Shown here one piece after another: positions 1 through 64,000 of a stretch of DNA of 64,000 bases (the stretch's first letter is position 1; the number at the start of each line of letters is the position of its first letter). Under the pieces are notes generated by a model. That model was not told where the DNA came from, made no database searches, and worked only from the letters and a program-made list of their open reading frames with translations. Source of the DNA: Patescibacteria group bacterium (GTDB lineage Bacteria > Patescibacteriota > Patescibacteriia > UBA10025 > JAHIVO01); assembly GCA_049325535.1 (NCBI GenBank), contig JBMOKY010000001.1, positions 93,002 to 157,001 of the forward strand, read 5' to 3'. Made by a program: the position numbers and the translations under genes.

Positions 1-1589
1 TCAACTTCTTGGTGTAGGTCCCCTTTGAGCTGCTCGGGAGTCTTGCCGCTGCGCTGCAATTCCCGCTGAACGCTTGCCTGTTCCCCGGCCAGTTGATCTC
101 GCTGTCCCTGCAGCATCGTTTGACGTTCGGTCGCCACTTGGAGTTTGATAGATGCCTCCTGGCGGGCATGAAGTGCGGCATCTTTTTTTTGGAGGATGGC
201 AGTGATGGTATCCTGTAGCGCAATGACTAATTCTGGATCCCCGGTACCCGTACTCTGTACCTTGTGGCGTAATTGCGCCAGCTGGCTGGTTACCGTCTGC
301 ACTTCGGCGGTGACACCTTTCAGGTCATCCGGGGTCGCGGCGGCGGACATGGCGTCGAGGATTGTCTTTTGGCGATCATATATTTGATCCAATTCCGTGG
401 CGATTTCCGGAATGGTAATAGACTTTTTTGTTGCCAGCGCTTCTTTGGCGGCGGTTAGCTGTGCTGCGGTAGTTTGGTATTCCTGGTTGAGTGACTGGTG
501 GGACGTGTCGGCAGCCGCAAATGCGCGTTGGTATTCGGTGACACTGGCCGAAACCGTTTTCAGTTCCTGGGTCAATTTGTCGGTGTCTGATTGGAGCTGC
601 TCCAGGCGACGTTCCAGCCACACGAGATTTGCATCACCCGATTCCTGGCGGGCACTGTCGACGCGCCCCTGCAGTGATGCCTGTTCACGGAGCAAACGCT
701 GTTTCTGGGTGCTGATATCGGCGTATTGACGCTGTAATTGGCTGAAGCGATCCTGACGAGATGAGCCGACGGCCAGATCTCGCATGCGCTGCTCAATGGT
801 GGCCATGGTTTTTTCCAGGGCTGTGCGGGTACTATCGACTTCCTGGTATTTTGCCTCGAATTTTTTATGCTGTTCGCGCAACGTGTGCCAACTCCCGGTA
901 TAATAGGTGTGCTGAAGCTGCTTCAGCTGGGCCAATACCTCCTCGCGGCGTTCTAGCCGATTGACCTGGCGGGTCAGCGAGCGGAGGCGCGGTTCGATTT
1001 CTTGGATCAGCAAATCGGCCTGCTGCAGATTTTCCCGCGTCAGGTTGAGCTTATTTTCCGCCTGCTCTTTTTTGATCTGGTACTGGCGGACACCGGCGGC
1101 TTCATCGAAATATTCCTTGCGCTGGGTCGGACTGGCGGCCAGGAACGCATCAACCGTCCCCTGCCCGATAATACTGTAGGTGCGCTGTCCAAAGTTCGAT
1201 TTGGCCAGCAGCATGAGGATGTCTTGGAGGCGGACCCGGTTTTTATTGATAAAATATTCTCCCTCACCATCGCGTGACATGCGTCGGGTGATGACGATTT
1301 CGGAGTAGTCGAGCGGCGCTTTGCGGTCTTCATTATTGAGGATCATGTCTACCTGGCAGTAGCCCAGGCGGGTTTTTTTGTCCGAGCCGGCAAAAATAAC
1401 ATCGCCGGATTTTTTACCGCGAATTGATTTGAGGCTTTGTTCGCCCAATACCCAACGGACCGCATCGGCAATATTTGATTTGCCGGACCCATTCGGGCCG
1501 ACGATGGCGGTGATGCCGGGCTTGAATTCCAGCGTTGTTTTATTGGCGAATGATTTGAACCCTTGGATGACGATTCGTTGCAGGTACAT
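1..1589 (-). CDS. smc: chromosome segregation protein SMC, N-terminal ~530 aa; gene continues beyond window start
   Basis: Manual minus-strand translation from ATG at 1589 gives MYLQRIVIQGFKSFANKTTLEFKPGITAIVGPNGSGKSNIADAVRWVLGEQS..., with Walker A GPNGSGKS and the FKSF motif. More than 400 aa of Q/E/L/R-rich coiled coil follow, with no stop before position 1. The ORF track omits it, presumably because there is no in-window stop. Confidence 0.85.
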   Translation of the reverse strand, partial: MYLQRIVIQGFKSFANKTTLEFKPGITAIVGPNGSGKSNIADAVRWVLGEQSLKSIRGKKSGDVIFAGSDKKTRLGYCQVDMILNNEDRKAPLDYSEIVITRRMSRDGEGEYFINKNRVRLQDILMLLAKSNFGQRTYSIIGQGTVDAFLAASPTQRKEYFDEAAGVRQYQIKKEQAENKLNLTRENLQQADLLIQEIEPRLRSLTRQVNRLERREEVLAQLKQLQHTYYTGSWHTLREQHKKFEAKYQEVDSTRTALEKTMATIEQRMRDLAVGSSRQDRFSQLQRQYADISTQKQRLLREQASLQGRVDSARQESGDANLVWLERRLEQLQSDTDKLTQELKTVSASVTEYQRAFAAADTSHQSLNQEYQTTAAQLTAAKEALATKKSITIPEIATELDQIYDRQKTILDAMSAAATPDDLKGVTAEVQTVTSQLAQLRHKVQSTGTGDPELVIALQDTITAILQKKDAALHARQEASIKLQVATERQTMLQGQRDQLAGEQASVQRELQRSGKTPEQLKGDLHQEV

Positions 1590-1663
1590 AACCGAAGATG
1601 GCGGAGAAGGAATAGATGACTCAATAAGGTAATAGGGCATGGTATGTGCCCTTCATGGATGCG

Positions 1664-1693
1664 ATTATAACAGATTTTCTTGTATCCATCAAT
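1664..1693 (-). promoter_or_regulatory. candidate sigma70-type promoter of smc (TTGATG, 18 nt spacer, TATAAT)
   Basis: The minus strand reads TTGATG (1693-1688) and TATAAT (1669-1664), about 75 nt upstream of the smc ATG. Confidence 0.35.
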
Positions 1694-1715
1694 GCAGATA
1701 TGGTGCTGGAGTATT

Positions 1716-1756
1716 AAAAAACCGCCGTACCCTGACATACGTTCAGGGAACGGCGG
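1716..1756 (-). terminator. Rho-independent terminator downstream of purL (family B hairpin)
   Basis: The minus strand reads CCGCCGTTCCCTGAACGTATGTCAGGGTACGGCGG followed by TTTTTT, immediately 3' of the purL stop at 1785. Confidence 0.6.
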
Positions 1757-1784
1757 AAATAGATGATCTGGTGTACTATACCTC

Positions 1785-4700
1785 CTATTGGGTACACCAG
1801 GAATGTGCATTTTGGAACATCGTGAGCCACGGCGAGGCGTCCAGTCCCTGCAGTTTGGATGGCAGCCAGTGCCATTGCCAGAGTTTGAATGCCCGCTCCG
1901 GATGAGGCATCATGGCGAGGTGCCGACCATCCGGCGAGCAGAGTCCAGCAATGCCGCCCGGGGAGCCATTCGGATTGAATGGATACTGTTCAGTCGGTTG
2001 GCCGTCCCCGTCGACATAGAACAGGGGTGCCAGACCGTTTTCAATGACATGGCGCATCACTTCCGGATCAGGAAAGTAAGCACGACCTTCACCATGGGCT
2101 ACGGGGACGCCGAATGTCGAGCCTGCCATGCCCTGCAGCATGATGGCCGGACTCTCCGGAATGGTCACTGCCACCCAGCGAGAGTCGAACCGCCGTGAGT
2201 GGTTGCGGATGAACCGCGGCTGTTGCTCTGCCGGCAGGCCAGCCAGTGGCACGATTCCAGCTAACGTCATCCATTGGCATCCATTGCAGACGCCGAGGGA
2301 GAATGTGTCAGTCCGGGTGAAGAAGTCATCGAACATCTTGAGTAATGTTGGATTGCATCGGATGCTCATCGCCCAACCCTTACCAGCATCCAGGACATCG
2401 GCATAGGAGAATCCGCCGACAATGGCCATGCCGCGGAATCGACTGAAGTCAGTCAGGCGGCCATTGAGCAGGTCGGTCATGGTGACATCCCATGGCCTGA
2501 AACCTGCCAGGTGAAACGCCGACGTCATCTCACGATCACCGTTGCTTCCCTCTTCACGCAGGATGATTACCTCCGGTTTGTCATCCCGATCAAGGATTGT
2601 CGCCGGCGTTTTTTTCGGAGTGAATGTCAGCTGGTAGTCAGCAGGTAGTTTGCCGTGATTGGCAGTTTGCTGCTTGGCAACCCGGTGATCCATCTGTTCC
2701 AGCTCGAGCCGGTCGCTGGTCGCTTCCCACCATCGCAGAACGGTGTCGGTATCCACATCCAGGACGTTTTCCGTACCCTGGCGGCAGATGATCCGACGTT
2801 CGGTAGTAGTGTGGCCAAGTATAGTTACTGACAGACCGGTCAGTTCATGCAGCACATCTGCCTCGTTTTCCGGCAGGTATTCGATCACCGCGCCGGCCTC
2901 TTCAGCAAACAGCTGATCAAGAGCAGCGCGTTGGTCATCCAGTCCGATACGTAGCCCGCACCAGCCCGACAGAGCCATCTCTACCAGCGTCGTGATGAGA
3001 CCCCCGTCGCTGATGTCATGGCCGGCCAGGATGCGACCGTGACTGATGAGGCGCTGGATCGATTGAAACATGGCGACGAGCATTTCTGGATGTTCAATAT
3101 CCGGGCACTCATCACCAATCTGTCCCAGGCTCTGGGCAAAGGCACTGCCACCGAGACGACATGCGCCATCACCTAGATCAATATACAGAAGCTTTGATCT
3201 GCCTGGCATCTTGATGTCAGGCGTCACTTTCTTCGTAATATCGTCCATGGTGGCATAAGCGGAGACGACCATGGTGCCCGGTGACTTAACCAGTTCATCG
3301 CCGACCATGGAGGACATTGACAGACTGTCTTTGCCGCCATCGGCTGCGATGCCACAAGTGATCATGGTGTCGGCCATGGCTTGGGCCGCGTCGACCAGCC
3401 GGGCGCCTTCGCCAGGCAGCTTCGCTGCCCACATCCAATTGACCGATGACTTGATGTCCACCAATCCACTCAGTCGGGCGAATACGATGTTCGTCAAGGC
3501 TTCGGCCACGGACATACGGGCACCAGCTTCCGGATCCACCAGCATTTTGATCGGTTGTTCACCGATGCTGGTAGCTCCGCCAACCAGTTCAAAATGGCTC
3601 ATCGCCATGACACCGTAGTCAGCCACCGGCAATTGGAGCGGACCACAGCATTGCTGCTGGCCGACCAGACCGGTGACGCTGCGATCTACTTTGTTTGTCA
3701 GGTTTGTCTTCGATCCCACACTTGGCAAACGCAGTACATCGCACAGTGCCTCGGCAATACCCAGATTCGACGGGATAGCCAGCGGCTTGAGTTTCCGTGG
3801 TATACGTTCCAGCTGGAACGTTTTTTGCGGAATACCGCTGAGCGTTTTGGCCAGTTCCAGATCGACCGGTATCGAGCCGGTACGGTCATTCACGACCACC
3901 ACGCGCCCATCACCGGTGATCTCGCCGACCACGTCACATGGTACCTTTTCCCGTTTGCAGATTGCCCGGAAGTCGTCAATTCGGTTAGCCCGTATCAACA
4001 ATCCGTAGCTCTCCTGGAATTCAGCGCACCATATCTCCACATCGGCCAAGGTCTGATCGCCCAAAGTGATGCGATCCAGATGGATGCGGCCTCCTGCCGG
4101 GTCCACCAGTTCGCTCAGTACATTGGACGGGCCGCCGGCACCCTGGTCATGGATACTAGCAATCGGATTGTCAGCTTCCAGTTCTACACAGGCACGGATG
4201 ACGCGGAAAGTCTTCTGTCCCATTTCCGCATCACCACGCTGGACAGAGTCAAATTCCAGTTTGAGGTCCTGGTTTACACCAGAAGCCATACTGGACATGG
4301 CGCCGCCGCCGAACCCGATCCGGTAGGCCGGTCCGCCGATGCGGACGATGAGCATACCGGGTTCGGGCGCCTCCTTCTGCAGGTGCGTGTCGCTGATCAG
4401 GCCGATGCCGCCGGTGAACAGAATGGGTTTGATATACTCGCACCGTTCACCGCCGGGTAGACGTTGGCCGAAGCTACGGCAAAATCCCACAATCAGCGGC
4501 TCGCCGTACTTATTGCCGTAATCCTTGGCTCCGTAAGAGCCTTGAGTGATCACGCTGAGCGGCGTTTCATACTGTGGTGGGTAGTCAAACGTTCGGTCTT
4601 CGCCGGGGATATGGTAGTCAGATAGGTTGAGGCAACCGAAGGCATAGCCCACGGTAGCCGCCACCGTTAGTGACCCGCGTCCGGTCGCGTTATTATCCCG

Positions 4701-5591
4701 CTCCCGTCCGCCGGTACCCGTTTCTGCGCCTGCAAAACACGCCACCAGTGTCGGCCAGTTATGCGTTTCCGCCGTAAAGACCAGGTGGTAGGTACGTTGT
4801 TGTCGGGAAAACGGTGAGCAGGTGCCCGGATGCTCAGGAATGATCGTCCAGACCGTATACCCTTTGATGGCGCTAGAGTTGTCGCCAAAGGCGATGACAC
4901 TGTTGCCAGGATTCGCTTCCAGCGTTGACTTGATGATCTGCATCAGGGTACGAGGTACGGGCATCCCGTCAATCATCAAGCGACCCCTAAAAAACGGATG
5001 TCGAGAATGCTCGCTGTTTTTCTGAGCCAGGTCGAACAGTTCGACATTGGTCGGATTGCGCTGGTAGACACGGACAAACAGGTCGAAATAGAATTTCATA
5101 TCCTGCTCGTCGAATGATAGTCCCATTTCCCGGTTGACCCGGATCAGTTCCGCCATACCCTTTTCCATCAGCGGGATGGCATAGGTCTGGGCCGGTTTTG
5201 CGCCGCTGTCAAAGGTGGCGAGCGGGTTGGGATAGGCGCATTCCGTCATCCGGTCATGGCGCTGGGCAATGAAGTCCGCGTCCGTTATTCCGTCAGGGAC
5301 GACGTACCGCCGTGAGCGTTCCAGCCGAGTAATGGCGGTCAGACCGCAGGCGTGGCAGATGGCGACCGCATTGGTTGAGAAGGCTGTTTCAAAGTTGAGG
5401 CGCGGACCGACTTCAATGATGCGCCGGTTTGTGCCGTCCAGCAGGGAGCGTTCGCCGAATTGTTCCGGTTCAAACGTCTCCGCCAGGATCAACCTGAGGG
5501 TTGCCATCTCATCAGTCGTCAGGGGGCGACTTGTTTCAATATTGAAACAATACTCGAACCCTGGTTCAATGCGTCTGAACATTTTGTTCAC
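1785..5591 (-). CDS. purL: phosphoribosylformylglycinamidine (FGAM) synthase, large single-chain type
   Basis: The 1268-aa ORF is in the size range of single-chain FGAM synthase (about 1295 aa in E. coli) and has the C-terminal glutamine amidotransferase motif GVCNGCQ, an established PurL feature. A GTG start at 5591 is preceded by AAGGAGG 7 nt upstream. Confidence 0.9.
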   Translation of the reverse strand: MNKMFRRIEPGFEYCFNIETSRPLTTDEMATLRLILAETFEPEQFGERSLLDGTNRRIIEVGPRLNFETAFSTNAVAICHACGLTAITRLERSRRYVVPDGITDADFIAQRHDRMTECAYPNPLATFDSGAKPAQTYAIPLMEKGMAELIRVNREMGLSFDEQDMKFYFDLFVRVYQRNPTNVELFDLAQKNSEHSRHPFFRGRLMIDGMPVPRTLMQIIKSTLEANPGNSVIAFGDNSSAIKGYTVWTIIPEHPGTCSPFSRQQRTYHLVFTAETHNWPTLVACFAGAETGTGGRERDNNATGRGSLTVAATVGYAFGCLNLSDYHIPGEDRTFDYPPQYETPLSVITQGSYGAKDYGNKYGEPLIVGFCRSFGQRLPGGERCEYIKPILFTGGIGLISDTHLQKEAPEPGMLIVRIGGPAYRIGFGGGAMSSMASGVNQDLKLEFDSVQRGDAEMGQKTFRVIRACVELEADNPIASIHDQGAGGPSNVLSELVDPAGGRIHLDRITLGDQTLADVEIWCAEFQESYGLLIRANRIDDFRAICKREKVPCDVVGEITGDGRVVVVNDRTGSIPVDLELAKTLSGIPQKTFQLERIPRKLKPLAIPSNLGIAEALCDVLRLPSVGSKTNLTNKVDRSVTGLVGQQQCCGPLQLPVADYGVMAMSHFELVGGATSIGEQPIKMLVDPEAGARMSVAEALTNIVFARLSGLVDIKSSVNWMWAAKLPGEGARLVDAAQAMADTMITCGIAADGGKDSLSMSSMVGDELVKSPGTMVVSAYATMDDITKKVTPDIKMPGRSKLLYIDLGDGACRLGGSAFAQSLGQIGDECPDIEHPEMLVAMFQSIQRLISHGRILAGHDISDGGLITTLVEMALSGWCGLRIGLDDQRAALDQLFAEEAGAVIEYLPENEADVLHELTGLSVTILGHTTTERRIICRQGTENVLDVDTDTVLRWWEATSDRLELEQMDHRVAKQQTANHGKLPADYQLTFTPKKTPATILDRDDKPEVIILREEGSNGDREMTSAFHLAGFRPWDVTMTDLLNGRLTDFSRFRGMAIVGGFSYADVLDAGKGWAMSIRCNPTLLKMFDDFFTRTDTFSLGVCNGCQWMTLAGIVPLAGLPAEQQPRFIRNHSRRFDSRWVAVTIPESPAIMLQGMAGSTFGVPVAHGEGRAYFPDPEVMRHVIENGLAPLFYVDGDGQPTEQYPFNPNGSPGGIAGLCSPDGRHLAMMPHPERAFKLWQWHWLPSKLQGLDASPWLTMFQNAHSWCTQ

Positions 5592-5683
5592 GAGGATTCC
5601 TCCTTCTTTTCTATTGTTAAATATCTGTTTGTATTCTGTTTTTAGTCATTCACCGTACCACCGCCCCCAGCGCAGCGTCAAGT

Positions 5684-5719
5684 AAAAAAAGCCGCCGTTC
5701 CTGTAAACCAGGAACGGCG
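5684..5719 (-). terminator. Rho-independent terminator downstream of pyrB-pyrI (family B hairpin)
   Basis: The minus strand reads CGCCGTTCCTGGTTTACAGGAACGGCGGC followed by TTTTTTT. The stem sequence is nearly the same as the purL terminator. Confidence 0.65.
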
Positions 5720-5745
5720 AAAGTACAGACAGAACTGGAGATGGC

Positions 5746-7233
5746 CTAGGCACAGAGCCGGGCCACTAACTGGTCGTGCGGGAAATCCCGTTCACAGTAG
5801 TGGCAGCGGCAGACTGAGCCGGGCGTACTCCGATCGAGCACCCGGAAGATGGTAGCCGCCTCGGGGTCGGCATTGGTGATACAGCTGCTATTCAGGCAGC
5901 GGAACACACCGAAGACGTGGGAGGGGATGTGGAAGCGTTTCTTCAGCTGGGTTTCATTGCCCGGGAATTCATTGATGGTGATTTCCGGGAAGATGAATTG
6001 GAGCGTGGCCGCCGCGACGTCGGGAAGCGTGATACCCGAGAGCAACATCACATCTTTCAGCCCCTCGTATTTGCGGGAGCGCACCAACTGCACCAGCTGC
6101 CGCGGATGGTTGTCGCCGATGGAGGTCAGCTGTTCCAACAGATGGAGGGCGGCAATCGCTCGATTCGGAGGAAGATGATCGATGACGGTTCCCGTCGTGA
6201 TCGGCTGGAAGTGCTTGACCGGTTTGCCCCGGTCTTCGATGCGGATGCTTTCGGCATTGATCAGCAGATCGGCATCATGCCGTGGGCGGCCGATACCTAC
6301 GAATGGATTGAGCAGCGCCCGGGCGATGAGCGCCATGCGAGTGGGGATGCCGTAGCGGGCCTGTTCAAAAGCCACCATGCGCGGATCGTTTTTGATGTCC
6401 GGATCGATCTCCTCGACTGAGGGAAGCGGGTGCATCACGATCACATCGGGTTTGCATATGTCAAGGAATTTCTTGTTGAACACGTACGTACCCTGTACCG
6501 CCAGACGCAGCGCCACATCAGCGATGCGTTCCAGCTGGAACCTGGTCACATAGATCACGTCGCATTCCTTGAGCGCCTCCATGGACTCACTCTCGCACAC
6601 GACATTGATACCTGCCTTGTACTGTGACAGCATTTCCGCGCCTTTTGGCGCCACCAGGGTAACCCTGATATTTTCGAAATGCCGCAGTGCCTGTATCAGC
6701 GAGACAGCGGTCCGGCCGTTTGCCAGATCGCCGACCAGGCCGATATGCAGATTATCGAGCCGTCCTTTTTTGATCAGGATGGTGAGCAAGTCGAGCATGG
6801 TCTGGGTCGGATGCTGGTTCCGGCCGTCACCGCCATTCAGGACGGTGACCTCCCGACCGTAATCCTCCAGCACTTCGGCCATCCACCGCGCTCCACCCTC
6901 CAGACCTGAGCGCAGCACCAGCACGTCCGCTCCCTGGTCAGCCAGCATCCGGGCCGTGTCGGCAAAACTCTCTTTCTTGACCAGCGAGGTGCCCTCGGCT
7001 CCCGAGATCTGGTGCGTCCGCATCATCAGATTCAGCATCGCTTGCATGAATGAGCCGAGAGTTCGCGTGCTCGGTTCCAGGAACAGCAGAGTTCCTTTTT
7101 TGGTAGGAAATCCGGTCGGGGCGGAGCGGGCAAGGGCATAGGGAACCATCTTTTGCCCGGCGACTACCATGTCATGAATGGATGCGCCGTCGGGGAAATC
7201 ATTGGTGCTCAAGATGTGTGAATAGGGATACAT
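5746..7233 (-). CDS. pyrB: aspartate carbamoyltransferase catalytic chain fused in-frame to regulatory chain (PyrB-PyrI single polypeptide)
   Basis: The N-terminal ~320 aa carry ATCase motifs EPSTRT, NGGDGRNQHPTQ and HPLP. After a ~40-aa linker the C-terminal ~160 aa align to PyrI: GTVIDHLPP matches E. coli GTVIDHIPA, and the Zn motif CLNSSCITNADPE...CRCHYCERDF matches CPNSNCISHAEP...CKYCEKEF. Confidence 0.85.
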   Translation of the reverse strand: MYPYSHILSTNDFPDGASIHDMVVAGQKMVPYALARSAPTGFPTKKGTLLFLEPSTRTLGSFMQAMLNLMMRTHQISGAEGTSLVKKESFADTARMLADQGADVLVLRSGLEGGARWMAEVLEDYGREVTVLNGGDGRNQHPTQTMLDLLTILIKKGRLDNLHIGLVGDLANGRTAVSLIQALRHFENIRVTLVAPKGAEMLSQYKAGINVVCESESMEALKECDVIYVTRFQLERIADVALRLAVQGTYVFNKKFLDICKPDVIVMHPLPSVEEIDPDIKNDPRMVAFEQARYGIPTRMALIARALLNPFVGIGRPRHDADLLINAESIRIEDRGKPVKHFQPITTGTVIDHLPPNRAIAALHLLEQLTSIGDNHPRQLVQLVRSRKYEGLKDVMLLSGITLPDVAAATLQFIFPEITINEFPGNETQLKKRFHIPSHVFGVFRCLNSSCITNADPEAATIFRVLDRSTPGSVCRCHYCERDFPHDQLVARLCA

Positions 7234-7435
7234 TAAAACCTCCTGCCCTCCATTGAGGGTGGCTAGATTGTTAATAAAACTGTAATTATTTGTGTTTTAA
7301 CTCAAATTATTGCAAGGGTAACATGCGTCCGGTATTACGTCAAATAGTGTCTCTCGGATAAAAAAATCGGGACTCTGAAATGGCCAGAGTCCCGGATGTG
7401 TAGTTGCGATGGTACGCGCTGGAAGCGCGCGATGG

Positions 7436-8182
7436 TTATGCTGCCGACCTGGTGCCGGTGAGCAATTCCCAGTTTGTGCGGGGCTTCTTCGGCGGGATAG
7501 CTTCAGAACCCTTCTGGCACAGGGGGCACTCGTCCAGCGTCCAGCGCGGCATGGGCTGGTCGACGACCGCGACATACTGCTGGCTGCCGAACGCCTTTTC
7601 ACCGGAGCGATTGAAGAAAATCCCGACGAACGGTATCAGTTTCGCGCCGCCGTCAGTGGCCTGTCGCAGGGCTTCATGCTGCGCCCGCAGGGTAGTCGCC
7701 TCGGTAATTAGTTCCTCCACCTGGAGAACAGTTTCGCCCGGTTTGATGCCGAAGCGCATGAGCTGTTTCATTTTGTCCTTCTCCTCCGTGAAGGCAAAAC
7801 GAGCTCCCAGATGGGCGGCGACTTTTGTTCCGAACGTGATGGCGGCCATCGGTGACGAGAGTACCCAGTCGACGCCGCCGAATGCGATGCCCGCGTCCAG
7901 CAGCTGTTTGGCCAGCTGGGCGGCCATCAGATCCTCCATGCGCGGGTACTCAAAGAACTCGCTGCAGTTGATATACCCGTCGGAGTGCTTGCCGCTGGTG
8001 AGCAGGGCATGCGGTCGTGTCGGGTCACCGGCGTAGTCGAAGTACCAATGGGCATTGGCGATGCCGAGCAGCCGGAGGATTTCCTCGGTGGGGATGAGAA
8101 ACCCTTTGTGGATGGCCTCGAGCTGCAGCCGATGATTGAACAGGCAGAGGTCACGTGGTGTGGCCAGTTGCTGTGTTTCCAT
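7436..8182 (-). CDS. pyrE: type I phosphoribosyltransferase, orotate PRTase-like, with non-canonical PRPP motif VLQVEELITEATT
   Basis: LTSGKHSDGYINC resembles the OPRTase LKSGRKSPYFFNA and the gene sits in the pyr operon. The PRPP loop has EE where the established VLLVDDVITTG motif has DD. The protein also has N- and C-terminal extensions. Confidence 0.55.
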   Translation of the reverse strand: METQQLATPRDLCLFNHRLQLEAIHKGFLIPTEEILRLLGIANAHWYFDYAGDPTRPHALLTSGKHSDGYINCSEFFEYPRMEDLMAAQLAKQLLDAGIAFGGVDWVLSSPMAAITFGTKVAAHLGARFAFTEEKDKMKQLMRFGIKPGETVLQVEELITEATTLRAQHEALRQATDGGAKLIPFVGIFFNRSGEKAFGSQQYVAVVDQPMPRWTLDECPLCQKGSEAIPPKKPRTNWELLTGTRSAA

Positions 8183-8203
8183 GAATACATCCTTTGTATG
8201 CGC

Positions 8204-8593
8204 TTATATGCGCAGTTTGTGGTTTACGGTTTGCATGAGATCGTGGAGCGCTTCGGATTCTGTGGGCCGGAAATCAAAGACCATGTCGAGGTGAGCTGCG
8301 TGGATGACGGCCATGACCTGGTCAGATATACAGCAGAGCGTCAATGCTCCACCGACATTTTTGATGCGGATCATGACACTGAGCAGTAGTCCGAGTCCGA
8401 TACTGTCTATATGCTCGATTCCCTCGAGATTCAGGCAGAATCCTCTGATGTTTCGACCCAGGCATTCTGTGATATGGTCACTGAATGATGTTGCTGCTGC
8501 GCTTTTGTCGATGTGGCCAGCCAGCCGGGCGATCTCGATCTGATCATTCCGCGTCACATATGAGACGCGGAAACGTGGCTCAGGTGATGGCAC
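8204..8593 (-). CDS. STAS-domain protein (anti-sigma-factor antagonist, SpoIIAA/RsbV-like)
   Basis: The 129-aa protein has the conserved IDSIGLG phosphorylatable-serine motif typical of SpoIIAA-type STAS domains. Confidence 0.7.
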   Translation of the reverse strand: MPSPEPRFRVSYVTRNDQIEIARLAGHIDKSAAATSFSDHITECLGRNIRGFCLNLEGIEHIDSIGLGLLLSVMIRIKNVGGALTLCCISDQVMAVIHAAHLDMVFDFRPTESEALHDLMQTVNHKLRI

Positions 8594-8610
8594 GGATGTC
8601 CTCCGGACGG

Positions 8611-9468
8611 CTAGGCTGTGGCGCGCAGCTCGTTCAATTCATCATTGGTTTTCTGCGCCTCGGCCTTGGCCGCCTGCGCCCAGTCGGCCTCCCGCGAGGC
8701 GTAAAGTACACTGCGGGAAACGTTGACCACGGCCAGCCCGCCATTATTGGCAGCGATGATTGCCGCGGCTTCGCCACCCTGGGTTTTCAGTCCCGGGATG
8801 AGCAGCGGGATGTCCGGTCCGACCGCCGCCCTGATTTCAGCCAGCTGAGCGGGCTTGGTCGCGCCGACCACCAGGCCATAGTTGCCACTGGCGCCGAAAG
8901 CACCGGTTGACTGGATGGCCACGTGCATATACACGGGCATAATCGGCTGATCAGCGCTCACTGCCGGCTGTACCGGGAGGGACTGGTAGTCGGCACTGCC
9001 CGGATTTGACGTGAGGCAGAGGCCGAAGACGCCCAGATGCAGGTCGAAAAACGGCTGAGCCGTTTCATTGCCCATGTAGGGGTTCCAGGTGACCGCGTCG
9101 CCACCGATTCCGTACAGGGCGGCTGCGTACTGCTCGGCGGTGTTGCCGATGTCGTTCCGTTTCCCGTCGAGGATGATGACGTGGTTTGGGCAGATCTGCC
9201 GGATGTACCGGACCGTCCGCTCCAGGGCTTTCCATCCTTTCCGGCCCTGGCTTTCGTAAAAAGCCAGGTTCGGTTTCCAGCCGCAGCAGCGCTCGGCAGT
9301 GACCTCGACGATGGTGCGGTTGAATTTTTCGATGGCGGCATCGGGGCTGATGTGGAAGAGCTCGGTGATTTCGCCGGGGACTTTCTTTTCGTCGAAATCC
9401 AGGCCGACGATCATCATGCTGCCCGAAATTTCCTGGGCATGCTTCAGTTTTTCCACAAAGGTTTGCAT
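8611..9468 (-). CDS. pyrF: orotidine 5'-phosphate decarboxylase (type 2, long form)
   Basis: The 285-aa protein has motifs VGLDF, KPNLAFYE and ILDGKRNDIGNT, characteristic of OMP decarboxylase. Confidence 0.85.
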   Translation of the reverse strand: MQTFVEKLKHAQEISGSMMIVGLDFDEKKVPGEITELFHISPDAAIEKFNRTIVEVTAERCCGWKPNLAFYESQGRKGWKALERTVRYIRQICPNHVIILDGKRNDIGNTAEQYAAALYGIGGDAVTWNPYMGNETAQPFFDLHLGVFGLCLTSNPGSADYQSLPVQPAVSADQPIMPVYMHVAIQSTGAFGASGNYGLVVGATKPAQLAEIRAAVGPDIPLLIPGLKTQGGEAAAIIAANNGGLAVVNVSRSVLYASREADWAQAAKAEAQKTNDELNELRATA

Positions 9469-9565
9469 GTTTTACCTCCATGCGGTGAATAGGTTGTGAT
9501 GAGAACGGTTTCTCTGGTTTATTTTGGTTTCCCCCTACCTTAGCATCAGTCAGGTGGCTGGTCAA

Positions 9566-9596
9566 TAAAAAGCGCGCCCGCAGAGCGGGGCGCGCG
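9566..9596 (-). terminator. GC-rich hairpin terminator (GCGCGCCCCGC...GCGGGCGCGC followed by TTTTT on the minus strand)
   Basis: It lies between the small gene 9635-9841 and pyrF. On the plus strand it is preceded by an A-run, so it may be bidirectional. Confidence 0.55.
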
Positions 9597-9634
9597 TAGG
9601 GCTGGTTTGGGTGTCGGCAGAACCGACGATCGCG

Positions 9635-9841
9635 TCAGGTGGTCAGGCGGCTGACGTTGACTATTCTCAGCGCGGGGTCGCACTCGACTACCTGGAATTT
9701 CCAGCTACTCGGCAGAGCATGGTTCTCGCCGGAGAAACGGAAGTCCATTTCGACTGTCTCGCCGGCATCAGGCCAGCGGTCTGAGCTGCAGTATCCGAGC
9801 TCGTGTTCGGTATTTCCGTCCACCAGGACGATTTTGTACAT
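9635..9841 (-). CDS. small hypothetical protein (68 aa)
   Basis: ATG at 9841 is preceded by GGAGG 10 nt upstream; the product begins MYKIVLVDGNTEHELGYC... and a terminator follows. No recognisable family. Confidence 0.45.
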   Translation of the reverse strand: MYKIVLVDGNTEHELGYCSSDRWPDAGETVEMDFRFSGENHALPSSWKFQVVECDPALRIVNVSRLTT

Positions 9842-9999
9842 GATCACGACGAACCTCCGTGGGTGATGGTTATGCGATGGAGAATGTATTTTTATTTTTC
9901 TGACCGTAACACAGACCCTTGAGCCCGTCAAATAAAATAAGAGGGGCGGGTCTTTCGGTGACCAGCCCCTGACAAGAGCAAAATCGGTGAGTGGCAGAA

Positions 10000-10398
10000 T
10001 TACTTTATCTGCCCGAGTACGCGCCGGTTTTCCGGGCGCGGCGGCCGCGGCCAGGTCCTCGGTGTGCGTTGGGCGGCGCCGGCGGATTGGTGGGCCGGGG
10101 CAAAAACCTTCCAGCCGGTCGGATTTACGATCAGCGTTTCGCTGCCGACGCGGAACGGTTTGACGCCGTACTCCTTGCCCGGGTGGGCGACATTGGTCCG
10201 CATCCGTTCGTGCTCCAGGGTGTGGACCCGGATGGTAAACGACCGATTGGGGTCATGCGGATGCTGGATGACCAGCGCGTTTCGGGTACCGAAGGGATGC
10301 TCGGTTACCTCGATGCCGATGATGATGTCGTGCTCGTCATGCGCGGGGTAGGTAGCGAAAACGTTTCCGACGGGCACGAGTTTTTCATCGTGAGCCAT
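10000..10398 (-). CDS. uncharacterized small protein, tandem paralog 1 of 3 (132 aa)
   Basis: ATG is preceded by AGGAGGTGTC (SD to ATG spacing 6 nt). The N-terminus MAHDEKLVPVGNVF...IRVHTLEHERMRTNVAHPG aligns with paralogs 2 and 3. A hairpin plus T-run terminator lies near 9975-10000. Confidence 0.6.
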   Translation of the reverse strand: MAHDEKLVPVGNVFATYPAHDEHDIIIGIEVTEHPFGTRNALVIQHPHDPNRSFTIRVHTLEHERMRTNVAHPGKEYGVKPFRVGSETLIVNPTGWKVFAPAHQSAGAAQRTPRTWPRPPRPENRRVLGQIK

Positions 10399-10465
10399 GG
10401 GACACCTCCTGTGTGGTTGTTGGTTTTTTTGACGTTCTGTTTGTGGGGACTTTTGATTTCCGTTT

Positions 10466-10493
10466 ACTCTATCATGGAAATGTTTGTTGTCAA
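10466..10493 (-). promoter_or_regulatory. sigma70-type promoter of paralog 1 (TTGACA, 16 nt spacer, TAGAGT)
   Basis: Minus strand TTGACA (10493-10488) and TAGAGT (10471-10466). The whole promoter and 5' UTR block is duplicated upstream of paralog 2. Confidence 0.55.
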
Positions 10494-10591
10494 ATCATGT
10501 CGGCGGAATTGTATGAGCGCGACACAAAAAAGAACGCGTCAGTTGAGGTTGCTGACGCGTTTTCATTGGTTGGTACGGCCAGGATGGCCGT

Positions 10592-10993
10592 TTACTGGGT
10601 GGTGAAGTGGTCGGACGACCGTCTGGAGGCGGCGAGCTCAAGGTCGCGGAATTTGGGAGGGCGGGGTGAGATCACCTGTTCAGCGGTCTCAGCAGCATCG
10701 GCGTGATGCTTGTCGACGAACACAAGGGTTGATTCATCGACGGCGAAATCGTCGGGGAGCGGGTGCGCCGTTTTTATGGCGCAACTGTTGCCGGGTTTGG
10801 CCACGTTTGTCCGGTTGCGGTTGATCTCGATGGTCGAAACCTTTACCGTAATGTGCCGTTCTCCATTGGCCAGCACCAGCTCTTCATGCGGCACGAATCC
10901 ATGGCTTCCCACATTGATCCCGAAATACGGACCGTATTTGCCCGGAAAGACCCGGAATACGTGGCCGACGGGAACAAGATTTCCATTGGCCAT
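10592..10993 (-). CDS. uncharacterized small protein, tandem paralog 2 of 3 (133 aa)
   Basis: The product begins MANGNLVPVGHVF...VKVSTIEINRNRTNVAKPG. The SD and ATG context is identical to paralog 1 (GACACCTCCTGTGT on the plus strand). Confidence 0.6.
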   Translation of the reverse strand: MANGNLVPVGHVFRVFPGKYGPYFGINVGSHGFVPHEELVLANGERHITVKVSTIEINRNRTNVAKPGNSCAIKTAHPLPDDFAVDESTLVFVDKHHADAAETAEQVISPRPPKFRDLELAASRRSSDHFTTQ

Positions 10994-11056
10994 ACGACAC
11001 CTCCTGTGTTGGATTGTGATTGGTGTGCTATTTCTAGCGGGGTTTATTTGCCGTTT

Positions 11057-11084
11057 ACTTTATCATGGGGACATGCGCTGTCAA
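11057..11084 (-). promoter_or_regulatory. sigma70-type promoter of paralog 2 (TTGACA, 16 nt spacer, TAAAGT)
   Basis: Near-identical to the paralog 1 promoter block: plus-strand CCGTTTACT(C/T)TATCATGG...TGTCAAAT. Confidence 0.55.
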
Positions 11085-11185
11085 ATGTATTGTGAGTGGT
11101 ATATCGACCACGTATCGACCGCCGTGAAATAAAAAAGGCGTATCAACGAGGGGCGTTGATACGCCGAAGCGATCGGCAGGACTGC

Positions 11186-11476
11186 TCAGGCACGGAAGAT
11201 GAGCATGCCGTGGTGGAACTCGGCGGCGTCCTGGACCTGGATGGAGCATTTTTCTCCGCGGTTGACCCTCTTGCGGGGCCGCCGGTTTACCTGGATCGAA
11301 GACGCGGTGACGGTCTGGTCAGTATGTGTCCGCCGTCCACTCTCGAAGAGCAGCGTCTGGCCCTGCTCTACCCGATGCCGGACGCGCACGCCGACACAGT
11401 TGAGTTCGTGGAAAATTCTGATAACCTTCCCCACCTCGGACCGTATCCGCGTCGTATCAGATTGATTACCAGCCAT
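11186..11476 (-). CDS. uncharacterized small protein, diverged tandem paralog 3 of 3 (96 aa)
   Basis: VGKVIRIF...SSIQVNRRPRKRVNRGEKCSIQ aligns with paralog 2 VGHVFRVF...STIEINRNRTNVAKPGNSCAIK. The SD is AGGAGGTACG before the ATG. Confidence 0.5.
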   Translation of the reverse strand: MAGNQSDTTRIRSEVGKVIRIFHELNCVGVRVRHRVEQGQTLLFESGRRTHTDQTVTASSIQVNRRPRKRVNRGEKCSIQVQDAAEFHHGMLIFRA

Positions 11477-11490
11477 CGTACCTCCTGGAA

Positions 11491-11532
11491 AATTTTTTGG
11501 TATTTAAAAACAACGGTTTCGCAACAACCGTA
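11491..11532 (-). terminator. hairpin (ACGGTT/AACCGT) followed by a T-run on the minus strand; candidate rnc terminator or attenuator in the paralog-3 5' UTR
   Basis: The minus strand reads ACGGTTGTTGCGAAACCGT followed by TGTTTTTAAATACCAAAAAATTTT, located between the rnc stop and the paralog-3 SD. Confidence 0.4.
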
Positions 11533-11565
11533 CGCTTTTACTGGTAGGGCGTCAAGTCCAGGTAG

Positions 11566-12255
11566 TTACCAACCCTTCGCCGCGAGCGCATTCTCCGCCG
11601 CGGCTACTTGTGCTTCCTGTTTTGACGTCCCCTCGCCTTGGGCGATCATCTCCCCGCCGAGATAGACACCGATCACGAATTTTTTCGCGTGATCCGGGCC
11701 GCTTTCTTCCAGCACGGTGTAGTGCGGGGTGATACCCATGCGATCCTGACTGGCCTCCTGAAAGCGGCTCTTCGGGTCGATATAGAGTTTATGTTTCAGG
11801 ATATCGTCGAGCCGGGACAGGACGTGGTCAGCGATAAATTGCTTGGCAACGTCCCAGCCTTGGTCGAGATAGATAGCGCCGATGATAGCCTCGAACGCAT
11901 TGGCCAGAATGTAGGAACGGGCCTTGGCATTTGCGTCTTTTGCCTCGCCTCGTGACAGGTGGAGGTATTCGTAGATGTGGAATGTTTCGGCAATATCCGA
12001 AAGCGTTTTGGCATTGACCATGGCGGCCCGCCAGTTGGTCAGCTCGCCTTCCGGATTATCAAAATGAAGGTAGAGGTATTCGGTGACCACGAGCTCCAAT
12101 ACGGCATCGCCCAGGAATTCCAGACGCTCATTGTGCCCCAGCGGAAAATTCCGGTTTTCATTAAGAAACGACCGGTGCACCAGCGCCTGTCGGAGGATAT
12201 CCTTATTGATGAATGTTATCTTGAGGGACTGTTCAAGTGATGTGGAGTCATGCAT
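11566..12255 (-). CDS. rnc: ribonuclease III
   Basis: The RNase III signature ERLEFLGDAVLELVVTEYLY is followed by a C-terminal dsRBD; 229 aa. Confidence 0.9.
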   Translation of the reverse strand: MHDSTSLEQSLKITFINKDILRQALVHRSFLNENRNFPLGHNERLEFLGDAVLELVVTEYLYLHFDNPEGELTNWRAAMVNAKTLSDIAETFHIYEYLHLSRGEAKDANAKARSYILANAFEAIIGAIYLDQGWDVAKQFIADHVLSRLDDILKHKLYIDPKSRFQEASQDRMGITPHYTVLEESGPDHAKKFVIGVYLGGEMIAQGEGTSKQEAQVAAAENALAAKGW

Positions 12256-12290
12256 ATCCTGCTGACAACCATCTCAAACCAATGCTCGCC

Positions 12291-12797
12291 TTATGCGGTC
12301 GGCGGAGCGCTCGTTTCAGATGATGGATTAATCGGTTGGTGGGGCTGACCGGTCGGTTCGCTGATGGCCGTCTCGCCTTGCGCCACCATGTCTTTATAAA
12401 TACTTCCCAGGACGCCATTGATGAATTTGCCAGAGGACTCACCGCCAAATGTTTTGGCTAATTCAATAGCTTCATTGATGGCGACTTTGGGCGGGATTTC
12501 TCCTTTTGAGAATTTCAATTCATAAATGCCGATGCGGAGCACGTTTCGGTCGACGACGGTGATTTGTTCCAGTGGCCATTCGGGAGCGTAGGTGGTGATG
12601 AGGGCGTTGATGTCATCTATATTATTGATGACGCCTTTGATGATGTGTTGGGCAAAGCCATTATCATTGAAATCCGGAGCAAATGATTTCATATTTTCCT
12701 CGGCGAGCGTCGAAAGCGCCTGTGCGTCGAGTTTATTAAAATCCCACTCATACAATGACTGCATGGCGATGGTTCGGGAGAGGTGACGGTTTGACAT
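12291..12797 (-). CDS. nusB: transcription antitermination factor NusB
   Basis: 168 aa with a NusB-like N-terminus ([13 protein letters not shown]) and helical fold pattern. Confidence 0.75.
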
Positions 12798-12802
12798 AGC
12801 CC

Positions 12803-13036
12803 TTAGCGGTTTTTGGCCTTATCGTCTTTTTTCTTAGCCTTCTTTTCTTTGCGGGAGGCTCGTTCGTCGAGCTGCAGCACATCGCGACCCCGATAAAATC
12901 CGTCAAATGGGTTGACGTGGTGGGGCAGGTGTGGTTTGCCGCTCTTCGTTGACGTCGAGAGAGTCAGCCGGGTAATCCCGTGGTGGGACCGTCGTTCGCG
13001 TTTTTGTTGTTTGGATCGTTTTTTTGCTTGTACCAT
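12803..13036 (-). CDS. rpmF: 50S ribosomal protein bL32 with a lysine-rich C-terminal extension
   Basis: [53 protein letters not shown] aligns with E. coli L32 (RRSHDALT...[20 protein letters not shown]). A ~20-aa K-rich tail follows. Confidence 0.8.
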
Positions 13037-13075
13037 ATGGGTATTCGATTATTAGTATACTGTGTATCATAAGTA

Positions 13076-13104
13076 TTGACAAGGGAGCGCATCACATCTA
13101 TACT
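13076..13104 (+). promoter_or_regulatory. near-consensus sigma70 promoter (TTGACA, 17 nt spacer, TATACT) for the stand-alone response regulator
   Basis: TTGACA at 13076-13081 and TATACT at 13099-13104, about 80 nt upstream of the ATG at 13185. Confidence 0.5.
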
Positions 13105-13184
13105 CGCATATCGTCATTGCACGTTGTCAATTTCTCCCTATTTCCTGAAGTGCAACACTCAAAACTCCAGAAAGGAGTGTCTGT

Positions 13185-13559
13185 ATGCAGTCAGTGCGCC
13201 ATGCCTTGGTGGTGGATGACGATGCGCTGCTGCGTGACTTGGTCACGGAGATCGCGGAACTGGAAGGGTTTCAGGTTACGACATGCGTGGACGGCCGTCA
13301 AGCGCTGGAGTATCTCCAGCAGTCTGCCGACGACATTTCACTCGTGGTTACTGATCTGGAAATGCCCTCTATGACCGGGCCGGAGCTCATTCACGCGCTG
13401 CGTGAACAGGGCTTACGGGTGCCGATCATCCTGATGTCCGGGAACCCTCAGAAGCTCAGCCAAGCCACGGCTGATCTGAGTGGATGTACGATCCGTACCA
13501 TCGGGAAACCGTTCCAGCTCGCGGAATTTCGCGAACTCATCACCACCGCGACCGCATAG
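13185..13559 (+). CDS. single-domain response regulator (CheY-like receiver)
   Basis: LVVDDD...VVTDLEMPSMTG...ILMSG...K receiver motifs; the SD is AAAGGAG. Confidence 0.85.
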   Translation: MQSVRHALVVDDDALLRDLVTEIAELEGFQVTTCVDGRQALEYLQQSADDISLVVTDLEMPSMTGPELIHALREQGLRVPIILMSGNPQKLSQATADLSGCTIRTIGKPFQLAEFRELITTATA

Positions 13560-13833
13560 GACGCGGGTCATAGACTGCACATAGGAATCGTGCACAAGGG
13601 AAAGAAGCCGTTCGTTCAACTATTGGATGGACGGTTTTTTATTTTGATTTGTCACTTTTTGAGTGACCAAAAAGTGACAGAAAAAGTTACCGGGGGCTCC
13701 TATGCGCCACTGACCAGATACTGCCTGCATGATAGGAGGGGCTTAGAGGATCCCCCGGACCCCCTGTTTCTAATTTATTTGGAGCAAAGAATTTTAGAAC
13801 TTTACTTCAAGTAAGAAAGGTATATACTGGTGG

Positions 13834-13858
13834 CGTACCAATGCTGGTACGTGTTTTT
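13834..13858 (+). terminator. short hairpin (CGTACCA/TGGTACG) followed by TTTTT, just downstream of a candidate promoter
   Basis: Candidate promoter TTTACT, 16 nt spacer, TATACT at 13801-13828, followed by CGTACCAATGCTGGTACGTGTTTTTCG. Confidence 0.35.
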
Positions 13859-13885
13859 CGTTCTTCCAACCATGAGGAGGTGCCG

Positions 13886-14026
13886 ATGCGAACAACCGGC
13901 CTGAATCATGAACCCGGTAACGGTGGTTACCCACTTCGCGGCGACTCAGATGGAGGTTGATCCATGAAGAGGTTCCTCGGTTCCGGTGTTGGTCCGCGAC
14001 ATTGTGGTGGTGGTGACGAAGCCTAG
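13886..14026 (+). other. two tandem mini-ORFs (24 and 20 codons, Gly-rich), each with a strong Shine-Dalgarno
   Basis: GAGGAGGTGCCG then ATG gives MRTTGLNHEPGNGGYPLRGDSDGG*; GGAGGTTGATCC then ATG gives MKRFLGSGVGPRHCGGGDEA*. They lie in a 580-nt region that is otherwise ORF-free. Confidence 0.3.
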
Positions 14027-14060
14027 TCGCTCAGCTACCCGTGTGGCGGATCAAACAACA

Positions 14061-14095
14061 GGCGATGTGCGTATGCATGTCGCCTGGATTTTTTA
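14061..14095 (+). terminator. hairpin GGCGA...TCGCC followed by TGGATTTTTTAC
   Basis: Stem-loop plus T-run on the plus strand, downstream of the mini-ORFs. Confidence 0.35.
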
Positions 14096-14142
14096 CTGGG
14101 GGATGCCGAAACAAGTTCGGCATGAGGAGGTATATATTGTCC

Positions 14143-14457
14143 TCATCCTGAACTCGTTTCAGGATCTCTTTCGGACCACTCTGCTGCCAAATCAACCATC
14201 GCTGGGTTATGTTTGCGCACTAAGTTAAATTTCCAGTCACGGTGCCAGTTCTTCATCTGCTTTTCCCTTTGTACCGCATCCATGAGCATCACAAATTCTT
14301 CATAGTAGACGAGTTTGTTAATTTTGTATCGACTAGTAAATCCGGGTTTAATTTTATTTTTATGTTCCCATACTCGGTATTCTAAATTTCGAGTGACGCC
14401 AATATATAGAACATTATTTCTTTTATTTGTCATTATGTAGACATAATAGGAATACAT
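14143..14457 (-). CDS. GIY-YIG nuclease family protein (small stand-alone, 104 aa)
   Basis: YSYYVYIMTNKRNNVLYIGVTRNLEYRVWEHK is the GIY-YIG motif. The gene is AT-rich (roughly 36% GC against about 55% for its neighbours). Confidence 0.8.
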   Translation of the reverse strand: MYSYYVYIMTNKRNNVLYIGVTRNLEYRVWEHKNKIKPGFTSRYKINKLVYYEEFVMLMDAVQREKQMKNWHRDWKFNLVRKHNPAMVDLAAEWSERDPETSSG

Positions 14458-14460
14458 AAA

Positions 14461-14496
14461 AACCTTCCTGGTGAAGGGAAGGTTTTTGGTTTTTTA
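14461..14496 (-). terminator. bidirectional hairpin terminator downstream of gyrA
   Basis: AACCTTCC tggtgaag GGAAGGTT. On the minus strand it is followed by TTTTT and directly by the GIY-YIG ATG; on the plus strand by TTTTTGGTTTTTT. Confidence 0.55.
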
Positions 14497-14512
14497 AAAA
14501 GTTGTGGATGAG

Positions 14513-17017
14513 TTACACAAACGTCACGGTGGAGACGCCGTCTTTGTCATCCGAAAGGCGCATCAAGCGGACGCCCTGAGTGGCACGGCCGAGTACGGAG
14601 ACGGTTTTCAGTGGCATGCGGATGACCTGGCCCTTATCGGAAATGACGATCAGGTCTTCTTCGGCCAGTTTGGCATTGACGATGAATGCCGAGACGATGC
14701 GGCCGGTCTTCGGGGTGATTTTAGCGGTTTTGATGCCGCTGCCGCCGCGACCCTGGATGCGATAGTTCGACAGGTTCGAGCGTTTGCCAAATCCTTTTTC
14801 CATGACGACCAGAAGCTGCTCATTCTGGTCGGCTTTGCCTTCATTGATCATATCCATGCCCGAGACTTTGTCATTGCCTTTCAATCGGATCGCCCGGACA
14901 CCAGCGGCGTTGCGGCCCATGGAGCGGAGCTGCTTCTCTCTGAAGCGGATAGCCTGTCCTTGCTCAGTGACGATGATGACGTCGTCTTTGCCGGTCGACG
15001 GCTTGACCCACTCGAGCGTGTCTTGTGTTTTCAGTTTGACGGCTATAAGTCCGGACCGGCGCACTGAGGCGAAATCACTGAGATCAACTTTTTTAATGAC
15101 ACCGTTTTTTGTGGCCATCACCAGGAATTTGAAATCGCCGAGGTCAGCCAGAGACAGGACGGCAGTGATTTTTTCCTCCGGCCCGAGCTGGAGGAAATTG
15201 ACGATGGCCTGACCTTTGGCCGTGCGGGATGCCGGCGGGACGTCGTATGCTTTCAGCTGGAATACTCGTCCTTTGGTGGTGAAGAATAGCAGATCGGCAT
15301 GGGTGGTGGTGGTAATCAGATTATCCACGGTGTCCTGCTCTTTGGTGGTGAGGCCGATGACCCCGCGGCCGCCGCGTTTCTGGACCCGGAATGTTTCTGG
15401 CGGAACCCGCTTGATATAGCCATCACGCGTAATCATGATGACCGTGGCTTCATTCGGGATCAGGTCTTCCTGGGTAAATTCGCCGACCGCGCCGGCGCTT
15501 ACCTGGGTTTTTCGTTCATCACCGTAGGTGTCTCGGATTCCTTTTAGTTCGGATTTGATTACCTCGAGGATGCGTTTGCGCGATGAGAGTATCGATTCTA
15601 ATTCTTTGATCAGTGCCCGTTTTTCTTTGAGTTCTTCCAAAATGCGCAGCCGCTCCAGATTTGCCAACTGGGACAGCTTCATTTCCAGGATGGCTTCAGC
15701 TTGTCGTTCACTGAATTTGAATTTTTTCATCAGGTTGGCCCGCGCTTCATCCTTATCTTTTGATGCTTTGATCACGCGAATGACCGCATCAATATTATCG
15801 ACCGCTTTTTTCAAGCCCTCAAGTATATGGGCGCGATCCTTGGCGCGGTCCAGGTCGAACTGGGTGCGGCGTTTGACGACCACTTCCCGGTGTTTGATGT
15901 ACTCTTCCAGTACGGTCTTCAGATTCAGTACCCGCGGCTGGATGCCGTCCACCAGGGCCAGCATGTTGATATGAAAAGAGGTCTGGAGATTTGTCAGATT
16001 ATACAGGCGGTTGAGGACTTTTTTGGGGTAGGCTTCTTTTTTCAGTTCGATGACGATGCGTACACCGTCCTTGTCCGACTCATCGCGCAGGTCCCGGATG
16101 CCATCGATCCTTTTGTCCTGAACCAGTTTGGCAATCGTTTCAATGAGCGTCGCTTTATTTACCTGATAGGGCATCTCAGTGATGATGATACGGAATTGGC
16201 CACTCTTTTCCTCGACGATGTCGGCCTTTCCACGCATCACGATCGAACCTTTGCCGGTGCCGTAGGCGTGCTCGATATCTTTTTTATTAAATATAATACC
16301 GCCCGTGGGGAAATCCGGACCTTTGATAAATTGCATCAGGTCATTGACGCTTGCCTCCGGGTGGTCGATCAAATATGTGGTACCATCGATGATTTCAGTG
16401 AGATTGTGCGGGGGGATGGAAGTAGCCATGCCGACAGCAATACCCACCGTACCATTGAGGAGCAGATTGGGAAGTTTCGCCGGCAGGACTTGCGGTTCTT
16501 TTTGCGAACCGTCGTAGTTCGGGATGAAATTGACCGTATCTTTTTCGATGTCGAAGAGCAGCTCTTCGGAAATGCGGGAGAGTTTCGCTTCGGTGTAGCG
16601 CATGGCCGCGGCAAAATCGCCATCCATGGAGCCGAAGTTTCCCTGCCCAGACACCAGTGTGTAGCGCATGGCAAACCACTGGGCCATGCGAACCATGGAA
16701 TCATAGACGGCGGAGTCGCCATGGGGGTGATATTTACCTAAGACTTCACCAACCACGGTGGCTGATTTGCGGAATTTTGCCCCGGCTCGGAGGCCGATCG
16801 TCCACATGGCGTAGAGAATGCGTCGATGGACCGGTTTCATACCGTCACGGACGTCGGGCAATGCTCGTGCCACGATGACCGACATGGCATAATCAATGTA
16901 TGAGGATTGCATTTCCTCGATGATGGGCTGGAGCTCTACTCGTCCTCGGTTTGAGGATTGGGCTGCATCCGGCTGTGCCGATACGGGGCTGGCGGGTTGT
17001 TTTTTCTTCGCGGTCAT
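14513..17017 (-). CDS. gyrA: DNA gyrase subunit A
   Basis: 834 aa; N-terminal active-site region ...[17 protein letters not shown]... and C-terminal beta-pinwheel repeats. Confidence 0.95.
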
Positions 17018-17019
17018 AG

Positions 17020-17469
17020 TTATTGTTTGGTTGGATCTTCGAATTGAGGGAAGACGTGCTCTTCTAAATCCCGAATGCGTTCCTCGCTGGGGGCATTGGT
17101 ATTGGTGGAATCATCGAATGTGTCCTGCAATTTGAGCCAGTCGGTCTGTATGGTTTTGATGAGTCCAGACAGGCTCTGTGAAATTTTACCAAAGAATGAT
17201 GATTGCTGGGTATCGGTCAGCCGGCCATTGCTATAGAGGCCGATCCAGACGATACATATGATGGCAGTGATGATGATGGCACTCGCCCACATCAAAAGTT
17301 CCGACCGGCGGCTGGGTGATTTCGTTTCAGGAGTGGGCAGCGCGTGGGTGGGGATGCTGGTCATCGGTGCGGTAACAGGCGTGGCCGCTGCTGATTTTTT
17401 TGCTGCTGATGGTTTTTTCCGGGTGGGGCGTTTTGCGCGCGGTGCGCTGATGCCATCGACTGGGGTCAT
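17020..17469 (-). CDS. hypothetical membrane protein (K/A/P-rich N-terminus, one TM helix)
   Basis: 149-aa ORF with TM segment [21 protein letters not shown]; no family recognised. Confidence 0.45.
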
Positions 17470-17478
17470 AGCAGATGG

Positions 17479-18117
17479 TTAGGGTTTGAGTATGATGACC
17501 TGAGAATCCTCCACCGGCAACTCTTTTTTGGTCAGTCGCAGTTTTTCCAGACTGCCATTTGGAGTGACGCCCATTTCTTTACAAAAGGCGTCCACGCCAG
17601 CGAGTTTTACTTCTTTGAGTCCCGTGATGCGGTAGTGCATGGGGATGATGATGCGCGGCTCTATCTCGTTTACAACTTTCGCCGCGGTTTCCGCGTCGAT
17701 GGTGTAGGTGCCACCCACCGGGATCATCAGGATGTCGACATGGTCCAGGTGTTCGAGCTGGGTATCAGTGAGCATGGCCCCCAGGTCACCGAGATGGGCG
17801 ATACGCATCTCCTCGGCATCGATGGTAAATATCGTATTTACTCCCCGTTCCGCTCCATCCCGGTCGTCATGCCATGAAGTGATACCGCGGATGGCGATTC
17901 CCTTGATTTCGTATTCACCGGGGTTATCGACGATAAATGGTTCACCGGCGACCGCCCCGACATTATTATGGTCGTAGTGATCATGGCTCACGGTGACCAC
18001 ATCAGCGGTGAGGCGGGGCAGTTTCAGTCCCAATTTCGGATCATAAGGGTCAGTGATGACAGTCGCATCCTTGGTTTGAATCTTAAAACATGACTGTCCC
18101 AGCCAAGTGATATACAT
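17479..18117 (-). CDS. MBL-fold metallo-hydrolase
   Basis: The HxHxDH motif is present in VSHDHYDH; 212 aa. Confidence 0.75.
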   Translation of the reverse strand: MYITWLGQSCFKIQTKDATVITDPYDPKLGLKLPRLTADVVTVSHDHYDHNNVGAVAGEPFIVDNPGEYEIKGIAIRGITSWHDDRDGAERGVNTIFTIDAEEMRIAHLGDLGAMLTDTQLEHLDHVDILMIPVGGTYTIDAETAAKVVNEIEPRIIIPMHYRITGLKEVKLAGVDAFCKEMGVTPNGSLEKLRLTKKELPVEDSQVIILKP

Positions 18118-18187
18118 AGGAAAAATATTCTGTTAGTGAGCTTGAGCGTACCACAAAACAGCTCGTTCGTAAAGCGCGGATGGGCCG

Positions 18188-19285
18188 TTAAATCGGCAGC
18201 TCGACTGCGTCGGCCGATGAGGGCGGAGGGGTTGCATTGTCATCGGACTGGCTGCTGAGAGCGGCATCTATCTGCCAGCCGATTTTTCGCTCAAAACTGA
18301 ACTGATCATTGAGCGGCTCCTTCAGATATGCCAGTTTGATGGTGGTGCCGGTGCGGGTATTGTACAGGATACTGGAGAGTTCGGTGAATTGGCCGGATTG
18401 GGAAATGGTACTCCCGACAAACAGGGTGGCACCGGCCCGTTCGGCGACATGCCGGCGGGCGTCGGTGTCGTGGCTTGCCGGAATAGTATCCAGGCGCATC
18501 TGATGCAGCGCGTCCCAGAGTGCCCCGCTGGACAGTACCGGAAATAGGCGGGCGCTGGTCAGTCGCTGGGTGATGAAGTTTGATATTTTTTGGGCCACCA
18601 AGTCGAAACCAGGGATGTGCGGCGTTTGATTTTCCACTGGAAAAATCAGACAGCCGAGTTGGACGGTTTTTTGGCTGGGGCGAGGGACGCTGCCTGGGCT
18701 GGCCGCTTGGTTTGGCGGCGGAGCGCCGATGGTGCTCGGGATGGAGCCGCTCCCGGCGCGCGGCGGCGGGGCGATTGACGATTTTTGTTCGCCGGAATCA
18801 GGAGCGTCTTTCCCTTGTTGCTGTTCTTCGCGCTGGACTTCCTCAGCCCGTTCCCGTTTGTGGAGGGTTTTCATCATTTTTTCCCGGCGTCGCGCCCGGG
18901 ATTGTTCTTCTAGGGTGGGGCCGGTGTCGTGGGGGGTGGCATCGTATTCGGTCTGGCTGGCTTGGCCGTAGACTTTATTCAGGGCGATATCGGAGACGCG
19001 CGGCCTGGTTTCGGTGATGCCCATTTTTTTGGCAAGGCGGCTCATTTTGAACGCGCCGGTGGTTTTGGCATTATCCACTACTTTATTGAAAAACTTTTTT
19101 GCCTGGAATTTGGTCATACTGGCAGCGTCGCCTTTGTACGCAAATTTGCGCAGGTCTTTGTCCTGTTGCATGAATTTTTTCAGCCGGGTTTCACTGACCT
19201 GGTGGCCGTATTTGTCAGTAACCAGGTTTTTGGCTATCTGTCGGGCCGTGCCGAGCTTTATTTTTGGTAGGTTCGCTTTGGGCAT
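18188..19285 (-). CDS. hypothetical protein with a basic N-terminal domain, a disordered Pro/Gln-rich linker and a C-terminal domain
   Basis: The ORF is 18188-19354 with an alternative start. An internal ATG (MPKANLPKIK...) at 19285 is the first canonical start, but the SD is weak, so the start is uncertain. Confidence 0.45.
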   Translation of the reverse strand: MPKANLPKIKLGTARQIAKNLVTDKYGHQVSETRLKKFMQQDKDLRKFAYKGDAASMTKFQAKKFFNKVVDNAKTTGAFKMSRLAKKMGITETRPRVSDIALNKVYGQASQTEYDATPHDTGPTLEEQSRARRREKMMKTLHKRERAEEVQREEQQQGKDAPDSGEQKSSIAPPPRAGSGSIPSTIGAPPPNQAASPGSVPRPSQKTVQLGCLIFPVENQTPHIPGFDLVAQKISNFITQRLTSARLFPVLSSGALWDALHQMRLDTIPASHDTDARRHVAERAGATLFVGSTISQSGQFTELSSILYNTRTGTTIKLAYLKEPLNDQFSFERKIGWQIDAALSSQSDDNATPPPSSADAVELPI

Positions 19286-19455
19286 GGGTATAGTATACCT
19301 CCCGAACCACCCTCTTGCCAAAAAACCGGCTTTGGTGTACGGTATGCGGTACACATTACTAATCTAATTATTAACTCCCTTGGAAGGAGCAACTGGATAG
19401 GCGACTATCGCGGTATATTCTGCCATCTCCGGTTCGCTCCTCCACAAAATATTTT

Positions 19456-20652
19456 ATGACTGACGACACAGCGAAAAAATCAGCCATGCAGGAATTACTT
19501 GACAGCGGCGAGCAGCCACAACTCCCCGCGGTCAATGACGTAGTCAAGGCAACCGTGATCAATGCTTCGAGCAATGAAGTACAACTGGACATCGATGGGA
19601 TCACCACCGGCATCGTCCGGGGCAAAGAAATGATCGACGAATCCGGTACCTATGAACACCTCAAAGTCGGCGATCGGGTGGAAGCCACCGTTTTGGAATT
19701 GGAAAATGAGCGCGGCGAAATGGAACTTTCATTCCGCCAGGCCGGACATCAGAAAGCGTGGAATGAGCTGGACCGTCTGCTGAAAGAAGGCGAGGTTATT
19801 GGTGTACCGATTATCGAGGCGAATAAGGGCGGACTGATGGCCAAGGTCGGTAATATCGAAGGCTTTCTGCCGGTTTCCCAATTGACCGTGGAACACTATC
19901 CGCGCGTCGAAGGTGGTGATAAGAACAAGATTCTCGAACTGCTGTCCCAATTCATCGGCCAGGAACTGAAAGTTAAGGTGATCGACGTCAATGAAGTAGA
20001 CAATAAACTGATCGTCTCGGAAAAAGCCGCTTGGGAAGAAAAACAACAGGAAATTATTTCGCAGTACAAAGTAGGCGATGTGATCGAGGGACGTGTCACC
20101 GGCGTGGTTGATTTCGGCGCTTTTATTGAATTCGGCGAAAATCTCGAGGGATTGGTGCACATTTCCGAATTAGCCTGGCAGCGTATCGACGATCCGAAAG
20201 ATTATATTAAAGTGGGCGAAACCGTGAAGGCAAAGATCATCAGCATTGATCGGTCTCGCATCTCCCTGTCGATCAAGGCGCTCCAGGACGATCCGTGGAA
20301 ACATGTCACCAGTAAATATAAGGTGGGCGATATTGTCACCGGCGTGGTACTGAAAGCAAATCCGTTTGGCGCATTTGTGGAGCTGGACCGGGATATACAC
20401 GGACTGGCTCATATCTCAGAACTGTCAGATAAACGGATCAGCGATCCAGCAGAAGTGGTCACTGCCGGTCAGGAATATAAATTCAAAATTCTCTCCATCG
20501 AACCGGCTGACCATCGCCTGGGGCTATCACTCAAAGCGGCGCACAAACCCGCTGCCGAAACCCCGCCCGCCGAACCACCGGCGGCATCAGAGCCGGCCGC
20601 TGCTACTGACGCGCCGGCCGAAACCCCGCCCGCCGAACCACCGGCGGCATAA
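19456..20652 (+). CDS. rpsA: 30S ribosomal protein S1 (short four-S1-domain form) with an Ala/Pro/Glu-rich C-terminal tandem repeat
   Basis: Repeated S1 domains (GDVIEGRVTGVVDFGAFIEF, GDIVTGVVLKANPFGAFVEL); the C-terminus is AETPPAEPPAA...AETPPAEPPAA. Confidence 0.85.
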   Translation: MTDDTAKKSAMQELLDSGEQPQLPAVNDVVKATVINASSNEVQLDIDGITTGIVRGKEMIDESGTYEHLKVGDRVEATVLELENERGEMELSFRQAGHQKAWNELDRLLKEGEVIGVPIIEANKGGLMAKVGNIEGFLPVSQLTVEHYPRVEGGDKNKILELLSQFIGQELKVKVIDVNEVDNKLIVSEKAAWEEKQQEIISQYKVGDVIEGRVTGVVDFGAFIEFGENLEGLVHISELAWQRIDDPKDYIKVGETVKAKIISIDRSRISLSIKALQDDPWKHVTSKYKVGDIVTGVVLKANPFGAFVELDRDIHGLAHISELSDKRISDPAEVVTAGQEYKFKILSIEPADHRLGLSLKAAHKPAAETPPAEPPAASEPAAATDAPAETPPAEPPAA

Positions 20653-20698
20653 TTCATCCGTCTCCACAAACGCACGTTTTGTCATCGGCCATAGGCAG

Positions 20699-20727
20699 TT
20701 GCGAAATGTGCGTTTTTTGGGTATACT
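20699..20727 (+). promoter_or_regulatory. candidate ftsH promoter (TTGCGA, 17 nt spacer, TATACT), followed by the perfect palindrome AAATCGCtttttGCGATTT
   Basis: Hexamers at 20699-20704 and 20722-20727; the palindrome lies at 20729-20747. Confidence 0.4.
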
Positions 20728-20786
20728 ATAAATCGCTTTTTGCGATTTGCAGGCGTAAGTATTATTTTTTATCCATACCAATTCTC

Positions 20787-22640
20787 ATGGGCAGAAATTT
20801 AATGAAGAATGTACTGATTTTCGTCGTCGTATTTATCGGCGTCATGCTGGTATTCAGCGTATTTAATGGTCAGACCCAGAAGCCGGAACCCCTGTCATTC
20901 AGCGGCGTGGTCGATAAAGTACAGGCCGGACAGGTCGAATCCATCACGGTGGAGGGGAATACTCTGACGGTCCAAACCAAAGATGGCGAGACATTTGAAT
21001 CCACCAAGGAATCGGACAGCGTGCCGGCACTCTTGGCTGACTATGGTGTGCCTGGGGAACGCATCCAGTCGGCAAATATTACTATCAAGGACAATAGTGG
21101 ATTTGGTTTTTGGTTGAGCGCGATACTGCCCTTCCTGCTGCCATTCGTCTTAATCGTCCTTTTTTTCTGGCTGATGATGCGCCAGGTGCAGGGGGCGAAT
21201 TCTCGGGCAATGTCATTTGGTCAGAGCGGCGCACGCGAACAAAAGGAACAGTCCCCCAAAAAGCGGGTGCTGTTTAAGGATGTGGCTGGTGTCAAAGAGG
21301 CGAAAGAAGAGCTCAAAGAGGTGATCGATTTTTTGAAAAACCCTTCGAAATTTTTGGCACTCGGCGCCACGATCCCCAAAGGCGTCCTTTTGATTGGCTC
21401 CCCCGGTACGGGTAAAACACTATTGGCTAAAGCGGTTGCCGGCGAGGCAAATGTCCCGTTTTTCCATATGTCCGGTTCTGAATTTGTGGAGATGTTTGTC
21501 GGCGTCGGTGCTTCGCGGGTTCGTGACTTATTCAAGAAAGCGAAGCGGGCCGCGCCGTGCATCGTTTTCGTCGATGAAATTGACGCCGTCGGCCGCCAGC
21601 GTGGGGCCGGGCTGGGCGGATCGCATGATGAACGGGAGCAGACGCTGAATCAGATTTTAGTGGAAATGGACGGATTTGATACTGATACGAATGTGATCGT
21701 GATGGCCGCTACCAATCGGCCGGATGTGCTCGATCCGGCATTGCTGCGCCCGGGCCGGTTTGACCGTCGGGTCGTGCTGGATGATCCGGATATCAATGAT
21801 CGCGAAGCCATCCTGAAAGTGCACGCGCGCAAAAAACCGTTTGACCAGTCAGTGAATCTGCGCGAGGTAGCCGAACGGACACCGGGCTTTTCCGGCGCTG
21901 ACTTGGCGAACGTACTGAACGAAGCGGCACTCCTGGCCGCCCGTCGTGATCAGAAATCGATCAGCCAGCGGGAATGCCTGGAGAGTATCGAAAAGGTGAT
22001 GCTCGGGCCTGAGCGGAAAAGTCGCGTCATCAGCGATGAGGAAAAGAAAACGATCGCCTATCATGAGGCGGGACACGCGCTGGTTGCCCATGTACTGCCG
22101 CACGCTGACCCGGTGCACAAAGTGTCCATCATATCCCGCGGCCGCGCCGGCGGCTATACGCTGAAAGTCCCCTCACAGGACAAACGCCTCCACTCGCGCA
22201 CTGAATTTATCGAGGAACTGGCCGTGATGCTGGGTGGCCGCGTGGCGGAGCAGGAGGTATTTTCTGAAATCACCACTGGTGCCAGCAGCGACCTGTCTCA
22301 GGCGACCCTCTTGGCTCGCCAGATCGTGACCCAGTACGGCATGAGCGAGAAGCTCGGACCGCGTACTTACGGAGAACGTGAAGAAATGGTATTCTTAGGA
22401 CGTGAGATTCATGAACGTCGCGATTACAGTGAAAAGACGGCGCAGCTCATCGATCAGGAGGTATTGCGGCTGGTGGAACAAGCGTACGCTACCTCCCAGA
22501 AAATCGTCCATAAGTTCCGTAAGCAGCTGAATCGGATTGCCGACGAACTGCTGAAGAAGGAGACACTGGAGCGTGCCGCATTTGCCAAATTGCTCGACGA
22601 CATCACCCCCGGCGCCGATAAAAAAACCGCCGTGGTATAG
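20787..22640 (+). CDS. ftsH: ATP-dependent zinc metalloprotease FtsH
   Basis: N-terminal TM anchor, AAA Walker [12 protein letters not shown] region, Zn motif HEAGHA. The start codon is uncertain (ATG at 20787 or 20802). Confidence 0.9.
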
Positions 22641-22662
22641 CTAATCGTTAGGAGGAAACACT

Positions 22663-23673
22663 ATGACCCCCGCCAAAGCTACGTTCTCGTTCCGTGCCAT
22701 TTTTCAGCGCTCGTATCAGCTGACCAAAAAGAATAAGCTATTGTGGTTTTTCGGTTTCTTTGCCGCCTTCTTGGGCGTCGGCGGTGAGCTGGAATCGTTG
22801 TTTCAGAATTACAGCAGCGTCCGCGGCACGACCGAATCGATCCTCAGCCTGCAGAGTTTCTACCAGGATGGGATTTTCGGATCCATTTTTGGCAATCTGA
22901 AGGACTTCTTTGGCAGCTATCCGGCTCAGGGGTTTTTATTCCTGCTGCTTTTGTTTGTCGTGACTATCATTTTGCTCTGGCTGGCTATTATTTCTCAGGT
23001 GGCACTGTTTGACAGCGCCAAGAAACTCAGCGCTAACCGCGCCGTCAATTACAATGAGGCGTACCGCGTCGGCAATAAGTATTTCGGTTCAGTATTTCTG
23101 GTACAAGCGTTACTGCGGACAATCCAGTATGTACTCTTTGCCGTTGTCGGCAGCGTGCTGGTATCGTGGTTCCTGGACGGCAATAGCCTGACCGGCGGGA
23201 TTGCATTCGTCCTGTTTATTTTCCTGATATTGATTCCGGTTTCCATCGTCATTTCATTTTTGATCCGGTACGCCATCGCCTACATCGCCCTGAAAGACGT
23301 ACCGGCCATGGAGTCAATCAAGCGCGCCTGGCAACTCTTTCGCGGGAACTGGATCGTCAGTATCGAAATGGCGCTGCTGGTGCTGCTGCTCGGGCTGGTG
23401 GCCGGATTGATTATTGCCATCGCCATCGGTTTGGCGTCGGTACCGTTTATCCTCATCGCTATCGCTGCTACCTTTTTTGGTTCAGCCAATGGTTTTGCCA
23501 TCACTATCATCGTCGGCACCATCATGTGGTTTGTGGTTGCCGCGGTCATCGGCGCCATGTATGTGGCATTTCAGTATACCGCCTGGACCCTTTTCTTCAT
23601 GGAGCTGGATAAAAAACGGGCTGGCAGTACGGTGGTGCGGGTATTGCAGCGCTTGGGTATAGGCAATTCCTAA
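22663..23673 (+). CDS. hypothetical polytopic membrane protein
   Basis: 336 aa with 6 or more hydrophobic helices; strong SD AGGAGG 8 nt upstream. Confidence 0.6.
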   Translation: MTPAKATFSFRAIFQRSYQLTKKNKLLWFFGFFAAFLGVGGELESLFQNYSSVRGTTESILSLQSFYQDGIFGSIFGNLKDFFGSYPAQGFLFLLLLFVVTIILLWLAIISQVALFDSAKKLSANRAVNYNEAYRVGNKYFGSVFLVQALLRTIQYVLFAVVGSVLVSWFLDGNSLTGGIAFVLFIFLILIPVSIVISFLIRYAIAYIALKDVPAMESIKRAWQLFRGNWIVSIEMALLVLLLGLVAGLIIAIAIGLASVPFILIAIAATFFGSANGFAITIIVGTIMWFVVAAVIGAMYVAFQYTAWTLFFMELDKKRAGSTVVRVLQRLGIGNS

Positions 23674-23795
23674 TCCCTCATTCTTGCCATTCACCCGGAT
23701 GGGGTGTATAACGGTAAGACGGTTTTTCGTATTGACAAATGTATCCTGAGTATCAAAAGTAAGTACCCTGCCAAAAAATATATTTTTTTATCAGT

Positions 23796-23858
23796 GGGCG
23801 CATAGCTCAGCGGTTACCCGCCCGAACGGACCGTTCGGTACGGGCGGGGAGCACCACG
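23796..23858 (+). pseudogene. tRNA 5'-fragment (acceptor and D-arm only) interrupted by a GC-rich hairpin; no 3' half
   Basis: GGGCGCATAGCTCAGCGGTTA, then the hairpin CCCGCCCGAACGGACCGTTCGGTACGGGCGGG, then GAGCACCAC. The flanks match the 5' 30 nt of the downstream tRNA-Ile, but no anticodon arm, T-arm or 3' acceptor strand is present. Confidence 0.4.
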
Positions 23859-23906
23859 ATTACCTGACCCGTTGAAAAATCAATAGTAGCGAATAGCTTG
23901 GTGCTT

Positions 23907-23982
23907 GCTCGTATAGCTCAGCGGTTAGAGCACCACTCTTATAAAGTGGGGGTCGATGGTTCAAATCCATCTACGAGCACCA
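23907..23982 (+). tRNA. tRNA-Ile, anticodon UAU (reads AUA), CCA encoded
   Basis: The sequence folds as a canonical cloverleaf: GCTCGTA TA GCTC AGCGGTTA GAGC A CCACT CTTATAA AGTGG GGGTC GATGG TTCAAAT CCATC TACGAGC A CCA. U33 and A37 are present and the anticodon at positions 34-36 is TAT. Confidence 0.8.
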
Positions 23983-24035
23983 AACTATTCGTTGAAGATA
24001 TGTAATTATTGATTTTTCTATTATATCAATCCGCT

Positions 24036-24785
24036 ATGCGCTGGGTATTAGCCATTTTCGGTGGTAGTATCTTGGTAGCCGCCGCTGGCTACGTCTTTTT
24101 CCTTGCCCAGCCGACCAGTCCGCCGCAACAGATACTTCAATTCAGGTCGGTCAATACTCCCATCGTCAATACAAACACTCCTGTCCCACCGACGACGGGT
24201 AATACCAATTCTACAACTGATACATACAGCATACCGGCGGTTGGAGACGTGAATACCGAGACGAATGCCGCCCCGGTTCCGACTGCCGCGCTGACGCAAC
24301 CGTTGTCCGATTCCCGCGCCCGGGTGACCAAAAAACCTTTTGGGATATATATCACCCCGGCCACTTCGCCGGTGCAGCCGGAGCAGTTCACCGGGTACCA
24401 CAGCGGCGTCGATTTCGAAATAGCGGACAGTGAGTCTGACGCCGAGGTGGTCGCTGCTGCAGTGTGCGACGGTACGGTGCGCGTCAAACGGCGGGTGTCG
24501 GGGTACGGCGGGGTTTTCATCCACAGCTGTGTGATCGACGGAGCTGAGGTTACTGTATTGTATGGTCATCTGCAGCTAGCCAGCATCGGTTTTGCGGTCG
24601 GTCAGACGATTCACGCCGGTGATCGCATCGGGCTACTGGGTGATGGGTATTCGGAGGATACTGATGGCGAGCGGAAGCATCTGCATCTGGGCATCCACCG
24701 GGGCACGTCGATCGAATATCGCGGATACGTAGGGAGCGAGTCGCAGCTTTCTGACTGGCTGGACGCGCTGGAATACCTGCCCTAA
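24036..24785 (+). CDS. M23 family metallopeptidase (membrane-anchored)
   Basis: N-terminal TM, then YHSGVDF (HxxxD) and HLHLGIH (HxH) M23 motifs. Confidence 0.8.
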   Translation: MRWVLAIFGGSILVAAAGYVFFLAQPTSPPQQILQFRSVNTPIVNTNTPVPPTTGNTNSTTDTYSIPAVGDVNTETNAAPVPTAALTQPLSDSRARVTKKPFGIYITPATSPVQPEQFTGYHSGVDFEIADSESDAEVVAAAVCDGTVRVKRRVSGYGGVFIHSCVIDGAEVTVLYGHLQLASIGFAVGQTIHAGDRIGLLGDGYSEDTDGERKHLHLGIHRGTSIEYRGYVGSESQLSDWLDALEYLP

Positions 24786-24966
24786 ACGCAATCTACCGGC
24801 AGATGCCCGATCGGCTGTGGATTTGGTTATCCACCGATTTTGTACATCGGGATACTAACGAGACCCGTCCCGATACCCACGCATTGACAGACCGCATGCG
24901 CCTGTGGTAGGTTTGCGCATTAATCGCACATTAATTTTTTTCAACATATTTCCGTAGGAGGGAATC

Positions 24967-25716
24967 ATGAGTGCTCGTACCAAACTCTGGGGTGTGGCTG
25001 CAGCGAAGGGCAAACGCGTGTCTATGGAGGATGCTCACTTTTTTATCGAAACTCCGAATGGCTGGATCGCCGGACTCTTCGATGGCCACGGTGGCAGCGA
25101 AGGATCAGCCGAGGCTGCTCGTCTCTTTGCCGAAGAACTGGCGGCTATCCGGGAGTTTTCCCTGACTGATGAGTATCTGACGGACTTGTTCCGCCGGGTC
25201 GATCAGGCGCTGACCGGTAAAAACGGCGGCACGACCGCATTGGTGGTGATCCGCTCCGGAGATGATTGTACCTGCGCCGTGGCTGGTGACAGCCAGTGTC
25301 TCATGCTCGAGAAAGAGGGCGCCCTAGTCATCAATGAGCCTCATGATTTGACCAATGATGAGGAGCGCGCTCGAATCGTGCAGACCGGTGGTAGGATTAT
25401 CAATCGACATGGGATTGACCGTGTCGCTAACGACACCTTCACCGGCAGTCTGATGGTCACCCGTGCCTTGAACGATCCTGAGTATCAGAAGGCGGGCGTC
25501 ATACCTGATCCGGAAATCATCCATTTCACGAATGAGCTTCCCGCTCGTTTCCTCGGCCTCGTCTGTGACGGCATCTGGCAGAACGTCTCAGTAGAAACGA
25601 TGGGTGAAATCTGCAGAGGCAAACGGTCTCCCCAGATCGTGGCGGATCAGCTGGTACGGACTGCTCTCGCTGAAGGTAGCAATGACAATTGTACTGCATT
25701 GGTGGTTCGCCTCTAA
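24967..25716 (+). CDS. PP2C-family (PPM) Ser/Thr protein phosphatase
   Basis: MEDAH...GLFDGHGG...DG motifs; SD GGAGGG. Confidence 0.85.
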   Translation: MSARTKLWGVAAAKGKRVSMEDAHFFIETPNGWIAGLFDGHGGSEGSAEAARLFAEELAAIREFSLTDEYLTDLFRRVDQALTGKNGGTTALVVIRSGDDCTCAVAGDSQCLMLEKEGALVINEPHDLTNDEERARIVQTGGRIINRHGIDRVANDTFTGSLMVTRALNDPEYQKAGVIPDPEIIHFTNELPARFLGLVCDGIWQNVSVETMGEICRGKRSPQIVADQLVRTALAEGSNDNCTALVVRL

Positions 25717-25743
25717 CGCAGTTGCGTCATCACAAACCAATAC

Positions 25744-25770
25744 CCCGTCGGTAGTTTCTCTGCCGACGGG
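25744..25770 (+). repeat. family A hairpin element, copy 1 (CCCGTCGG tagtttctctg CCGACGGG followed by TTTTCTTAT)
   Basis: It lies 28 nt downstream of the PP2C stop. The loop sequence is conserved with copies 2 and 3, and compensatory stem changes keep the pairing. Confidence 0.7.
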
Positions 25771-25871
25771 TTTTCTTATGATTCCCTTATGGATGATCTG
25801 CCTCTATAAAAAGAAAATGACCACCAGCAGTTACGCTCGTGGTCATCTGAGTAGTTGATCGAGGAAAAGGA

Positions 25872-26450
25872 TCAGTACTGTGCGGGTTCGTCCTTAATGA
25901 ACGGAACCATGAAGTCACTTCTCACCTCATGGGGTTGGACTTTAGCGAGTCGACGCCCGTGGTTCTGGACATCCAGCACCGGGTAGTACCCAGTGATGCT
26001 CGAGTCATACGAGATGAGGGTGTGGCTCTTTTGCCAGTCCGGTAGGTACCATCCGATGGCAAGCAGTTCGCGCAGTGTGGCGGGATGTAACCCGTACTGC
26101 TTCATGTTCTCCACGATTTGGGAATTTTCTTGAGCGAATAGTTTTTCCGGAACCGTGAGGGCGCTCGCCTTCACCATCCAGATGTCGTAGAGCCCGCTCG
26201 AGTTTGAATCCGCCGGAAGCGTTATCTGCTCGAATGCCGGGTGGATATCCGCATAGTCGCTGTTCTCCAGGAAACTGCTCATAGGTGCCGCATAGGACAC
26301 GTGGACCGAACCGAAGAGATCATAGTTGAACGGTGAATCGGGGAAGGCTTCATTCAGCGTTTGGACCTGCTCCCCAGAAAATCCGACAATGTAGATCAGC
26401 CCGAGCGTCGGCAGCATGGCAACGCAGGCAAGGATAATAAGAGTCTTCAT
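25872..26450 (-). CDS. hypothetical secreted protein (signal peptide)
   Basis: 192 aa beginning MKTLIILACVAMLPTLGLIYIVG; no family recognised. Confidence 0.55.
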   Translation of the reverse strand: MKTLIILACVAMLPTLGLIYIVGFSGEQVQTLNEAFPDSPFNYDLFGSVHVSYAAPMSSFLENSDYADIHPAFEQITLPADSNSSGLYDIWMVKASALTVPEKLFAQENSQIVENMKQYGLHPATLRELLAIGWYLPDWQKSHTLISYDSSITGYYPVLDVQNHGRRLAKVQPHEVRSDFMVPFIKDEPAQY

Positions 26451-26562
26451 GATGTTAATCCTCTACTATGGGTGTTTTTGTTTTGGAGTTTCAAATTATT
26501 TTTAACGCATGAGCATACATCAGAAATCTATTTTTGTCAAGATATGTCCTGCCACCAAAGCC

Positions 26563-26589
26563 CCCGCCGGTAGTATCTCTGCCGGCGGG
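26563..26589 (+). repeat. family A hairpin element, copy 2 (CCCGCCGG tagtatctctg CCGGCGGG followed by TTTATTGTT), flanked by the 10-12 bp inverted repeat TTGTCAAGAT / ATCTTGACAA
   Basis: It lies between divergent gene starts at 26450 (minus) and 26724 (plus). The inverted repeats at 26534-26543 and 26612-26621 each contain TTGACA. Confidence 0.7.
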
Positions 26590-26723
26590 TTTATTGTTGA
26601 ACAGCCCGTAGATCTTGACAAAGACTCCATACCGTGATATCCTTTGCTGTTCTCAAAATAGAAAGAGCTAGGTTTAGAATAATCAAAAGTAGTTTGTTCT
26701 TCATGCAACATCAAGGAGTTCTC

Positions 26724-26996
26724 ATGCCTCCAATTACCGGACTGAACGTCCTCACCGCAATTGCAGACTTCGATGCAAGTCTGCTTGATCCGAACACCGC
26801 CCCCGTCGTCCTGGCTCATCGGAATTTCGATCCGATGGATGTCGTGGAGGCGTACAGCTGTTACCTGAATTACAGCTGGGCGGAGACGATTAAGGCCAAG
26901 ATTCAGGAAGGATTTGTGGCGGTGCACATCCAGACCGAATGGAACGGTCACAGTCACTCCACCATGATTTACCTGGTGAAATTCAAACAGAAGTAA
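26724..26996 (+). CDS. hypothetical small protein (90 aa)
   Basis: AAGGAG is 7 nt upstream of the ATG (MPPITGLNVLTAIADF...). The antisense 164-aa ORF has no SD. Confidence 0.5.
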   Translation: MPPITGLNVLTAIADFDASLLDPNTAPVVLAHRNFDPMDVVEAYSCYLNYSWAETIKAKIQEGFVAVHIQTEWNGHSHSTMIYLVKFKQK

Positions 26997-27074
26997 CCAG
27001 GTCAGATCAAACAACGCGTCGAGAGGTCACCCGGTTCGTCCAGTGATCTCTCTTTTTTTGAGAAAACCCAAACC

Positions 27075-27101
27075 CCCGTCGGTAGTATCTCTGCCGGCGG
27101 G
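27075..27101 (+). repeat. family A hairpin element, copy 3 (CCCGTCGG tagtatctctg CCGGCGGG followed by TTTTATTATTT)
   Basis: It lies between convergent genes, one ending at 26996 (plus) and one at 27149 (minus), so it is a likely bidirectional terminator. Confidence 0.7.
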
Positions 27102-27148
27102 TTTTATTATTTAAAGTATTGTCGTGAGACTGACGCGGCCATCGCACG

Positions 27149-27373
27149 TTAAATACAATCAGCAACCGGGAGACAGATATTATGTATTCCGTCCCAACAT
27201 CCACACTGGTCCTGCGGCAGTTTTTTGGCCGCTTCGCGTTCCGCCGACGTTGGGGCTGGGGGAAACGTCAGTTCGTTCATATTATTGTTTTCCTGGTTCT
27301 TCCATAGCACAAACAGAACTGCTAACAGGATCACGATTATCGCTGCAATAATAAGGGTAATTTTTTTCTTCAT
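27149..27373 (-). CDS. small membrane-anchored Cys-rich peptide (74 aa)
   Basis: MKKKITLIIAAIIVILLAVLFVLW is a TM segment; the C-terminus is CGCWDGIHNICLPVADCI. Its start overlaps the stop of the upstream 87-aa gene (ATGA). Confidence 0.45.
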   Translation of the reverse strand: MKKKITLIIAAIIVILLAVLFVLWKNQENNNMNELTFPPAPTSAEREAAKKLPQDQCGCWDGIHNICLPVADCI

Positions 27374-27633
27374 TGGCCGTTTATTTCATCATCTGACACA
27401 CCAAACGTGTATCCGCTATCTCTCAATATTTCTCGGAGCCGCTGCCTTTTGAGCTGGTCCATTTCGACGCCCCCTTCTATAAGCATAGTTTCTATTTTTT
27501 TCAACAATATTCCCATTGATTCGGCATCGCCCGCTTCTTGGATCGCGCGAAACTGCGCCTCTAGATTGAGGCCAAACTCTTCTTCCAGTTCTTCAACGAC
27601 TGACCGTGGTCTCGGTTCTCCCCCTCGTCCCAT
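27370..27633 (-). CDS. small acidic hypothetical protein (87 aa)
   Basis: Translationally coupled to the 74-aa peptide gene; no family recognised. Confidence 0.4.
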   Translation of the reverse strand: MGRGGEPRPRSVVEELEEEFGLNLEAQFRAIQEAGDAESMGILLKKIETMLIEGGVEMDQLKRQRLREILRDSGYTFGVSDDEINGQ

Positions 27634-27729
27634 AGGTTTTTATTAAGTGAGTAAATGCTTGCTATGAGTAAGTCTAGAGTAAATGATCACAAATATCAAA
27701 ATGGGTTTTGACCACACAGGCTACTCTGA

Positions 27730-28194
27730 TTATTTCTTCTCAATCAGCTGGGGCAACCGATCAATGAATGCTCGCTTCCAGAAGGGCAGTCCAAACGTTT
27801 TCACCAGCCAGGCGTAGGGTCGTCTCCATATGCGATTATGCACGGTCACATAATAGGTGTACTGCACCCGTGTGCCCTCGGGATCATCGACCAAGAGCAG
27901 CTCTTCTTCGCCGGTCGTATTGAACGTCGTATTGTGCGTCTGACAGCGATACCCGCGTCCCGGCAACAATTCCACCTGAATATTTATCTTCACATCAGGG
28001 AAGAACCGGGCGAATGACGCGGCCACCGATTGTACTTTCAGGCGTGTGCCGTTCTTTTCTATAATTTTGACTGACTTAGCAACCCGGGGAAAGTGTTCGG
28101 GCATCTTTTCCCAATCCGACACAATACTATACACATCTTCCCGTTTCGCGGGGATCAACCAATCTCCTTTGACTGCTATTTTTTCTGGTTGCAT
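27730..28194 (-). CDS. SRPBCC-fold (polyketide cyclase/START-like) protein
   Basis: 154 aa with a beta-rich pattern typical of SRPBCC; this is a weak family call. Confidence 0.4.
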   Translation of the reverse strand: MQPEKIAVKGDWLIPAKREDVYSIVSDWEKMPEHFPRVAKSVKIIEKNGTRLKVQSVAASFARFFPDVKINIQVELLPGRGYRCQTHNTTFNTTGEEELLLVDDPEGTRVQYTYYVTVHNRIWRRPYAWLVKTFGLPFWKRAFIDRLPQLIEKK

Positions 28195-28325
28195 AGTTCG
28201 TAATTTTTTTTTGTAATTAAAAAATGATGCGCCATACCACCAACTTCATTCTACCCCTGGTGGGTATTTATGCAAGCAAAAACCCCGCTCTGATGAACGG
28301 GGCTTTGTCGATGATAGAGACGTGA

Positions 28326-28625
28326 TTACTGCTGTGGCGCTTCGGGTTTTTTCTTTAGGGCGTCCTTCAGGGTCTTGCCGGCGCGGAATTTCGGGATGGT
28401 GACCTGCGGGATCTGGATGCGTTCTGACGGGTTTTGGGGATTGACGCCACCGCGGGCACTGCGAACCTTGGCGATGAACGTGCCAAACCCCGTCAGGGTC
28501 ACTTCCTCACCCCGCTGCAGAGCCTCGATGGTGATCTGCTCAAACGCGTCGAGCATATCTTCGGCCTGCTTTTTTGATACGCCCACTTTTTGGGCGATGC
28601 GATTGATGAGTTCGGCTTTGTTCAT
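28326..28625 (-). CDS. hup: HU family DNA-binding protein
   Basis: MNKAELINRIA...GFGTF...R.AR.GRNP HU/IHF signature. Confidence 0.9.
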   Translation of the reverse strand: MNKAELINRIAQKVGVSKKQAEDMLDAFEQITIEALQRGEEVTLTGFGTFIAKVRSARGGVNPQNPSERIQIPQVTIPKFRAGKTLKDALKKKPEAPQQ

Positions 28626-28630
28626 AATTG

Positions 28631-29437
28631 CTATATAGTTATGAATTTTTGGATGCGTTCTATGGTGATCGCGGCGTGCGTCGTCGGATCGATGCGGATG
28701 ACTGCCGCATTGACCACGCAGTCGCCGTGATCGGCAATGTCGTGGGCGCGGGATTCCTTCCCGCGGAAATTATTCAGGATGACATCGGTATTGACCCCGA
28801 TGACTGAATTGAGGAGGCCGGCCATGCCCACATCGGTGATATAGGCAGTGCCGCCGGGGAGGATTCGCTCGTCTGCGGTGGGAATGTGCGTGTGGGTACC
28901 AAGGACGGCCGCTACCCGTCCGTCCGCGTGCCAGCCGAAAGCTACTTTTTCCGAGGTGGCTTCCGCGTGGAAGTCCACGATGATACCGGTGTATTCGCGG
29001 GACTGCTGACGGAGTATGTCATCCAGCGCGTCAAATGGATTACTGAGTTCTTCTGGAATGAATACCTGGCCGTGTAAGTTTACCACAAGCAGGGAGTGCT
29101 GGCCAAGGGTGATTTCCCGGAATCCGGCTCCCGGGACATCCGCACCGTAATTGGCCGGTCGGATGAGGGGGTAGTCGGGGTCTTTGAAGATTTCGTACAC
29201 TTCGGGTTTGGACCAGATGTGGTTTCCGGAGGTGAAGAAATCGATGCCGGCACCGCGCATTTCATCCAGCGTCTTCCGGGTGACCCCCACGCCGTGCGCC
29301 AGATTTTCCCCATTGGCGATCACCAGGTCAGGCTGGTATTCTTTTTTCAAATCCGGGAGTACTCCGGCTACCGCACGGCGGCCGGGCTTCCCGACGATGT
29401 CACCGAAGAATAGGATTGATAGGGTTGGGGAGGGCAT
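28631..29437 (-). CDS. ymdB: TIGR00282/YmdB-family metallophosphoesterase (2',3'-cyclic-nucleotide phosphodiesterase)
   Basis: ILFFGDIVGKPGR...IANGENLAHG...FHAEATSEK...GTHTHIPTAD aligns closely with B. subtilis YmdB. The gene lies next to rny, the same gene order as in B. subtilis. Confidence 0.85.
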   Translation of the reverse strand: MPSPTLSILFFGDIVGKPGRRAVAGVLPDLKKEYQPDLVIANGENLAHGVGVTRKTLDEMRGAGIDFFTSGNHIWSKPEVYEIFKDPDYPLIRPANYGADVPGAGFREITLGQHSLLVVNLHGQVFIPEELSNPFDALDDILRQQSREYTGIIVDFHAEATSEKVAFGWHADGRVAAVLGTHTHIPTADERILPGGTAYITDVGMAGLLNSVIGVNTDVILNNFRGKESRAHDIADHGDCVVNAAVIRIDPTTHAAITIERIQKFITI

Positions 29438-29554
29438 GGAGGTTAGATGGGATAGAGGGCTTGGGAGGGCATAGATGGTGATAGGAGGGGTAAGAGGGTT
29501 AGATAACCTTTTGCCCTATTCCCCTCTCGAGCCGTCTATTGCCGTATGTGCCTT

Positions 29555-31084
29555 TTATCTGGCATATTCCACTACGCGTTTCTCACGGATTAATGTCACT
29601 TTGATTTCTCCGGGGTATTTCAGCTCCTCTTCGATTTTTTTAGCGATGTCACGCGCCAGGGTGACGGCGGCAAAATCATCGATCTTGTCCGGGACGACGA
29701 AGACACGCACTTCACGGCCAGCCTGGATGGCGTAGGTCTTTTCCACGCCTTCAAATCCTTTGGCGATGCCTTCCAGTTCGTCCAGCCGCTGGATATACTG
29801 CTCGTAGGTGTCTTTGCGGGCACCCGGGCGGGCGCCGGAGATGGCGTCGGCTACCTGGACGATGACCGCTTCCAGTGTCGGCGGCACGTCTTCGTGGTGA
29901 CCCTCAATGCACTCAATCACTTCTTTGGACAGTCCGAATTTTCTGCCGATGTCGCCGCCGATTTGCATGTGCGTTCCCTGGATTTCGTGATCCACGGCTT
30001 TACCGATATCGTGCATAAACGCACCCTTCTTCGCTATGTTCACATCAGCGCCGAGCTCTTCGGCTAGGAGGGTGGCGAGATTGGCAACTTCAATGGAGTG
30101 CCTGAGGATATTCTGACCGTAACTGGTGCGGTATTTCAAGCGGCCGATGATTTGCAGCAGTTTCGGCGGTAGGCCGGCGATACCCACTTCATAGGCCGCC
30201 TCTTCTCCCGCTTTTTTGATATCGAGGGCCAGGTCTTTTTTGGCTTTATCGATCGCCTCCTCGATGCGTCCGGGGTGGATGCGTCCGTCCTGGATGAGGA
30301 TTTCTAGTGCGCGTTTGGCCAGGTGACGGCGGATGGGCGAGAAGCCGGAGATGACAATTGATTCGGGCGTCTCATCCACGATGATTTCCACGCCCGTCTG
30401 CTGCTCGAGCGCCTTGATATTGCGGCCTTCCTTGCCGATGATGCGGCCTTTCATTTCGTCATTCGGCAGGTGCACCACGGTGGTGGTGGTTTCCGCGGCA
30501 TGTGAGCTGGCGGTGCGCTGGATGACGCTGCTCAGGAGATTTTTCGCCTCGCGCTCCAGGCTTTCCTGCGATTCCTGCTGGAGTTTGGTGATGCGATGCG
30601 CCAGTTCGTCCTTGATTTCGATTTCCGTGTTTTCCATCAGGACGCGCTTGGCGTCGTCTTTGGTTAGGCTGGCGATTTTTTCCAGCTTGGCGATTTGTTG
30701 TTCGCGGATTTTGCCGATTTCTTCCTTGGCGCGGTCCAGATGCTCGCTTTTTTCCTGTAATTTCTGCTGCTTGTCTTCGAGGTCGATTAATTTCTTGTCA
30801 AACAGGGTTTCGCGGGATTCCAGGCGTTCCTGCATGTGCCGCAATTCACGCCGGCTTTGTTCCGCTTCTTTTTTTGCCTCCTCGGTTATTTCCAGGGCTT
30901 TGTCTTTTGCCTGGATGAGGAGTTCACGCTGCTTATTTTTCGTTTCGATAATCTGCTGATTGAGCTTGGCCTCAGCAGTATCGATTTGCTTGGCGGCCCA
31001 GACTTTCCGTCCCCACCAACCGACGATCATACCCCCCGGAATGCCGATGGCGGTCAGGAGGACCCAGATAAAGTTTTCTGCCAT
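29555..31084 (-). CDS. rny: ribonuclease Y
   Basis: N-terminal TM, coiled coil, KH domain (GRIIGKEGRNIKALE) and HD domain (HSIEVANL...HDIGK). The ATG start is at 31084. Confidence 0.9.
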   Translation of the reverse strand: MAENFIWVLLTAIGIPGGMIVGWWGRKVWAAKQIDTAEAKLNQQIIETKNKQRELLIQAKDKALEITEEAKKEAEQSRRELRHMQERLESRETLFDKKLIDLEDKQQKLQEKSEHLDRAKEEIGKIREQQIAKLEKIASLTKDDAKRVLMENTEIEIKDELAHRITKLQQESQESLEREAKNLLSSVIQRTASSHAAETTTTVVHLPNDEMKGRIIGKEGRNIKALEQQTGVEIIVDETPESIVISGFSPIRRHLAKRALEILIQDGRIHPGRIEEAIDKAKKDLALDIKKAGEEAAYEVGIAGLPPKLLQIIGRLKYRTSYGQNILRHSIEVANLATLLAEELGADVNIAKKGAFMHDIGKAVDHEIQGTHMQIGGDIGRKFGLSKEVIECIEGHHEDVPPTLEAVIVQVADAISGARPGARKDTYEQYIQRLDELEGIAKGFEGVEKTYAIQAGREVRVFVVPDKIDDFAAVTLARDIAKKIEEELKYPGEIKVTLIREKRVVEYAR

Positions 31085-31263
31085 ATATTTTAATAATGTC
31101 CAATTAATTAAGTAACAATATCCAATCAATATTCAATGCACCAATGTTCAATGATTCAATACTGATTGGAAATTGTAATTGGTGATGTGCGAAGGTACAT
31201 AAATTGCGAGACGTCCACTCTTTCGTGAACTCTCGGCTCTTTATTTCGTACGCGTGACCTCGG

Positions 31264-31845
31264 TTATTTATTCTGCACTATCTTGTCGATAATGCCGTAT
31301 TTTTTTGCCTGGTCAGCGGTCATGAAATAATCGCGGTCGGTATCTTGCTTGATCGTGTCGATTGATTTGCCGGTGTGGCGCGCTAAAATCTGGTCGAGGC
31401 GATCCCGAATTTTCAGGATATGCTCCGCCCGGATTTTGACATCCGAGGCCTGCCCTTCTGCGCCGCCCATGACTTGGTGCAGCATGATTTCAGAATTTGG
31501 CAGGGCAAATCGTTTGCCGGCAGCGCCCGCCGCCAGCAGTACCGCCCCCATTGACGCGGCCATGCCGACGCAAATGGTAGCGACGTCCGGTTTGACGTAC
31601 TGCATGGTATCATAAATCGCCATGCCGGCCGTCACCGAACCGCCCGGGGTGTTGATGTAGATCTTGATGTCCTTCGTCTTGTCCTCTGATTCCAGGAACA
31701 AGAGTTGGGCAATCACCGTATTTGCCACTACATCAGTGACCGGGTTACCAAGGAAGATAATCCGCTCTTTCAAGAGTCGAGAGTATATGTCGTACGCCCG
31801 TTCACCGAACGACGACTTTTCTATTACTGTGGGAATAAGTTGCAT
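31264..31845 (-). CDS. clpP: ATP-dependent Clp protease proteolytic subunit
   Basis: [19 protein letters not shown]...MGAVLLAAG...HQ ClpP catalytic-triad context. Confidence 0.9.
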
Positions 31846-31981
31846 ACCTCTATCGCTTGTTAAGCGTAGTCTATAGTATAGGGATGCCCGGGCCCCTTTG
31901 TCAATCCTGCCATCAAAACGGGCTTTTTAGCCACCAAAAAATCACCCATGCCATGGTGTTTGGCTAATGTCATGCTATTTT

Positions 31982-32992
31982 CTACGGTAATTTATCCGAT
32001 TCAGGATGGTCGCTCCCATTGGTCGCGACCACTTCCCAGCCGTTCGCTTTTTCTACGAGCGTCCCCTGAACCGTGAATCCGGCAGCCTTCGGATGGCCAC
32101 CTCCGCCGAAAAATTTTGCGATCTTCGATACGTCCACGCCATCCTGGGTGGTGCGCAGGCTTGCCTTGATGAGCCCGGGTCCTTTTTCATAGAGCACCAT
32201 GATGGCCTTGGCTTTTTCTACGCTATTCAGGAAATTGGCGATACCCTCGGAACTTTCCTCGATCCCGAGCTCATCGAAATCTTTTTTGGTCAGCACAGTA
32301 GTGACGATGCCCGTTTGTTCGTTTTTTTTCAAACGAGACAACGCGCGTCCCCAGAGCTGCAGCTGTTGCAGGGATTTATTTTGCAGGGTGTGTTTGATGA
32401 TTTCCTTCGCCCGGGCGCCGTAGGCCAGCAGTTTTGATGACACTTCCATGGACGACGGCGTGGTGCCGAGATTAGAAAAGCTGCCGGTGTCAGTAAGGAT
32501 ACCGGTCAGGAGCGCGGTGGCTACGTCTTTCGGGATCGGGAGGCGGAAGTGGTCGAGAAAATGGAAAATGATTTCCGCAGTTGACGAGGCGCTCGGTTGA
32601 ACCAGATTGATGGCGCCGTACCGCGTATTCGTGTGGTGGTGGTCGATATTGATAATGATGGGCGCGCCTGGCAGCCGAGGGAGTAGTTCATGTATTCCGG
32701 CGTATTCCAAATCGCCCGAGTCAAGCACGATCACTGCGTCGTGCGATTGACTGAGCAGCGGGATAGCGTCCTGCTCGATGGTGATCTCGTGCAGCAGAAA
32801 TGACAGAGAGGCGGGTACCGGCGTGGTACAAAACAACCGATGGTCGGTTTCCGTATGGCGCAGGTAGTGGGCCATGCCGAGCATGGATCCGATGGCGTCA
32901 CCGTCAGGATTTTGGTGCCCGACCACCACGACCCGCCGCGCTTTGTCGAGCGCGTCTTTGATTTTTTGGAATGTAGGGATGAGTTCCGTCAT
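31982..32992 (-). CDS. nrnA: DHH/DHHA1 phosphoesterase, NrnA-like (oligoribonuclease/pAp phosphatase)
   Basis: DHH motifs GHQNPDGDAIGS and NIDHHHTN; rbfA-nrnA adjacency. Confidence 0.8.
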   Translation of the reverse strand: MTELIPTFQKIKDALDKARRVVVVGHQNPDGDAIGSMLGMAHYLRHTETDHRLFCTTPVPASLSFLLHEITIEQDAIPLLSQSHDAVIVLDSGDLEYAGIHELLPRLPGAPIIINIDHHHTNTRYGAINLVQPSASSTAEIIFHFLDHFRLPIPKDVATALLTGILTDTGSFSNLGTTPSSMEVSSKLLAYGARAKEIIKHTLQNKSLQQLQLWGRALSRLKKNEQTGIVTTVLTKKDFDELGIEESSEGIANFLNSVEKAKAIMVLYEKGPGLIKASLRTTQDGVDVSKIAKFFGGGGHPKAAGFTVQGTLVEKANGWEVVATNGSDHPESDKLP

Positions 32993-33049
32993 ACGTGGGT
33001 GTGCAGCGGGATGGGGATGTGTATCCCCCCCTCATGCTAACCACCTACC

Positions 33050-33394
33050 CTACTCTTCGCGGTGAATTTTGTCAATAAGCGCGTCTATCTCTTCCACCGC
33101 CTCGGAACTATGATCGATATGAAATCTCAGCAGGGGCATTTTTCGGATGATGAGAGTGCGGGCGAGATGCGTGCGGAGGCTGCCGGCATGTGCCGCTAGG
33201 TGTGCCTGGGTGGCCGCCTGGGCAGCAGTCGGCAGCACGCTGACCGTGATATCGGCATAGCTCAAGTCTGGGCTGACCGTCACTCGCGTGATGGTCGCCA
33301 GCACCCCCGGCGGTATGTTTAATTCAGTCACAAACGCCTGTCCCAGCGCGTGACGGATTAATTCATTGAGTTTTTGGACGCGTTTGACTGACAC
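33050..33394 (-). CDS. rbfA: ribosome-binding factor A
   Basis: 114 aa beginning RVQKLNELIRHAL...ITRVTVSPDLSYA, immediately downstream of infB. Confidence 0.85.
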   Translation of the reverse strand: MSVKRVQKLNELIRHALGQAFVTELNIPPGVLATITRVTVSPDLSYADITVSVLPTAAQAATQAHLAAHAGSLRTHLARTLIIRKMPLLRFHIDHSSEAVEEIDALIDKIHREE

Positions 33395-33397
33395 GAC

Positions 33398-35377
33398 TTA
33401 TTGGCTCAATTCCTCAGTGTAACATTCGAGAAAATCACCTTCACGGATATCGGCAGTGCCTTTCAGTGAAATGCCGCATTCGGTACCGGCGGGCATGTGG
33501 GTCACGGATTCTTTACCCTGACGGATGCCCGTGATCTGCGCCCGCCCGATTGGTTTTTCATCACGCATTACGGTGACGAGGGCATTGACGATCGCTTTTC
33601 CTTTGGTGATCTGCGCGCCGACAATCATCGTTTTTCGTTCGGTACGGAAAATGGCGACGACCTTCGCCCGCCCCTGTTCCACTTTGATTTTGTCATAGGT
33701 GACCAGGGCGTTTACCCGTTCCTGTACGTCATCGATCAGATTGTAGATAATCGTATCCACGCGAATCGGCACCCCGTGTTCCTGCGCCAGATTTTCGACC
33801 TGGGGGTTTGACTTGACATTAAACCCATAGATACGCGCGCCGACACTCTCTGCTTCCAGCACATCCGCGTCAGTAATATTGCCCAGTCCTTTTTTGACGA
33901 TGGTGACGCTGACATCCTTGGCCGTAATTGTTTCCAGTGACTGGAGCAGCGCTTCCTGAGAACCGAGCGTATCAGTCCGGAGGATGATGTGCACTTCTTT
34001 GGCCGGTGATTCAGTTTCATCATTATTTTTTTGGGTTTGTTTCCAGGTCTGCGTATCACGGTAGCTGCGCGCTTTGTGGTGGAGTTGTTTTTCGATTTTT
34101 TTCAGGGAAACATCCTCGGTGGTCACCTGGAGGACGTCGCCGACCTCCGGTGCGTTTTTCAGTCCCAGCAATTTTACCGGGGTCGATGGCGGGGCACTGT
34201 CGATGTCTTTTCCCCGGTGATCCTTCATGGCGCGAATTTTACCGACCACCGTGCCTACTTGGACATGGTCTCCGCGGTGTAGCGTGCCCGTCTGAACGAT
34301 GACCGTAGCCACTGGGCCTTCGCCTTTATGCACATGTGATTCGATGACCGTCCCGGCAGCTGAGCGATCAGGATTAGCAACGATGGCCTCTTTTTCCATA
34401 TCCGCAAGCAAAATCACATGTTCCAGCAGTGCATCGATTCCCTCGCCGGTTTTTGCTGATACCGGGAGCGTCATGACCGAGCCGCCCCATTCTTCGGACA
34501 GGATATTTTTTTGGGCGAGTTGGCTTTGCAAGCGTTTGACGTCCGCTTCTGCTTTATCGACTTTATTCATGGCGACCAGGTAGGGCAGCTTGGCACTTTT
34601 GATAATCTGAATGGCTTCTTCGGTCTGTGGTTTGATGCCGTCATCGGCCGCGATAACCAGGATGGCGATATCGGCTACCCGGGCGCCCCGTGAGCGCATA
34701 GCGGTGAATGCCTGATGGCCTGGGGTATCGATAAATGTGATCAGGCGATTATTTTTGGTGACTTGATACGCGCCGATGTGCTGGGTGATGCCGCCGGATT
34801 CGGAGGCAACCACGTTTGTCGTACGGATTGCATCGAGCAGCTTGGTTTTCCCGTGGTCGACATGGCCCATCACCACCACGATCGGCGGGCGGGGCAGCAG
34901 GTGGTCGCTGTCCGCCAGGATTGTTTCTCGCTCGGTATCGGCCGCCTCGCTGGCGGCAGTTTCGGTCTGGGCTACGGTGGTGACGCCGAAATCCTGAGCG
35001 ATAATCGATGCGGTTTCAAAATCTATCTGCTCATTCAGGTTTGCCAGGATACCGTTTTTCATCAGTTCCTGGATGACCGCGGCCACAGGTTTTTCGATCA
35101 GCGCAGCAAAATCCCGTACCGTAATGACCGGCGGTACCGTGATTTCGGTTTTGGTGGGAGCGGTCGGCTCGAGCACATCGACCGAGTCAGTGAGTTTGTT
35201 GCGACGGTAGGTGTCGATGATTGATCGGTCGTGATCCAGCATCTCGATGATGCGGTGGGCGACGGCATTGTCTACCTTAATGGCTTTGCGGCCAATATCA
35301 TAGCCCAAGAGCGGGAATAAATCCCGCATTTCATTGGGAGAGACTTTAATTCTTCGGGCTAGTTCGGTGACATTCAT
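33398..35377 (-). CDS. infB: translation initiation factor IF-2
   Basis: G-domain GHVDHGKTKLLD, DTPGH and NKVD motifs; 659 aa. Confidence 0.95.
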   Translation of the reverse strand: MNVTELARRIKVSPNEMRDLFPLLGYDIGRKAIKVDNAVAHRIIEMLDHDRSIIDTYRRNKLTDSVDVLEPTAPTKTEITVPPVITVRDFAALIEKPVAAVIQELMKNGILANLNEQIDFETASIIAQDFGVTTVAQTETAASEAADTERETILADSDHLLPRPPIVVVMGHVDHGKTKLLDAIRTTNVVASESGGITQHIGAYQVTKNNRLITFIDTPGHQAFTAMRSRGARVADIAILVIAADDGIKPQTEEAIQIIKSAKLPYLVAMNKVDKAEADVKRLQSQLAQKNILSEEWGGSVMTLPVSAKTGEGIDALLEHVILLADMEKEAIVANPDRSAAGTVIESHVHKGEGPVATVIVQTGTLHRGDHVQVGTVVGKIRAMKDHRGKDIDSAPPSTPVKLLGLKNAPEVGDVLQVTTEDVSLKKIEKQLHHKARSYRDTQTWKQTQKNNDETESPAKEVHIILRTDTLGSQEALLQSLETITAKDVSVTIVKKGLGNITDADVLEAESVGARIYGFNVKSNPQVENLAQEHGVPIRVDTIIYNLIDDVQERVNALVTYDKIKVEQGRAKVVAIFRTERKTMIVGAQITKGKAIVNALVTVMRDEKPIGRAQITGIRQGKESVTHMPAGTECGISLKGTADIREGDFLECYTEELSQ

Positions 35378-35494
35378 ATTGGGTGTAGGGTACCGTTATT
35401 TCGATAGTTTGTCTAGGTCCGACTAAAATAAAACGAGTGCGGCAGGACCCGGCACATCGTAGGACGAATTTTGACAGAAACGCGTTCAGATCGG

Positions 35495-36244
35495 CTAAAA
35501 CATACGGTTTTTGCCTACGATGATTTTCAATTTTTGGGGGGCCACCTCCACGGTCACCGGGGTTTTGACCCTGAGTTGGCCATCGGCTATCACTGGTAGA
35601 CTGGTATGGTCGGTAGTGATCGTTACTTTCTTTACGGGAAAAACGCTGGATCGAGAGTAGGTTCTTTTGAGTCCAAACAATCCCTGTCGTTCCGGCTCTT
35701 CGCTGACCACCGCTTCGAGCGTGCCGTCGGTCGGACTTGATTTAGTGACGGAGCCATTGATGTTATAGATGCGGACATGACTCAGCGGCGACAGGGTGCT
35801 GATATTGTATGTGCCGAAGTTCAATTTGAGTTCCGGCGATTCAGGCAGCTGGATTGAAGATATGAAGTAGGCATTGTTCACTTTACCTAAATCGATTTTG
35901 GTGGTGATCCGCGCTGATATTGTGTCACAGGCAGCTACGCCGTGGGGAATGCCAAGCTTGTCGGCAATGCCATTCATGTCCCCCACGGGGATAATGCCAA
36001 ATGTCACCGCGTGCTTGGGCAGAAAGCTTATTATTTTACTGACCGTGTCATCGTTCCCCACTGCCACGATAGTTTTTGCGTCATTTTTGATCGCAGCCTT
36101 GACCATCTCCTCGAGGCTTTTGAGCATAGTCAGTTTTTCCATATGCCCACTGATGCCGAGCTGCATGAGCCGGTTTTCAATCTGATGCGTCAGCGTCTGG
36201 TATTTCTTTTCCGAAACGAAACTGTCGAAGATGTAGTAGTACAT
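35495..36244 (-). CDS. DAGK_cat-family lipid kinase-like protein with degenerate glycine loop (VGNDDT in place of GGDGT)
   Basis: IVAVGNDDTVSKII...GIIPVGDMNGIADKLGIP matches the DgkA/YegS pattern. Confidence 0.5.
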   Translation of the reverse strand: MYYYIFDSFVSEKKYQTLTHQIENRLMQLGISGHMEKLTMLKSLEEMVKAAIKNDAKTIVAVGNDDTVSKIISFLPKHAVTFGIIPVGDMNGIADKLGIPHGVAACDTISARITTKIDLGKVNNAYFISSIQLPESPELKLNFGTYNISTLSPLSHVRIYNINGSVTKSSPTDGTLEAVVSEEPERQGLFGLKRTYSRSSVFPVKKVTITTDHTSLPVIADGQLRVKTPVTVEVAPQKLKIIVGKNRMF

Positions 36245-36250
36245 GAAACG

Positions 36251-36670
36251 TTATTTTTGGTTTGACTTACGTTCTTTATCGACTTTCTGCTCCTCTGTTT
36301 CGCCGGATGATTCGTGCCCTTCGGACATGGACACTTTCCCATTGATCACCGCCCCCTCTTCGATGGAAAGCTTATTGACCTGAATATTCCCGAAAATTTT
36401 AGCGGTGCTGGTCAGCTGAGCTCGTTCGGTCACTTGGATATTCCCACGAATCTCGCCAGAGAGAAAAAGGTTTTGTGCGCTGACCTCCGCCTTCACTTTT
36501 GCCGATTGACCTATCGTCAGATTGTGATTTGTTTTTAGGGTACCCTGGACTACACCCTCGACGGTGACATTACCCTCACCATGAAAATTACCGTCCACTT
36601 TCACTGAACGTCCAATGATTGTTTCGATCTCGTCGCCCTGGTTATGATCGTTGTTTGGAAAGAGTGCCAT
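36251..36670 (-). CDS. bactofilin family cytoskeletal protein
   Basis: 139 aa of repetitive beta-helix pattern (VKVDGNFHGEGNVTVEGVVQGTLK...IRGNIQV) typical of the bactofilin DUF583 family. Confidence 0.8.
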   Translation of the reverse strand: MALFPNNDHNQGDEIETIIGRSVKVDGNFHGEGNVTVEGVVQGTLKTNHNLTIGQSAKVKAEVSAQNLFLSGEIRGNIQVTERAQLTSTAKIFGNIQVNKLSIEEGAVINGKVSMSEGHESSGETEEQKVDKERKSNQK

Positions 36671-36795
36671 ATGGATTACAAAAATTAATAGTAATTATGT
36701 CAATAGTGTTTGTATTGTAGTATTACTCGCTCATTTCAGTCAAATAAAAATTGAATTATTTGTACACTTGATATACACTCTTAAGTACTCAATAT

Positions 36796-37050
36796 ATGGA
36801 TAAATCAACGAAAAAAATATTTCAGGGGATGGAGCATCTGCTACCAACAAACAATGCGATGAAGCAGTCCCAACCACCCAGTAATCTAACTGACCAGGGA
36901 TACGCATCTGTAGTTCGGCGAGAGCTACTTCTCGCATTTGCGGTTCTTGCTGGCTTGTTCATTATCCTAGTGGGGCTGACCATTATAGATAGTAATACGC
37001 CAATCCTCGACGATTTAGCTTCCAGTATCACCGGATATTTTGTAAATTGA
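36796..37050 (+). CDS. possible small membrane protein (84 aa) in the AT-rich island
   Basis: ORF with one TM (LLLAFAVLAGLFIILVGLTII); no SD; low confidence. Confidence 0.25.
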   Translation: MDKSTKKIFQGMEHLLPTNNAMKQSQPPSNLTDQGYASVVRRELLLAFAVLAGLFIILVGLTIIDSNTPILDDLASSITGYFVN

Positions 37051-37157
37051 CATAATACGACACTTGTTTTTAGCTAAATTAAGCTCAAATTGTATAAATA
37101 CTTCATTTTTTTGCTTATTTTAGCCAAATTATATATAGTGTTTATTTCTTAATAAGC

Positions 37158-37177
37158 AATGTTCCACGTGGAACATT
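37158..37177 (+). repeat. perfect 20-bp palindrome AATGTTCCACGTGGAACATT (copy 1)
   Basis: An identical core TGTTCCACGTGGAACA recurs at 38436-38451; both copies lie upstream of tRNA genes. Confidence 0.8.
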
Positions 37178-37306
37178 GGAAATTTAAATATTGATTGATT
37201 TCCTTAATGAAGAGTAATTATCTTCGGGTCTCTGCTAATCCTTTTAACTAAATTCTCATACTATCGGCCATCTGAATGGTGACAATGGATAAGTTGAATT
37301 ATCCAA

Positions 37307-37378
37307 GCCCTCATAGTTCAATGGATAGAACAACCCCGTCCTAAGGGGTAGATAGAGGTTCGATTCCTCTCGAGGGCA
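37307..37378 (+). tRNA. tRNA-Arg, anticodon CCU (CCA not encoded)
   Basis: GCCCTCA TA GTTC AATGGATA GAAC A ACCCC GTCCTAA GGGGT AGAT AGAGG TTCGATT CCTCT CGAGGGC A. The D-arm resembles E. coli tRNA-Arg(CCU); there is one A-C mismatch at the acceptor base. Confidence 0.75.
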
Positions 37379-37470
37379 CTGATACAATCATCCGATTGTT
37401 CGCAAAATAGTTATTTTTATACCCTAGACTCAATTAGCAGCAGATTTATTAATTGATTTTTCACTTTTGG

Positions 37471-37543
37471 GGGCCAATAGCTCAGTTGGTAGAGCGCCGC
37501 ATTCGCATTGCGGAGGTCAGGGGTTCGACTCCCCTTTGGTCCA
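37471..37543 (+). tRNA. tRNA-Ala, anticodon CGC (G3:U70 present, CCA not encoded)
   Basis: GGGCCAA TA GCTC AGTTGGTA GAGC G CCGCA TTCGCAT TGCGG AGGTC AGGGG TTCGACT CCCCT TTGGTCC A. Confidence 0.8.
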
Positions 37544-37708
37544 TAAAGGTGAGGACTTGAGGCACGCTACTGATATAAATAGGAGAATTTACCTTTTTTG
37601 ATTTTTGTCTAACTATATTCCAAAAAATGTTGGAATGCTGATTTTTGATATTATTGGTTAGTGGTATAATTCTTTTATAAGCAAAGTCTTTTGAAAGGAG
37701 GTGAAACA

Positions 37709-38389
37709 ATGGACGGAGCAACAGCGGTTGTATTATCTTCCTTTACTGACTTTTGGGGCAAAATAGCCAATTCAATTCCTACGCTTCTAGTCGCCCTAGT
37801 GCTCATTTTTGCTGGATTTATTTTCGCCTGGATATTTGAAGAGCTTTCAAAAAAACTGCTCCGAGCTGTGAAATTGGAGGAAATAATGGCGAGAATCGGC
37901 TTACGCCAGATTTTGGAAAAAGCAGGATTGCGCATTACTTTTACCCGACTTCTTTCGGCGATTGTCTACTGGTTTGTATTGGTGGTTTTTTTGGCGGCGG
38001 TAGTAGATATAGCCGGATTACACCAACTTACTCAGTTCGTGAATAATCTGGTGTCATACCTGCCAAATGTCATTGCAGCGGTTGCCATACTGATAATCGG
38101 TGTATTATTCGCGAACGTTTTATACAACGTGGTGCGAAATGCAGGGCATTCGGCAAATATCACAGTGTCTAACTTTCTGGCGTCTCTAGCAAAATGGTCG
38201 GTATTCATATTTGCTTTAATTGCTGCACTTGTTCAGCTCAAAATCGCCCCAGATCTGCTCAAAATACTTTTTACTGGGATTGTGGCCATGTTGGCATTAG
38301 CTGGTGGATTAGCTTTTGGGCTTGGGGGAAGAGAACTGGCACGTGACATTTTGGAAAACATTAGACGGAGCGTTTCCCGAAACAACTAA
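37709..38389 (+). CDS. hypothetical polytopic membrane protein (two similar TM-helix repeats), AT-rich codon usage
   Basis: AAAGGAGGTGAAACA then ATG. It lies within the low-GC segment between the tRNA genes. Confidence 0.6.
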   Translation: MDGATAVVLSSFTDFWGKIANSIPTLLVALVLIFAGFIFAWIFEELSKKLLRAVKLEEIMARIGLRQILEKAGLRITFTRLLSAIVYWFVLVVFLAAVVDIAGLHQLTQFVNNLVSYLPNVIAAVAILIIGVLFANVLYNVVRNAGHSANITVSNFLASLAKWSVFIFALIAALVQLKIAPDLLKILFTGIVAMLALAGGLAFGLGGRELARDILENIRRSVSRNN

Positions 38390-38433
38390 GCACAATGCTA
38401 TGGGCGGTACTGTTATTTAGTATCGCCTTTAGT

Positions 38434-38458
38434 ATTGTTCCACGTGGAACATTTTTTT
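38434..38458 (+). terminator. palindrome TGTTCCACGTGGAACA (copy 2) followed by TTTTTTT; terminator of the membrane-protein gene
   Basis: It lies 45 nt downstream of the stop at 38389. The hairpin is identical to copy 1 at 37158. Confidence 0.6.
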
Positions 38459-38638
38459 AAACAAACACTTATTGCGTAAATAGTTGGTTGTGGTATTGTA
38501 AAAAATACAAATTGATTTGCCGTCAGTTCAAGTCGCAAATTGCATCAGTGTTACTGCTCACCTTCAGGCTCCGAGAGTCACTACGGCCAGCAACAAATCA
38601 ATAGTTTGTTCAATGACAGCGATCGCCCGACACCCTGT

Positions 38639-38712
38639 GGGCCCGTAGTTCAGTTGGCTAGAATGCCTCCATGGCATGGAGGAGGTCACCGGTTCGAGTC
38701 CGGTCGGGTCCA
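38639..38712 (+). tRNA. tRNA-Ala, anticodon GGC (G3:U70 present, CCA not encoded)
   Basis: GGGCCCG TA GTTC AGTTGGCTA GAAT G CCTCC ATGGCAT GGAGG AGGTC ACCGG TTCGAGT CCGGT CGGGTCC A. Confidence 0.8.
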
Positions 38713-38765
38713 AAAGGTGTAGGGGTGATATAACGTCTTTGGTGCAGATCAGTAATACTCATGTG

Positions 38766-39215
38766 ATGAATATCTATTTTGCAGCATCCATTCGAGCAGG
38801 ACGTGGGGATGTTTTCATATATAAAAAAATTTTACCGATGCTGCAAAAACATGGCACTGTTTTGACCGCCCATGTAGCTGACGAACATGTTTCGTCTGAG
38901 GGTGAAGCTGGATTATCGGATCAACAAATTTTTTCGCGGGATATGGCATGGCTTCGATCAGCGGATGTCCTCATCGCTGAAGTGAGTATCCCTTCGCTCG
39001 GTGTTGGTTATGAAATCGGTCAGGCTCGGAGCATGAATATACCGGTGCTTTGTCTGTATCGTGCGGCGAACAGAAAGAAATTATCTGGCATGATTTCAGG
39101 TGACCCAGAAATTCATACGATTTGTTATCGAGAAGCAGACAGTCTCCAGACGCGTATCGATAATTTCTTTCAGTCATTGCATTCATCATCAGCGGGGCTT
39201 GACAGCAATCCGTGA
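38766..39215 (+). CDS. DNPH1/Rcl-like 2'-deoxynucleoside 5'-phosphate N-hydrolase (nucleoside 2-deoxyribosyltransferase superfamily)
   Basis: MNIYFAASIRAGRGD...HGTVLTAHVA...WLRSADVLIAEVSIPSLGVGYEIG...LSGMISG aligns with human DNPH1 (YFCGSIRGGRED...PSLGVGYELG...LSAMIRG). Confidence 0.75.
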   Translation: MNIYFAASIRAGRGDVFIYKKILPMLQKHGTVLTAHVADEHVSSEGEAGLSDQQIFSRDMAWLRSADVLIAEVSIPSLGVGYEIGQARSMNIPVLCLYRAANRKKLSGMISGDPEIHTICYREADSLQTRIDNFFQSLHSSSAGLDSNP

Positions 39216-39266
39216 CCATGATAATCTGTATTTATACCCCTGGGGGGTATATGACCGCCATGGCAT

Positions 39267-39524
39267 ATGACTACCCATACTGACAAAGAACTTATCAATC
39301 AATTGCACCGTGCGCAGGGCCAGCTCGATGGCGTGGAGCGGATGATGTCCGAGTGCCGTTCGTGCGAAGACGTCGTTATGCAATTGATGGCCGCCCGTTC
39401 GTCGATCGAGCGACTAACCGTCAAACTACTCGAAGAGGAAACGCAGAGTTGTCTGAAATCGAAGAATCGATCGGAGGTGCAGCGGCTGCAAAAAGTCGCG
39501 GCCACGCTATTTAAATATACCTAG
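39267..39524 (+). CDS. CsoR/RcnR/CstR-family (DUF156) metal- or thiol-sensing transcriptional repressor
   Basis: 85 aa with the family pattern LHRAQGQLDGVERMM...C..C..V..Q..A.R....L...LL; the Cys residues are at positions 29, 32 and 60. Confidence 0.7.
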   Translation: MTTHTDKELINQLHRAQGQLDGVERMMSECRSCEDVVMQLMAARSSIERLTVKLLEEETQSCLKSKNRSEVQRLQKVAATLFKYT

Positions 39525-39635
39525 GGGAAGAATTGCTGATTGCTGATGCATGCTCTCTGTATGAGTATGTCTCGGGTATAAGCGGAGCGGGTATTCATGA
39601 GCAATTAAGTAATACATAATAATTTATATTACCCT

Positions 39636-39962
39636 ATGACAGAGATACATCTGACCGACGCTAATTTTTCAGACGAAGTCCTCAAATCGGACAAGCCGGT
39701 GTTAGTCGATTTCTGGGCAGAGTGGTGCGGCCCGTGCAAAATCCAAGGACCGATCATCGAGGAGCTCGCTCAGGAAATCGGCGATGTGGCAAAAATCGGA
39801 AAATTGGAAGTAGATGAAAATCCCGCCACCGCCCAGCAGTACGGCATCATGAGCATACCGACGCTGGCCATATTCAAAAAAGGTGAAATCGTCTGGCAGG
39901 TCGCCGGTGTCCAGACCAAGGAAGCGCTGCTGAGCCAATTGAAAGCCGCGGCTGGCAACTAA
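39636..39962 (+). CDS. trxA: thioredoxin
   Basis: WAEWCGPCK active site; 108 aa. Confidence 0.95.
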   Translation: MTEIHLTDANFSDEVLKSDKPVLVDFWAEWCGPCKIQGPIIEELAQEIGDVAKIGKLEVDENPATAQQYGIMSIPTLAIFKKGEIVWQVAGVQTKEALLSQLKAAAGN

Positions 39963-39987
39963 TCGTCACTCAACTATATATCCCGCT

Positions 39988-40923
39988 ATGCATCCATCAA
40001 CCCATCATCACGTCGTGATAATCGGTTCGGGTCCTGCCGGACTCACCGCGGGCATTTATCTCGGACGAGCGTCATTGGAGCCGGTGCTTTTTGCCGGACA
40101 GGAACCGGGCGGACAGTTGACCACTACTTCCGACGTCGGTAATTTCCCCGGATTTGTGGAGGACATCGCCGGACCGGAGCTGATGTCGCGCATGCAGCAG
40201 CAGGCGGTGCGTTTTGGGACTCGGATTTTTTCAGAGGTGGTGCAGTCGGTTGATTTCAGTCAGCGGCCGTTTACCATCCACACTGACAAACAAAGCGTGA
40301 CCGCAGACGCCGTCATTGTGGCTACGGGTGCCAGTGCCAAATGGCTCGGTCTGGAGAGCGAGCAGAAATTGCGCGGCAAAGGTGTCTCGGCCTGCGCAAC
40401 CTGTGACGGTTTTTTCTTCAAAAATAAAGACGTGGCAGTGGTTGGCGGTGGCGACACGGCGATGGAAGAAGCGACTTTCCTGACGAAATTTGCCCGACGC
40501 GTGACTATTTTGGTACGCGGTGACGAAACATCATTGGCCGCCAGCTGGATTATGCTGGATCGCGCCCGGCAAAACGAAAAAATTACATTGAAATACAATG
40601 TCAGCGTACAAGAGGTACTCGGTGATACGGCTGTCACCGGACTGCGATTGATGAATAGCGCTACCAAGCAGGTAGAGACCATTGAGGTGCAGGGGTTGTT
40701 TGTGGCCATCGGTCACAAACCAAATACGGAATTTTTGGGTGGACAGCTGGAATTGACCAAGGGGTATATCGTGGTGCATGACATGACCAAAACATCCGTG
40801 GAGGGTGTATTTACCGGCGGCGATGTCCACGACTGGCGGTACCGCCAGGCAGTGACCGCGGCGGGTCTCGGGTGTATGGCCGCCTTGGATACCGAAAAAT
40901 ATTTAGCGGGACTGCATCAGTAG
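39988..40923 (+). CDS. trxB: thioredoxin-disulfide reductase
   Basis: FAD motif GSGPAG, redox-active CATCDG, NADPH motif GGGDTA. Confidence 0.95.
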   Translation: MHPSTHHHVVIIGSGPAGLTAGIYLGRASLEPVLFAGQEPGGQLTTTSDVGNFPGFVEDIAGPELMSRMQQQAVRFGTRIFSEVVQSVDFSQRPFTIHTDKQSVTADAVIVATGASAKWLGLESEQKLRGKGVSACATCDGFFFKNKDVAVVGGGDTAMEEATFLTKFARRVTILVRGDETSLAASWIMLDRARQNEKITLKYNVSVQEVLGDTAVTGLRLMNSATKQVETIEVQGLFVAIGHKPNTEFLGGQLELTKGYIVVHDMTKTSVEGVFTGGDVHDWRYRQAVTAAGLGCMAALDTEKYLAGLHQ

Positions 40924-40980
40924 GCATATATCGGTCCGTTTGGTCAGACCTCTGTACGTCATGGGCATATACACTACCCA

Positions 40981-42228
40981 ATGTTTCACATGGAACAAAC
41001 ACAATCACCGGCAGTGAGTCGGCATACATCATCGCCACACATCTCCCTTCGCGCCGAGCGGGTTCCCGATTCGCCTATGCGGCGGTTTCATGATGCGGCA
41101 CTACAGGTACAGCGCCAGGGACGAACGGTACATTTTCTGAATATCGGCCAGCCGGATATCCCCACCCCGCAGGTTTTTTTTGATACGCTGCGGCAGTATG
41201 CCGGTACCATCGTCGGGTACGCTCCATCACCGGGTTTCCCGGAAACTATCCGTGCCTGGCAGACGTACTATCGGTCAGGAGGCATACCCCTCGATGAAAA
41301 AAATATAATCGTCACTATGGGCGGCAGCGAAGCGTTACAGTTCGCGCTGATGGCGGTGGCTGATCCGGATGATGAAGTGGTGCTCTTCGAACCGACCTAC
41401 GCCAGCTATATCTCGTTTGCCACCATGCTGGGTATTCGTATCGCGTCCGTTCCGCTTGATGCCAGTCACGCATTTCATCTGCCGGATGATGCGGTCATCG
41501 AACGTGCCATCACCCCGCGCACCCGAGCCATCCTGGTGTGCAATCCGGCAAATCCCACGGGGACCGTTTTTTCCCAAGCCGAAGTACAGCGGATCGGGGC
41601 GATCGCCCGGCGGTATGGATTATTTATCATTGCTGACGAGGTGTATCGGGAATTTGTCTATACCGGCGCGCCGCATTATAGTTTTCTTGCGGACGCATCC
41701 TTGCACGACCAGGTCATCATGATCGATAGCGTGTCAAAGCGATTTAATGTATGCGGCGCGCGAATCGGCGCGGTGGTTTCACGCAACGCATCGGTGCTCG
41801 ATGCCCTGGGTCGTTTCGCGCGCAGCCGATTGTCAGTGCCCACCCTCGAGCAGTTGGCGGTCATCCCGCTGCTCACCGACGCCGGGGGGTATGTAGCCGG
41901 TGTCGTCGCTGAATATGCCCGGCGCCGCGCTGCCGTCATGGAAGCCCAACAAGCCAGTCGCAGCATCGGGTGGTACGCACCGGAGGGAGCGTTTTATACT
42001 ATCGCCACGTTACCCGTAGCGGATACCGTGGATTTCGTATCCTGGACACTGACGCAATTTCAGGAGGATAATAGCACCATCCTGGTCGCTCCGGGAACGG
42101 GTTTTTATGTCAATCCCGATCATGGCCGTCACCAGATTCGCATTGCATTTGTCATCGAAGCCGAGCCGCTCCGGCACGCCCTCGCCCTGCTCGAACACGC
42201 GGTGGCAGAATATCAAAAAAATCATTAA
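40981..42228 (+). CDS. class I/II PLP-dependent aminotransferase (aspartate/aromatic aminotransferase-like)
   Basis: SVSKRFNVCGARIGAV matches the PLP-lysine region of the SxSK...G.R.G pattern; the ORF length is 415 aa. Confidence 0.8.
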   Translation: MFHMEQTQSPAVSRHTSSPHISLRAERVPDSPMRRFHDAALQVQRQGRTVHFLNIGQPDIPTPQVFFDTLRQYAGTIVGYAPSPGFPETIRAWQTYYRSGGIPLDEKNIIVTMGGSEALQFALMAVADPDDEVVLFEPTYASYISFATMLGIRIASVPLDASHAFHLPDDAVIERAITPRTRAILVCNPANPTGTVFSQAEVQRIGAIARRYGLFIIADEVYREFVYTGAPHYSFLADASLHDQVIMIDSVSKRFNVCGARIGAVVSRNASVLDALGRFARSRLSVPTLEQLAVIPLLTDAGGYVAGVVAEYARRRAAVMEAQQASRSIGWYAPEGAFYTIATLPVADTVDFVSWTLTQFQEDNSTILVAPGTGFYVNPDHGRHQIRIAFVIEAEPLRHALALLEHAVAEYQKNH

Positions 42229-42237
42229 TCATCATCT

Positions 42238-43515
42238 ATGACTTCCATACATCCATTTGCCAACGCCTTGAAGAATTTGCGTCAGGCCGGTGCGCAACTT
42301 GGGCTCAGCCAGGAATTGATAGACGCTATTGGTATGGCTGATGCCATCCTACAGCGCGAGCTGAAGATTACCATGGATTCCGGAGAGGAAAAAACATTTG
42401 CCGGGTATCGAGTACAGTTCAATAATGCGCGCGGACCGTACAAGGGCGGCATCCGCTTCCATCCGGAAGCAAATCTCGACGAAGTAAAGACACTCGCCTT
42501 TCTGATGGCCATCAAATGCGCGGTGGTGGATATTCCCATGGGCGGAGGCAAGGGCGGTATTCAGGTTGATCCAAAAACCTTATCTGTCGGGGAGCTGGAG
42601 CGGCTTTCTCGTGAGTGGGTGCGCGCATTTTATCAGGATATCGGTCCGGACAAAGATATTCCCGCCCCGGACGTATATACCAATCCATTGATCATGTCAT
42701 GGATGTCAGATGAATATTCACGACTAGTTGGCACGGATACTCCGGCGGCGTTTACCGGCAAACCGCTGGAGGTCGGAGGCTCGGCTGGTCGCGATACTGC
42801 TACTGCCCAGGGTGGTGCCGAGGTCTTGTCTCAGTTGGCGGCGACGCTGCGGATTGTTCCACAGAACACGACGGTAGCGGTCCAGGGATTTGGCAATGCC
42901 GGATTTCACATCGCCCGTCTGCTGCGGGAGCAGGGATATCGGGTGGTGGCGGTGTCCGATTCCCGAGGAGCCATCCTCGATAAGCGGCGGCTGGGCATGG
43001 ATCCCTCAAACATCATGACGGCAAAAAGGGAAAAGGGTATGATTGACGGATGCTATTGCGCGGGTACGGTCTGTGATTGTGAAAATTATGAAAAAATTTC
43101 CAATGCACAACTGTTGGAGCTCGACGTCGATATACTCGTTCCTGCGGCACTGGAAAATCAGATCACCGGGGAAAACGCCGATCGTATCAAAGCCTCCATC
43201 ATCCTTGAATTGGCAAATGGCGCCATCACGCCGGAAGCGGATACGATACTGTTCCGACGGGGGACGCAGGTGCTACCCGATTCGCTGGCCAATGCCGGTG
43301 GAGTGACGGTCAGTTATTTCGAATGGCTGCAAAACAGCAATAATGAATCCTGGGATCAGGCGCGGGTGTTTGATGAGCTGCGCCGGATCATGACCACGGC
43401 TTTTCAGGCCATATGGCGGATTGCCCAGGAGGAAAAGGTGAGTATGCGCACAGCCGCTTATTTGATTGCCGTTAAGCGGATTGCCGAGGCTATGCAGAAG
43501 CGAGGGGTCTCATAA
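42238..43515 (+). CDS. gdhA: glutamate dehydrogenase (Glu/Leu/Phe/Val dehydrogenase family)
   Basis: GPYKGGIRFHP and GGGKGG signatures. Confidence 0.9.
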   Translation: MTSIHPFANALKNLRQAGAQLGLSQELIDAIGMADAILQRELKITMDSGEEKTFAGYRVQFNNARGPYKGGIRFHPEANLDEVKTLAFLMAIKCAVVDIPMGGGKGGIQVDPKTLSVGELERLSREWVRAFYQDIGPDKDIPAPDVYTNPLIMSWMSDEYSRLVGTDTPAAFTGKPLEVGGSAGRDTATAQGGAEVLSQLAATLRIVPQNTTVAVQGFGNAGFHIARLLREQGYRVVAVSDSRGAILDKRRLGMDPSNIMTAKREKGMIDGCYCAGTVCDCENYEKISNAQLLELDVDILVPAALENQITGENADRIKASIILELANGAITPEADTILFRRGTQVLPDSLANAGGVTVSYFEWLQNSNNESWDQARVFDELRRIMTTAFQAIWRIAQEEKVSMRTAAYLIAVKRIAEAMQKRGVS

Positions 43516-43620
43516 TCCCTTGTTTGGCAGAAGGTTTTTTGGTGGTTATTGCTTGATTGTGGTGATATGCTATAATGCTGCCGAGCATAGCCTGCTCATA
43601 TTATTTTTTACGAATGTACT

Positions 43621-44001
43621 ATGGGTACAACCCTCGACCATTTTGAACAATCATTTGTTGATCAGCAGCGGCAAACGCTGCAGGGCGAAAAAGAGCGGCT
43701 GGAGAAACAGCTGCATGGGATGACTGGTGATGACGCATTTAACAAAGACAAAGTTCAGGTGAAATGGGATGAAATGGGAGAAAAGGAAGAGGATAACGCC
43801 GTGGAAGTGGCCCAATTTCAGGATAGTATTTCCCTGGAACGAAATTTGGAAGAACAACTTGAACGCATCAATGATGCCCTCCGCCGACTCGGTGACCGCA
43901 CCTATGGTATCTGTGAGGTCTGTGGCAATCCGATTGAGCAGGGACGCCTGACCGCTAATCCCAGCGCTGTGCGCTGCGTCAAGGACGCTGCTCGAAAGTA
44001 G
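43621..44001 (+). CDS. DksA/TraR-family C4 zinc-finger protein
   Basis: Coiled-coil N-terminus and C-terminal CEVCGNPI...RCVKDA zinc finger. Confidence 0.75.
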   Translation: MGTTLDHFEQSFVDQQRQTLQGEKERLEKQLHGMTGDDAFNKDKVQVKWDEMGEKEEDNAVEVAQFQDSISLERNLEEQLERINDALRRLGDRTYGICEVCGNPIEQGRLTANPSAVRCVKDAARK

Positions 44002-44002
44002 T

Positions 44003-44461
44003 ATGCAGGTGATGGTTCGCCGTCTGCTGTTGGCCGGCCTCGGGCTGACCGTGATTTTTTTCGTTGATCGGCTGCTGAAATGGTACAGTCTGAATCATTT
44101 GCCCGAAGAGGGGGTGGCGCTTATTCCTGGCGTAGTGCGTCTGACCACCGCCACAAACGCTGGTTTAATATATGGCCTGTCGGTATCCCCGGCCAGCGCC
44201 ATCGGTATCATGGGGGGAGCCATGCTGGCTTTGGTCATGATCGGTGCGCATGCCTGGCGGCGTCAGCGAACCGGACAGCTGATCGGCGTGGCCGCCATGC
44301 TGACGGGGAGTTTTTCAAATCTATTTGATCGATTGTCCGCGGGATACGTCGTTGATTATCTGGTCAGTATCACGCCGTCAGTATTCAATCTCGCTGACGT
44401 GCTGATCGCTGTAGGCGCGGTGATGTGGGTAATTGCGCTGCTGCGCCAGCGGGCGGCTTGA
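44003..44461 (+). CDS. lspA: lipoprotein signal peptidase II
   Basis: 152 aa with four TM segments; NAGLIYG and FNLADVLI motifs. Confidence 0.8.
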   Translation: MQVMVRRLLLAGLGLTVIFFVDRLLKWYSLNHLPEEGVALIPGVVRLTTATNAGLIYGLSVSPASAIGIMGGAMLALVMIGAHAWRRQRTGQLIGVAAMLTGSFSNLFDRLSAGYVVDYLVSITPSVFNLADVLIAVGAVMWVIALLRQRAA

Positions 44462-44529
44462 CGTCGGGCAGGAGGACTTGGTAGGGTAGGAGCACACAGA
44501 GTACATTCATAACCTCGAAAGGAGGGTAT

Positions 44530-45297
44530 GTGACAGAATTACCATTTTCGAACGAAAGGACGATCGAATATCCAATAACGCGATTACACCGGTGGGGCGC
44601 ACGGAAGTTCCGTCGGTTGGTGGCTTGGTGTGCTCGCCATCATATTGATCCGAACTGGTTTACCTATCTCGGACTGGGCTGCGCGCTCGGCATGTGCGTG
44701 TCTCTCTGGCACGGGTGGTGGTTTGCCGCACTGCTGTGTATCGGCCTGAACGGCCTCAGTGACGTGATAGATGGCGAACTGGCACGAGCGACGGCCGATA
44801 AGCGGGCGCATTGGCTAAATGAATACGGTGTATTACTCGATCCAAAAGTAGACCGGGTGAATGACATCGCCGCGTTCATCGGATTGTGGCTCTATGCGGA
44901 AGCGATCGGCTTGCCGCTGTGGTTTCAAGCACTGATCGTCGTCTCGGGCGCACTGCATCCGGTGTCGTCATTTATTCGGGCAAAGTATGAGAGCTTGCCT
45001 ATTTTCCAGACACGGAAAATTCGATTTCAGGAACAGAAACCGCTGACGCGGGCGGCATTCATGGTTTTCCTGGCGATCGTCTGCTGCGCCCTATGGCTGG
45101 CCTGGGGAGCGCCTCATCTCATGATATGGGCGGGCATCTATCGTCAGTCGCCGTACGACATCGCTTCCGTACAGTATTGGATATTTGTCCTCGGGGTCCT
45201 GGGATTGGTCTGTGCTCCGACGCTGTTCAATTTCTTCCGGCGTTGGCACCGGTCGCGCACCATTTTTCGTTCACAGGGCATCACCCCACCTGGTTAA
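44530..45297 (+). CDS. CDP-alcohol phosphatidyltransferase family protein
   Basis: DGELARATADKRAHWLNEYGVLLDPKVDRVND matches D-G-x2-A-R...G-x3-D-x3-D. A GTG start is preceded by AGGAGGG. Confidence 0.75.
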   Translation: MTELPFSNERTIEYPITRLHRWGARKFRRLVAWCARHHIDPNWFTYLGLGCALGMCVSLWHGWWFAALLCIGLNGLSDVIDGELARATADKRAHWLNEYGVLLDPKVDRVNDIAAFIGLWLYAEAIGLPLWFQALIVVSGALHPVSSFIRAKYESLPIFQTRKIRFQEQKPLTRAAFMVFLAIVCCALWLAWGAPHLMIWAGIYRQSPYDIASVQYWIFVLGVLGLVCAPTLFNFFRRWHRSRTIFRSQGITPPG

Positions 45298-45318
45298 TCC
45301 CACGGTGGGGCTTTTTTT
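45284..45318 (+). terminator. Rho-independent terminator (CCCCACC...GGTGGGG followed by CTTTTTTT)
   Basis: It overlaps the stop codon of the phosphatidyltransferase gene. Confidence 0.55.
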
Positions 45319-45392
45319 ACTTGCGTGGCGGGGCAGCTCGTGCTAGGATAGAGCAATTTACATATAGTTCTTTTCACGAAGAAGGAGTTTCT

Positions 45393-46178
45393 ATGCTTTG
45401 GCTCTTGGTGTGTCAATTGCTGTGGTGGCCGTGGATGACACCAGCCGCGTATTCACCGGCACCAGCCTACTGTTTTCATTCTGATGCGCGATGGCGCCTT
45501 GATTCGTTGGTCGGGCAATCTGCGGACGAGCATCTCTACCAGCGGATGGTGCTGACGCACAACCTCGCATTTAATAAAAGTGAGGGCATGCGCGACAGTA
45601 GCGATCAGCTGCTCAAACGTTTTGAGGCGCAATACGGCGTCGCTGATTCGACCATCGTCTACCGGGCAACCCTGGACATCATGCATGTCCGGGATCATCA
45701 GTTCAGGCAATATGCCACTGGCGCAATCAATTCACTGAGCTTCGGCATATTTGGCAGCAATCCGAAGGACAAAGTGCGGAAGTGCATCGGCCGCATCAGT
45801 GAATGCGTTGAACGAAATCAGGAGTCCATATCCTTTCGCATCCACCGCCTGACAGCGGCACTGGAGACAGCGGAACATCTCGACGAGATGTTTGCCCTGG
45901 CTATCAGCGATCTCAAATGGTTGAGTGAGCGCGATACCCTTCTGGATACTGCCGAGGCATGTCTGTACCGGCTCGCATGGGCGCGCTATGCGTATAAATA
46001 CTGCATGAAGCTGCAGTATCTTCCGGTGCAGTCGCGGTTGGCTGAAATTGATAAGGGTATACAGTGGATCGATGCGGCGCGCGTCATGGCCGTGACACCG
46101 GGACTGTCAACCGAGGTGGCGATTTGGGAAGATCGGCTGCGTACGTTACGTCATGCAATTGTAGCGGGCTCACCCTGA
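45393..46178 (+). CDS. hypothetical secreted protein
   Basis: GAAGGAG 6 nt upstream of the ATG; signal peptide MLWLLVCQLLWWPWMTPAAYS. The longer ORF from 45093 is rejected because it overlaps the upstream gene. Confidence 0.55.
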   Translation: MLWLLVCQLLWWPWMTPAAYSPAPAYCFHSDARWRLDSLVGQSADEHLYQRMVLTHNLAFNKSEGMRDSSDQLLKRFEAQYGVADSTIVYRATLDIMHVRDHQFRQYATGAINSLSFGIFGSNPKDKVRKCIGRISECVERNQESISFRIHRLTAALETAEHLDEMFALAISDLKWLSERDTLLDTAEACLYRLAWARYAYKYCMKLQYLPVQSRLAEIDKGIQWIDAARVMAVTPGLSTEVAIWEDRLRTLRHAIVAGSP

Positions 46179-46209
46179 GTCCGCTTTTTTATTGTGCTAT
46201 ACTGCTGGT

Positions 46210-46890
46210 ATGCGAATCAATAAATTTATTGCGTTATCAGGTGTTGCTTCACGCCGCACAGCCGATCAGCTGATCCGGCAGGGACGGGTGGAGCGCAATG
46301 GCCAGGTGGTCACCGAGCTGGGGGTTCAAGTGGACCCGACAGCCGATACTATTACTGTAGACGGCCGTTCACTGCAGCCGGTGGACTCCTATACTTATCT
46401 GGCACTGCATAAACCACGCGGGTATGTGTGTACGCACGCGCGGTTTGATGGTGAGCAGTCGGTGTTTACATTGTTACCCGCCCGGTACCGACATCTCAAA
46501 ATGAGCGGACGGCTCGACAAAGATTCCGAAGGGTTGCTGATTTTATCGGATGACGGTGGGTTCATTCAGCAACTTGGCCATCCCCGCTATGCCAAAGCGA
46601 AAGAGTATCAGGTCGTCGTCACGCGGGCACTGTCATCGGGAGCACTGGCGCAGTTGCGTCGGGGGGTCCGACTGGATGAGGGTGTTGCTCAGGTGGATGA
46701 AATTCGCATGGTGAATCCCACTACTTATACAATCCGTATCCATCAGGGCTGGAAGCGGCAGATCCGTCGGATGATGGAAGCGGTGGGTGCCCGGGTAGTG
46801 CGGCTGGTGCGGACGCGGGTGGGTCCCTATGCGCTCGGTTCGCTCCCGCCGGGAGAGTATAAAGAAATAAAAAAGCCGTCCACAGCCTAG
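46210..46890 (+). CDS. rRNA pseudouridine synthase (RsuA/RluB family) with N-terminal S4 domain
   Basis: MRINKFIALSGVASRRTADQLIRQGRV is an S4 domain; HRLD-type catalytic region (LGHPRYAKAKEYQV). Confidence 0.8.
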   Translation: MRINKFIALSGVASRRTADQLIRQGRVERNGQVVTELGVQVDPTADTITVDGRSLQPVDSYTYLALHKPRGYVCTHARFDGEQSVFTLLPARYRHLKMSGRLDKDSEGLLILSDDGGFIQQLGHPRYAKAKEYQVVVTRALSSGALAQLRRGVRLDEGVAQVDEIRMVNPTTYTIRIHQGWKRQIRRMMEAVGARVVRLVRTRVGPYALGSLPPGEYKEIKKPSTA

Positions 46891-46907
46891 GCAGGGAGGA
46901 ACGGCGG
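46866..46907 (-). terminator. family B hairpin terminator (CCGCCGTTCC...GGACGGC followed by TTTTTTATTTC on the minus strand)
   Basis: It lies downstream of the minus-strand zinc-ribbon gene and overlaps the 3' end of the convergent pseudouridine synthase gene. Confidence 0.5.
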
Positions 46908-46928
46908 GAGGATCGGGGGAGCAAGCGG

Positions 46929-47138
46929 TCATGTGCAGGATCCGGGAAAGGACGATGACTCGGGCTGGGGGGAGTCCCGACGCTGTTGTTTTTTGTGTTT
47001 CGTGTGACAGTGTTTACATCGCTGCGGATCATGGGTGTATCCGCGTTCCTGCCAGTACCGCTGGGCGTCGGTAGTGAAAACGAATTCTTCGTGGCACTGG
47101 CTGCAGACGAGGATGCGGTCATGCAATTCCTCTGACAT
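46929..47138 (-). CDS. small zinc-ribbon protein (two CxxC pairs)
   Basis: CSQCHEEF...CKHCH; the SD is GGAGGGAAACATC before the ATG. Confidence 0.6.
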   Translation of the reverse strand: MSEELHDRILVCSQCHEEFVFTTDAQRYWQERGYTHDPQRCKHCHTKHKKQQRRDSPQPESSSFPGSCT

Positions 47139-47211
47139 GATGTTTCCCTCCGTGGAAAAAGCGTGGTAATGATCGGCTGGTACACGGTCATTTTCGCCCT
47201 TTGGGTTGCCG

Positions 47212-47227
47212 CTGTCAAATTTGACAG
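47212..47227 (+). promoter_or_regulatory. perfect 16-bp palindrome CTGTCAAATTTGACAG carrying TTGACA in both orientations
   Basis: It sits in the divergent intergenic region between the zinc-ribbon gene and the comM-like gene. The plus-strand TTGACA is followed after 18 nt by TAGGAT. Confidence 0.4.
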
Positions 47228-47312
47228 TGTCTCGGCACCCATGGTAGGATAATTTTTCAGAGAAGAATTAGATAGGACCTTCCCCAAGTTTATTTGGGAA
47301 GGTTTTATCATT

Positions 47313-48833
47313 ATGGCGACAACCGCATTATCTGCTACGGTCATCGGACTCGACGGCAGGCTGGTCGACGTGGAGGCCGATGTGGCACGGGGATTGCCGA
47401 AAATGCTCATCGTCGGTCTACCGGATACCGCAGTACAGGAAGCGCGAGAGCGGGTTCGCTCGGGTATTCGTAATAGTGGCTTTGATTTTCCGAGCGGTAT
47501 CATCACGGTCAATCTGGCGCCGGCAGACATCCGTAAGGAGGGATCTGGTTTCGACGTACCGATAGCGTTGGCCATCCTCCAGTCCCGCGGGTTTGTTCGC
47601 CGGGGTGTTGATTTGCGTTCCGGAATGTTTATTGGCGAACTGTCGCTGGATGGCCACATCCGTCCGGTGTCCGGTGTTTTATCGATGACACTGTCGGCAC
47701 TGGAACATGGGGTGACTGCCGTGTACGTTCCAGTAGAGAATGCCGGAGAAGCAGCACTGGCCGGAAGCGGGGTTATCTATGCGGTGCGGCATCTGTCCGA
47801 ACTGGTGGCTCATGTGAATGGGACGGAAAAAATTGCCCCCTACCGTGCCGTTCCACCGCCGGCAGAAGCACCTCCATCCGCTGATATGCAGCACGTCCGC
47901 GGTCATCAGCAGGCTAAACGGGCGCTGGAAATTGCCGCCGCAGGCGGGCACAACGTCCTGATGACCGGACCACCCGGATCCGGAAAGACGCTGCTAGCCC
48001 GCTGTTTGCCGTCCATTTTACCACCGATGACGCATGCCGAATCGCTGGAGGTGACGAAGATATATTCCGTCAGCGGTAAACTGGAGCGGGCGCGCATCAT
48101 GCATACTCGGCCATTCCGCACGCCCCACCATACGACGTCGGCGGTGGCGCTGGTCGGCGGCGGCAGCTCCCCGAAACCCGGTGAGATTTCACTGGCTCAC
48201 CGCGGAGTTTTATTTCTGGATGAATTTCCGGAGTTCAGTCGGCCGGTACTGGAAAGTTTACGACAGCCGCTTGAGGACGGGGTGGTGACGGTGGCTCGTG
48301 CCGCTGGCGCAGTTTCCTTTCCGGCACGGTTCATGCTGGTGGCGGCGCAGAATCCCTGCCCGTGTGGCTATTTGTATGACACGGAACGACCGTGTACCTG
48401 CACGCCGTACCAGCTGCTGAAGTACACCAAACGCATTTCAGGTCCGCTCCTGGATCGGATTGATATACATTTGCCGGTTCCCCGACTTCCCTATGCTGAT
48501 ATGCGGGGGGCCGTGTCGGGGGATGGTTCAGCAGTGATTCGCGGTCGGATAGTACGTGCGCGGATGCGTCAGGCAAAACGGATGGCAGAAACGGGCCGGC
48601 TCACTAATGCTGAATTATGTGTACGCGAGATAGACCGGTGGTGCGCGGTGCCGCCAGACGGTGAACTACTTATCAAACAAGCCATGAACCAATTTCATTT
48701 ATCGGTCCGTTCTTATCATCGTATCCTGAAGATCGCCCGCACTATCGCGGACCTGGCAGCAGCTGATATGATATCGGCGGATCACATTGCCGAGGCGCTC
48801 CGATTTCGACCACAGGAGCAGGCGCTGACCTGA
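47313..48833 (+). CDS. YifB/ComM-family Mg-chelatase-like AAA+ ATPase
   Basis: N-terminal Lon-like domain (IGLDGRLVDVEADVARGLP) and Walker A GPPGSGKT; 506 aa. Confidence 0.85.
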   Translation: MATTALSATVIGLDGRLVDVEADVARGLPKMLIVGLPDTAVQEARERVRSGIRNSGFDFPSGIITVNLAPADIRKEGSGFDVPIALAILQSRGFVRRGVDLRSGMFIGELSLDGHIRPVSGVLSMTLSALEHGVTAVYVPVENAGEAALAGSGVIYAVRHLSELVAHVNGTEKIAPYRAVPPPAEAPPSADMQHVRGHQQAKRALEIAAAGGHNVLMTGPPGSGKTLLARCLPSILPPMTHAESLEVTKIYSVSGKLERARIMHTRPFRTPHHTTSAVALVGGGSSPKPGEISLAHRGVLFLDEFPEFSRPVLESLRQPLEDGVVTVARAAGAVSFPARFMLVAAQNPCPCGYLYDTERPCTCTPYQLLKYTKRISGPLLDRIDIHLPVPRLPYADMRGAVSGDGSAVIRGRIVRARMRQAKRMAETGRLTNAELCVREIDRWCAVPPDGELLIKQAMNQFHLSVRSYHRILKIARTIADLAAADMISADHIAEALRFRPQEQALT

Positions 48834-48918
48834 GCAGTCTATTGACAGCTGGCGTCAAACCTCCTAGCGTAGATATTATACCAAGCGTTCATTGGGCAAC
48901 ATACCAAGGAGGTTGTGT

Positions 48919-49458
48919 ATGCGATACCGACGTATTACCGAGCCAAAACCCACGCCGTGGGATGACTATGACGAGGGTGAGACACTCGGTGAGATAATCC
49001 GTTTGGGGATGTGTATTTGCATCCTGTGGCTGGGAGACCGGTGGCGAACTATCGTCCGCTGGGCACTCGTCCTCGGGACGCTGATCATCATGTATCAGAG
49101 TCTCCATCATCCGCTGGCGCAGTTCGGCGCCTTGGCCGGAGTGGTCATTCTGAGCGGACTCAGTTATGTTCTGACCGCGGCTGGACTGGAAAACCAGAAC
49201 TGTGCCACGGTTTCCACTTTTTCTCTATGGCAGCGCCACGGATCGATGAAGGGACACCTGCTCAGTGCTGGCCTGGTCATGGTCAGCGTGGTTGGCCTGT
49301 GTCTGGTCATCAATGCTATCGGGTCGGTCAGCGTCAATCCCTGGGGGATCATAGCCACGGGGCTCGGGTATCCAGCACTTATCCTGCTGGTGGGGTATCT
49401 GACGGTGGCCAGTCACGCCCGGTTCGTTTCTCGGGAGGATTTCCTTCGCTCACAGTAG
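48919..49458 (+). CDS. hypothetical membrane protein
   Basis: AAGGAGG 6 nt upstream of the ATG (MRYRRITEP...) and four TM helices. The alternative-frame ORF at 49011 is Arg/Pro-rich junk. Confidence 0.55.
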   Translation: MRYRRITEPKPTPWDDYDEGETLGEIIRLGMCICILWLGDRWRTIVRWALVLGTLIIMYQSLHHPLAQFGALAGVVILSGLSYVLTAAGLENQNCATVSTFSLWQRHGSMKGHLLSAGLVMVSVVGLCLVINAIGSVSVNPWGIIATGLGYPALILLVGYLTVASHARFVSREDFLRSQ

Positions 49459-49571
49459 CGAATATCGCACTTCGCTCCAACTGGGTGCCCGGATGGCATC
49501 CAGTTTTTTTATTGATTGACTTTTACCCAAAAAAGTGCTAAAATATATTCACTCACTAAAGCACTGCAGCT

Positions 49572-51044
49572 ATGGCGGAGGAGCAAGCGGCTGTAACACA
49601 AAAACCACAAATAACGAAACCAAAAACCGCGGATGATATCCAGCTGGAAACTGATATCGCCCGGCTTGGTGCTGAGGAAAAATTAAAACGACTGCGCTGG
49701 TCGGTGGCCGTTCGCTACATCATGATTACGGCCGTCTGCGTCATTACCCTGGTGGCCTATGAGGTCGGGTTCAATTTTGATTTGATTGGAGTGCTGATCG
49801 CGGCGACCATCGCGTTCATTTTCAATCTGACGTCGAATCTGGTCTACCAAAACGTGTTTTATCCGAAGTTTTGGCCGTACATCGGCATCTATCTCGACAT
49901 GATTGTCATTACGTTGATTGTACATGCTACCGGCGGTGTTGAAAGCATTTTTGTTCCACTCTATTTGCTCCAGCTCGTGGGTACCAATGTCCATTTCAGC
50001 GCGCTGGCCGCACCGATGAATCTCGTTTTCGGCGGAGCGCTTTTTGTCGCTCTGATCACCGGTGAGTATGCCGGATGGCTGCCCCACACCACCACCGGTG
50101 TTTTTCTCGAGCCGCTCTATCTGAATCAAAAATACCTTTTTGGCATGGCGCTGGCCATGATCAGTCTGATGGGCATCAGTACCTATCGCAGCGGCTATGT
50201 CGTGCGGAGCCTGTCTACCGTAGAGGCGGAACTGTTGAAGGCAAACCATGAATTAGTCCGGTTAAATAAAATTTATTCCCGCGTCAACCGTCGGCTGAAA
50301 GAGATTGACCAGATGAAAACCGAGTTCATCTCCGTGGCGTCGCATCAGATGCGTACTCCGCTGTCCGGCGTCAAATGGGTGCTGCGGATGATTTTGGACG
50401 GCGACCTCGGTGAGCTGAACCAGCAGCAGCATGAAATGCTGCTCAAGGGGTATGAGACCAACGAGCGTATGATTTTGCTCATCAATGATTTGCTGAATGT
50501 TTCCCGTATCGAGGAGGGGCGATTCCAGTATCGTTTTGTTCATGCGTCACTCGAGGAGGTAGTGCTGCGTATTCGTGCTGATTTGGAGCCGGTCATCCAA
50601 AAGCGCGGCGTCAAAATGAAATATGACAGACCTGAACCTCCCTTGCCGAAAGTCAATATTGATCCGGATAAAATTCGCCTGGCAGTACAAAATTTGACAG
50701 ACAACGCTATTAAATATACCCCGCCGGGCGGCACGGTGACGCTCCGAACCTACGAAGAACACGGGCAGCTCATATTTAGCGTGCAGGATACGGGCGTCGG
50801 GATACCTGTCGATCAGCAGGGGCGCATCTTCTCCAAATTTTTCCGGGCGGATAATGTTATCCGCATGCAGACTGACGGCTCCGGCCTCGGTTTGTTCATA
50901 GCAAAAAATATCGTGGAGAACCACCGGGGTACTATTTGGTTTGAGAGCAATGAGGGCAAAGGCACGACATTTTATTTTTCACTGCCTCTGCATGACGCTA
51001 CCGTTTCGGAAACCCAGTTTGATCAATTTATTAAGAGTATCTAA
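49572..51044 (+). CDS. membrane sensor histidine kinase (HisKA + HATPase_c)
   Basis: H-box SHQMRTPL, N-box NAIKYT, G-boxes DTGVGI and GSGLGL; 5-6 N-terminal TM helices. Confidence 0.85.
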   Translation: MAEEQAAVTQKPQITKPKTADDIQLETDIARLGAEEKLKRLRWSVAVRYIMITAVCVITLVAYEVGFNFDLIGVLIAATIAFIFNLTSNLVYQNVFYPKFWPYIGIYLDMIVITLIVHATGGVESIFVPLYLLQLVGTNVHFSALAAPMNLVFGGALFVALITGEYAGWLPHTTTGVFLEPLYLNQKYLFGMALAMISLMGISTYRSGYVVRSLSTVEAELLKANHELVRLNKIYSRVNRRLKEIDQMKTEFISVASHQMRTPLSGVKWVLRMILDGDLGELNQQQHEMLLKGYETNERMILLINDLLNVSRIEEGRFQYRFVHASLEEVVLRIRADLEPVIQKRGVKMKYDRPEPPLPKVNIDPDKIRLAVQNLTDNAIKYTPPGGTVTLRTYEEHGQLIFSVQDTGVGIPVDQQGRIFSKFFRADNVIRMQTDGSGLGLFIAKNIVENHRGTIWFESNEGKGTTFYFSLPLHDATVSETQFDQFIKSI

Positions 51045-51050
51045 GTACGT

Positions 51051-51758
51051 ATGACATTTCCTCTGGTGCCATTGATTGACCTGGCGAATAGCATCATCTG
51101 CGGGTTTGCCAGCTTCCGTCTCTATCGGGCATACCAGCGCGATCCTTCGAACCGTGTGCTCTATTTCTTTGCCCAGGGGTATCTCGCGGTCGTCGTGTCG
51201 TACATTTTTTTCTCCATTCCCCGCATATTCCTGTGGGACGATTCGATGGCCATCGCAATCGGATTCATCGTGGCGCAGGCATTTCTCTATTTGTCAGTTG
51301 CATTTTTTTCGAAAGTATCGATGTTTTTCATACAAGTACAGCGGATGCGCCTGGTATTTTGGTTGGTCATACTCTTGTCTACGATTGCCGTCATCCTCAG
51401 CATCATATTCATCGGGCAGCCGGTGTATGATCCGGCGACTAGCATCACCAGCTGGGACATCCATCCCGCGGTCAGCTATTCCAGTTTGATTGTCCTGGGT
51501 GGCGTATTGGTTTGGAGTATGTTCTTTTTCTTCTGGCAGGGCATCCGCACACAGCACCGGCTGGTGAAAATTCGATCGATCATCATTGCTATAGGCTTGC
51601 TGCTGCTCATCGTGACTGCGTATACATATTATGGTGCCATTACCCCGCTCGGGGTGCTCGTTTCTGACCTATTTTCACTTGTGTCGTATCTCGTCATATT
51701 TTTTGGTATAATCTATGGGAGAGAGACACCGGCTGTTTCATCCAATCATCCACGATAA
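51051..51758 (+). CDS. hypothetical 7-TM membrane protein, possible sensor module
   Basis: 235 aa with about 7 hydrophobic helices, located between the kinase and the regulator. Confidence 0.5.
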   Translation: MTFPLVPLIDLANSIICGFASFRLYRAYQRDPSNRVLYFFAQGYLAVVVSYIFFSIPRIFLWDDSMAIAIGFIVAQAFLYLSVAFFSKVSMFFIQVQRMRLVFWLVILLSTIAVILSIIFIGQPVYDPATSITSWDIHPAVSYSSLIVLGGVLVWSMFFFFWQGIRTQHRLVKIRSIIIAIGLLLLIVTAYTYYGAITPLGVLVSDLFSLVSYLVIFFGIIYGRETPAVSSNHPR

Positions 51759-51761
51759 TAT

Positions 51762-52565
51762 ATGACCGATCATAAAGCTACCATTCTCATCATCGAGGAC
51801 GAAGAAATCCTGGTTGATGTCCTCTCGAAAAAGCTCGAGCAGGAAGGGTATCAGGTATACACCGCCGGTGATGGCATCGCGGGATTGGCGCTGGTTGATC
51901 AGGTCAAACCAGATATGATCCTGCTCGATATTCTGATGCCGAAGATGGATGGGTATGAGGTGCTCAGTTCACTGAAAACGAAGTATGGATCGCAGATGCC
52001 CCCGGTCATGGTCATCTCCAATTCCGGACAGCCGGTGGAGCTGGAGAAGGTCAAAGCGCTGGGTGCGCAGGACTACATCATCAAAGCTCAATTTACCCCG
52101 GAGGAAGTACTTCAGAAGGTAACCGGACTGCTGGGAAACATCAGTGCTGGTGCTCAATCAGCGCCGCCGAGCGCAGCCCCCCAGACGCGGATACTGATTG
52201 TGGAAGACGACCAGTTTTTGCGGGATTTACTCATGACTAAGCTGACCAAAGAACAATTCAATGTCACAGCTGCCATCGATGGCCCAGCCGGCCTGGAAAA
52301 AATTCTCAAAGAGCGGCCCGACATAGTGCTGCTTGATATCATCATGCCCGGGATGGATGGGTTTGAAATACTCAAGCGCATCCGTTCCAATAGCGACATG
52401 CAGATCGCCCGGACACCGGTCATTCTCCTGTCAAATCTGGGTCAGGAGGCGGATGTGGAAAAAGGGCGCAATCTCGGCGCAAACGATTATTTGATCAAGT
52501 CGAATTTCACCATCGATGAAATCATCGAAAAAATCCAGAAGACGCTGAGCGCAACTACTACATAA
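51762..52565 (+). CDS. tandem-receiver response regulator (two REC domains, no output domain)
   Basis: Two receiver domains, each with the acidic pocket (EDEE and EDD), DI(I/L)MP and a conserved Lys. Confidence 0.8.
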   Translation: MTDHKATILIIEDEEILVDVLSKKLEQEGYQVYTAGDGIAGLALVDQVKPDMILLDILMPKMDGYEVLSSLKTKYGSQMPPVMVISNSGQPVELEKVKALGAQDYIIKAQFTPEEVLQKVTGLLGNISAGAQSAPPSAAPQTRILIVEDDQFLRDLLMTKLTKEQFNVTAAIDGPAGLEKILKERPDIVLLDIIMPGMDGFEILKRIRSNSDMQIARTPVILLSNLGQEADVEKGRNLGANDYLIKSNFTIDEIIEKIQKTLSATTT

Positions 52566-52643
52566 CGCCACCGTACTTATTCAAAACTACCCGGCTTCTC
52601 GTGAGAGGCAGGGTGGTTTTATATTTCTGTACCCGGGCAGGAT

Positions 52644-53960
52644 CTAGAGGTAGCTCAGCGGGTTTACCGTGGCGCCATTGATACGCACCTCAAAGTGAAT
52701 ATGGGGTCCGGTGCACCATCCGGTGCAGCCGACCATACCGATGGTCTGCCCGCGCGACACGTAGTCTCCGACCTGGACAAACATCTTTGAATGGTGGGCA
52801 TAGAGCGTCGTCATACCGTTTCCATGGTCGACGATGATACGATTCCCATATCCGCTGCCCCAGCCGACGGCAGTGACGCGCCCATCATCGGCCGCGTAGG
52901 TCGGCGAGCTGTACGAGCCGGTGATATCCAGTCCGGCATGACCCCATTTGTAGTATTGGCTGATATTGTGACCCGACGTTGGCCAGGTGAGTTTGCCCGG
53001 ACTCCCGGCGGCAGTGGAATTTGCTGGGATATTCACGGAAGCCAGTCGGCTGCCCGTAGATGGCTGGGGCACCACGGTCGGTTTGGGTGGCTCGATCTCT
53101 CCGTTTGGAATGATGAGGATCTGATCTTTTTCGATATCCGATGCGTTGACGAGTTTATTGAATTCAATGATTTCATTTTCGTCTGCTTTAAATTCTTTCG
53201 CGATGCCAGCCAGCGTTTCGCCGCTTTTGATCTGATGGGAGACTCCTGACACTGGCAGAATCGTCAGTGTATCGCCTGGTTTGATGAAATCACGCGGTCC
53301 GAGTTTGTTTTCCCACAGGATAGTATCCGTCGAGATGTTGAATTTTTCCGCGATAGTACTGACGGTATCGCCGCCCTCCACCTGGTAATAGGTTACTGCC
53401 TCCCGGGGACGATTACCGATGGTGGTACTGGACAGATTCGGATTGATCAGCGCGCCACTTCCGGCCAGGAGGACATCATTGCCACCGCTGTTGCCATTGG
53501 TTCGCGATTGATTGGCACCATCCAGGGTGGTGACAACACCGGTATCTCGAAAATACTCTGGTGCCATAGCGACCGTCGTCAGCGCTGATTCCTTGATATC
53601 GACGTCTTGGAGGTCGGTAGTCATAGCGCCGAGCAACATGTCATCGCCGAATTCTTCCGCTCGGGTTTCACGGATGACAAAATTATTAAAAATGACCGCG
53701 ATGGCGACCACGGCGAGGACGACATGAATCGTCGATTTGTTCATCAGTGGGTAAATAATTTTGTTTTTTGCCGGCGCAAAGATAATAGACAGCCGGTTGC
53801 GCGCTGCCCGATACCATCGGTACAGGTGGACGAATACGTGACGAAATAAAAAGCGCGCCACCAGTCGGAGTGGACGCACGAGTATCCAGTTGAGTATCGT
53901 CCCGAGTGCTGCGCCCACAAACATGATGCCCTCAAGCAGGCGGAGCAGGCCAGTCACCAT
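52644..53960 (-). CDS. LysM-domain M23 metallopeptidase (N-terminal TM, two LysM, C-terminal M23)
   Basis: Two LysM motifs (GDTVSTIAEKF; GETLAGIAKEF) and M23 HAGLD...HIHFEV. The start is uncertain; the ORF extends to 54047. Confidence 0.8.
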   Translation of the reverse strand: MVTGLLRLLEGIMFVGAALGTILNWILVRPLRLVARFLFRHVFVHLYRWYRAARNRLSIIFAPAKNKIIYPLMNKSTIHVVLAVVAIAVIFNNFVIRETRAEEFGDDMLLGAMTTDLQDVDIKESALTTVAMAPEYFRDTGVVTTLDGANQSRTNGNSGGNDVLLAGSGALINPNLSSTTIGNRPREAVTYYQVEGGDTVSTIAEKFNISTDTILWENKLGPRDFIKPGDTLTILPVSGVSHQIKSGETLAGIAKEFKADENEIIEFNKLVNASDIEKDQILIIPNGEIEPPKPTVVPQPSTGSRLASVNIPANSTAAGSPGKLTWPTSGHNISQYYKWGHAGLDITGSYSSPTYAADDGRVTAVGWGSGYGNRIIVDHGNGMTTLYAHHSKMFVQVGDYVSRGQTIGMVGCTGWCTGPHIHFEVRINGATVNPLSYL

Positions 53961-54216
53961 GATGGATTTGATGCGGAGGGTGATAGGGGGTAAGCGTAAA
54001 AAATTAGCTGTAGTTCCGTTATTTTGCCAATATGGCATCACGGTCAAGTTTCAATTGCCAACGATACCATGTCTGGCGGTCAGTGTCAATCCGCTGGTAC
54101 CAGACAGTCGGCACGCACGGGATATCCCACAGTACGAGATGGTGTATCCGGTGATGGGCAGAGCATATCATGAACGCCTTGAATCCCGAGGGGTGAAATG
54201 ATACAGTGAGCGTATT

Positions 54217-57200
54217 ATGGCTAGTCAGTATCATCATCAGGAAGTGGAGCGCCGGTGGCAGCAGGCCTGGGAAAGGGATGGCGTCTTTCGGGTGTCTGAC
54301 GATCAGCTGGTCAATCCGCAGTATGTCCTAGACATGTTTCCCTATCCGTCAGCCCAGGGGCTACATGTCGGGCACCCAGAAGGCTATACCGCGTCCGACA
54401 TTTACGCGCGTTTTTTGCGCGCCCGGGGCAAGTCCGTACTGCACCCGATGGGGTTTGATTCATTCGGTCTGCCCGCAGAGAATTATGCCATCAAAACCGG
54501 CACCCACCCGGCAAAAACCACCGCGGACAATATCGAAAACATGCGCCGGCAGATCAAAAGTCTGGGGTTTTCCTATGACTGGGAGCGAGAAGTCATCACC
54601 TCTGATCCGAAGTATTATCAATGGACGCAGTGGATTTTTATTCAATTATTTAAACACGGACTGGCCTACGAGGCTGACGCGCCGATCAACTGGTGCCCAA
54701 AGGATAAGACCGGCCTGGCCAATGAAGAAGTCGTTGACGGCAAATGCGAACGCTGCGGCGCTGCGGTGACCAAGAAGCAGATCAAACAGTGGCTGGTCAA
54801 GATCACTGATGAAAAATATATTGAGCGGCTATTGCACGGCCTCGACGATCTCGACTGGCCAGAGTCGATCAAGACGTTGCAGCGAAACTGGATTGGGCGG
54901 AGCGAAGGAGCGGAGATACAATTTCCAATTTCCAATTCTCAAATTCCAAAAAAATCTAAAGCATCAAATGTAAATTCTCAAAACAACAACCCGGTTATTA
55001 CCGTTTTTACCACCCGACCGGACACACTATTCGGCGCGACGTACATGGTGCTGTCACCGGAACATGAATTAGTTGACGCGATTACGACTGACAAGCAGCG
55101 GAAAGCAGTTGACCAGTATAAAAAAGAAGCGGCGGCAAAATCAGATCTGGAGCGGACCGATTTAGCGAAAGATAAGACGGGGGTATTTACCGGCGCGTAT
55201 GCTATCAATCCGGCTACTCATAAAAAAATTCCCATATGGATTGCTGACTATGTGTTGAGTAGTTATGGCACCGGCGCCATCATGGCCGTGCCGGCGCACG
55301 ATGAACGGGATCACGCCTTTGCGCAGAAATATACATTGCCGATCATCCAGGTCATCAAACCTCCGCGCGTCATGCCAAAGATGAGTCCGCCGCTCGGGAG
55401 CGCGGCCGCCTGGGGGATGCAGGACAGCGATGTGGAGTACACGTGCTGGACAGGTGATGGAGAGATGGTGAATTCAGGTGAATTTGATGGCATGGACTCA
55501 GTGGAATTCAAGAAAAAAATAGTTGCATGGCTGGCCCATAAAAGTGCTGGGAGAACTTGTCTGGTTATTCACGGGTTGAGCGGACATAAACGGGAGAATT
55601 GGTTCCCCTGGCTCAAGGATGAATTGAAAAAGCGCGGTTGGAATCCCATCGTACCGACCATGCCAGGCGCTGGGCATCCGACGCAGGATGGTTGGGAAAA
55701 GGAAATGGCCACGCATGATCAGGAAATCAATGAGCGTTCGTTTCTTGTAGGACATAGTCTGGGTTGTGCGGCTATTCTCTATCATTTACAGCAGAAAGGT
55801 CAGCAGGTGGATACCGTGATTTTGGTGGCGCCGACGAATCCTTTACAGAAATGGGAGCAGCTTAAAAAAAATCATCCGAGCGCCGATTGGGACGCGGTCA
55901 TGAGCATGAATCAGGAAGGTGCGTATGATTGGCAGAAAATAAAATCACTGGCTCGGCGCTTTGTCATAGTGTATTCAGATAATGATCCGTACGTTGATCA
56001 GGAGAGTATTGAATACTACAAGTTACATTTGCCAGAAGCTGAATATCACCTCTATCCAGGCAAGTCGCATTTCAGCGAAACGACCGGCGGTATCACCGCA
56101 TTGCCTGAGATACTGCAGTTTTTCCCACTGGAGCCTCTGGCCAAGGTGGCGATCAACTACAAACTCCGCGATTGGCTGTTTAGCCGCCAGCGGTATTGGG
56201 GCGAACCGATTCCGATTGTCCACTGTGAGCAGTGTAAAGAGAATGTGGAATCAACACCGTGGATTTTACATTTCTATGAAACGCCATTTCGTAAAATTCT
56301 CAGTGGTGAAAAAACAATTGAGACGCGCGCGCTCAATCCTGATGAACCAGACCGTTATTTCGCTGATATTCAAGCAGGCGATGTCATCAAGGGTGTGTTG
56401 AAAGGTACAAATGAATCATTGTATCTGCGAGTTACGAAACAATATCAGTTCAGAAATCTCGAAGAGTTTCACCAGCACAGAGATTTACTCGGGAAGCTGC
56501 GGGCACATTTTGATCCCACGCTCGAGGAGCTGAAGGAGTTTTATGCGCTCACACCCGACTATGTAGACCGAATCCAAAAAAACGGCTTAGTTGCCTGGGA
56601 GTTTATTCGTATACAGCCAGGGCAGGTGCCCGTTCCTGAGGATCAACTCCCGCTGGAATTACCCGACGTGGAGAAATACGAACCCACCGGTACCGGGCAG
56701 TCCCCGCTGGCCGCCATTACCGACTGGGTGAATACCACCTGCCCGGAGTGCGGCGGATCAGCCAAGCGCGAGACTAATACGATGCCCCAGTGGGCTGGAT
56801 CAAACTGGTATTTTCTCCGCTATTGCGATCCGCACAATGATACCCAACTGGCCGATCCTGAGAAATTAAAAAAATGGTTGCCGGTAAATATGTACATCGG
56901 TGGCGCAGAGCACGCGGTGCTTCATTTACTGTACGCACGGTTTATCTATATGTTCCTCTATGATATTGGTACAGTACCGCAGGAATGCGGTGAGGAGCCG
57001 TTTATCGTTCTCAAGAACCAAGGCCTAATCATGGGTGAAGACGGGCAGAAGATGTCGAAGTCGCGGGGGAATGTGATCAATCCCGATGACGTGGTGCGAG
57101 AGTATGGCGCGGACGTCCTGCGCATGTACGAGATGTTCATGGGGCCGTTTGAAGACGCCAAGCCATGGAGCACGCAGGGGATTGTCGGTGTACGGCGGTT

Positions 57201-57699
57201 TGTGGAGAAGGTATGGGAGTCACGGAAAAAAATTTCCACTGAGGATATTGAGGAACCGATGATCATGCATCAGACGATACGATCCGTCACTGAAAAAATT
57301 CCCGCATTCCGGTTTAATACGTGTATAAGTGATCTGATGAAATGGAGCAATGCGTGGGGCGAGCATATTGGTAAGAACGAATTTACTACATTCTTGAAAA
57401 TATTAGCCCCTTTCGCACCGCATTTGGCGCAGGAATTGTGGTATCAGCTTGGCCACGATGGGTATATTGAAAAAGAGCCGTGGCCGACGTTTGATAAATC
57501 AAAAATAGTGGAAACCGAAACAACCTATGCCGTACAAGTCAATGGCAAGCTGCGCGATATGATTACCGTAACCGCCGGAACCGAAGAAGCTGACGTGGTG
57601 TCTGCCGCTCGTGCCAGCGAGAAAGTCGACAAACATCTGACCGGCGAACCGAGGAAAACGATTTTTGTGAAAGACAAACTGGTGAATTTTGTCGGTTGA
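54217..57699 (+). CDS. leuS: leucine--tRNA ligase with two inserted accessory domains (alpha/beta serine hydrolase; ASCH)
   Basis: HVGH (HIGH), KMSKS, CP1 editing region and LRDWLFSRQRYWGEPIP are all present. The ORF is 1160 aa against about 805 aa for typical bacterial LeuRS, the excess coming from in-frame insertions at aa ~447-641 and ~677-803. Confidence 0.9.
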   Translation: MASQYHHQEVERRWQQAWERDGVFRVSDDQLVNPQYVLDMFPYPSAQGLHVGHPEGYTASDIYARFLRARGKSVLHPMGFDSFGLPAENYAIKTGTHPAKTTADNIENMRRQIKSLGFSYDWEREVITSDPKYYQWTQWIFIQLFKHGLAYEADAPINWCPKDKTGLANEEVVDGKCERCGAAVTKKQIKQWLVKITDEKYIERLLHGLDDLDWPESIKTLQRNWIGRSEGAEIQFPISNSQIPKKSKASNVNSQNNNPVITVFTTRPDTLFGATYMVLSPEHELVDAITTDKQRKAVDQYKKEAAAKSDLERTDLAKDKTGVFTGAYAINPATHKKIPIWIADYVLSSYGTGAIMAVPAHDERDHAFAQKYTLPIIQVIKPPRVMPKMSPPLGSAAAWGMQDSDVEYTCWTGDGEMVNSGEFDGMDSVEFKKKIVAWLAHKSAGRTCLVIHGLSGHKRENWFPWLKDELKKRGWNPIVPTMPGAGHPTQDGWEKEMATHDQEINERSFLVGHSLGCAAILYHLQQKGQQVDTVILVAPTNPLQKWEQLKKNHPSADWDAVMSMNQEGAYDWQKIKSLARRFVIVYSDNDPYVDQESIEYYKLHLPEAEYHLYPGKSHFSETTGGITALPEILQFFPLEPLAKVAINYKLRDWLFSRQRYWGEPIPIVHCEQCKENVESTPWILHFYETPFRKILSGEKTIETRALNPDEPDRYFADIQAGDVIKGVLKGTNESLYLRVTKQYQFRNLEEFHQHRDLLGKLRAHFDPTLEELKEFYALTPDYVDRIQKNGLVAWEFIRIQPGQVPVPEDQLPLELPDVEKYEPTGTGQSPLAAITDWVNTTCPECGGSAKRETNTMPQWAGSNWYFLRYCDPHNDTQLADPEKLKKWLPVNMYIGGAEHAVLHLLYARFIYMFLYDIGTVPQECGEEPFIVLKNQGLIMGEDGQKMSKSRGNVINPDDVVREYGADVLRMYEMFMGPFEDAKPWSTQGIVGVRRFVEKVWESRKKISTEDIEEPMIMHQTIRSVTEKIPAFRFNTCISDLMKWSNAWGEHIGKNEFTTFLKILAPFAPHLAQELWYQLGHDGYIEKEPWPTFDKSKIVETETTYAVQVNGKLRDMITVTAGTEEADVVSAARASEKVDKHLTGEPRKTIFVKDKLVNFVG

Positions 57700-57732
57700 G
57701 ATTTCATAGCAATTCAGGCATACTTACTCGGC

Positions 57733-58224
57733 ATGACCCCGACTATTGATTTCATCTATAATTACGAATACGCCAAACGGATTCAGGGTCTGAACGACGA
57801 GCTGTTCGCTGATCCATGGCAGCGCATCATCCGCATCGGCGGGGATTTCGAGAAATTGTTTGATTCCCGTCTCGGCCGGATTCTGGAATTAGTCAGCCGG
57901 TACTCTGGGTACGAGTGGGACGCGCAGACTGATGCGTACATTCCGGTGTATATGATCGGTGCCGCTCCATCATTTGTCCAGCCGCTGTCGCTGGCCGTCG
58001 ATGAAGACGCTGAGGCGATGCTGACCGATTGTATCTACCAGTTGGCGCATCGCAATATGCATGTTGGTTTTCCCAGTGATGATGCCCGGCATCGGATGGT
58101 TACGGCGGTGACCGCCCATGTGCTGCGGGAACTCGGGGCAGAAACAGAACCGTCGCAGTTTGATCTGAATAAAAATCCAGCTAAACATTATATAGAATCA
58201 TCGCATGGACATCGTACGCATTGA
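57733..58224 (+). CDS. hypothetical protein
   Basis: 163-aa ORF; no family recognised. Confidence 0.45.
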   Translation: MTPTIDFIYNYEYAKRIQGLNDELFADPWQRIIRIGGDFEKLFDSRLGRILELVSRYSGYEWDAQTDAYIPVYMIGAAPSFVQPLSLAVDEDAEAMLTDCIYQLAHRNMHVGFPSDDARHRMVTAVTAHVLRELGAETEPSQFDLNKNPAKHYIESSHGHRTH

Positions 58225-58837
58225 TCTCAAACATCCTGAACGTGCCGTCATCGCCCAGGCTGCTCAGGTTTTGAAACAGGGTGGCGTGGTGGCGTACCCG
58301 ACTGACACTGCCTATGGTTTGGCTGCCGACGCGCTGAATGAAAACGCCATCGGCAAACTGTTCATCATCAAACGGCGGGTACAGAAGCCGCTGCCGGTCA
58401 TCGTCGATTCGCTGACCATGCTGAAACGGATTGCCGTGGTATCGGCAGCCGAAAAGAAGCTGATCGATACATATTGGCCGGGCGCGCTGACCATCATATT
58501 TACCAAAAAGGATTCCGTGCCCCCATTCCTTACGCTGGGACTGTCGACCGTGGGTATCCGCATCCCGGATTTAGCCGCGGCCAAAGCACTGGTGACCGCA
58601 GCCGGAACTCCACTCACCTCGACCAGCGCAAATATTAGCGGCAAGGGCAATTGCTATAGTGCTGAGTGCGTCCAGCGGATGTTCCAGGCAAATGATGCTC
58701 AGCCTGATTTGATCCTGGATGGCGGAGATTTACCTGAGGTGCCGGTTTCCACCGTCGTACGGGCGGAAAAAGACCGTATTACTATTATCCGCCAGGGCCC
58801 CATCGCCATTCGCGGCGCTGAAAAGGCGCACACATAA
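58205..58837 (+). CDS. tsaC: L-threonylcarbamoyladenylate synthase (TsaC/YrdC family)
   Basis: VVAYPTDTAYGLAAD...K.R....P...V YrdC fold signature. Confidence 0.8.
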   Translation: MDIVRIDLKHPERAVIAQAAQVLKQGGVVAYPTDTAYGLAADALNENAIGKLFIIKRRVQKPLPVIVDSLTMLKRIAVVSAAEKKLIDTYWPGALTIIFTKKDSVPPFLTLGLSTVGIRIPDLAAAKALVTAAGTPLTSTSANISGKGNCYSAECVQRMFQANDAQPDLILDGGDLPEVPVSTVVRAEKDRITIIRQGPIAIRGAEKAHT

Positions 58838-58851
58838 ACCATTTTCAGCGT

Positions 58852-59712
58852 ATGCACTCTCTATCCCGGGTGGCAGTTCAGTCGCTCGCCCGCCAGTATG
58901 GTATCACCCCGGATCGCCGTCAGGGGCAGAATTTTGTCATTGATCAGGCGGTGATTGACGCGATGGTGGCGAGCGCGGGAATCAAATCCGGTGAATCGGT
59001 GCTGGAGATCGGGCCAGGGCTGGGGGCGCTTTCCACCGCGTTGCTGGAGCACGGGGCTACCCTGGTTGCCGTGGAACAGGATCGCCGCATGATGCCGGCG
59101 CTGGCAAAAATTGCAGCAATGTATCCATCGCTGACTGTGGTCAGCGGTGATGTTTTTCGTTCTGCTCGCCAGTGGAGCGGAAAATTCCAGGATCGACAGT
59201 ATCAGCTAGTGGCAAATGTGCCCTATAACATCACCTCCCAGATATTTCGCTATTTTTTGGAGCATCCACCACGTCCCCATGCCATCACAGTGCTCATCCA
59301 GCGCGAGGTTGCTGAACGCATCACTGCCCAGCCGGGCGCCATGAGCCTGCTCAGTGTAGCGGTACAGTTGTATGCTCAGCCGAAAATAGTACGGTTGGTA
59401 TCGCCAGAATCTTTTTGGCCGGCACCAGCGGTTGATTCAGCGATTCTTCATGTGGACGGAATCGGGGCAGATGAACGTGGTTTTATCCGAGCGCTCGGGC
59501 CTGTGGCAGTTCGGGATTTTTTCCGGGTTGTGCGAATCGGATTTAGTGCCAGACGCAAACAGATTCATAATACGCTAAATGCCGGTCTGCAAATCGGGGC
59601 GGATCAGGTCGTACAAGCCCTGAAAACGGCTGATATTATTCCCCAGAGCCGTGCTCAGGAGGTCTCGATCGAGCAGTGGATTCGGTTGGCTCACGCGCTC
59701 AATCACCGATAG
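58852..59712 (+). CDS. rsmA: 16S rRNA (adenine1518/1519-N6)-dimethyltransferase
   Basis: QNFVIDQAVID...VLEIGPGLGALS SAM motif and NVPYNI KsgA motif. Confidence 0.9.
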   Translation: MHSLSRVAVQSLARQYGITPDRRQGQNFVIDQAVIDAMVASAGIKSGESVLEIGPGLGALSTALLEHGATLVAVEQDRRMMPALAKIAAMYPSLTVVSGDVFRSARQWSGKFQDRQYQLVANVPYNITSQIFRYFLEHPPRPHAITVLIQREVAERITAQPGAMSLLSVAVQLYAQPKIVRLVSPESFWPAPAVDSAILHVDGIGADERGFIRALGPVAVRDFFRVVRIGFSARRKQIHNTLNAGLQIGADQVVQALKTADIIPQSRAQEVSIEQWIRLAHALNHR

Positions 59713-59771
59713 TGCCTTTGTTTGACATTACGCTCAGATTATGATATAATGGGTGCACTAATCTGACCATT

Positions 59772-60662
59772 TTGATGTCAGAAAATAAAAAGAAAAATGT
59801 ACTCCGAAAACTCTACTCAGATCCCTACCTCGGCCGATCGGAGATAGAACGGCGTACTCAGAAACGTGCCTTTATAATTTTACTGGTTTTGAGTTTTATT
59901 ACGCTTGGTTTAGGTGGTTGGCATATTGGCAGCCAGCTACGACAACCATTTGAGCCAAAAATCAATTCGAACCGGTCGAATACGAATGCAGTCAACACGA
60001 CGGTCACTCTGGCCGGGCTGGACGAATTGCGCTCAGAGGATACCGACGGTGACGGGGTGAGCGATTACGACGAATTTTACATATTTAAGACGAGTCCGTA
60101 TATCGTCGATAGTGATAGTGATGGTATCCCGGATAATGAGGAAATCGCGCAGGGCACTGATCCAAATTGTCCCACGGGAAAAAATTGTGCCCGTACCATC
60201 ATCGGTGATGATACGAATAGCGCGGTCAATGGCATTTTCCAGGATATCCAGCCGGATCAGCTGACCAATACCTCCAGCGTTGACATCAATAATTTATCGG
60301 CAGATGATGTGCGGCAGATACTCCGCGACGCCGGAGCATCGGAGGAGTTGCTCAGTCAGATTCCCGATGATGAGCTGTATGAGACCTATCGGCAGATTCT
60401 GGAGGAGCGCAATGCCAGCGACCAGAATACCAATGCGGCGACCAATGCTGCCGACCAGGATTACTCGGCGATGACCTATGAGGCGCTTCAGGGATTGTCC
60501 GCTTCCGAGATTCGGGAGTTCCTGGTCCAGAGCGGGGTGCCGGAGGAGACATTGGCCCAGGTGGATGATTCAACCCTGCAGACAATATTCCGGGAAAGTC
60601 TCCAGCAAAATGTCCAGGATTCTGGCCTGACAAATACAAACACCACTAATACCAATCAGTAG
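59772..60662 (+). CDS. membrane-anchored protein with thrombospondin type-3-like Ca-binding repeats
   Basis: TM helix (FIILLVLSFITLGLGGW); DTDGDGVSDYDE and DSDSDGIPDNEE D-x-D-x-D-G repeats; Thr/Asn-rich tail. Confidence 0.6.
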   Translation: MMSENKKKNVLRKLYSDPYLGRSEIERRTQKRAFIILLVLSFITLGLGGWHIGSQLRQPFEPKINSNRSNTNAVNTTVTLAGLDELRSEDTDGDGVSDYDEFYIFKTSPYIVDSDSDGIPDNEEIAQGTDPNCPTGKNCARTIIGDDTNSAVNGIFQDIQPDQLTNTSSVDINNLSADDVRQILRDAGASEELLSQIPDDELYETYRQILEERNASDQNTNAATNAADQDYSAMTYEALQGLSASEIREFLVQSGVPEETLAQVDDSTLQTIFRESLQQNVQDSGLTNTNTTNTNQ

Positions 60663-60677
60663 CACCTGTGATATCCC

Positions 60678-63600
60678 ATGGCTTCGAACATGCCACAGAA
60701 CAAATTCAGTAGAGCACGACGGTGGGTCCTGATTGGGGCTATGCTGTTTTTTGCCGTGCAATTGGTCGCCCCGGCCATCGCCGTGCCGCGGCCGGCGCAG
60801 GCACTCTTTGGCATCGGTGATGTGTCTATCACGGTCGGTGATATCCCCCGTACTATTTATGAAATCCTGAGCAAGACCCTGAAAACCGCTGCTGACGTGG
60901 CATTCAAAAACGTACTGCGCAACTACTTAAACAGCTTGGCCTATAATGTCGCTACGCAGATCGCTACCGGTGAAAAAGGCCAAAAACCCCTCTTCGTCAC
61001 CAATCCCAAGCAATTGCTCACTGACGCCGGTGATGCGGCAGCCGGTGATTTGCTGGACAGCATCGCCTCCGACTGGATCGGGAAATCAGCATGTCAGGGA
61101 TATCCCGGCACGAGCTGTAAAGCCGACGGTTCATGCGATCCGGTCAATCTCGCCTGCCCCGCGAATGCAAATATCTCCGACTGTCTTTCCAGCATCGAAA
61201 ATAAAAATGCGTGTATCGCGCAGGGCTGTATCGTGGTGCAGTGCACGCAGACTGACATCGAGTCGAGCAATTGTCCGCCGGAAAATCCGCCTGAAGGGTA
61301 TGAATACTATACCAGCGGTGCGCCAGAGTGTATCAGTAATTTTTCATTGTGCGACCTCGGTGACCCGACGCTGAAAATCCAGCTGAATGTGCTGGCTCGC
61401 AATACATATTTTGGGGTTGGTGGTGGCGCGGTCAGCGGCCGCTGTCCCCTGACGGACATCATCGATAAATACGACGAATACCGTGAGGCGATAGAAAACG
61501 GCACCACCGGAAATGCCCAGCCCGGCAAACAGTATCTGGTGGAATTTTCCAAGACATTCAACCCCGAAGCCACCCAGCTCGGTGCTTTTGTCGACATTTT
61601 AAACAATACCACCTCAGCTAAACTAGCCGAAACAGAGATAAACAAATTTGCCCAGAGCTTAGCCGGTGAATTCAAGCCGGTGACTAATCTGATCAGCGGC
61701 ACGGTGAAGACCCCGGCCAGCCTGCTGGGGAATGCTGCCACGTCGATATTTGGCAAATCGATTGACCCATACCTTACTTATACCGGGACGGCCATCGCCG
61801 ATGCGGTCGGGATATTTACCAATACGCTGGCCCAGAAACTCATCCAGCGCTATATCTTCGGGCTCGATCCGTCAACCAGCACCGGCGGCGGCAAGAGTAA
61901 AGGCTTAGCCAGTTTCCTCGGCGGATCCTCTCCGGGCGTCACCGCGGCGAAATTTCTTTTTTCCGATTTACAACAGACCAGCTATTCCGTAGCCGGTACG
62001 ACCGACATATTGAGCACTCTCTCCAGCTGCCCCAGCCCGAGTAATCCCACTCCCGGCACCTGCGTCATCGACAGCCGGTTCCGCACCGCCATCGAGCAGC
62101 AAATGACCGTCCAACAGGCGCTCGACCAGGGATTGCTCGACGGGTCAAAACCGTTTGGCTATACCGCCAGCGGTCTGGAACCGGAATACTATAATGGCTA
62201 TCCGTATCGCAGTCTGGTCATATTGCGCTCCTATCGTATCATTCCCGTCGGCTGGGAATTGGCCGCCCAATACATGAAGGATTTTTCCGCCGGCAACTAC
62301 AGTCTGAACAGTCTGATCGCCGACTATGACAATATCGATTCACCCTTCTATCGCCTGGTCGATCCGAATTGGGTGCTGAAAGCCCCAGAACTCTTCTGTC
62401 GGCGCGAGGGTGCGGGTGAGCAAGTCATTTCCCGAACCCCGATCCGCAATGAAGACACGAATGGCGATGGCATCATCAATACCAAAGACGCGGCAAGCTA
62501 TGTCGTGCAACGGCAGGGTGATTATTGCGCTGATGAACAGCAGTGCCTGAAGCAAAACGACGACGGTTCATGCGCGCAGTACGGCTATTGTATCGAGGAT
62601 AAAGATATCTGGAAATTCGCGGGTACCGCCTGTGATCCCCAGTTTGCTACCTGCCAATCACTGACCCGGTCGGACGGCACGCAGGTGTCCTATGTACTCA
62701 GCACAGTGGATACGAATGGGTGCAATGCCAGTAATGCCGGCTGCAAGTGGTACTGTGAAAATTCCAGTTGGAACGCGGCTACCGGACAGTATGCCTGTAA
62801 TGGCGCCCCTCCGGGAGCGACCGGTTCCGGAAACAAGATTAGTTTCAATGAGAGCGTGCGCCAGTGCGGATCATCGAGTGCCGGGTGTACTGCCCTGATT
62901 GCCCGGAAAAATTCCGGGGCAAATATCTACTGGAATACGGGTTTTGAGCAGTATGTGCAGACGCCGGACGGTCTATTTGACGGGACAAAAGATACCGCTG
63001 CACCGGATGATTTCAATTATTGGTCAATGTATGCTAATGCCGCCAATTGCGGCGTGCAACCGCTGGCTGTATCCGAGGCTCACAGCGGGTTCACCGCAAA
63101 TCGTCTGTCCAGTTATCCTGCTTGCGCTGGCTCGTCATTGCCCGGGCATCCTCTCGATGGCGGGAACGCGATCATGTCTCTTGCTCAGCCGAATTTTGAT
63201 TATTCGACGCCTGTCACCAGCCGAACATTTACCTTCTCTCTCTACGCGAAAAAGGCCGCCGATGATGCCGATTGTACCGCTGGCAACGGCCAGCTATCCT
63301 TTCATAGTTTGCGATATGACGGAACATGGGTACCAACAAAATTTGCCGATGTGACTACCACCGGGAACTGGACCAGATATTCGGGTACTTTTACCATACC
63401 GCGCCCAACGTTTGGGGGAGGGTCGACACAGTATTTAATAATGATAATTCGTCGTGAGCCGACTGACACGTGCGACGTGATTATCGACGATGTACAGCTC
63501 GAAGAGGGCAACCTGACCGCATATAAACCATACGAAGAAAATCCACAGACGCACCTAAAATTAGCCCCGTCATATCTGAATTGCCGTGGGCTGGCTACTG

Positions 63601-64000
63601 ATCCGGCGGAGTGCGCCCAGTACGCCCAGTATTGCGCTTATTATGAAGAGGGGTGTGAGGCGTACACTTCGGCCACCACCGGTCGGACCATCACCGGTAT
63701 CGTCAGCAATCCAAATGTGTGCAATCCGAACGTGCCGGGTTCCTGCGACCAGTGCCCGGCTGAGTACCAGGGTTGTTCTGCTTTCCGTGAACTGGCTATC
63801 GAGCGGCCGCCGTACCGGCCGTCGCGCGATCCGGTGTCATTTGTGGGGTCGAGCGGGCAGTCGTGTCCGGCATCAGCCGTCGGCTGTGAGGAATACACCA
63901 ATCTCGAAGCAGTGGCCGCAGGCGGCGAGGGCAAAGAATACTACAGTTTTGTTCGCATGTGCGTGCCAGATACCGATCCGCAGAAACAAGCGTACTATAC
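60678..64000 (+). CDS. giant secreted/surface cysteine-rich protein (>1107 aa in window; continues beyond window end)
   Basis: Manual translation from ATG at 60678 gives MASNMPQNKFSRARRWVLIGAMLFFAVQLVAPAIAVPRPAQA (a signal peptide), then an uninterrupted frame to position 64000 with more than 70 Cys and a recurring C.QY..YC module. It is not in the ORF track because there is no in-window stop. Confidence 0.7.
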   Translation, partial: MASNMPQNKFSRARRWVLIGAMLFFAVQLVAPAIAVPRPAQALFGIGDVSITVGDIPRTIYEILSKTLKTAADVAFKNVLRNYLNSLAYNVATQIATGEKGQKPLFVTNPKQLLTDAGDAAAGDLLDSIASDWIGKSACQGYPGTSCKADGSCDPVNLACPANANISDCLSSIENKNACIAQGCIVVQCTQTDIESSNCPPENPPEGYEYYTSGAPECISNFSLCDLGDPTLKIQLNVLARNTYFGVGGGAVSGRCPLTDIIDKYDEYREAIENGTTGNAQPGKQYLVEFSKTFNPEATQLGAFVDILNNTTSAKLAETEINKFAQSLAGEFKPVTNLISGTVKTPASLLGNAATSIFGKSIDPYLTYTGTAIADAVGIFTNTLAQKLIQRYIFGLDPSTSTGGGKSKGLASFLGGSSPGVTAAKFLFSDLQQTSYSVAGTTDILSTLSSCPSPSNPTPGTCVIDSRFRTAIEQQMTVQQALDQGLLDGSKPFGYTASGLEPEYYNGYPYRSLVILRSYRIIPVGWELAAQYMKDFSAGNYSLNSLIADYDNIDSPFYRLVDPNWVLKAPELFCRREGAGEQVISRTPIRNEDTNGDGIINTKDAASYVVQRQGDYCADEQQCLKQNDDGSCAQYGYCIEDKDIWKFAGTACDPQFATCQSLTRSDGTQVSYVLSTVDTNGCNASNAGCKWYCENSSWNAATGQYACNGAPPGATGSGNKISFNESVRQCGSSSAGCTALIARKNSGANIYWNTGFEQYVQTPDGLFDGTKDTAAPDDFNYWSMYANAANCGVQPLAVSEAHSGFTANRLSSYPACAGSSLPGHPLDGGNAIMSLAQPNFDYSTPVTSRTFTFSLYAKKAADDADCTAGNGQLSFHSLRYDGTWVPTKFADVTTTGNWTRYSGTFTIPRPTFGGGSTQYLIMIIRREPTDTCDVIIDDVQLEEGNLTAYKPYEENPQTHLKLAPSYLNCRGLATDPAECAQYAQYCAYYEEGCEAYTSATTGRTITGIVSNPNVCNPNVPGSCDQCPAEYQGCSAFRELAIERPPYRPSRDPVSFVGSSGQSCPASAVGCEEYTNLEAVAAGGEGKEYYSFVRMCVPDTDPQKQAYY

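Follow-up and report, generated by a model that had tools for sequence, protein, structure and literature searches.

When the catalytic (PyrB) and regulatory (PyrI) chains of aspartate transcarbamoylase (ATCase) appear in one open reading frame, the question is whether a single long chain is really made and, if it is, how it would be built into a regulated enzyme. In the window considered here, the whole stretch of 64,000 nucleotides of Patescibacteria group bacterium DNA that was analysed, the gene in question, pyrBI, occupies 5746..7233 on the minus strand. It runs from an ATG start to a stop codon at 5746..5748 and encodes 495 amino acids (54.9 kDa) without an internal stop, as read from the ORF list and the sequence; the first-pass annotation had its coordinates exactly and left the strand unstated. 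Its designation as a fused catalytic and regulatory chain draws on that frame, on four Pfam domains and on a score above cutoff with the ATCase model TIGR00670. With a probability of roughly 0.8, it specifies a genuine ATCase made as one chain, consisting of PyrB, a linker of about 23 residues and a full PyrI, and that figure includes the proposal, developed below, that six such chains assemble as (c-r)6.

Two complete halves

The catalytic chain is complete and takes up residues 1-313. Its carbamoyl-phosphate-binding domain, OTCace_N (PF02729), covers residues 6-152 (6778..7218, minus strand; 85.9 bits against a Pfam cutoff of 29.9), and its aspartate-binding domain, OTCace (PF00185), covers residues 161-304 (6322..6753, minus strand; 89.1 bits against 29.4). 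The ATCase equivalog TIGR00670 gives 252.5 against a cutoff of 236.95, which places the product among the catalytic chains, and the models for OTCase score it far under their own cutoffs. Catalytic chains in the PDB match residues 48-306 with an E value of 1e-50, and in a Foldseek comparison of the predicted structure with the PDB the catalytic half superimposes on ATCase catalytic chains with target-normalised TM scores of 0.85-0.91. The solved structures closest in sequence are archaeal, from P. abyssi (1ml4), M. jannaschii (2rgw) and S. acidocaldarius (1pg5, chains A and B), with the catalytic part matched at E 1e-50 and the regulatory part at 6e-16; unlike the protein here, these ATCases have separate catalytic and regulatory chains.

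Residues were mapped by alignment to the verified E. coli PyrB (P0A786) and PyrI (P0A7F3), with 53 fused homologues used for conservation. All the E. coli ligands (S52, T53, R54, T55, S80, K84, R105, H134, Q137, R167, R229 and Q231) are kept. OTCace_N holds S55, T56, R57 and T58 of the STRT motif, S83 and K86, R108, and H141 and Q144 of HPTQ, of which S83 and K86 are the 80s-loop residues given to the adjacent active site (E. coli S80 and K84). OTCace holds R174 (E. coli R167), R231 (R229), Q233 (Q231) and the motif H268-P-L-P271. Among the fused homologues R54, T55, K84, R105, H134, Q137, R167, R229 and Q231 are invariant, and S52, T53 and S80 nearly so. The aspartate-specific ligands that distinguish ATCase from OTCase and its relatives, R174, R231 and Q233, are thus both present and invariant. 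The replacement of the last arginine of STRTR, giving STRTL, had been singled out earlier; it is present, and its significance has fallen away. In the clade of 68 members to which the protein belongs this position is Leu in 21, Arg in 10, His in 7 and Gly in 6, with S52, T53, R54 and T55 retained, and because it varies in this way the replacement is harmless.

The regulatory chain, residues 337-495, is likewise complete. A PyrI allosteric (nucleotide-binding) domain is found at residues 343-433 (5935..6207, minus strand; PF01948, 33.8 bits against 25) and a PyrI_C zinc domain at residues 440-487 (5773..5916, minus strand; PF02748, 42.2 bits against 23.4). Regulatory chains in the PDB match residues 343-493 with E values from 6e-16 to 4e-13, so the C-terminal half does align to PyrI. 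The four cysteines C446, C451, C477 and C480 correspond to C109, C114, C138 and C141 of the E. coli r-chain and are invariant in the 53 fused homologues, while D352, H353, K393, N421 and K431 correspond to r-chain D19, H20, K56, N84 and K94. Judged by its sequence the PyrI half is nonetheless divergent: with TIGR00240, the PyrI equivalog model built on free-standing chains, it scores 72.6 and misses the cutoff of 148.55. Pfam, NCBIfam, the PDB chain matches and the E. coli alignment agree on a single polypeptide that opens with PyrB and closes with a full PyrI, as the first-pass annotation had proposed, and the motifs it listed (EPSTRTLGS, NQHPTQT, MHPLPS, GTVIDHLPP, RCLNSSC and CRCHYC) are all there.

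Proposed assembly and regulation, and the tether

An AlphaFold2 (AF2) monomer model of the chain has a pLDDT of 94.3 and a pTM of 0.91, with an ordered linker and no disordered segment. When it was searched against the PDB with Foldseek, catalytic chains only were matched, and neither the sequence nor the Foldseek searches found a solved structure of a fused ATCase there. The closest functional comparison is E. coli c6r6 (P0A786 plus P0A7F3; PDB 1d09), which shares with the protein here every catalytic ligand, all four cysteines of the zinc site and, in the r-chain, D19, H20, K56, N84 and K94, and in which the order of secondary structure of both chains matches that of the model. The differences from E. 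coli are that there is one chain instead of two, a 23-residue tether with an extra strand, and the substitutions R56L, R269S, K164A, Y165N, E239L, Y240R and r-chain K60L.

By analogy with E. coli ATCase and the fused enzyme of Thermotoga maritima, a hexameric assembly with docking in cis and allosteric regulation can be inferred. Three catalytic moieties would come together as a trimer in which active sites are shared, each chain donating its S83 and K86 to the adjacent site. Each tethered PyrI moiety would dock its Zn(Cys)4 domain on its own catalytic moiety, and the allosteric domains would pair as dimers and so bridge two trimers. The product would be a homohexamer, (c-r)6, of about 330 kDa that corresponds to the c6r6 dodecamer of classical ATCase, with its activity modulated by nucleotide bound at the PyrI moiety. 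The most likely function is that of a regulated enzyme of this form in the de novo synthesis of pyrimidines. The earlier concern that a covalent fusion would constrain quaternary assembly loses its force here, since the fusion need not obstruct it: the fused enzyme of T. maritima is allosteric, and the clade keeps its linkers within a narrow range of length (27-38 residues), as expected for a tether fitting a fixed architecture. The ‘fusion-inhibited carbamoyltransferase’ of PROFICS was considered as a precedent for such a constraint and set aside, as it involves tags on a circularly permuted catalytic chain and not PyrB-PyrI.

How E. coli-like the regulation would be is a separate matter. Of the positions involved in the T/R switch, E50, R167 and R234 are kept (as E53, R174 and R236), and K164, Y165, E239 and Y240 in E. 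coli numbering have become A, N, L and R. In the 8-member subclade that includes this protein all four of these residues, which in E. coli make the inter-trimer links of the T and R states and those of the 240s loop, are replaced, so E. coli-style cooperativity may be absent or wired otherwise. The Y240 position is mostly Leu over the whole clade. R56 and R269, near-universal in unfused enzymes, are relaxed in the clade, and r-chain K60 is replaced by L397, the position being V, L or I across the family. Such changes are what would be seen if the PyrI moiety of a real fusion served mainly as a structural clamp, joining two trimers or stabilizing the catalytic chain, with neither E. coli-like cooperativity nor nucleotide control. 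The distance of the PyrI half below the TIGR00240 cutoff points the same way, as does PDB 4e2f, the E. coli K164E/E239K mutant described as ‘in an intermediate state’, so that the T/R switch evidently depends on these positions. A clamp is nevertheless unlikely. All 53 fused homologues have the r-chain residues D19, K56 and K94, and H20 and N84 are present in 52 of them, a degree of conservation that is difficult to account for if no ligand is bound. Furthermore, natural proteins with PyrB followed by the zinc domain only exist elsewhere, so the allosteric domain is dispensable where there is no need for it, yet here it is retained in full.

The tether itself, residues 314-336 (6226..6294, minus strand), is the part that in the alignment to E. 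coli PyrB and PyrI has no counterpart in either. An initial estimate of about 40 residues holds if the linker is counted between Pfam borders (about 38), and shrinks to about 23 if it is counted past the ends of the full-length E. coli chains. An extra beta-strand within it is confidently predicted by AF2 at residues 324-331 (nt 6241..6264), and the DSSP assignment from the model goes with a pLDDT of 91-95 over residues 311-330. Only 6 of the 23 residues are identical to those of the closest orthologue, the length being unchanged, and this is the least conserved segment of the protein. In 65 clade members the gap from profile to profile is 27-38 residues and is rich in K and E. Linker length is constrained and its sequence free. 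The poor conservation is also what might be expected if the chain were split into c and r during or after translation, through a second start site inside the gene or through cleavage of the linker by a protease. That is very improbable given a linker of conserved length that is predicted to be ordered, with its beta-strand at a pLDDT above 90, and given that residues 301-345 contain no ATG, GTG or TTG codon, the PyrI initiator Met being absent; in addition, the review PMC4581275 speaks of the regulatory subunits of T. maritima as being fused with their catalytic partners. A ‘KPV’ at the end of the linker was entertained as a synapomorphy with the family of fused proteins defined by NCBIfam model NF009916 and rejected because the positions differ between the families.

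A read-through junction near nt 6240-6300 hiding a stop or a frameshift had been raised as a possibility; this junction is the linker described above (nt 6226..6294), and it is in frame. A protein annotated ‘MAG: aspartate carbamoyltransferase [Patescibacteria group bacterium]’ matches the product with 100% identity, and four other independent assemblies, from different sequencing runs, carry the same ORF with an identical junction, three of them differing by two third-codon-position SNPs only. Many genomes do have adjacent pyrB and pyrI, even in frame with one stop codon between, where an error could pass for a fusion, and one fused relative, P0167, clearly separate from the others, may be a recent fusion by stop loss or else such an error; but since the same ORF recurs in assemblies told apart by synonymous-position SNPs, since the fused architecture is common among relatives, and since the 23-residue linker lacks a PyrI initiator Met and joins halves that co-evolve, an assembly or sequencing artefact is refuted in practice, a hidden stop or frameshift is excluded, and the fused gene is confirmed as real and as one intact ORF.

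Relatives with the same fusion

The first-pass annotation took a PyrB-PyrI fusion to be unusual. It is not new, having been described in 1998, it has its own NCBIfam model, and many fused relatives were found. A fused regulatory subunit is, in the reviews PMC4581275 and PMC6022934, which cite Chen et al. 1998 for T. maritima, a known variant of dodecameric (class B) ATCase, and the same reviews report the fused T. maritima PyrB-PyrI as allosteric and class it with class B. The T. maritima protein (Chen et al. 1998, J Bacteriol 180:6389) has the same order, PyrB N-terminal and PyrI C-terminal in one polypeptide; the protein in the window comes instead from a mesophile-type CPR genome of about 53% GC. 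This type of fusion occurs in thousands of genomes and is widespread in Spirochaetota, CPR bacteria and DPANN archaea. In an exhaustive profile search of sequences clustered at 50% identity, about 76 of the 150 best clusters had a full-length fused protein as their representative, and 131 of the 264 relatives collected have the fused architecture. When relatives located by tblastn from an alignment of 12 sequences were inspected ORF by ORF, 2 of 80 loci were fused; a tblastn ‘coverage 50-490’ was discarded as a sign of fusion, as such matches had merged adjacent pyrB and pyrI genes.

A concatenated neighbour-joining (NJ) tree groups the protein with fused proteins only, in a distinct clade that counts 68 cluster representatives, mostly from CPR, and has a bootstrap of 100. 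Trees of the PyrB half and of the PyrI half give the same fused clade of about 68 proteins (bootstrap 71 and 69), from which it follows that the two halves co-evolved as one gene. The deep NJ nodes have low values, 4 for a split between all fused and all unfused proteins and 19 for the NF009916-type proteins as the sister, a weak one, of the clade. NF009916 (PRK13376), named ‘bifunctional aspartate carbamoyltransferase catalytic subunit/regulatory subunit’ and about 525 aa long, defines a family of over 1,200 clusters, in which nearly all members that carry a name come from Spirochaetota. Its four-domain architecture is collinear with that of the window protein (residues 49-486 of the latter align with P0267), one NF009916-type protein, P0228, has a linker of 36 residues against 27-38 in the clade, and both groups have Pro where the E. 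coli r-chain has A11. However, identity to an NF009916-type protein is 28%, these proteins have about 30 extra residues inserted in the catalytic half, and the window protein scores 164.2 bits against a cutoff of 800. Of the fused representatives scanned singly, P0228 alone comes near that cutoff, at 641 bits. The window protein has the NF009916 architecture without being a member of that equivalog. As the curated ‘bifunctional’ model misses the CPR clade, annotation there is inconsistent, its proteins being called either ‘aspartate carbamoyltransferase’ or ‘regulatory subunit’.

Gene setting and significance

A strong Shine-Dalgarno sequence, AGGAGG, read from the sequence at 7239..7244 on the minus strand, lies 5 nt upstream of the ATG. 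Beyond the other end of the gene, 26 nt past the stop codon, a consensus scan found a terminator-like hairpin with a 12-bp stem, 8 of its pairs G-C, followed by a T-run (5692..5720, minus strand), which probably terminates pyrBI. The same scan found a second hairpin of this kind (7368..7394, minus strand) between pyrBI and its upstream neighbour; it may end transcription of the upstream genes or act as an attenuator, keeping in mind that Rfam gave no pyrimidine leader or attenuator family near pyrBI and none at 7368..7394. A sigma-70 scan found no promoter on the pyrBI strand.

That upstream neighbour (7436..8182, minus strand) encodes a divergent orotate phosphoribosyltransferase-like protein of 248 aa, here called pyrE-like, with 80.9 bits for TIGR01367 (pyrE_Therm) against a cutoff of 150 and no Pfam match. 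Further along is pyrF (8611..9468, minus strand), for an OMP decarboxylase of type 2 (TIGR02127, 192.8 bits against 110.6, and Pfam OMPdecase), and downstream of pyrBI is purL (1785..5591, minus strand), for a large single-chain FGAM synthase of 1268 aa with the Pfam domains FGAR-AT_N, linker, AIRS_C and GATase_5. The order pyrF, pyrE-like, pyrBI is kept in the genome of a Kerfeldbacteria orthologue with 68% identity, where the gene at the position of the pyrE-like gene also has no Pfam match. The 64-kb window contains no carAB, pyrC or pyrD. The abstract of PMC7567580 presents CPR bacteria, as a generalization, as being without de novo nucleotide synthesis, and to that statement the purL, pyrBI, pyrE-like and pyrF cluster in a Patescibacteria genome is a mild exception.

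A small protein of 55 kDa that combines both chains of a textbook allosteric enzyme in one, and that is modelled with confidence, could be a convenient target for structural work. A tentative further suggestion, possible though doubtful, is that the fused CPR clade is distinct from the Thermotoga and Spirochaete type, and that in it a tether with an ordered strand took over part of the inter-subunit contacts, after which R56 and R269, and in the subclade K164, Y165, E239 and Y240, drifted. If this is so, the allosteric transition would be differently wired or lost, and the protein would offer, in compact form, a model for the effect that joining subunits has on allostery in streamlined genomes.

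The fused reading frame and its junction

The PyrB-PyrI fusion at 5746..7233 on the minus strand is real and intact. A single unbroken ORF of 495 codons starts with ATG, has AGGAGG 5 bases upstream and is followed, 26 nt downstream of its stop codon, by a terminator-like hairpin with a 12-bp stem. Four Pfam domains score above their gathering thresholds, OTCace_N (residues 6-152), OTCace (161-304), PyrI (343-433) and PyrI_C (440-487), and the NCBIfam aspartate transcarbamoylase (ATCase) equivalog TIGR00670 is matched at 252.5 bits (cutoff 236.95). Residues 48-306 resemble ATCase catalytic chains in the PDB, with those of P. abyssi (1ml4) and M. jannaschii (2rgw) at the top (E ~1e-50), and residues 343-493 resemble the regulatory chains of S. 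acidocaldarius (1pg5_B, E 6e-16) and E. coli (1d09_B, E 4e-13). The first-pass annotation of a one-polypeptide enzyme is thereby borne out; each motif it quoted is found in the protein, and its linker of '~40' residues agrees with the ~38 between the Pfam borders.

That assembly had concealed a stop codon or frameshift at the junction, with two genes being the true arrangement, is excluded. The junction has neither, and the same 495-aa product is encoded on contigs of four other sequencing runs. One of these copies is identical to the window sequence and three carry two substitutions (nucleotides 108 and 291), both at third codon positions; they are independent populations with the same intact frame. 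Codons 301-345 contain no ATG, GTG or TTG, which leaves PyrI no start codon of its own. The nearest orthologues, two Kerfeldbacteria proteins with 68% and 59% identity, are likewise each encoded by one ORF, 493 aa in length.

Active site, switch residues and linker

Residues were mapped on an alignment of E. coli PyrB and PyrI (reference sequences exactly matching PDB chains 1ekx_A and 1d09_B), the window protein and 52 fused homologues. Both halves align, as had been anticipated, and ligands and zinc cysteines are retained. The catalytic ligands S52, T53, R54 and T55 (S55, T56, R57 and T58 here) are invariant or nearly so in the family, as are S80 and K84 (S83 and K86), R105, H134, Q137, R167, R229 and Q231. 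As S80 and K84 belong to the adjacent active site, a trimer is implied. Zinc cysteines C446, C451, C477 and C480 are invariant across the family, as are regulatory-chain D19, K56 and K94; H20 and N84 are kept in 52 of 53 sequences, and K60 is replaced by hydrophobic residues (L397 in the window protein).

The noted replacement of STRTR by STRTL is present, at position 56, which is not a ligand position. Arginine occupies it in 73 of ~100 unfused ATCases sampled, and the clade of the window protein has L (21), R (10), H (7) and G (6), a pattern of relaxed constraint that does not indicate loss of activity. The same relaxation is seen at R269 of the HPLPR motif. In E. coli, K164, Y165, E239 and Y240 make the links of the T and R states between trimers and those of the 240s loop; the K164E/E239K mutant in PDB 4e2f is 'in an intermediate state'. 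All four are substituted in the 8-member subclade of the window protein, which itself has A, N, L and R, and position 240 is mostly Leu over the whole clade, so that homotropic switching of the E. coli type cannot be assumed. E50, R167 and R234 are retained.

Compared with where the two E. coli chains end, residues 314-336 (23 aa, nt 6226..6294) are additional and make up the linker. An AlphaFold2 model from a 52-sequence alignment (pLDDT 94.3, pTM 0.91, no segment below 50) shows the secondary-structure elements of both chains in the order expected, with a predicted additional beta-strand within the linker (residues 324-331), and its catalytic half can be superposed on ATCase chains of known structure with a target-normalised TM of 0.85-0.91. 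No segment is less conserved than the linker, with 6/23 residues identical versus 236/311 in PyrB; yet across 65 members of the clade its length stays within 27-38 residues, and in P0228, a fused protein of the NF009916 type, it is 36. Constrained length with free sequence is the signature of a tether across a fixed distance.

The fused protein almost certainly works as an ATCase. Its most likely form, a (c-r)6 homohexamer controlled by nucleotides, is inferred from residue conservation and the precedent of Thermotoga maritima, whose fused PyrB-PyrI ATCase was reportedly described by Chen et al. in 1998. Of remaining interest are the relaxation at the T-state link positions, the ordered strand in the linker and the lack of any fused ATCase among solved structures.

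Prevalence and origins of the fusions

The suggestion that such a fusion is unusual does not hold. Fused bifunctional ATCase has a dedicated NCBIfam equivalog, NF009916, and passages of two transcarbamylase reviews, citing Chen et al., have regulatory subunits 'either separated or fused together' (PMC4581275, PMC6022934). An exhaustive profile search covered 1.84 billion representatives, and full-length fusions (479-580 aa) make up ~76 of the best 150. Among the 264 proteins collected to that point, domain typing gave PyrB with both allosteric and zinc domains in 131, PyrB only in 94, PyrB with the zinc domain only in 37 and PyrB with the allosteric domain only in 2. Named fused members are from Patescibacteria (Kerfeldbacteria, Falkowbacteria), Woesearchaeota, Pacearchaeota and a few others. 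The zinc-domain-only proteins, from outside the window, form a separate class of ~350-375 aa (P0094, P0082, P0056, P0060), with named members in Ruminococcaceae and Oscillospiraceae and some clusters of 50-142 members; it is presumably nature's counterpart of the complex engineered from zinc domain and catalytic trimer, and no description of it was found in the literature searched.

With 164 bits the window protein falls far short of the NF009916 cutoff of 800; P0267, a protein of the NF009916 type, is 28% identical to it and fully collinear. The NF009916-type family has >1,268 clusters, its named members being almost all Spirochaetota, one already labelled 'bifunctional'. A 'KPV' motif considered as a shared feature is at non-homologous positions. 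In bootstrapped neighbor-joining trees the PyrB and PyrI halves agree on a clade of ~68 fused proteins that includes the window protein (bootstrap 71 and 69; 100 when concatenated), and so a single fusion has been followed by evolution of both halves as one gene. P0228 is placed as sister to this clade with bootstrap 19, and at the deep nodes the split of all fused from all unfused proteins has 4.

Fusions, or read-through artefacts, also arise independently, as seen from P0167 (459 aa), which is nested among unfused proteobacterial pairs (bootstrap 67) and still has, behind 10 residues of read-through, the initiator Met of PyrI. It looks like the product of stop loss between in-frame pyrB and pyrI. 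Among the best 80 loci in GTDB species representatives only 2, both Patescibacteria, have a single fused ORF; in the other 78 the genes are separate and adjacent, often in the same frame with a single stop codon between, so that one stop-loss mutation would yield a fusion. Many genomes, those of Bacteroidales and Neisseria among them, have the in-frame, one-stop arrangement (loci L003-L014 and further reference loci; in L003, ORFs 3698-4780 and 4784-5269). Enzymes of the fused kind have been known since 1998, and the window protein adds a member from a distinct clade centred on CPR bacteria.

Neighbourhood and nucleotide synthesis

Downstream pyrBI adjoins purL (1785..5591), and upstream are a divergent pyrE-like gene (7436..8182, 248 aa), a STAS-domain gene (8204..8593) and pyrF (8611..9468), all on the minus strand. 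The order pyrF, pyrE-like, pyrBI is retained in a Kerfeldbacteria genome. The pyrE-like ORF has no Pfam match and scores 80.9 bits against orotate phosphoribosyltransferase model TIGR01367 (cutoff 150); Kerfeldbacteria loci L085 and L086 have a no-Pfam gene of 277-285 aa at the equivalent position. The window ORF probably encodes a very divergent PyrE that is extended at its N-terminus by ~50 aa. The intervening STAS gene, anti-sigma-factor-antagonist-like, is missing from the corresponding position in L085. The window contains neither another pyrB or pyrI nor an OTCase gene, and no Rfam leader was found near pyrBI.

The remainder is housekeeping, including gyrA, ftsH, infB, clpP, RNase III, nusB, leuS and rny. 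The leucyl-tRNA synthetase (54217..57699, +) has 1160 aa versus ~878 in solved bacterial enzymes. Directly after its editing domain it carries an insertion (residues 448-633) that is a complete YdeN-like alpha/beta serine hydrolase (PF06821, E 2.4e-17; PDB 1uxo_A residues 7-180, E 5e-13) with its GHSLG nucleophile motif (512-516) intact; from the intact HVGH and KMSKS motifs the synthetase core appears functional. In most bacteria AUA is read by a CAU tRNA that carries lysidine; here a tRNA-Ile with anticodon TAT (UAU) at 23907..23982 (+) suggests TilS-independent decoding of AUA instead. GC is 0.436 in 36001..40000 versus 0.50-0.57 elsewhere in the window; this segment contains three tRNA genes (Arg-CCT, Ala-CGC, Ala-GGC) and a mechanosensitive-channel-like ORF.

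De novo nucleotide synthesis is given as lacking in CPR and DPANN in a passage of PMC7567580. With its purL, pyrBI, pyrE-like and pyrF cluster (1785..9468, minus strand) this genome is at least a partial exception, as are, likewise, the many CPR and DPANN genomes with fused pyrBI.

Follow-up and report, generated by a model that had tools for sequence, protein, structure and literature searches.

Stand-alone proteins with a predicted EF-Tu-domain-II-type barrel, encoded by old short and long paralogs near rnc and nusB in Patescibacteria

The closest described counterparts of the proteins discussed here are small β-barrels of the type found in domain II of EF-Tu, a fold that also occurs in proteins unconnected with translation. 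In eIF5B, C-terminal helices follow the domain IV barrel, which contacts the acceptor end of the initiator tRNA. Pbp11 of Pyrococcus abyssi is a stand-alone barrel that binds tRNA in vitro and needs for this a terminal extension lying outside the barrel (PMC9540759). In Patescibacteria the machinery of translation and ribosome biogenesis is pared down and most small proteins are unannotated, and it is in a genome of this group that we find three stand-alone proteins which, according to their predicted structures and family profiles, fall into the same fold class.

The three genes lie in tandem on the minus strand of the 64,000-nucleotide stretch analysed here (the window, ~5% of the genome), and the reading frames of 132, 133 and 96 aa, as well as the N-terminal motifs quoted for them in the original prediction, are present as described. 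We refer to them as c1 (copy 1, long form, 132 aa, 10000–10398), c2 (copy 2, long form, 133 aa, 10592–10993) and c3 (copy 3, short form, 96 aa, 11186–11476). All three are supported, c1 by BLASTP, orthologs and the tree, c2 by these and an AF2 model, and c3 by homology, an AF2 model and orthologs after rnc. For c3 the ATG at 11476 is favoured as the start, because a conserved S/K-E-V-G-K-V-I-R segment lies upstream of the GTG start given in the database. That the three are paralogs, the diverged c3 included, is borne out by pairwise BLASTP for c1 against c2 (E 4e-14, 33% identity) and c2 against c3 (E 3e-4, about 29% local identity), with the c1–c3 pair not significant, and by profile searches. 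A long-form profile of 33 relatives, which included c2 and a variant of c1 differing by one residue and left c3 out, matches c3 at E 6e-10 among 872 ORF segments of the window; the short-form profile matches c2 (1e-9) and c1 (3e-6) alone in the 64 kb; and the two profiles align to each other with 99.2% probability (E 7.5e-20).

The family thus defined has two forms, a short c3-type of ~100 aa and a long c1-/c2-type of ~130 aa. Whereas c3 is a bare EF-Tu-domain-II-like barrel that carries no C-terminal extension, long forms continue from the barrel into a helix, a short edge strand and an RPP(R/K)F-like motif whose Arg-Pro is invariant, kept among long forms family-wide, and usually end in a basic tail. 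In c1 the barrel is followed by a basic C-terminal tail containing GAAQRTPRTWPRPPR, and in c2 by helix, strand, RPPKF and a further helix. The tails had been said to differ in each copy; those of c1 and c2 are related through the helix, short strand and Arg-Pro, and c3 alone has none. The median pI of the long forms is 9.4 (above 9 in 21 of 33; 9.85 for c1); c2, at 6.7, is not basic, and neither is one in two of the short forms. Conservation in the family alignment is spread across barrel and tail, and no segment is hypervariable.

AF2 models of c2 and c3 reached a pLDDT of 89.2 and 87.3, respectively, and Foldseek assigned the predicted models, with probability 1.00, to the six-stranded closed barrel of EF-Tu domain II. 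Against the PDB, the c2 model retrieved translation-factor barrels together with the stand-alone proteins Pbp11 (7ANU) and 1XE1 and nothing else, at TM scores of 0.50–0.57 relative to the whole protein of 133 aa, tail included; the c3 model retrieved domain II of EF-Tu and the C-terminal domain of U32 peptidases at TM 0.72–0.76 over 88–90 columns. The loose resemblance to small β-barrels that had been noted proved right, and the modelled fold of the family is that of the EF-Tu-domain-II (‘translation protein’) barrel. At the level of sequence, hmmsearch of PDB sequences gave marginal matches of both family profiles to eIF5B domain IV over 55–70 residues (E 1.2e-3 for the long and 4.9e-3 for the short profile, the matches ranging overall from E 1e-3 to 1e-2 across the two profiles). 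Pfam GTP_EFTU_D2 was reached below threshold by 5 of 40 relatives (3 of 33 long, best E 3e-4; 2 of 7 short, best 1e-3), and by no protein of the window even at E up to 10, and an hhalign comparison of the family profiles with a single sequence of E. coli EF-Tu domain II was not significant. Searches of the three window proteins against Pfam, NCBIfam, PADLOC and PHROGs returned nothing usable; no curated family covers these proteins, and the earlier description of them as uncharacterised and not assignable to a family stands.

The family is small and narrowly distributed. It comprises 31 clusters among 1.84 billion representatives, the weakest matches at E ≤ 0.001 being a fragment of 67 aa and a protein of 204 aa, and 16 and 9 family proteins were found among 5.8 billion. 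All named source records of members are Patescibacteria, and the members examined are stand-alone proteins of 98–142 aa. An identical copy of c2 (P0001) is found on a 1.15-Mb Patescibacteria contig, and c1 is 99% identical to P0002 and 70% identical to the Kerfeldbacteria protein P0004; orthologs elsewhere share 69–74% identity with c1 and about 50–56% with c2, and the c1-type alignment found 2 loci among GTDB representative genomes. The tree resolves into two clades, one with c1 (signature VHTLEHERxRTNVAxPGKxYGVKP) and the other with c2 (VSSIEIxRxR...CAIK). Given their 33% identity, their places in separate old clades and the orthologs that each has elsewhere, c1 and c2 are, to judge from their sequences, old paralogs from distinct clades rather than recent duplicates.

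Copy number does vary among related genomes, with 1 to 3 family genes per locus in 10 distinct genomes. One short and one long gene occur in 7 of the 10, the long form stands alone in three, and the present genome is the only one seen to have kept all three genes. In most genomes the short and the long gene each have their own promoter and terminator; in two of the 7 a gap of 51 nt without a promoter separates them. The usual site is between rpmF-nusB-rnc, upstream in 8 genomes, and pyrimidine genes, with pyrF or pyrB downstream in 8. Orthologs of c3 directly follow rnc in the related locus L001 and also lie after rnc in L013, L007 and L016, and two close relatives, whose rnc genes are 91% identical, differ in the subtype that they carry at the same place. 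Further afield, the member of a distant genome (L009) has mnmA, csrA and rpsB-tsf as neighbours, and another sits among msrA/msrB and unrelated genes. Translation genes nearby are weak evidence, since Patescibacteria genomes are dense in them, and the rnc–pyr synteny may reflect shared descent only. The pattern of copy number fits differential loss of old paralogs.

Each gene appears to be equipped as a transcription unit of its own, all promoters and terminators given here being consensus predictions on the minus strand. The c3 promoter (TTGACG-N17-TACGGT, 11527–11555, from a pattern scan) is placed directly downstream of the rnc stop codon, and the orthologous position in L001 reads TTGACC...TACGGT; the gene would end at an intrinsic terminator with a 12-bp stem and T-run (11127–11165; −24.6 kcal/mol, z −5.97). 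For c2, a sequence scan predicts a TG-extended TTGACA-16-TAAAGT promoter (11057–11084), which is followed by an A/C-rich, unstructured leader (10994–11056; z −0.43, leader profile E 1e-8) ending in ACAC-AGGAGG-UGUC, with the 8-nt Shine-Dalgarno sequence AGGAGGUG, and, after the gene, by a predicted intrinsic terminator with a perfect 10-bp stem and T-run (10524–10570; −28.7 kcal/mol, z −4.49). The c1 cassette repeats this arrangement, with a TG-extended TTGACA-16-TAGAGT promoter predicted by the same kind of scan (10466–10493) and an A/C-rich leader (10399–10465; leader profile E 1.2e-8) that has the same ending and is less structured than its shuffles (z +1.92). Its probable terminator, a GGGGCUGGUC...GACCCGCCCC hairpin and then a U-rich tract (9942–9970; −18.4 kcal/mol, z −2.23), was missed by the strict terminator scan. 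The shared layout of the cassettes, a consensus promoter, ~60 nt of unstructured A/C-rich leader, an 8-nt Shine-Dalgarno sequence and an intrinsic terminator, would make each gene a monocistronic unit suited to high expression.

The claim that every gene is individually promoted therefore agrees with our predictions for c1, c2 and c3, although promoter blocks are not confined to copies 1 and 2 as first described, since c3 has one as well. The c1 and c2 promoter-plus-leader blocks had further been called near-identical. Their TTGACA/16/TAnAGT elements are as quoted, yet over ~100 nt the blocks are 70% identical (shuffles 0.546 ± 0.033, maximum 0.64), with three identical islands set in A/C-rich sequence, and are better described as related than as almost identical. 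Nor is the promoter block special to these genes, an idea that we rejected because promoters of the same type also stand before c3, a small ORF and pyrF and at about a dozen further places in the window; TTGAC-N17-TAnnGT is the general promoter type of this genome and not a feature of the array. Nothing in the related loci corresponds to the small ORF with a promoter of this type (9635–9847).

Within the 64 kb GGAGGTGT occurs only at the c1 and c2 leaders, and the 70% identity of the blocks is seen between paralogs whose proteins are 33% identical. Searched against 162 kb, the leader profile picks up one more leader, an independent seventh (E 3e-4), and no other sequence, and ACA-n-GGAGG-UGU is kept at c1/c2-type genes in 6 genomes. 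This family-specific ACA-GGAGG-UGU leader suggests post-transcriptional or translational control. In the SELEX consensus of CsrA sites, a short ACA...UGU hairpin that overlaps the Shine-Dalgarno sequence carries GGA in its loop. No csrA gene is present in the 64-kb window, and in a search of the window and the related loci it was found solely beside the family member of L009/L010. A riboswitch-like leader was considered and rejected, because folding against shuffles gave the leaders no significant structure. An Rfam scan of the window at gathering thresholds and an E-value scan of 9400–11650 gave tRNAs elsewhere and one sub-threshold match only; the weak suhB match corresponds to the c2 terminator hairpin.

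We hold the descriptive part of this account, namely the fold, the family, the old paralogy, the pairing and the separate transcription units, with high confidence. What is new is a two-form family, marked by a conserved leader and a C-terminal Arg-Pro (RPPRF-like) motif and recurring as a short and long pair by rnc and nusB, and three ‘hypothetical proteins’ are now placed in a defined fold class. The full proposal, in which these stand-alone barrels and their old short and long paralogs bind RNA and so assist translation or ribosome biogenesis, goes further, and we give it a little less than an even chance. Binding to tRNA or rRNA is probable because the barrel fold is that of translation factors such as EF-Tu domain II, and the neighbourhood points the same way. 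The barrels would bind RNA in the manner of EF-Tu domain II, IF2-C2/eIF5B domain IV and Pbp11, the likely target being the acceptor end of tRNA or an rRNA element, and the proteins would act as abundant accessory factors of translation or ribosome biogenesis. Short and long forms could associate as a heterodimer, and the Shine-Dalgarno sequence flanked by ACA...UGU may place their synthesis under translational control, either by autoregulation or by a CsrA-type repressor. In a more speculative version, which we consider distinctly unlikely, the short and long barrels would form a two-barrel module free of any GTPase, like EF-Tu domains II+III or IF2 C1+C2, that holds the (aminoacyl-)tRNA acceptor end or docks on the ribosome as a lineage-specific component and controls its own synthesis through the ACA-GGAGG-UGU leader. 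Were this true, it would represent a new accessory system of translation limited to a small branch of Patescibacteria. If the proteins do bind tRNA or ribosomes, a translation apparatus that is reduced in other respects would have gained lineage-specific components; if they do not, the family stays a well-delimited target for structural genomics.

The original prediction had taken the locus for a tandemly amplified array serving gene dosage or diversification, for example of variable surface, defence or immunity functions. Such an array could explain why the genes are tandem, lie on one strand and each have a predicted promoter and terminator, why relatives carry 1 to 3 copies and why those with 91% identical rnc hold different subtypes at the same position. 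However, the copies are at most 33% identical and belong to old, separately kept clades, their orthologs (50–74% identical) conserve the motifs and the tail, and substitutions between c1 and its Kerfeldbacteria ortholog (29/27/65 at codon positions 1/2/3 in the minus-strand frame) show an excess at the third position that indicates purifying selection. Hypervariable segments and PADLOC or PHROG matches are lacking, the neighbourhood is one of conserved housekeeping genes, the short and long unit recurs elsewhere and the promoter type is genome-wide, and we regard amplification as highly improbable. The two small adjacent genes that recur as a pair might alternatively be a two-gene toxin–antitoxin or defence module, a reading that is weaker still and borders on the negligible, as both partners are homologous to each other, mostly have their own promoter and terminator, occupy a fixed chromosomal position among core genes and again lack PADLOC and PHROG matches, and the long form is found alone in three genomes. 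The family is neither a defence system nor a diversity-generating array. That the minus-strand frames might be spurious and the plus-strand antisense ORFs (9991–10605, 10710–11132 and 11096–11665) the true genes was a caveat of the original prediction, and long antisense ORFs do occur both here and in L001; these three match no family or homolog, whereas the minus-strand proteins have homologs of equal length in many genomes, confident folds, the third-position excess and Shine-Dalgarno, promoter and terminator signals in their own orientation, so that we give this possibility practically no weight.

Two further readings concern the function itself. Rather than free tRNA binders, the proteins could be lineage-specific ribosomal proteins or assembly factors, for example replacing RimM-like barrel factors missing in Patescibacteria. 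The N-terminal domain of RimM and ribosomal protein L35Ae belong to the same barrel superfamily. Genomes of the CPR are nearly without rimM, rimP, rsfS and yjgA (PMC12641178), the family genes adjoin rpmF, nusB and rnc, with their part in rRNA transcription and processing, the predicted expression signals are very strong, and the basic Arg/Pro-rich tail of the c1 type resembles the extensions of ribosomal proteins. Yet 31 clusters are far too rare for a general solution in the CPR, and structures of RimM and L35Ae are absent among the top 50 fold matches, which leaves this reading unlikely. A role in pyrimidine biosynthesis or its regulation seems very unlikely. It would account for the pyrF or pyrB gene next in 8 genomes, for the ~40 nt that the c2 leader has in common with the pyrF leader of L001 and for its 63% overall identity to the pyrF leader of the window, but pyrF leaders are not matched by the leader profile, the neighbourhoods of distant members lack pyr genes, the pyr gene of L007 lies on the opposite strand and no connection of the fold with nucleotide metabolism is known. 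An accessory role in translation or ribosome biogenesis, with the barrels as putative RNA binders, is the interpretation that we prefer.

With this interpretation in mind, the comparison to known systems can be drawn more closely. The modelled fold is common to the family and to domain II of EF-Tu, EF-1alpha and aIF2-gamma (GTP_EFTU_D2, PF03144), and the spacing ‘...(S/T)(I/L)E...12 residues...G’ fits VE(259)MF...G(271) of EF-Tu by inspection and in the non-significant alignment; unlike EF-Tu domain II, however, the proteins are not part of a GTPase, and inspection shows no obvious conservation at the remaining positions of the EF-Tu aminoacyl pocket. For both forms, the profile finds its best match among PDB sequences in IF2 C2/eIF5B domain IV (GTP_EFTU_D4), with marginal E-values, and the top fold matches to the c2 model include IF2, mitochondrial IF2 and eIF5B. 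There the barrel forms the C-terminal part of a translational GTPase with several domains, whereas the family proteins stand alone, and the C-terminal extension of the long form is not aligned by sequence to the eIF5B helices. In structure, c3 is matched best by the C-terminal domain of the U32 ‘peptidase’ (4HE5/4HE6, Peptidase_U32_C; TM 0.75–0.88), which belongs to a larger enzyme; one relative has a weak Pfam match to Peptidase_U32_C, and no significant sequence relationship was found. A further comparison is with Pbp11 (Q9UZY3, 7ANU) and PF0907 (1XE1), single-domain proteins of ~90–110 aa with the same barrel as the c2 model (target-normalised TM 0.68–0.75). Sequence similarity to them is not detectable, as neither turns up when PDB sequences are searched with the two family profiles up to E 10. 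A small stand-alone barrel is the feature common to these proteins and, in the models, to c2 and c3. In contrast to the family described here, Pbp11 and PF0907 are archaeal (Thermococcales), bind the proteasome and have no paired short and long paralogs, and their extension is N-terminal, while that of the long forms is a C-terminal helix, strand and RPPRF motif.

The three minus-strand paralogs, c3 (11186-11476, 96 aa), c2 (10592-10993, 133 aa) and c1 (10000-10398, 132 aa), lie between rnc (11566-12255) and pyrF (8611-9468) on the same strand, and all three were found with the motifs that had been quoted for them. Pairwise protein alignment relates c1 to c2 (33% identity, E 4e-14) and c2 to c3 (E 3e-4), with no significant alignment of c1 and c3. 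A profile of the long form (a β-barrel with a C-terminal extension, as in c1 and c2), built from 33 relatives (c2 among them, with c1 represented by a variant differing at one residue, and c3 left out), recovered c3 at E 6e-10 when run on the window's 872 ORF segments. The profile of the short form, the bare barrel typified by c3, returned c2 at 1e-9 and c1 at 3e-6 from the same segments, and comparison of the two profiles gave a probability of 99.2% (E 7.5e-20). Neither profile matched anything further in the 64 kb, and taking the pairwise, profile and profile-profile evidence together, c1, c2 and c3 are all homologs, exactly three to the window. The antisense plus-strand ORFs (9991-10605, 10710-11132 and 11096-11665) had no family match in the window ORF and profile searches, whereas homologs equal in length to the minus-strand proteins occur in many assemblies and the folds of these proteins are predicted with confidence. 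When c1 is compared with its ortholog in Kerfeldbacteria, the substitutions are distributed 29/27/65 over codon positions 1/2/3 of the minus-strand frame. The minus strand is thus the conserved one, as the original prediction of uncharacterised paralogs had it.

The family is rare, unannotated and two-form, and belongs to Patescibacteria wherever the source names an organism. No model in Pfam, NCBIfam, PADLOC or PHROG covers the three proteins; 5.8 billion proteins held 16 long-form and nine short-form relatives, and when 1.84 billion cluster representatives were searched exhaustively by HMM only 31 matched, all of 98-142 aa save the two weakest (P0035, a 67-aa fragment, and P0041, 204 aa with two matched stretches). 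Every relative that carries a name is a ‘hypothetical protein’ of a Patescibacteria or Candidatus Kerfeldbacteria MAG, and a protein on a 1.15-Mb Patescibacteria contig matches c2 in every residue. Long forms share an N-terminal MA..G.LVPVG.VF, a core (S/T)(I/L)E..R.R(T)NV..PG and, at the C terminus, a conserved Ala-containing helix leading to an invariant Arg-Pro inside an RPP(R/K)F-like motif. The tails of c1 and c2, described earlier as differing in each copy, are thus related, sharing this helix and motif; among the window copies only c3 lacks the tail. In a neighbour-joining tree, the c1 clade (window c1, P0003-P0007 and P0011) stands apart from the c2 clade (window c2 and P0008-P0010, with P0013, P0014 and P0018 branching just outside), so the two long genes of the window are ancient paralogs.

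Genomic context was compared across ten distinct genomes, the window included. In eight, the family genes have gyrA-rpmF-nusB-rnc on one side and the pyrimidine genes on the other; the exceptions, each with a single long form, are the related loci L009, flanked by mnmA and by csrA/rpsB/tsf, and L011, whose neighbours are msrA/msrB and unrelated genes. The window alone has three genes, c3, c2 and c1. The Kerfeldbacteria locus L001, L013 (with a DUF5666-like secreted protein between rnc and c3) and L016 (with a Peptidase_M50 gene between the pair) carry c3 and c1, L007 carries c3 and a c1-like gene separated by a small HTH gene, and L003 has c2 only. In L006 and L015, just 51 nt and no promoter separate a c3-like gene from c2, so that the two make up an operon. 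Since seven of the ten genomes pair a short with a long gene, this pair is the recurring unit. L003 and L013 are close relatives (rnc proteins 91% and DUF5666 proteins 82% identical, leaders in front of the family genes 79%) and yet differ in family content, c2 only as against c3 and c1, a difference consistent with an ancestor that had all three genes and lost them differentially, perhaps by recombination between the similar leader blocks. Copy number does vary among relatives, from one to three, in a pattern that fits such loss. The age of the c1 and c2 clades and the short-plus-long unit do not support the amplification for dosage or diversification that had been proposed, and the earlier interpretation holds only in part.

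Each copy has its own predicted promoter, as anticipated: TTGACA-16-TA(G/A)AGT with a TG extension for c1 and c2, as quoted, and, overlooked in the original prediction, TTGACG-N17-TACGGT for c3 (11555-11527, minus strand), directly downstream of the rnc stop codon. A strong hairpin with a T-run closes each gene (z -5.97 for c3, -4.49 for c2 and -2.23 for c1). The promoter type is not peculiar to the array: TTGAC-N17-(TG)nTAnnGT is also found before pyrF, before the small ORF next in line and at about a dozen further places in the window. TTGAC(A)-N17-(TG)GTAnnGT is apparently the general promoter consensus of the genome, with about 19 sites in the window (for example 5681, 24884, 33075, 44458, 47221 and 54089); where a downstream SD and start codon are identifiable the leader measures roughly 50-60 nt, and position 5 of the -10 hexamer is often G (TAGGGT, TACGGT, TAAGGT). 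From -35 element to ATG, the supposedly near-identical c1 and c2 blocks are related only, at 70% identity (shuffles 0.546 ± 0.033, maximum 0.64), with three islands of full identity and stretches of lesser similarity between them. Their leaders are A/C-rich, measure about 60 nt and show no excess of structure over shuffled sequence (z +1.92 for c1, -0.43 for c2).

Leaders are 60-79% identical between paralogs whose proteins share just 33%, which implies selection on the leader RNA or DNA itself. A profile made from six leaders of the c1/c2 type recovered a seventh, independent one in L016 (E 3e-4) and matched nothing else in 162 kb; the pyrF leaders were not reached. Within the window, GGAGGTGT occurs at c1 and c2 only; AGGAGGUG is an 8-nt complement of the canonical anti-Shine-Dalgarno sequence. 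ACA...UGU flanks are kept in L001, L003, L013 and L009, and are missing at c3, pyrF and the other leaders compared. The element could be a translational operator. It resembles the CsrA consensus, RUACARGGAUGU, making CsrA-type control a candidate idea; csrA adjoins the family gene in L009 alone among the related loci, and was not found in the 64-kb window. The pyrF leaders (window 9470-9565, minus strand; L001 6440-6556) loosely follow the same promoter and leader design. The window c2 leader and the L001 pyrF leader have in common a stretch of about 40 nt, AAATAAAC..GCTAGAAATAGC..ATCACAAT.CAAC, with 68% identity over the block, a likeness suggesting that genes at the family locus have acquired copies of one another's promoter-leader blocks.

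Other features of these loci deserve mention. Directly downstream of c1 lies an orphan minus-strand ORF of about 70 aa (MIMYKIVLVDGNTEHELGY..., 9635-9847), with GGAGG 6 nt upstream of its GTG start, a predicted promoter (TTGAC-N17-TACGGT, 9931-9903) and a predicted GC-rich terminator (9595-9572), forming a fourth independent small-gene cassette; it had no match in Pfam, NCBIfam, PADLOC or PHROG, and none of the related loci compared has a counterpart of it. A STAS-like small protein (anti-sigma-antagonist-like; 8204-8593, minus strand) sits between pyrF and a pyrE-like gene (7436-8182, minus strand), an unusual conserved insertion in the pyrimidine cluster: in L016 a STAS-domain gene (Pfam match) follows pyrF, and in L013 a 120-aa ORF, a candidate counterpart, likewise comes after pyrF and precedes a pyrE-like ORF. 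L013 (CAZVMV010000011.1) is titled ‘uncultured Gammaproteobacteria bacterium’, a label that looks wrong given its Patescibacteria-like synteny (rnc - DUF5666 - c3 - c1 - pyrF - STAS - pyrE-like) and the 91% identity of its rnc protein with the L003 one. The secreted protein inserted ahead of the family genes, after rnc, in these two loci (L003 4731-5867; L013 3190-4329) is about 378 aa long and has a signal peptide and, in L003, where it was scanned, a faint Pfam DUF5666 match; it is not present in the window. In the two genomes with the c3-like and c2 pair, rnc is followed by a gap of about 640 nt (L006 5000-5389; L015 3910-4553), annotated in L006 as a 129-aa ORF dissimilar to the family.

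AlphaFold2 models built with family alignments bear out the earlier guess of a small β-barrel: c2 is predicted as a barrel followed by a helix (95-103), a strand (108-110) and a second helix (115-128) (pLDDT 89.2), and c3 as a bare barrel (pLDDT 87.3), both of the EF-Tu domain II type. Foldseek searches of the PDB with c2 returned IF2, mitochondrial IF2, aIF2-gamma, EF-Tu domain II and eIF5B, besides the stand-alone proteins Pbp11 (7ANU) and 1XE1, and with c3 EF-Tu domain II and the U32-peptidase C-terminal domain (TM 0.72-0.76). We infer that the proteins bind RNA, at the tRNA acceptor end or rRNA, and act in translation or ribosome biogenesis, a reading suggested by the fold analogy, by the precedent of Pbp11, by neighbours such as rpmF-nusB-rnc and rpsB-tsf, by predicted expression signals that are very strong and by the basic character of most long forms (median pI 9.4). 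Against it, c2 is not basic, translation genes are frequent neighbours in small genomes of this kind, and all sequence links to translation factors are marginal: the family profiles match eIF5B domain IV weakly (E 1e-3 to 1e-2), and a few relatives give sub-threshold matches to the Pfam models GTP_EFTU_D2 or GTP_EFTU_D4. A role as ribosomal protein or assembly factor, a close variant of this idea, would suit the scarcity of rimM and rimP, largely missing from CPR bacteria (PMC12641178), but the rarity of the family rules it out as their general replacement. Within the RNA-binding reading, short and long forms may possibly form a heterodimer, and the genes may be translationally autoregulated.

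What is known here is the fold class; what is new is an unannotated, narrowly distributed family in two forms. Its one characterised structural analogue, and the only characterised stand-alone example of the fold, is Pbp11, which binds tRNA in vitro (PMC9540759).

Follow-up and report, generated by a model that had tools for sequence, protein, structure and literature searches.

The leuS open reading frame (ORF) spans positions 54217–57699 on the plus strand of the window (the whole stretch of DNA analyzed here, 64,000 nucleotides), and encodes a bacterial-type leucyl-tRNA synthetase (LeuRS) of 1160 residues followed by a stop codon. The ORF is uninterrupted, as the first-pass annotation had stated; an identical protein is deposited at NCBI (MFZ6035670.1, encoded on a 1.15-Mb Patescibacteria contig), and the whole protein scores 984.5 bits against the TIGR00396 (leuS_bact) model, above the curated equivalog cutoff of 548.4. 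The host part of the protein, encoded like all the features below on the plus strand, comprises (i) the HIGH-type signature HVGH of the class I catalytic site (residues 50–53, 54364–54375), which aligns with HMGH in Thermus thermophilus (Tt) LeuRS; (ii) the CP1 editing domain (residues 223–439, 54883–55533; PF13603, E = 2.3e-63), with an intact T-rich motif, TTRPDT (residues 265–270, 55009–55026), and an intact HDxRD motif, AHDERD (residues 360–365, 55294–55311), both conserved in 119 of 120 homologues; (iii) the KMSKS catalytic loop (residues 945–949, 57049–57063), recognized by its motif and by alignment to Tt LeuRS; and (iv) the anticodon-binding domain (residues 1017–1125, 57265–57591; PF08264, E = 2.5e-16). 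A short linker of low complexity, NSQIPKKSKASNVNSQNNNPV (residues 240–260, 54934–54996), occupies a position that we refer to as hotspot s239. Judged from its sequence, the leuS product is a complete LeuRS with every catalytic and editing motif intact, and it is presumably functional.

Within this host, at surface or hinge positions, lie two extra in-frame domains, as had been proposed: insert 1 (198 residues, 447–644) and insert 2 (128 residues, 674–801). The span initially annotated, 55555–56625, starts with the codon for T447, the first residue of insert 1, and ends two codons beyond insert 2. In the alignment to Tt LeuRS (1H3N), the host is continuous across both junctions and loses no residue: Tt K412 and G413 flank insert 1, and insert 2 separates Tt C442 from G443 exactly. 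Insert 1 is preceded by KIVAWLAHKSAGR (residues 434–446), the end of the CP1 editing region, and followed by the β-linker AINYKLRDW (residues 645–653); its position is the hinge at the C-terminal side of the CP1 editing domain. The host segment between the inserts (residues 645–673, 56149–56235; aligned to Tt 410–442) consists of the CP1 C-terminal β-linker and core, and ends in CEQC (residues 670–673), the first CxxC (C670, C673) of a Cys4 knuckle. Insert 2 is nested in this knuckle and separates its first CxxC from the second, CPEC (C842/C845, 56740–56751), which aligns with Tt CPKC. The other motifs quoted in the first-pass annotation are likewise all found in the translation where it had placed them: LVIHGLSGH (449–457), GHSLG (512–516), ILSGEKTIETR (694–704), DIQAGDVI (717–724) and VPVPEDQLP (804–812). 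A full-length AF2 model of LeuRS (pLDDT 87.2, pTM 0.80) predicts that both inserts are folded rather than disordered, with a pLDDT of ~92 for insert 2 and ~75 for insert 1, while the s239 linker has a low pLDDT (62–65).

An artefact of assembly or annotation, that is a chimeric contig or separate genes read through, would be compatible with the source being a metagenome-assembled genome and with the G+C content of both inserts, which is slightly below that of the flanks. However, two more independent assemblies (Logan SRR28264341 and SRR8357215) show this in-frame architecture at the corresponding syntenic locus, the near-identical inserts differing by 0–2 residues among the three; in addition, the insertion sites are common to dozens of homologues and the host sequence is unbroken across the junctions. 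Because it recurs in two further independent assemblies, the LeuRS architecture is not an assembly chimera, and we regard the probability of an artefact as practically negligible.

Insert 1 (55555–56148; hotspot s414) is a YdeN/RBBP9-family α/β serine hydrolase, which bears out the first assignment of this segment. It matches the Ser_hydrolase family PF06821 with an E-value of 3e-19 (70 bits for a gathering cutoff of 22) over model positions 2–167 of 172, and the structure of YdeN (1UXO) aligns with it over residues 8–179 of 192 (E = 1.2e-14); the comparison with human RBBP9 gives an E-value of 3e-5. In the full-length model, insert 1 displays, with moderate confidence (mean pLDDT ~75), the strand–elbow–helix topology of α/β-hydrolases. 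The nucleophile elbow GHSLG (55750–55764), recognized as a sequence motif, contains the catalytic Ser514, and the triad is completed by Asp590 (55984–55986) and His618 (56068–56070). These residues are conserved among the hydrolase inserts embedded in LeuRSs: the Ser in 40 of 40, the His in all 38 that could be scored and the Asp in at least 90%. The near-identical assemblies are separated by just 3–4 substitutions, too few for an informative dN/dS on insert 1. Free-standing relatives of ~185 residues are plentiful in CPR and DPANN, P0149 being the nearest (48% identity).

Insert 2 (56236–56619; hotspot s443) adopts the PUA-like β-barrel ASCH fold and is 21–23% identical to ASCH structures. 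It contains the ASCH octapeptide G-x-K-x-x-[ET]-x-R as G697-E-K699-T-I-E702-T-R704 (56305–56328), of which G697, K699, E702 and R704 are invariant in the 27 family members; Lys699 and Glu702 are the counterparts of the K23/E26 catalytic dyad of TthASCH. The initial description of insert 2 as a YqfB-like ASCH domain holds for the fold and the octapeptide but not for the subgroup: since the sixth octapeptide position is occupied by an invariant Glu (E702) and not by the Thr24 of YqfB, insert 2 belongs to the GKER and not to the GKTR subgroup. Note that insert 2 misses the gathering score of the Pfam ASCH family PF04266 (18.6 versus 21.2 bits), and that 3 of the 27 members of its family match this model at E ≤ 0.01. 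The ratio ω is 0.094 for the ASCH insert versus 0.091 for the LeuRS host, so that the insert is under purifying selection equal to that acting on the host. Free-standing ASCH relatives of 103–132 residues also occur, and one of them, P0134, was confirmed to be a separate gene.

Conserved sites in essential genes, a patchy distribution and a spread through recombination reminiscent of homing might designate the inserts as non-functional passengers, leftovers from selfish or neutral insertion events (degenerate cassettes of intein-like or mobile type) that decay at permissive loops. The conservation data speak strongly against this reading, as catalytic residues are invariant and ω is 0.09 for the ASCH insert; the folds are, moreover, predicted confidently. 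Neither insert has intein termini, as already reported in the first-pass annotation (junctions GR/TCLV...LAKV/AINY and CEQC/KENV...IQP/GQVP), and no Hint, intein or homing-endonuclease domain was matched by Pfam in the LeuRS protein; the junction residues and the absence of a Hint domain rule out an intein. A transposon-like mobile insertion is ruled out by boundaries devoid of terminal repeats: between 55400 and 56800, we found neither terminal inverted repeats nor target-site duplications, but two weak internal repeats. The passenger reading is therefore strongly disfavoured, and we consider it very improbable. We also dropped an anti-phage defence reading, as PADLOC returned no match to a defence system and the PHROGs matches were weak (insert 2 with an 'RNA-binding protein', insert 1 with an esterase).

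Such an architecture is not confined to the window LeuRS: of the 85 closest LeuRSs, 63 have Ser-hydrolase, ASCH, NUDIX or ITPase domains nested at four or five hotspots, and the hydrolase family of insert 1 is found at four different LeuRS sites, sometimes with two copies per protein. One putative s414-clade hydrolase at s443 (P0033) was rejected as a misalignment, its true site being s414. The ASCH subfamily of insert 2 comprises 227 representative clusters from 1.84 billion proteins. In a survey based on one profile search seeded from the LeuRS inserts, in which the best 150 of the 227 matches were inspected, the subfamily was largely embedded in aminoacyl-tRNA synthetases (aaRSs), and among these 150 all the hosts of at least 400 residues with a full-length ASCH match were aaRSs except one. 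Besides LeuRS, the hosts include ValRS-type enzymes, where ASCH is found together with His_Phos_1 or Ser_hydrolase, one AlaRS, where it accompanies guanylate kinase, Ham1 and Ser_hydrolase, and a class II Asp/Lys/Asn-type aaRS; small fusion proteins devoid of an aaRS (ASCH+NUDIX, ASCH+Ser_hydrolase and ASCH+GNAT) are also found. The first reading of the locus knew of no described precedent for this LeuRS. We indeed found no description in the literature of aaRSs bearing these inserts, but the protein is not a one-off, the same domains and others being nested in dozens of LeuRSs and other aaRSs of Patescibacteria. Database labels hide the inserts, the proteins being named 'leucine--tRNA ligase' or, wrongly, 'alpha/beta fold hydrolase' or 'non-canonical purine NTP pyrophosphatase'. 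Altogether, these data show that both inserts are members of a pool of small hydrolase domains (Ser-hydrolase, ASCH, NUDIX, Ham1/ITPase and His-phosphatase) that Patescibacteria carry free, fused to one another or nested at a few hotspots in several aaRSs.

Insert content also varies between close relatives. Syntenic orthologues have a hydrolase at s414 with ASCH at s443 (H414+A443), a hydrolase at s239 with ASCH at s443 (H239+A443), or no insert, the insert-free orthologue being 83% identical to the window LeuRS. The closest relative, L002, carries a 184-residue hydrolase at s239, where the window LeuRS has its short linker, and the DNA identity of the window with L002 varies between 99–100% and 60–73% around the hotspots. 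Where the H414 insert is kept, it is 62–66% identical, the host cores being 62–73% identical. The leuS gene is a recombination mosaic, and these comparisons show that homologous recombination moves insert-bearing segments from one related leuS allele to another; therefore, the turnover of insert content outpaces the divergence of the host. To nest small hydrolase domains in tRNA synthetases, and to exchange these domains through recombination, is apparently an undescribed habit of Patescibacteria.

What might the inserts do? In the account that we favour, and to which we give about an even chance as a whole, the protein is a complete LeuRS that carries two autonomous nested enzyme domains, drawn from a shuffled pool and with an accessory clean-up role. 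Both inserts would be active enzymes, the synthetase acting as a tether and a co-expression vehicle, and their substrates would be molecules gathering around synthetases, processed in trans or loosely in cis, without the inserts forming an obligatory part of the leucine-specific catalytic cycle. The serine hydrolase would cleave α-aminoacyl esters or amides, such as those of stray or mis-acylated aminoacyl-tRNA and related aminoacyl esters; the ASCH insert would act as an N4-acylcytidine amidohydrolase or as an eraser of tRNA ac4C, or at minimum as an RNA-binding module. It is from distant relatives that these substrates are extrapolated. In RBBP9, single Leu/Ile, Met, Phe, Tyr or Trp residues are trapped as acyl intermediates on the active-site Ser, a chemistry that requires a free α-amine, and the α-aminoacyl aminopeptidase/esterase activity is known for human RBBP9 only (PMC8866121). 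Likewise, 19 ASCH proteins from both subgroups are reported to remove ac4C from tRNA, an activity that requires the Lys and the Glu of the GKER octapeptide (preprint 10.64898/2026.02.27.708502).

These activities, together with the position of insert 1 exactly at the CP1 hinge and the predominance of aaRSs among the best 150 of 227 ASCH matches, would also suit a dedicated quality control of tRNA-Leu in cis, along the lines of the proofreading or demodification roles suggested in the first-pass annotation. The hydrolase would then be a second post-transfer editing site, removing Ile, Met or norvaline from tRNA-Leu during the passage of the CCA end between the synthetic and CP1 sites, and the ASCH domain a checkpoint at which a modification of the bound tRNA-Leu is read or erased. 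However, with four sites in LeuRS and sometimes two copies of the hydrolase, no fixed geometry is conserved; the ASCH subfamily is also embedded in ValRS-type, AlaRS and Asp/Lys/Asn-type synthetases, whose substrates differ; an orthologue as close as the syntenic one mentioned above has no insert; and as 119 of 120 hosts have intact CP1 editing motifs, there is nothing to replace, which rules out the hydrolase as a substitute for a degenerate CP1 site. A fixed, Leu-specific, cis-acting mechanism is less likely because the hydrolase occurs at four sites, because the same domains occur in other synthetases and because close orthologues lack inserts; we judge it improbable.

At the other extreme, the inserts may be pure hitch-hikers: housekeeping enzymes devoted to the sanitation of nucleotide or nucleoside pools and to the hydrolysis of small-molecule esters, with no translation substrate, nested in an essential, constitutive gene of a streamlined genome for co-expression and gene economy, aaRS CP regions being tolerant of insertions. 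Free-standing versions are plentiful, small domain–domain fusions without an aaRS exist, gain and loss are fast, with one insert-free orthologue, aaRSs are generally preferred hosts of domain insertion (PMC13114784), and YqfB-type ASCH enzymes use free N4-acylcytidine nucleosides. The sister cassettes point the same way: the guanylate kinase, ITPase and NUDIX domains, along with histidine phosphatase, count against a translation-linked role, and the first three are explained at least as well by tRNA-independent housekeeping of nucleotide pools. On the other hand, among the best 150 of 227 matches the hosts are nearly all aaRSs, class I and class II alike; elsewhere in the 64-kb window, large essential proteins (GyrA, FtsH, IF-2, RNase Y and PurL) are canonical and contain no insert, and the characterized activities in both families concern aminoacyl bonds or tRNA. 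Pure hitch-hiking is, in our view, possible though rather unlikely. A bolder extension of the clean-up account, which we put forward as a doubtful, tentative proposal, is that patescibacterial aaRSs form a recombination-shuffled platform for cassettes (Ser-hydrolase, ASCH, NUDIX, ITPase, His-phosphatase and guanylate kinase), that is, an unrecognized modular quality control linked to translation, with editing-like and ac4C-eraser sites visited by tRNA. In this LeuRS, the α/β-hydrolase would provide an extra aminoacyl-ester site and the ASCH domain a built-in eraser of tRNA N4-acylcytidine.

The accessory domains of eukaryotic synthetases are well known; they are appended at the ends and mostly non-catalytic. 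Here, by contrast, bacterial synthetases enclose whole catalytic domains, at recurrent hotspots, in many combinations and with exchange between alleles. If the inserts do act on tRNA or aminoacyl esters, they would be editing or demodification modules of a new type, the orphan YdeN/RBBP9 family would gain a physiological context and the newly proposed ac4C-eraser activity of ASCH a natural partner that handles tRNA. Even as mere passengers, the inserts would represent a striking gene economy in ultra-small genomes and a natural catalogue of permissive aaRS insertion sites for engineering. On either reading, automatic annotation conceals nested domains.

Compared to the LeuRSs of T. thermophilus (1H3N/2BYT) and E. 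coli (4AQ7/4ARC), the window LeuRS shares the complete class Ia feature set: HIGH, KMSKS, the ZN1 region, CP1 with TTRPDT and HDxRD, the CxxC...CxxC knuckle, and the anticodon-binding and C-terminal domains. It differs from canonical bacterial LeuRSs by 326 additional residues, which correspond to the two nested foreign enzyme domains, and it lacks the leucine-specific large domain of Thermus (Tt 581–636). B. subtilis YdeN (1UXO), for which no substrate is known, is the same small α/β-hydrolase of ~190 residues as insert 1, with an end-to-end match, a G-H-S-x-G elbow and a Ser-Asp-His triad, whereas human RBBP9 (2QS9/7OEX) has low identity to insert 1, onto which its substrate- and α-amine-binding residues do not map reliably; both proteins are free-standing, while insert 1 is nested inside another enzyme. 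Among the ASCH structures compared, PH0355 (2Z0T), TthASCH (2DP9), E. coli YqfB (9KYF) and ZmASCH (5GUQ), TthASCH has the same Glu-containing GKER octapeptide as insert 2, unlike YqfB (GKTR); the small insert-2 subfamily is set apart by a conserved extension, ...R-A-L-N-P-[DE]-E..R-[YF]-F-G. NCBIfam NF040702 ('isoleucine--tRNA ligase, N-acetyltransferase domain-containing'), to judge from its name, likewise combines a class Ia synthetase with an unrelated enzyme domain, but this domain is a GNAT and not a Ser-hydrolase plus ASCH; the window LeuRS matches it weakly (48.6 bits for a cutoff of 1999), and this family does not imply nesting at multiple sites, from multiple families, or cassette turnover. 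Finally, AlaX, YbaK/ProX and DTD are free-standing trans-editing factors with demonstrated aminoacyl-tRNA deacylase activity. They embody the same concept, an extra hydrolase that clears mis-acylated tRNA beside the editing site of the synthetase, with folds unrelated to that of insert 1, for which deacylase activity is a prediction.

By every sequence measure, the window protein is a bacterial LeuRS. The 1160-residue leuS ORF (54217–57699, + strand), uninterrupted as the first-pass annotation had described it, scores 984.5 bits against TIGR00396 (cutoff 548) and contains the Pfam domains tRNA-synt_1, the LeuRS editing domain (PF13603, E=2e-63) and Anticodon_1, the closest solved structure being that of Thermus thermophilus LeuRS (PDB code: 1H3N, E=3e-204). 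All the motifs quoted in that annotation were found at their assigned positions. Alignment with 1H3N gave four collinear blocks, including residues 4–446 (T. thermophilus 3–412), 641–673 (410–442) and 802–941 (443–580), which define the boundaries of two inserts. Insert 1 (residues 447–644, nt 55555–56148, + strand) lies between K412 and G413 of the T. thermophilus enzyme, at the C-terminal hinge of the CP1 editing domain and immediately ahead of the β-linker. Insert 2 (residues 674–801, nt 56236–56619, + strand) lies exactly between C442 and G443, after the first CxxC of the CxxC...CxxC knuckle (C670, C673, C842 and C845). No host residue is lost at either junction in this alignment.

The assignment of insert 1 to the RBBP9/YdeN-like hydrolases was borne out: scanned alone, it matches PF06821 (Ser_hydrolase) with E=3e-19 and 70 bits over model positions 2–167 of 172, and, among crystal-structure sequences, Bacillus subtilis YdeN (1UXO, E=1.2e-14) and human RBBP9 (E=3e-5). 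The expected triad consists of S514, in the nucleophile elbow GHSLG, D590 and H618. RBBP9, the sole family member with a characterised activity, is acylated on its active-site serine by individual Leu/Ile, Met, Phe, Tyr or Trp residues, a free α-amine being required (PMC8866121); by analogy, such chemistry in insert 1 would also suit aminoacyl esters, e.g. aminoacyl-tRNA. In the full-length AF2 model (mean pLDDT 87.2, pTM 0.80), both inserts are predicted to be folded, with a pLDDT of ~90 for the LeuRS core, ~92 for insert 2 and ~75 for insert 1, which displays the strand, nucleophile elbow, helix order of α/β hydrolases.

The identity of insert 2 is ambiguous at the level of sequence: its top Pfam match, PF04266 (ASCH), reaches 18.6 bits, under the gathering score of 21.2, and searches of NCBIfam and of PDB sequences returned no meaningful match. 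The structures listed for it are 3S9X, 1T62, 1XNE and 3IUW, along with ZmASCH. Its proposed description as a YqfB-like ASCH domain holds for the ASCH fold and fails for the subgroup: the octapeptide G-x-K-T-x-E-x-R, invariant in the insert 2 family (G697, K699, E702 and R704), is of the Glu-containing 'GKER' type, whereas YqfB belongs to a separate 'GKTR' subgroup (10.64898/2026.02.27.708502). The same study found the GKER Lys and Glu of TthASCH to be essential for ac4C removal from tRNA, and reported ac4C-removing or N4-acylcytidine amidohydrolase activity for 19 ASCH proteins, representing both types of octapeptide. By analogy, N4-acylcytidine amidohydrolysis or tRNA ac4C removal would be the best-supported activity for insert 2.

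An assembly artefact is excluded by two independent Logan assemblies (SRR28264341 and SRR8357215), which share the leuS architecture and the syntenic locus (LysM/M23 peptidase, leuS, 163-residue ORF, Sua5, RsmA), their inserts differing from those of the window by 0–2 residues. An identical protein is present in NCBI (MFZ6035670.1), on a 1.15-Mb Patescibacteria contig. Note that the 163-residue ORF (57733–58224, + strand), directly downstream of leuS and overlapping the start of the Sua5/YrdC gene, is syntenic across all five related loci and has no Pfam match. As initially reported, neither insert has intein termini; Pfam also detected no Hint domain, and no terminal repeats were found at the insert region. 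Both inserts are under purifying selection, as measured for insert 2 (omega of 0.094, versus 0.091 for the remaining gene, in the comparison with L002, the orthologous locus of 91% core identity) and as judged from conservation for insert 1.

To see how far related LeuRSs share the inserts, we aligned the 120 best homologues and extracted non-core segments, counting those of at least 40 residues. At least one insert occurs in 63 of the 85 closest sequences; the surveyed sequences whose source is named come from Patescibacteria or Kerfeldbacteria, and spirochaete-type LeuRSs, lower in the list, have none. The inserts fall into few families and few hotspots: Ser_hydrolase (40 instances) at s239 (CP1 start), s366 (inside CP1, after HDxRD), s414 (CP1 end) and s443 (after HCxxC); the 130-residue ASCH domain of the insert 2 type (28 instances) at s443 only; NUDIX (19) at s366; Ham1/ITPase (6) at s239; and a Pfam-positive ASCH domain with the YqfB-type G-x-K-x-x-T-x-R (2) at s239. 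The Ser_hydrolase sites are distinct, with sharp boundaries, and some proteins contain two copies; P0084 (1554 residues) has five inserts. P0006, a LeuRS of 1296 residues, combines a YqfB-type ASCH at s239, a Ser_hydrolase at s414 and a GKER-type ASCH at s443. All 40 embedded hydrolases keep the catalytic Ser, and all 38 that could be scored for it keep the His. Since 119 of the 120 hosts retain intact CP1 editing motifs, the hydrolase does not substitute for a lost editing site.

On the host-core tree, insert content is patchy. The window (Ser_hydrolase at s414, ASCH at s443), L002 (Ser_hydrolase at s239, ASCH at s443) and the insert-free L003 and L004 (core identity to the window of 83%) are syntenic orthologues separated by precise in-frame indels. 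Compared with L002 at the DNA level, the window leuS is 99–100% identical over the first 75 codons and 90–95% identical at the 3' end. Identity drops to 60–73% immediately after s239, a stretch in which the window is more similar to insert-free L003 (81–89%), and drops again beside s414; the residues directly preceding insert 1 resemble those of other hosts with a hydrolase at s414, not those of L002. In L005 (leuS at 1501–5070), both inserts are nearly identical to those of the window, and the anticodon-binding region is divergent and 29 residues longer, further evidence of mosaicism. As judged from these comparisons, leuS is therefore a recombination mosaic, whose insert-bearing segments act like exchangeable cassettes. 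Exactly at s239, the window has a low-complexity Asn/Ser/Lys-rich linker (54934–54996, + strand; residues 240–260), similar to that of L003, where L002, the closest relative, has a 184-residue hydrolase; this linker may represent either a landing pad or the scar of a deletion. In L003 and L004, the insert-free leuS is closely followed by a 93-residue DUF559/MTES_1575 gene with a Vsr-like endonuclease domain (L003:5852–6133, L004:4416–4697), a gene absent from the window and L002.

Outside LeuRS, the hydrolase-insert profile retrieved thousands of free-standing proteins of ~185 residues from CPR bacteria and DPANN archaea, the nearest at 48% identity. The ASCH-insert profile matched only 227 clusters among 1.84 billion representative proteins, including free-standing relatives of 103–132 residues (P0134 is a confirmed separate gene with unrelated neighbours). 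This subfamily is also found in ValRS-type class Ia synthetases together with His_Phos_1 (P0279, P0280, P0292, P0293, P0311 and P0330) or Ser_hydrolase (P0282), in one class II Asp/Lys/Asn-type synthetase, and in the AlaRS-like P0298 (1287 residues), which joins ASCH, guanylate kinase, Ham1/ITPase and Ser_hydrolase in a single polypeptide. Small fusions without a synthetase associate ASCH with NUDIX, Ser_hydrolase, GNAT or GDPD; P0290 (282 residues), with a GNAT acetyltransferase, could be an acetyl 'eraser–writer' pair.

Altogether, the window encodes an intact LeuRS with two complete, conserved domains that are predicted to fold and that keep their catalytic residues; by analogy, both are probably active enzymes. 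A purely random hitch-hike does not fit best, since among the best 150 of the 227 ASCH-profile matches, all full-length-match hosts of at least 400 residues but one are synthetases. A leucine-specific step of fixed geometry is unlikely, because the same cassettes occupy several sites in several synthetases and can be missing from close orthologues. We favour the idea that the inserts would be synthetase-tethered clean-up enzymes acting on tRNA-linked or aminoacyl substrates; its main rival, pure co-expression of unrelated housekeeping enzymes, draws support from the NUDIX, ITPase and guanylate kinase domains that occur as sister cassettes.

The other large window proteins (PurL, GyrA, FtsH, IF-2, RNase Y and a ComM-like protein) are ordinary in architecture. 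PurL is of the large type (FGAR amidotransferase, 1268 residues; 1785–5591, − strand), and a single 495-residue ORF (5746–7233, − strand) fuses the aspartate carbamoyltransferase catalytic chain PyrB (OTCace_N, OTCace) to the regulatory chain (PyrI, PyrI_C), normally encoded by separate genes. Their presence suggests that de novo purine and pyrimidine synthesis is partly retained in this Patescibacterium; to our knowledge, CPR bacteria are generally thought to do without these pathways. ARAGORN predicts a tRNA-Ile with anticodon TAT (UAU) (23907–23982, + strand), which would read AUA directly, in place of a lysidine-modified CAU tRNA.

Consistent with the initial remark that no described precedent was known, full-text literature searches yielded no account of any aaRS with a nested YdeN-type hydrolase, ASCH, NUDIX or ITPase domain, nor of cassette-like turnover of such inserts; in databases, insert-bearing LeuRSs are labelled plain leucine--tRNA ligase or bear a wrong name taken from the insert. 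Accessory domains on synthetases are themselves of a known kind. More generally, aaRSs are preferred hosts for insertion (PMC13114784).
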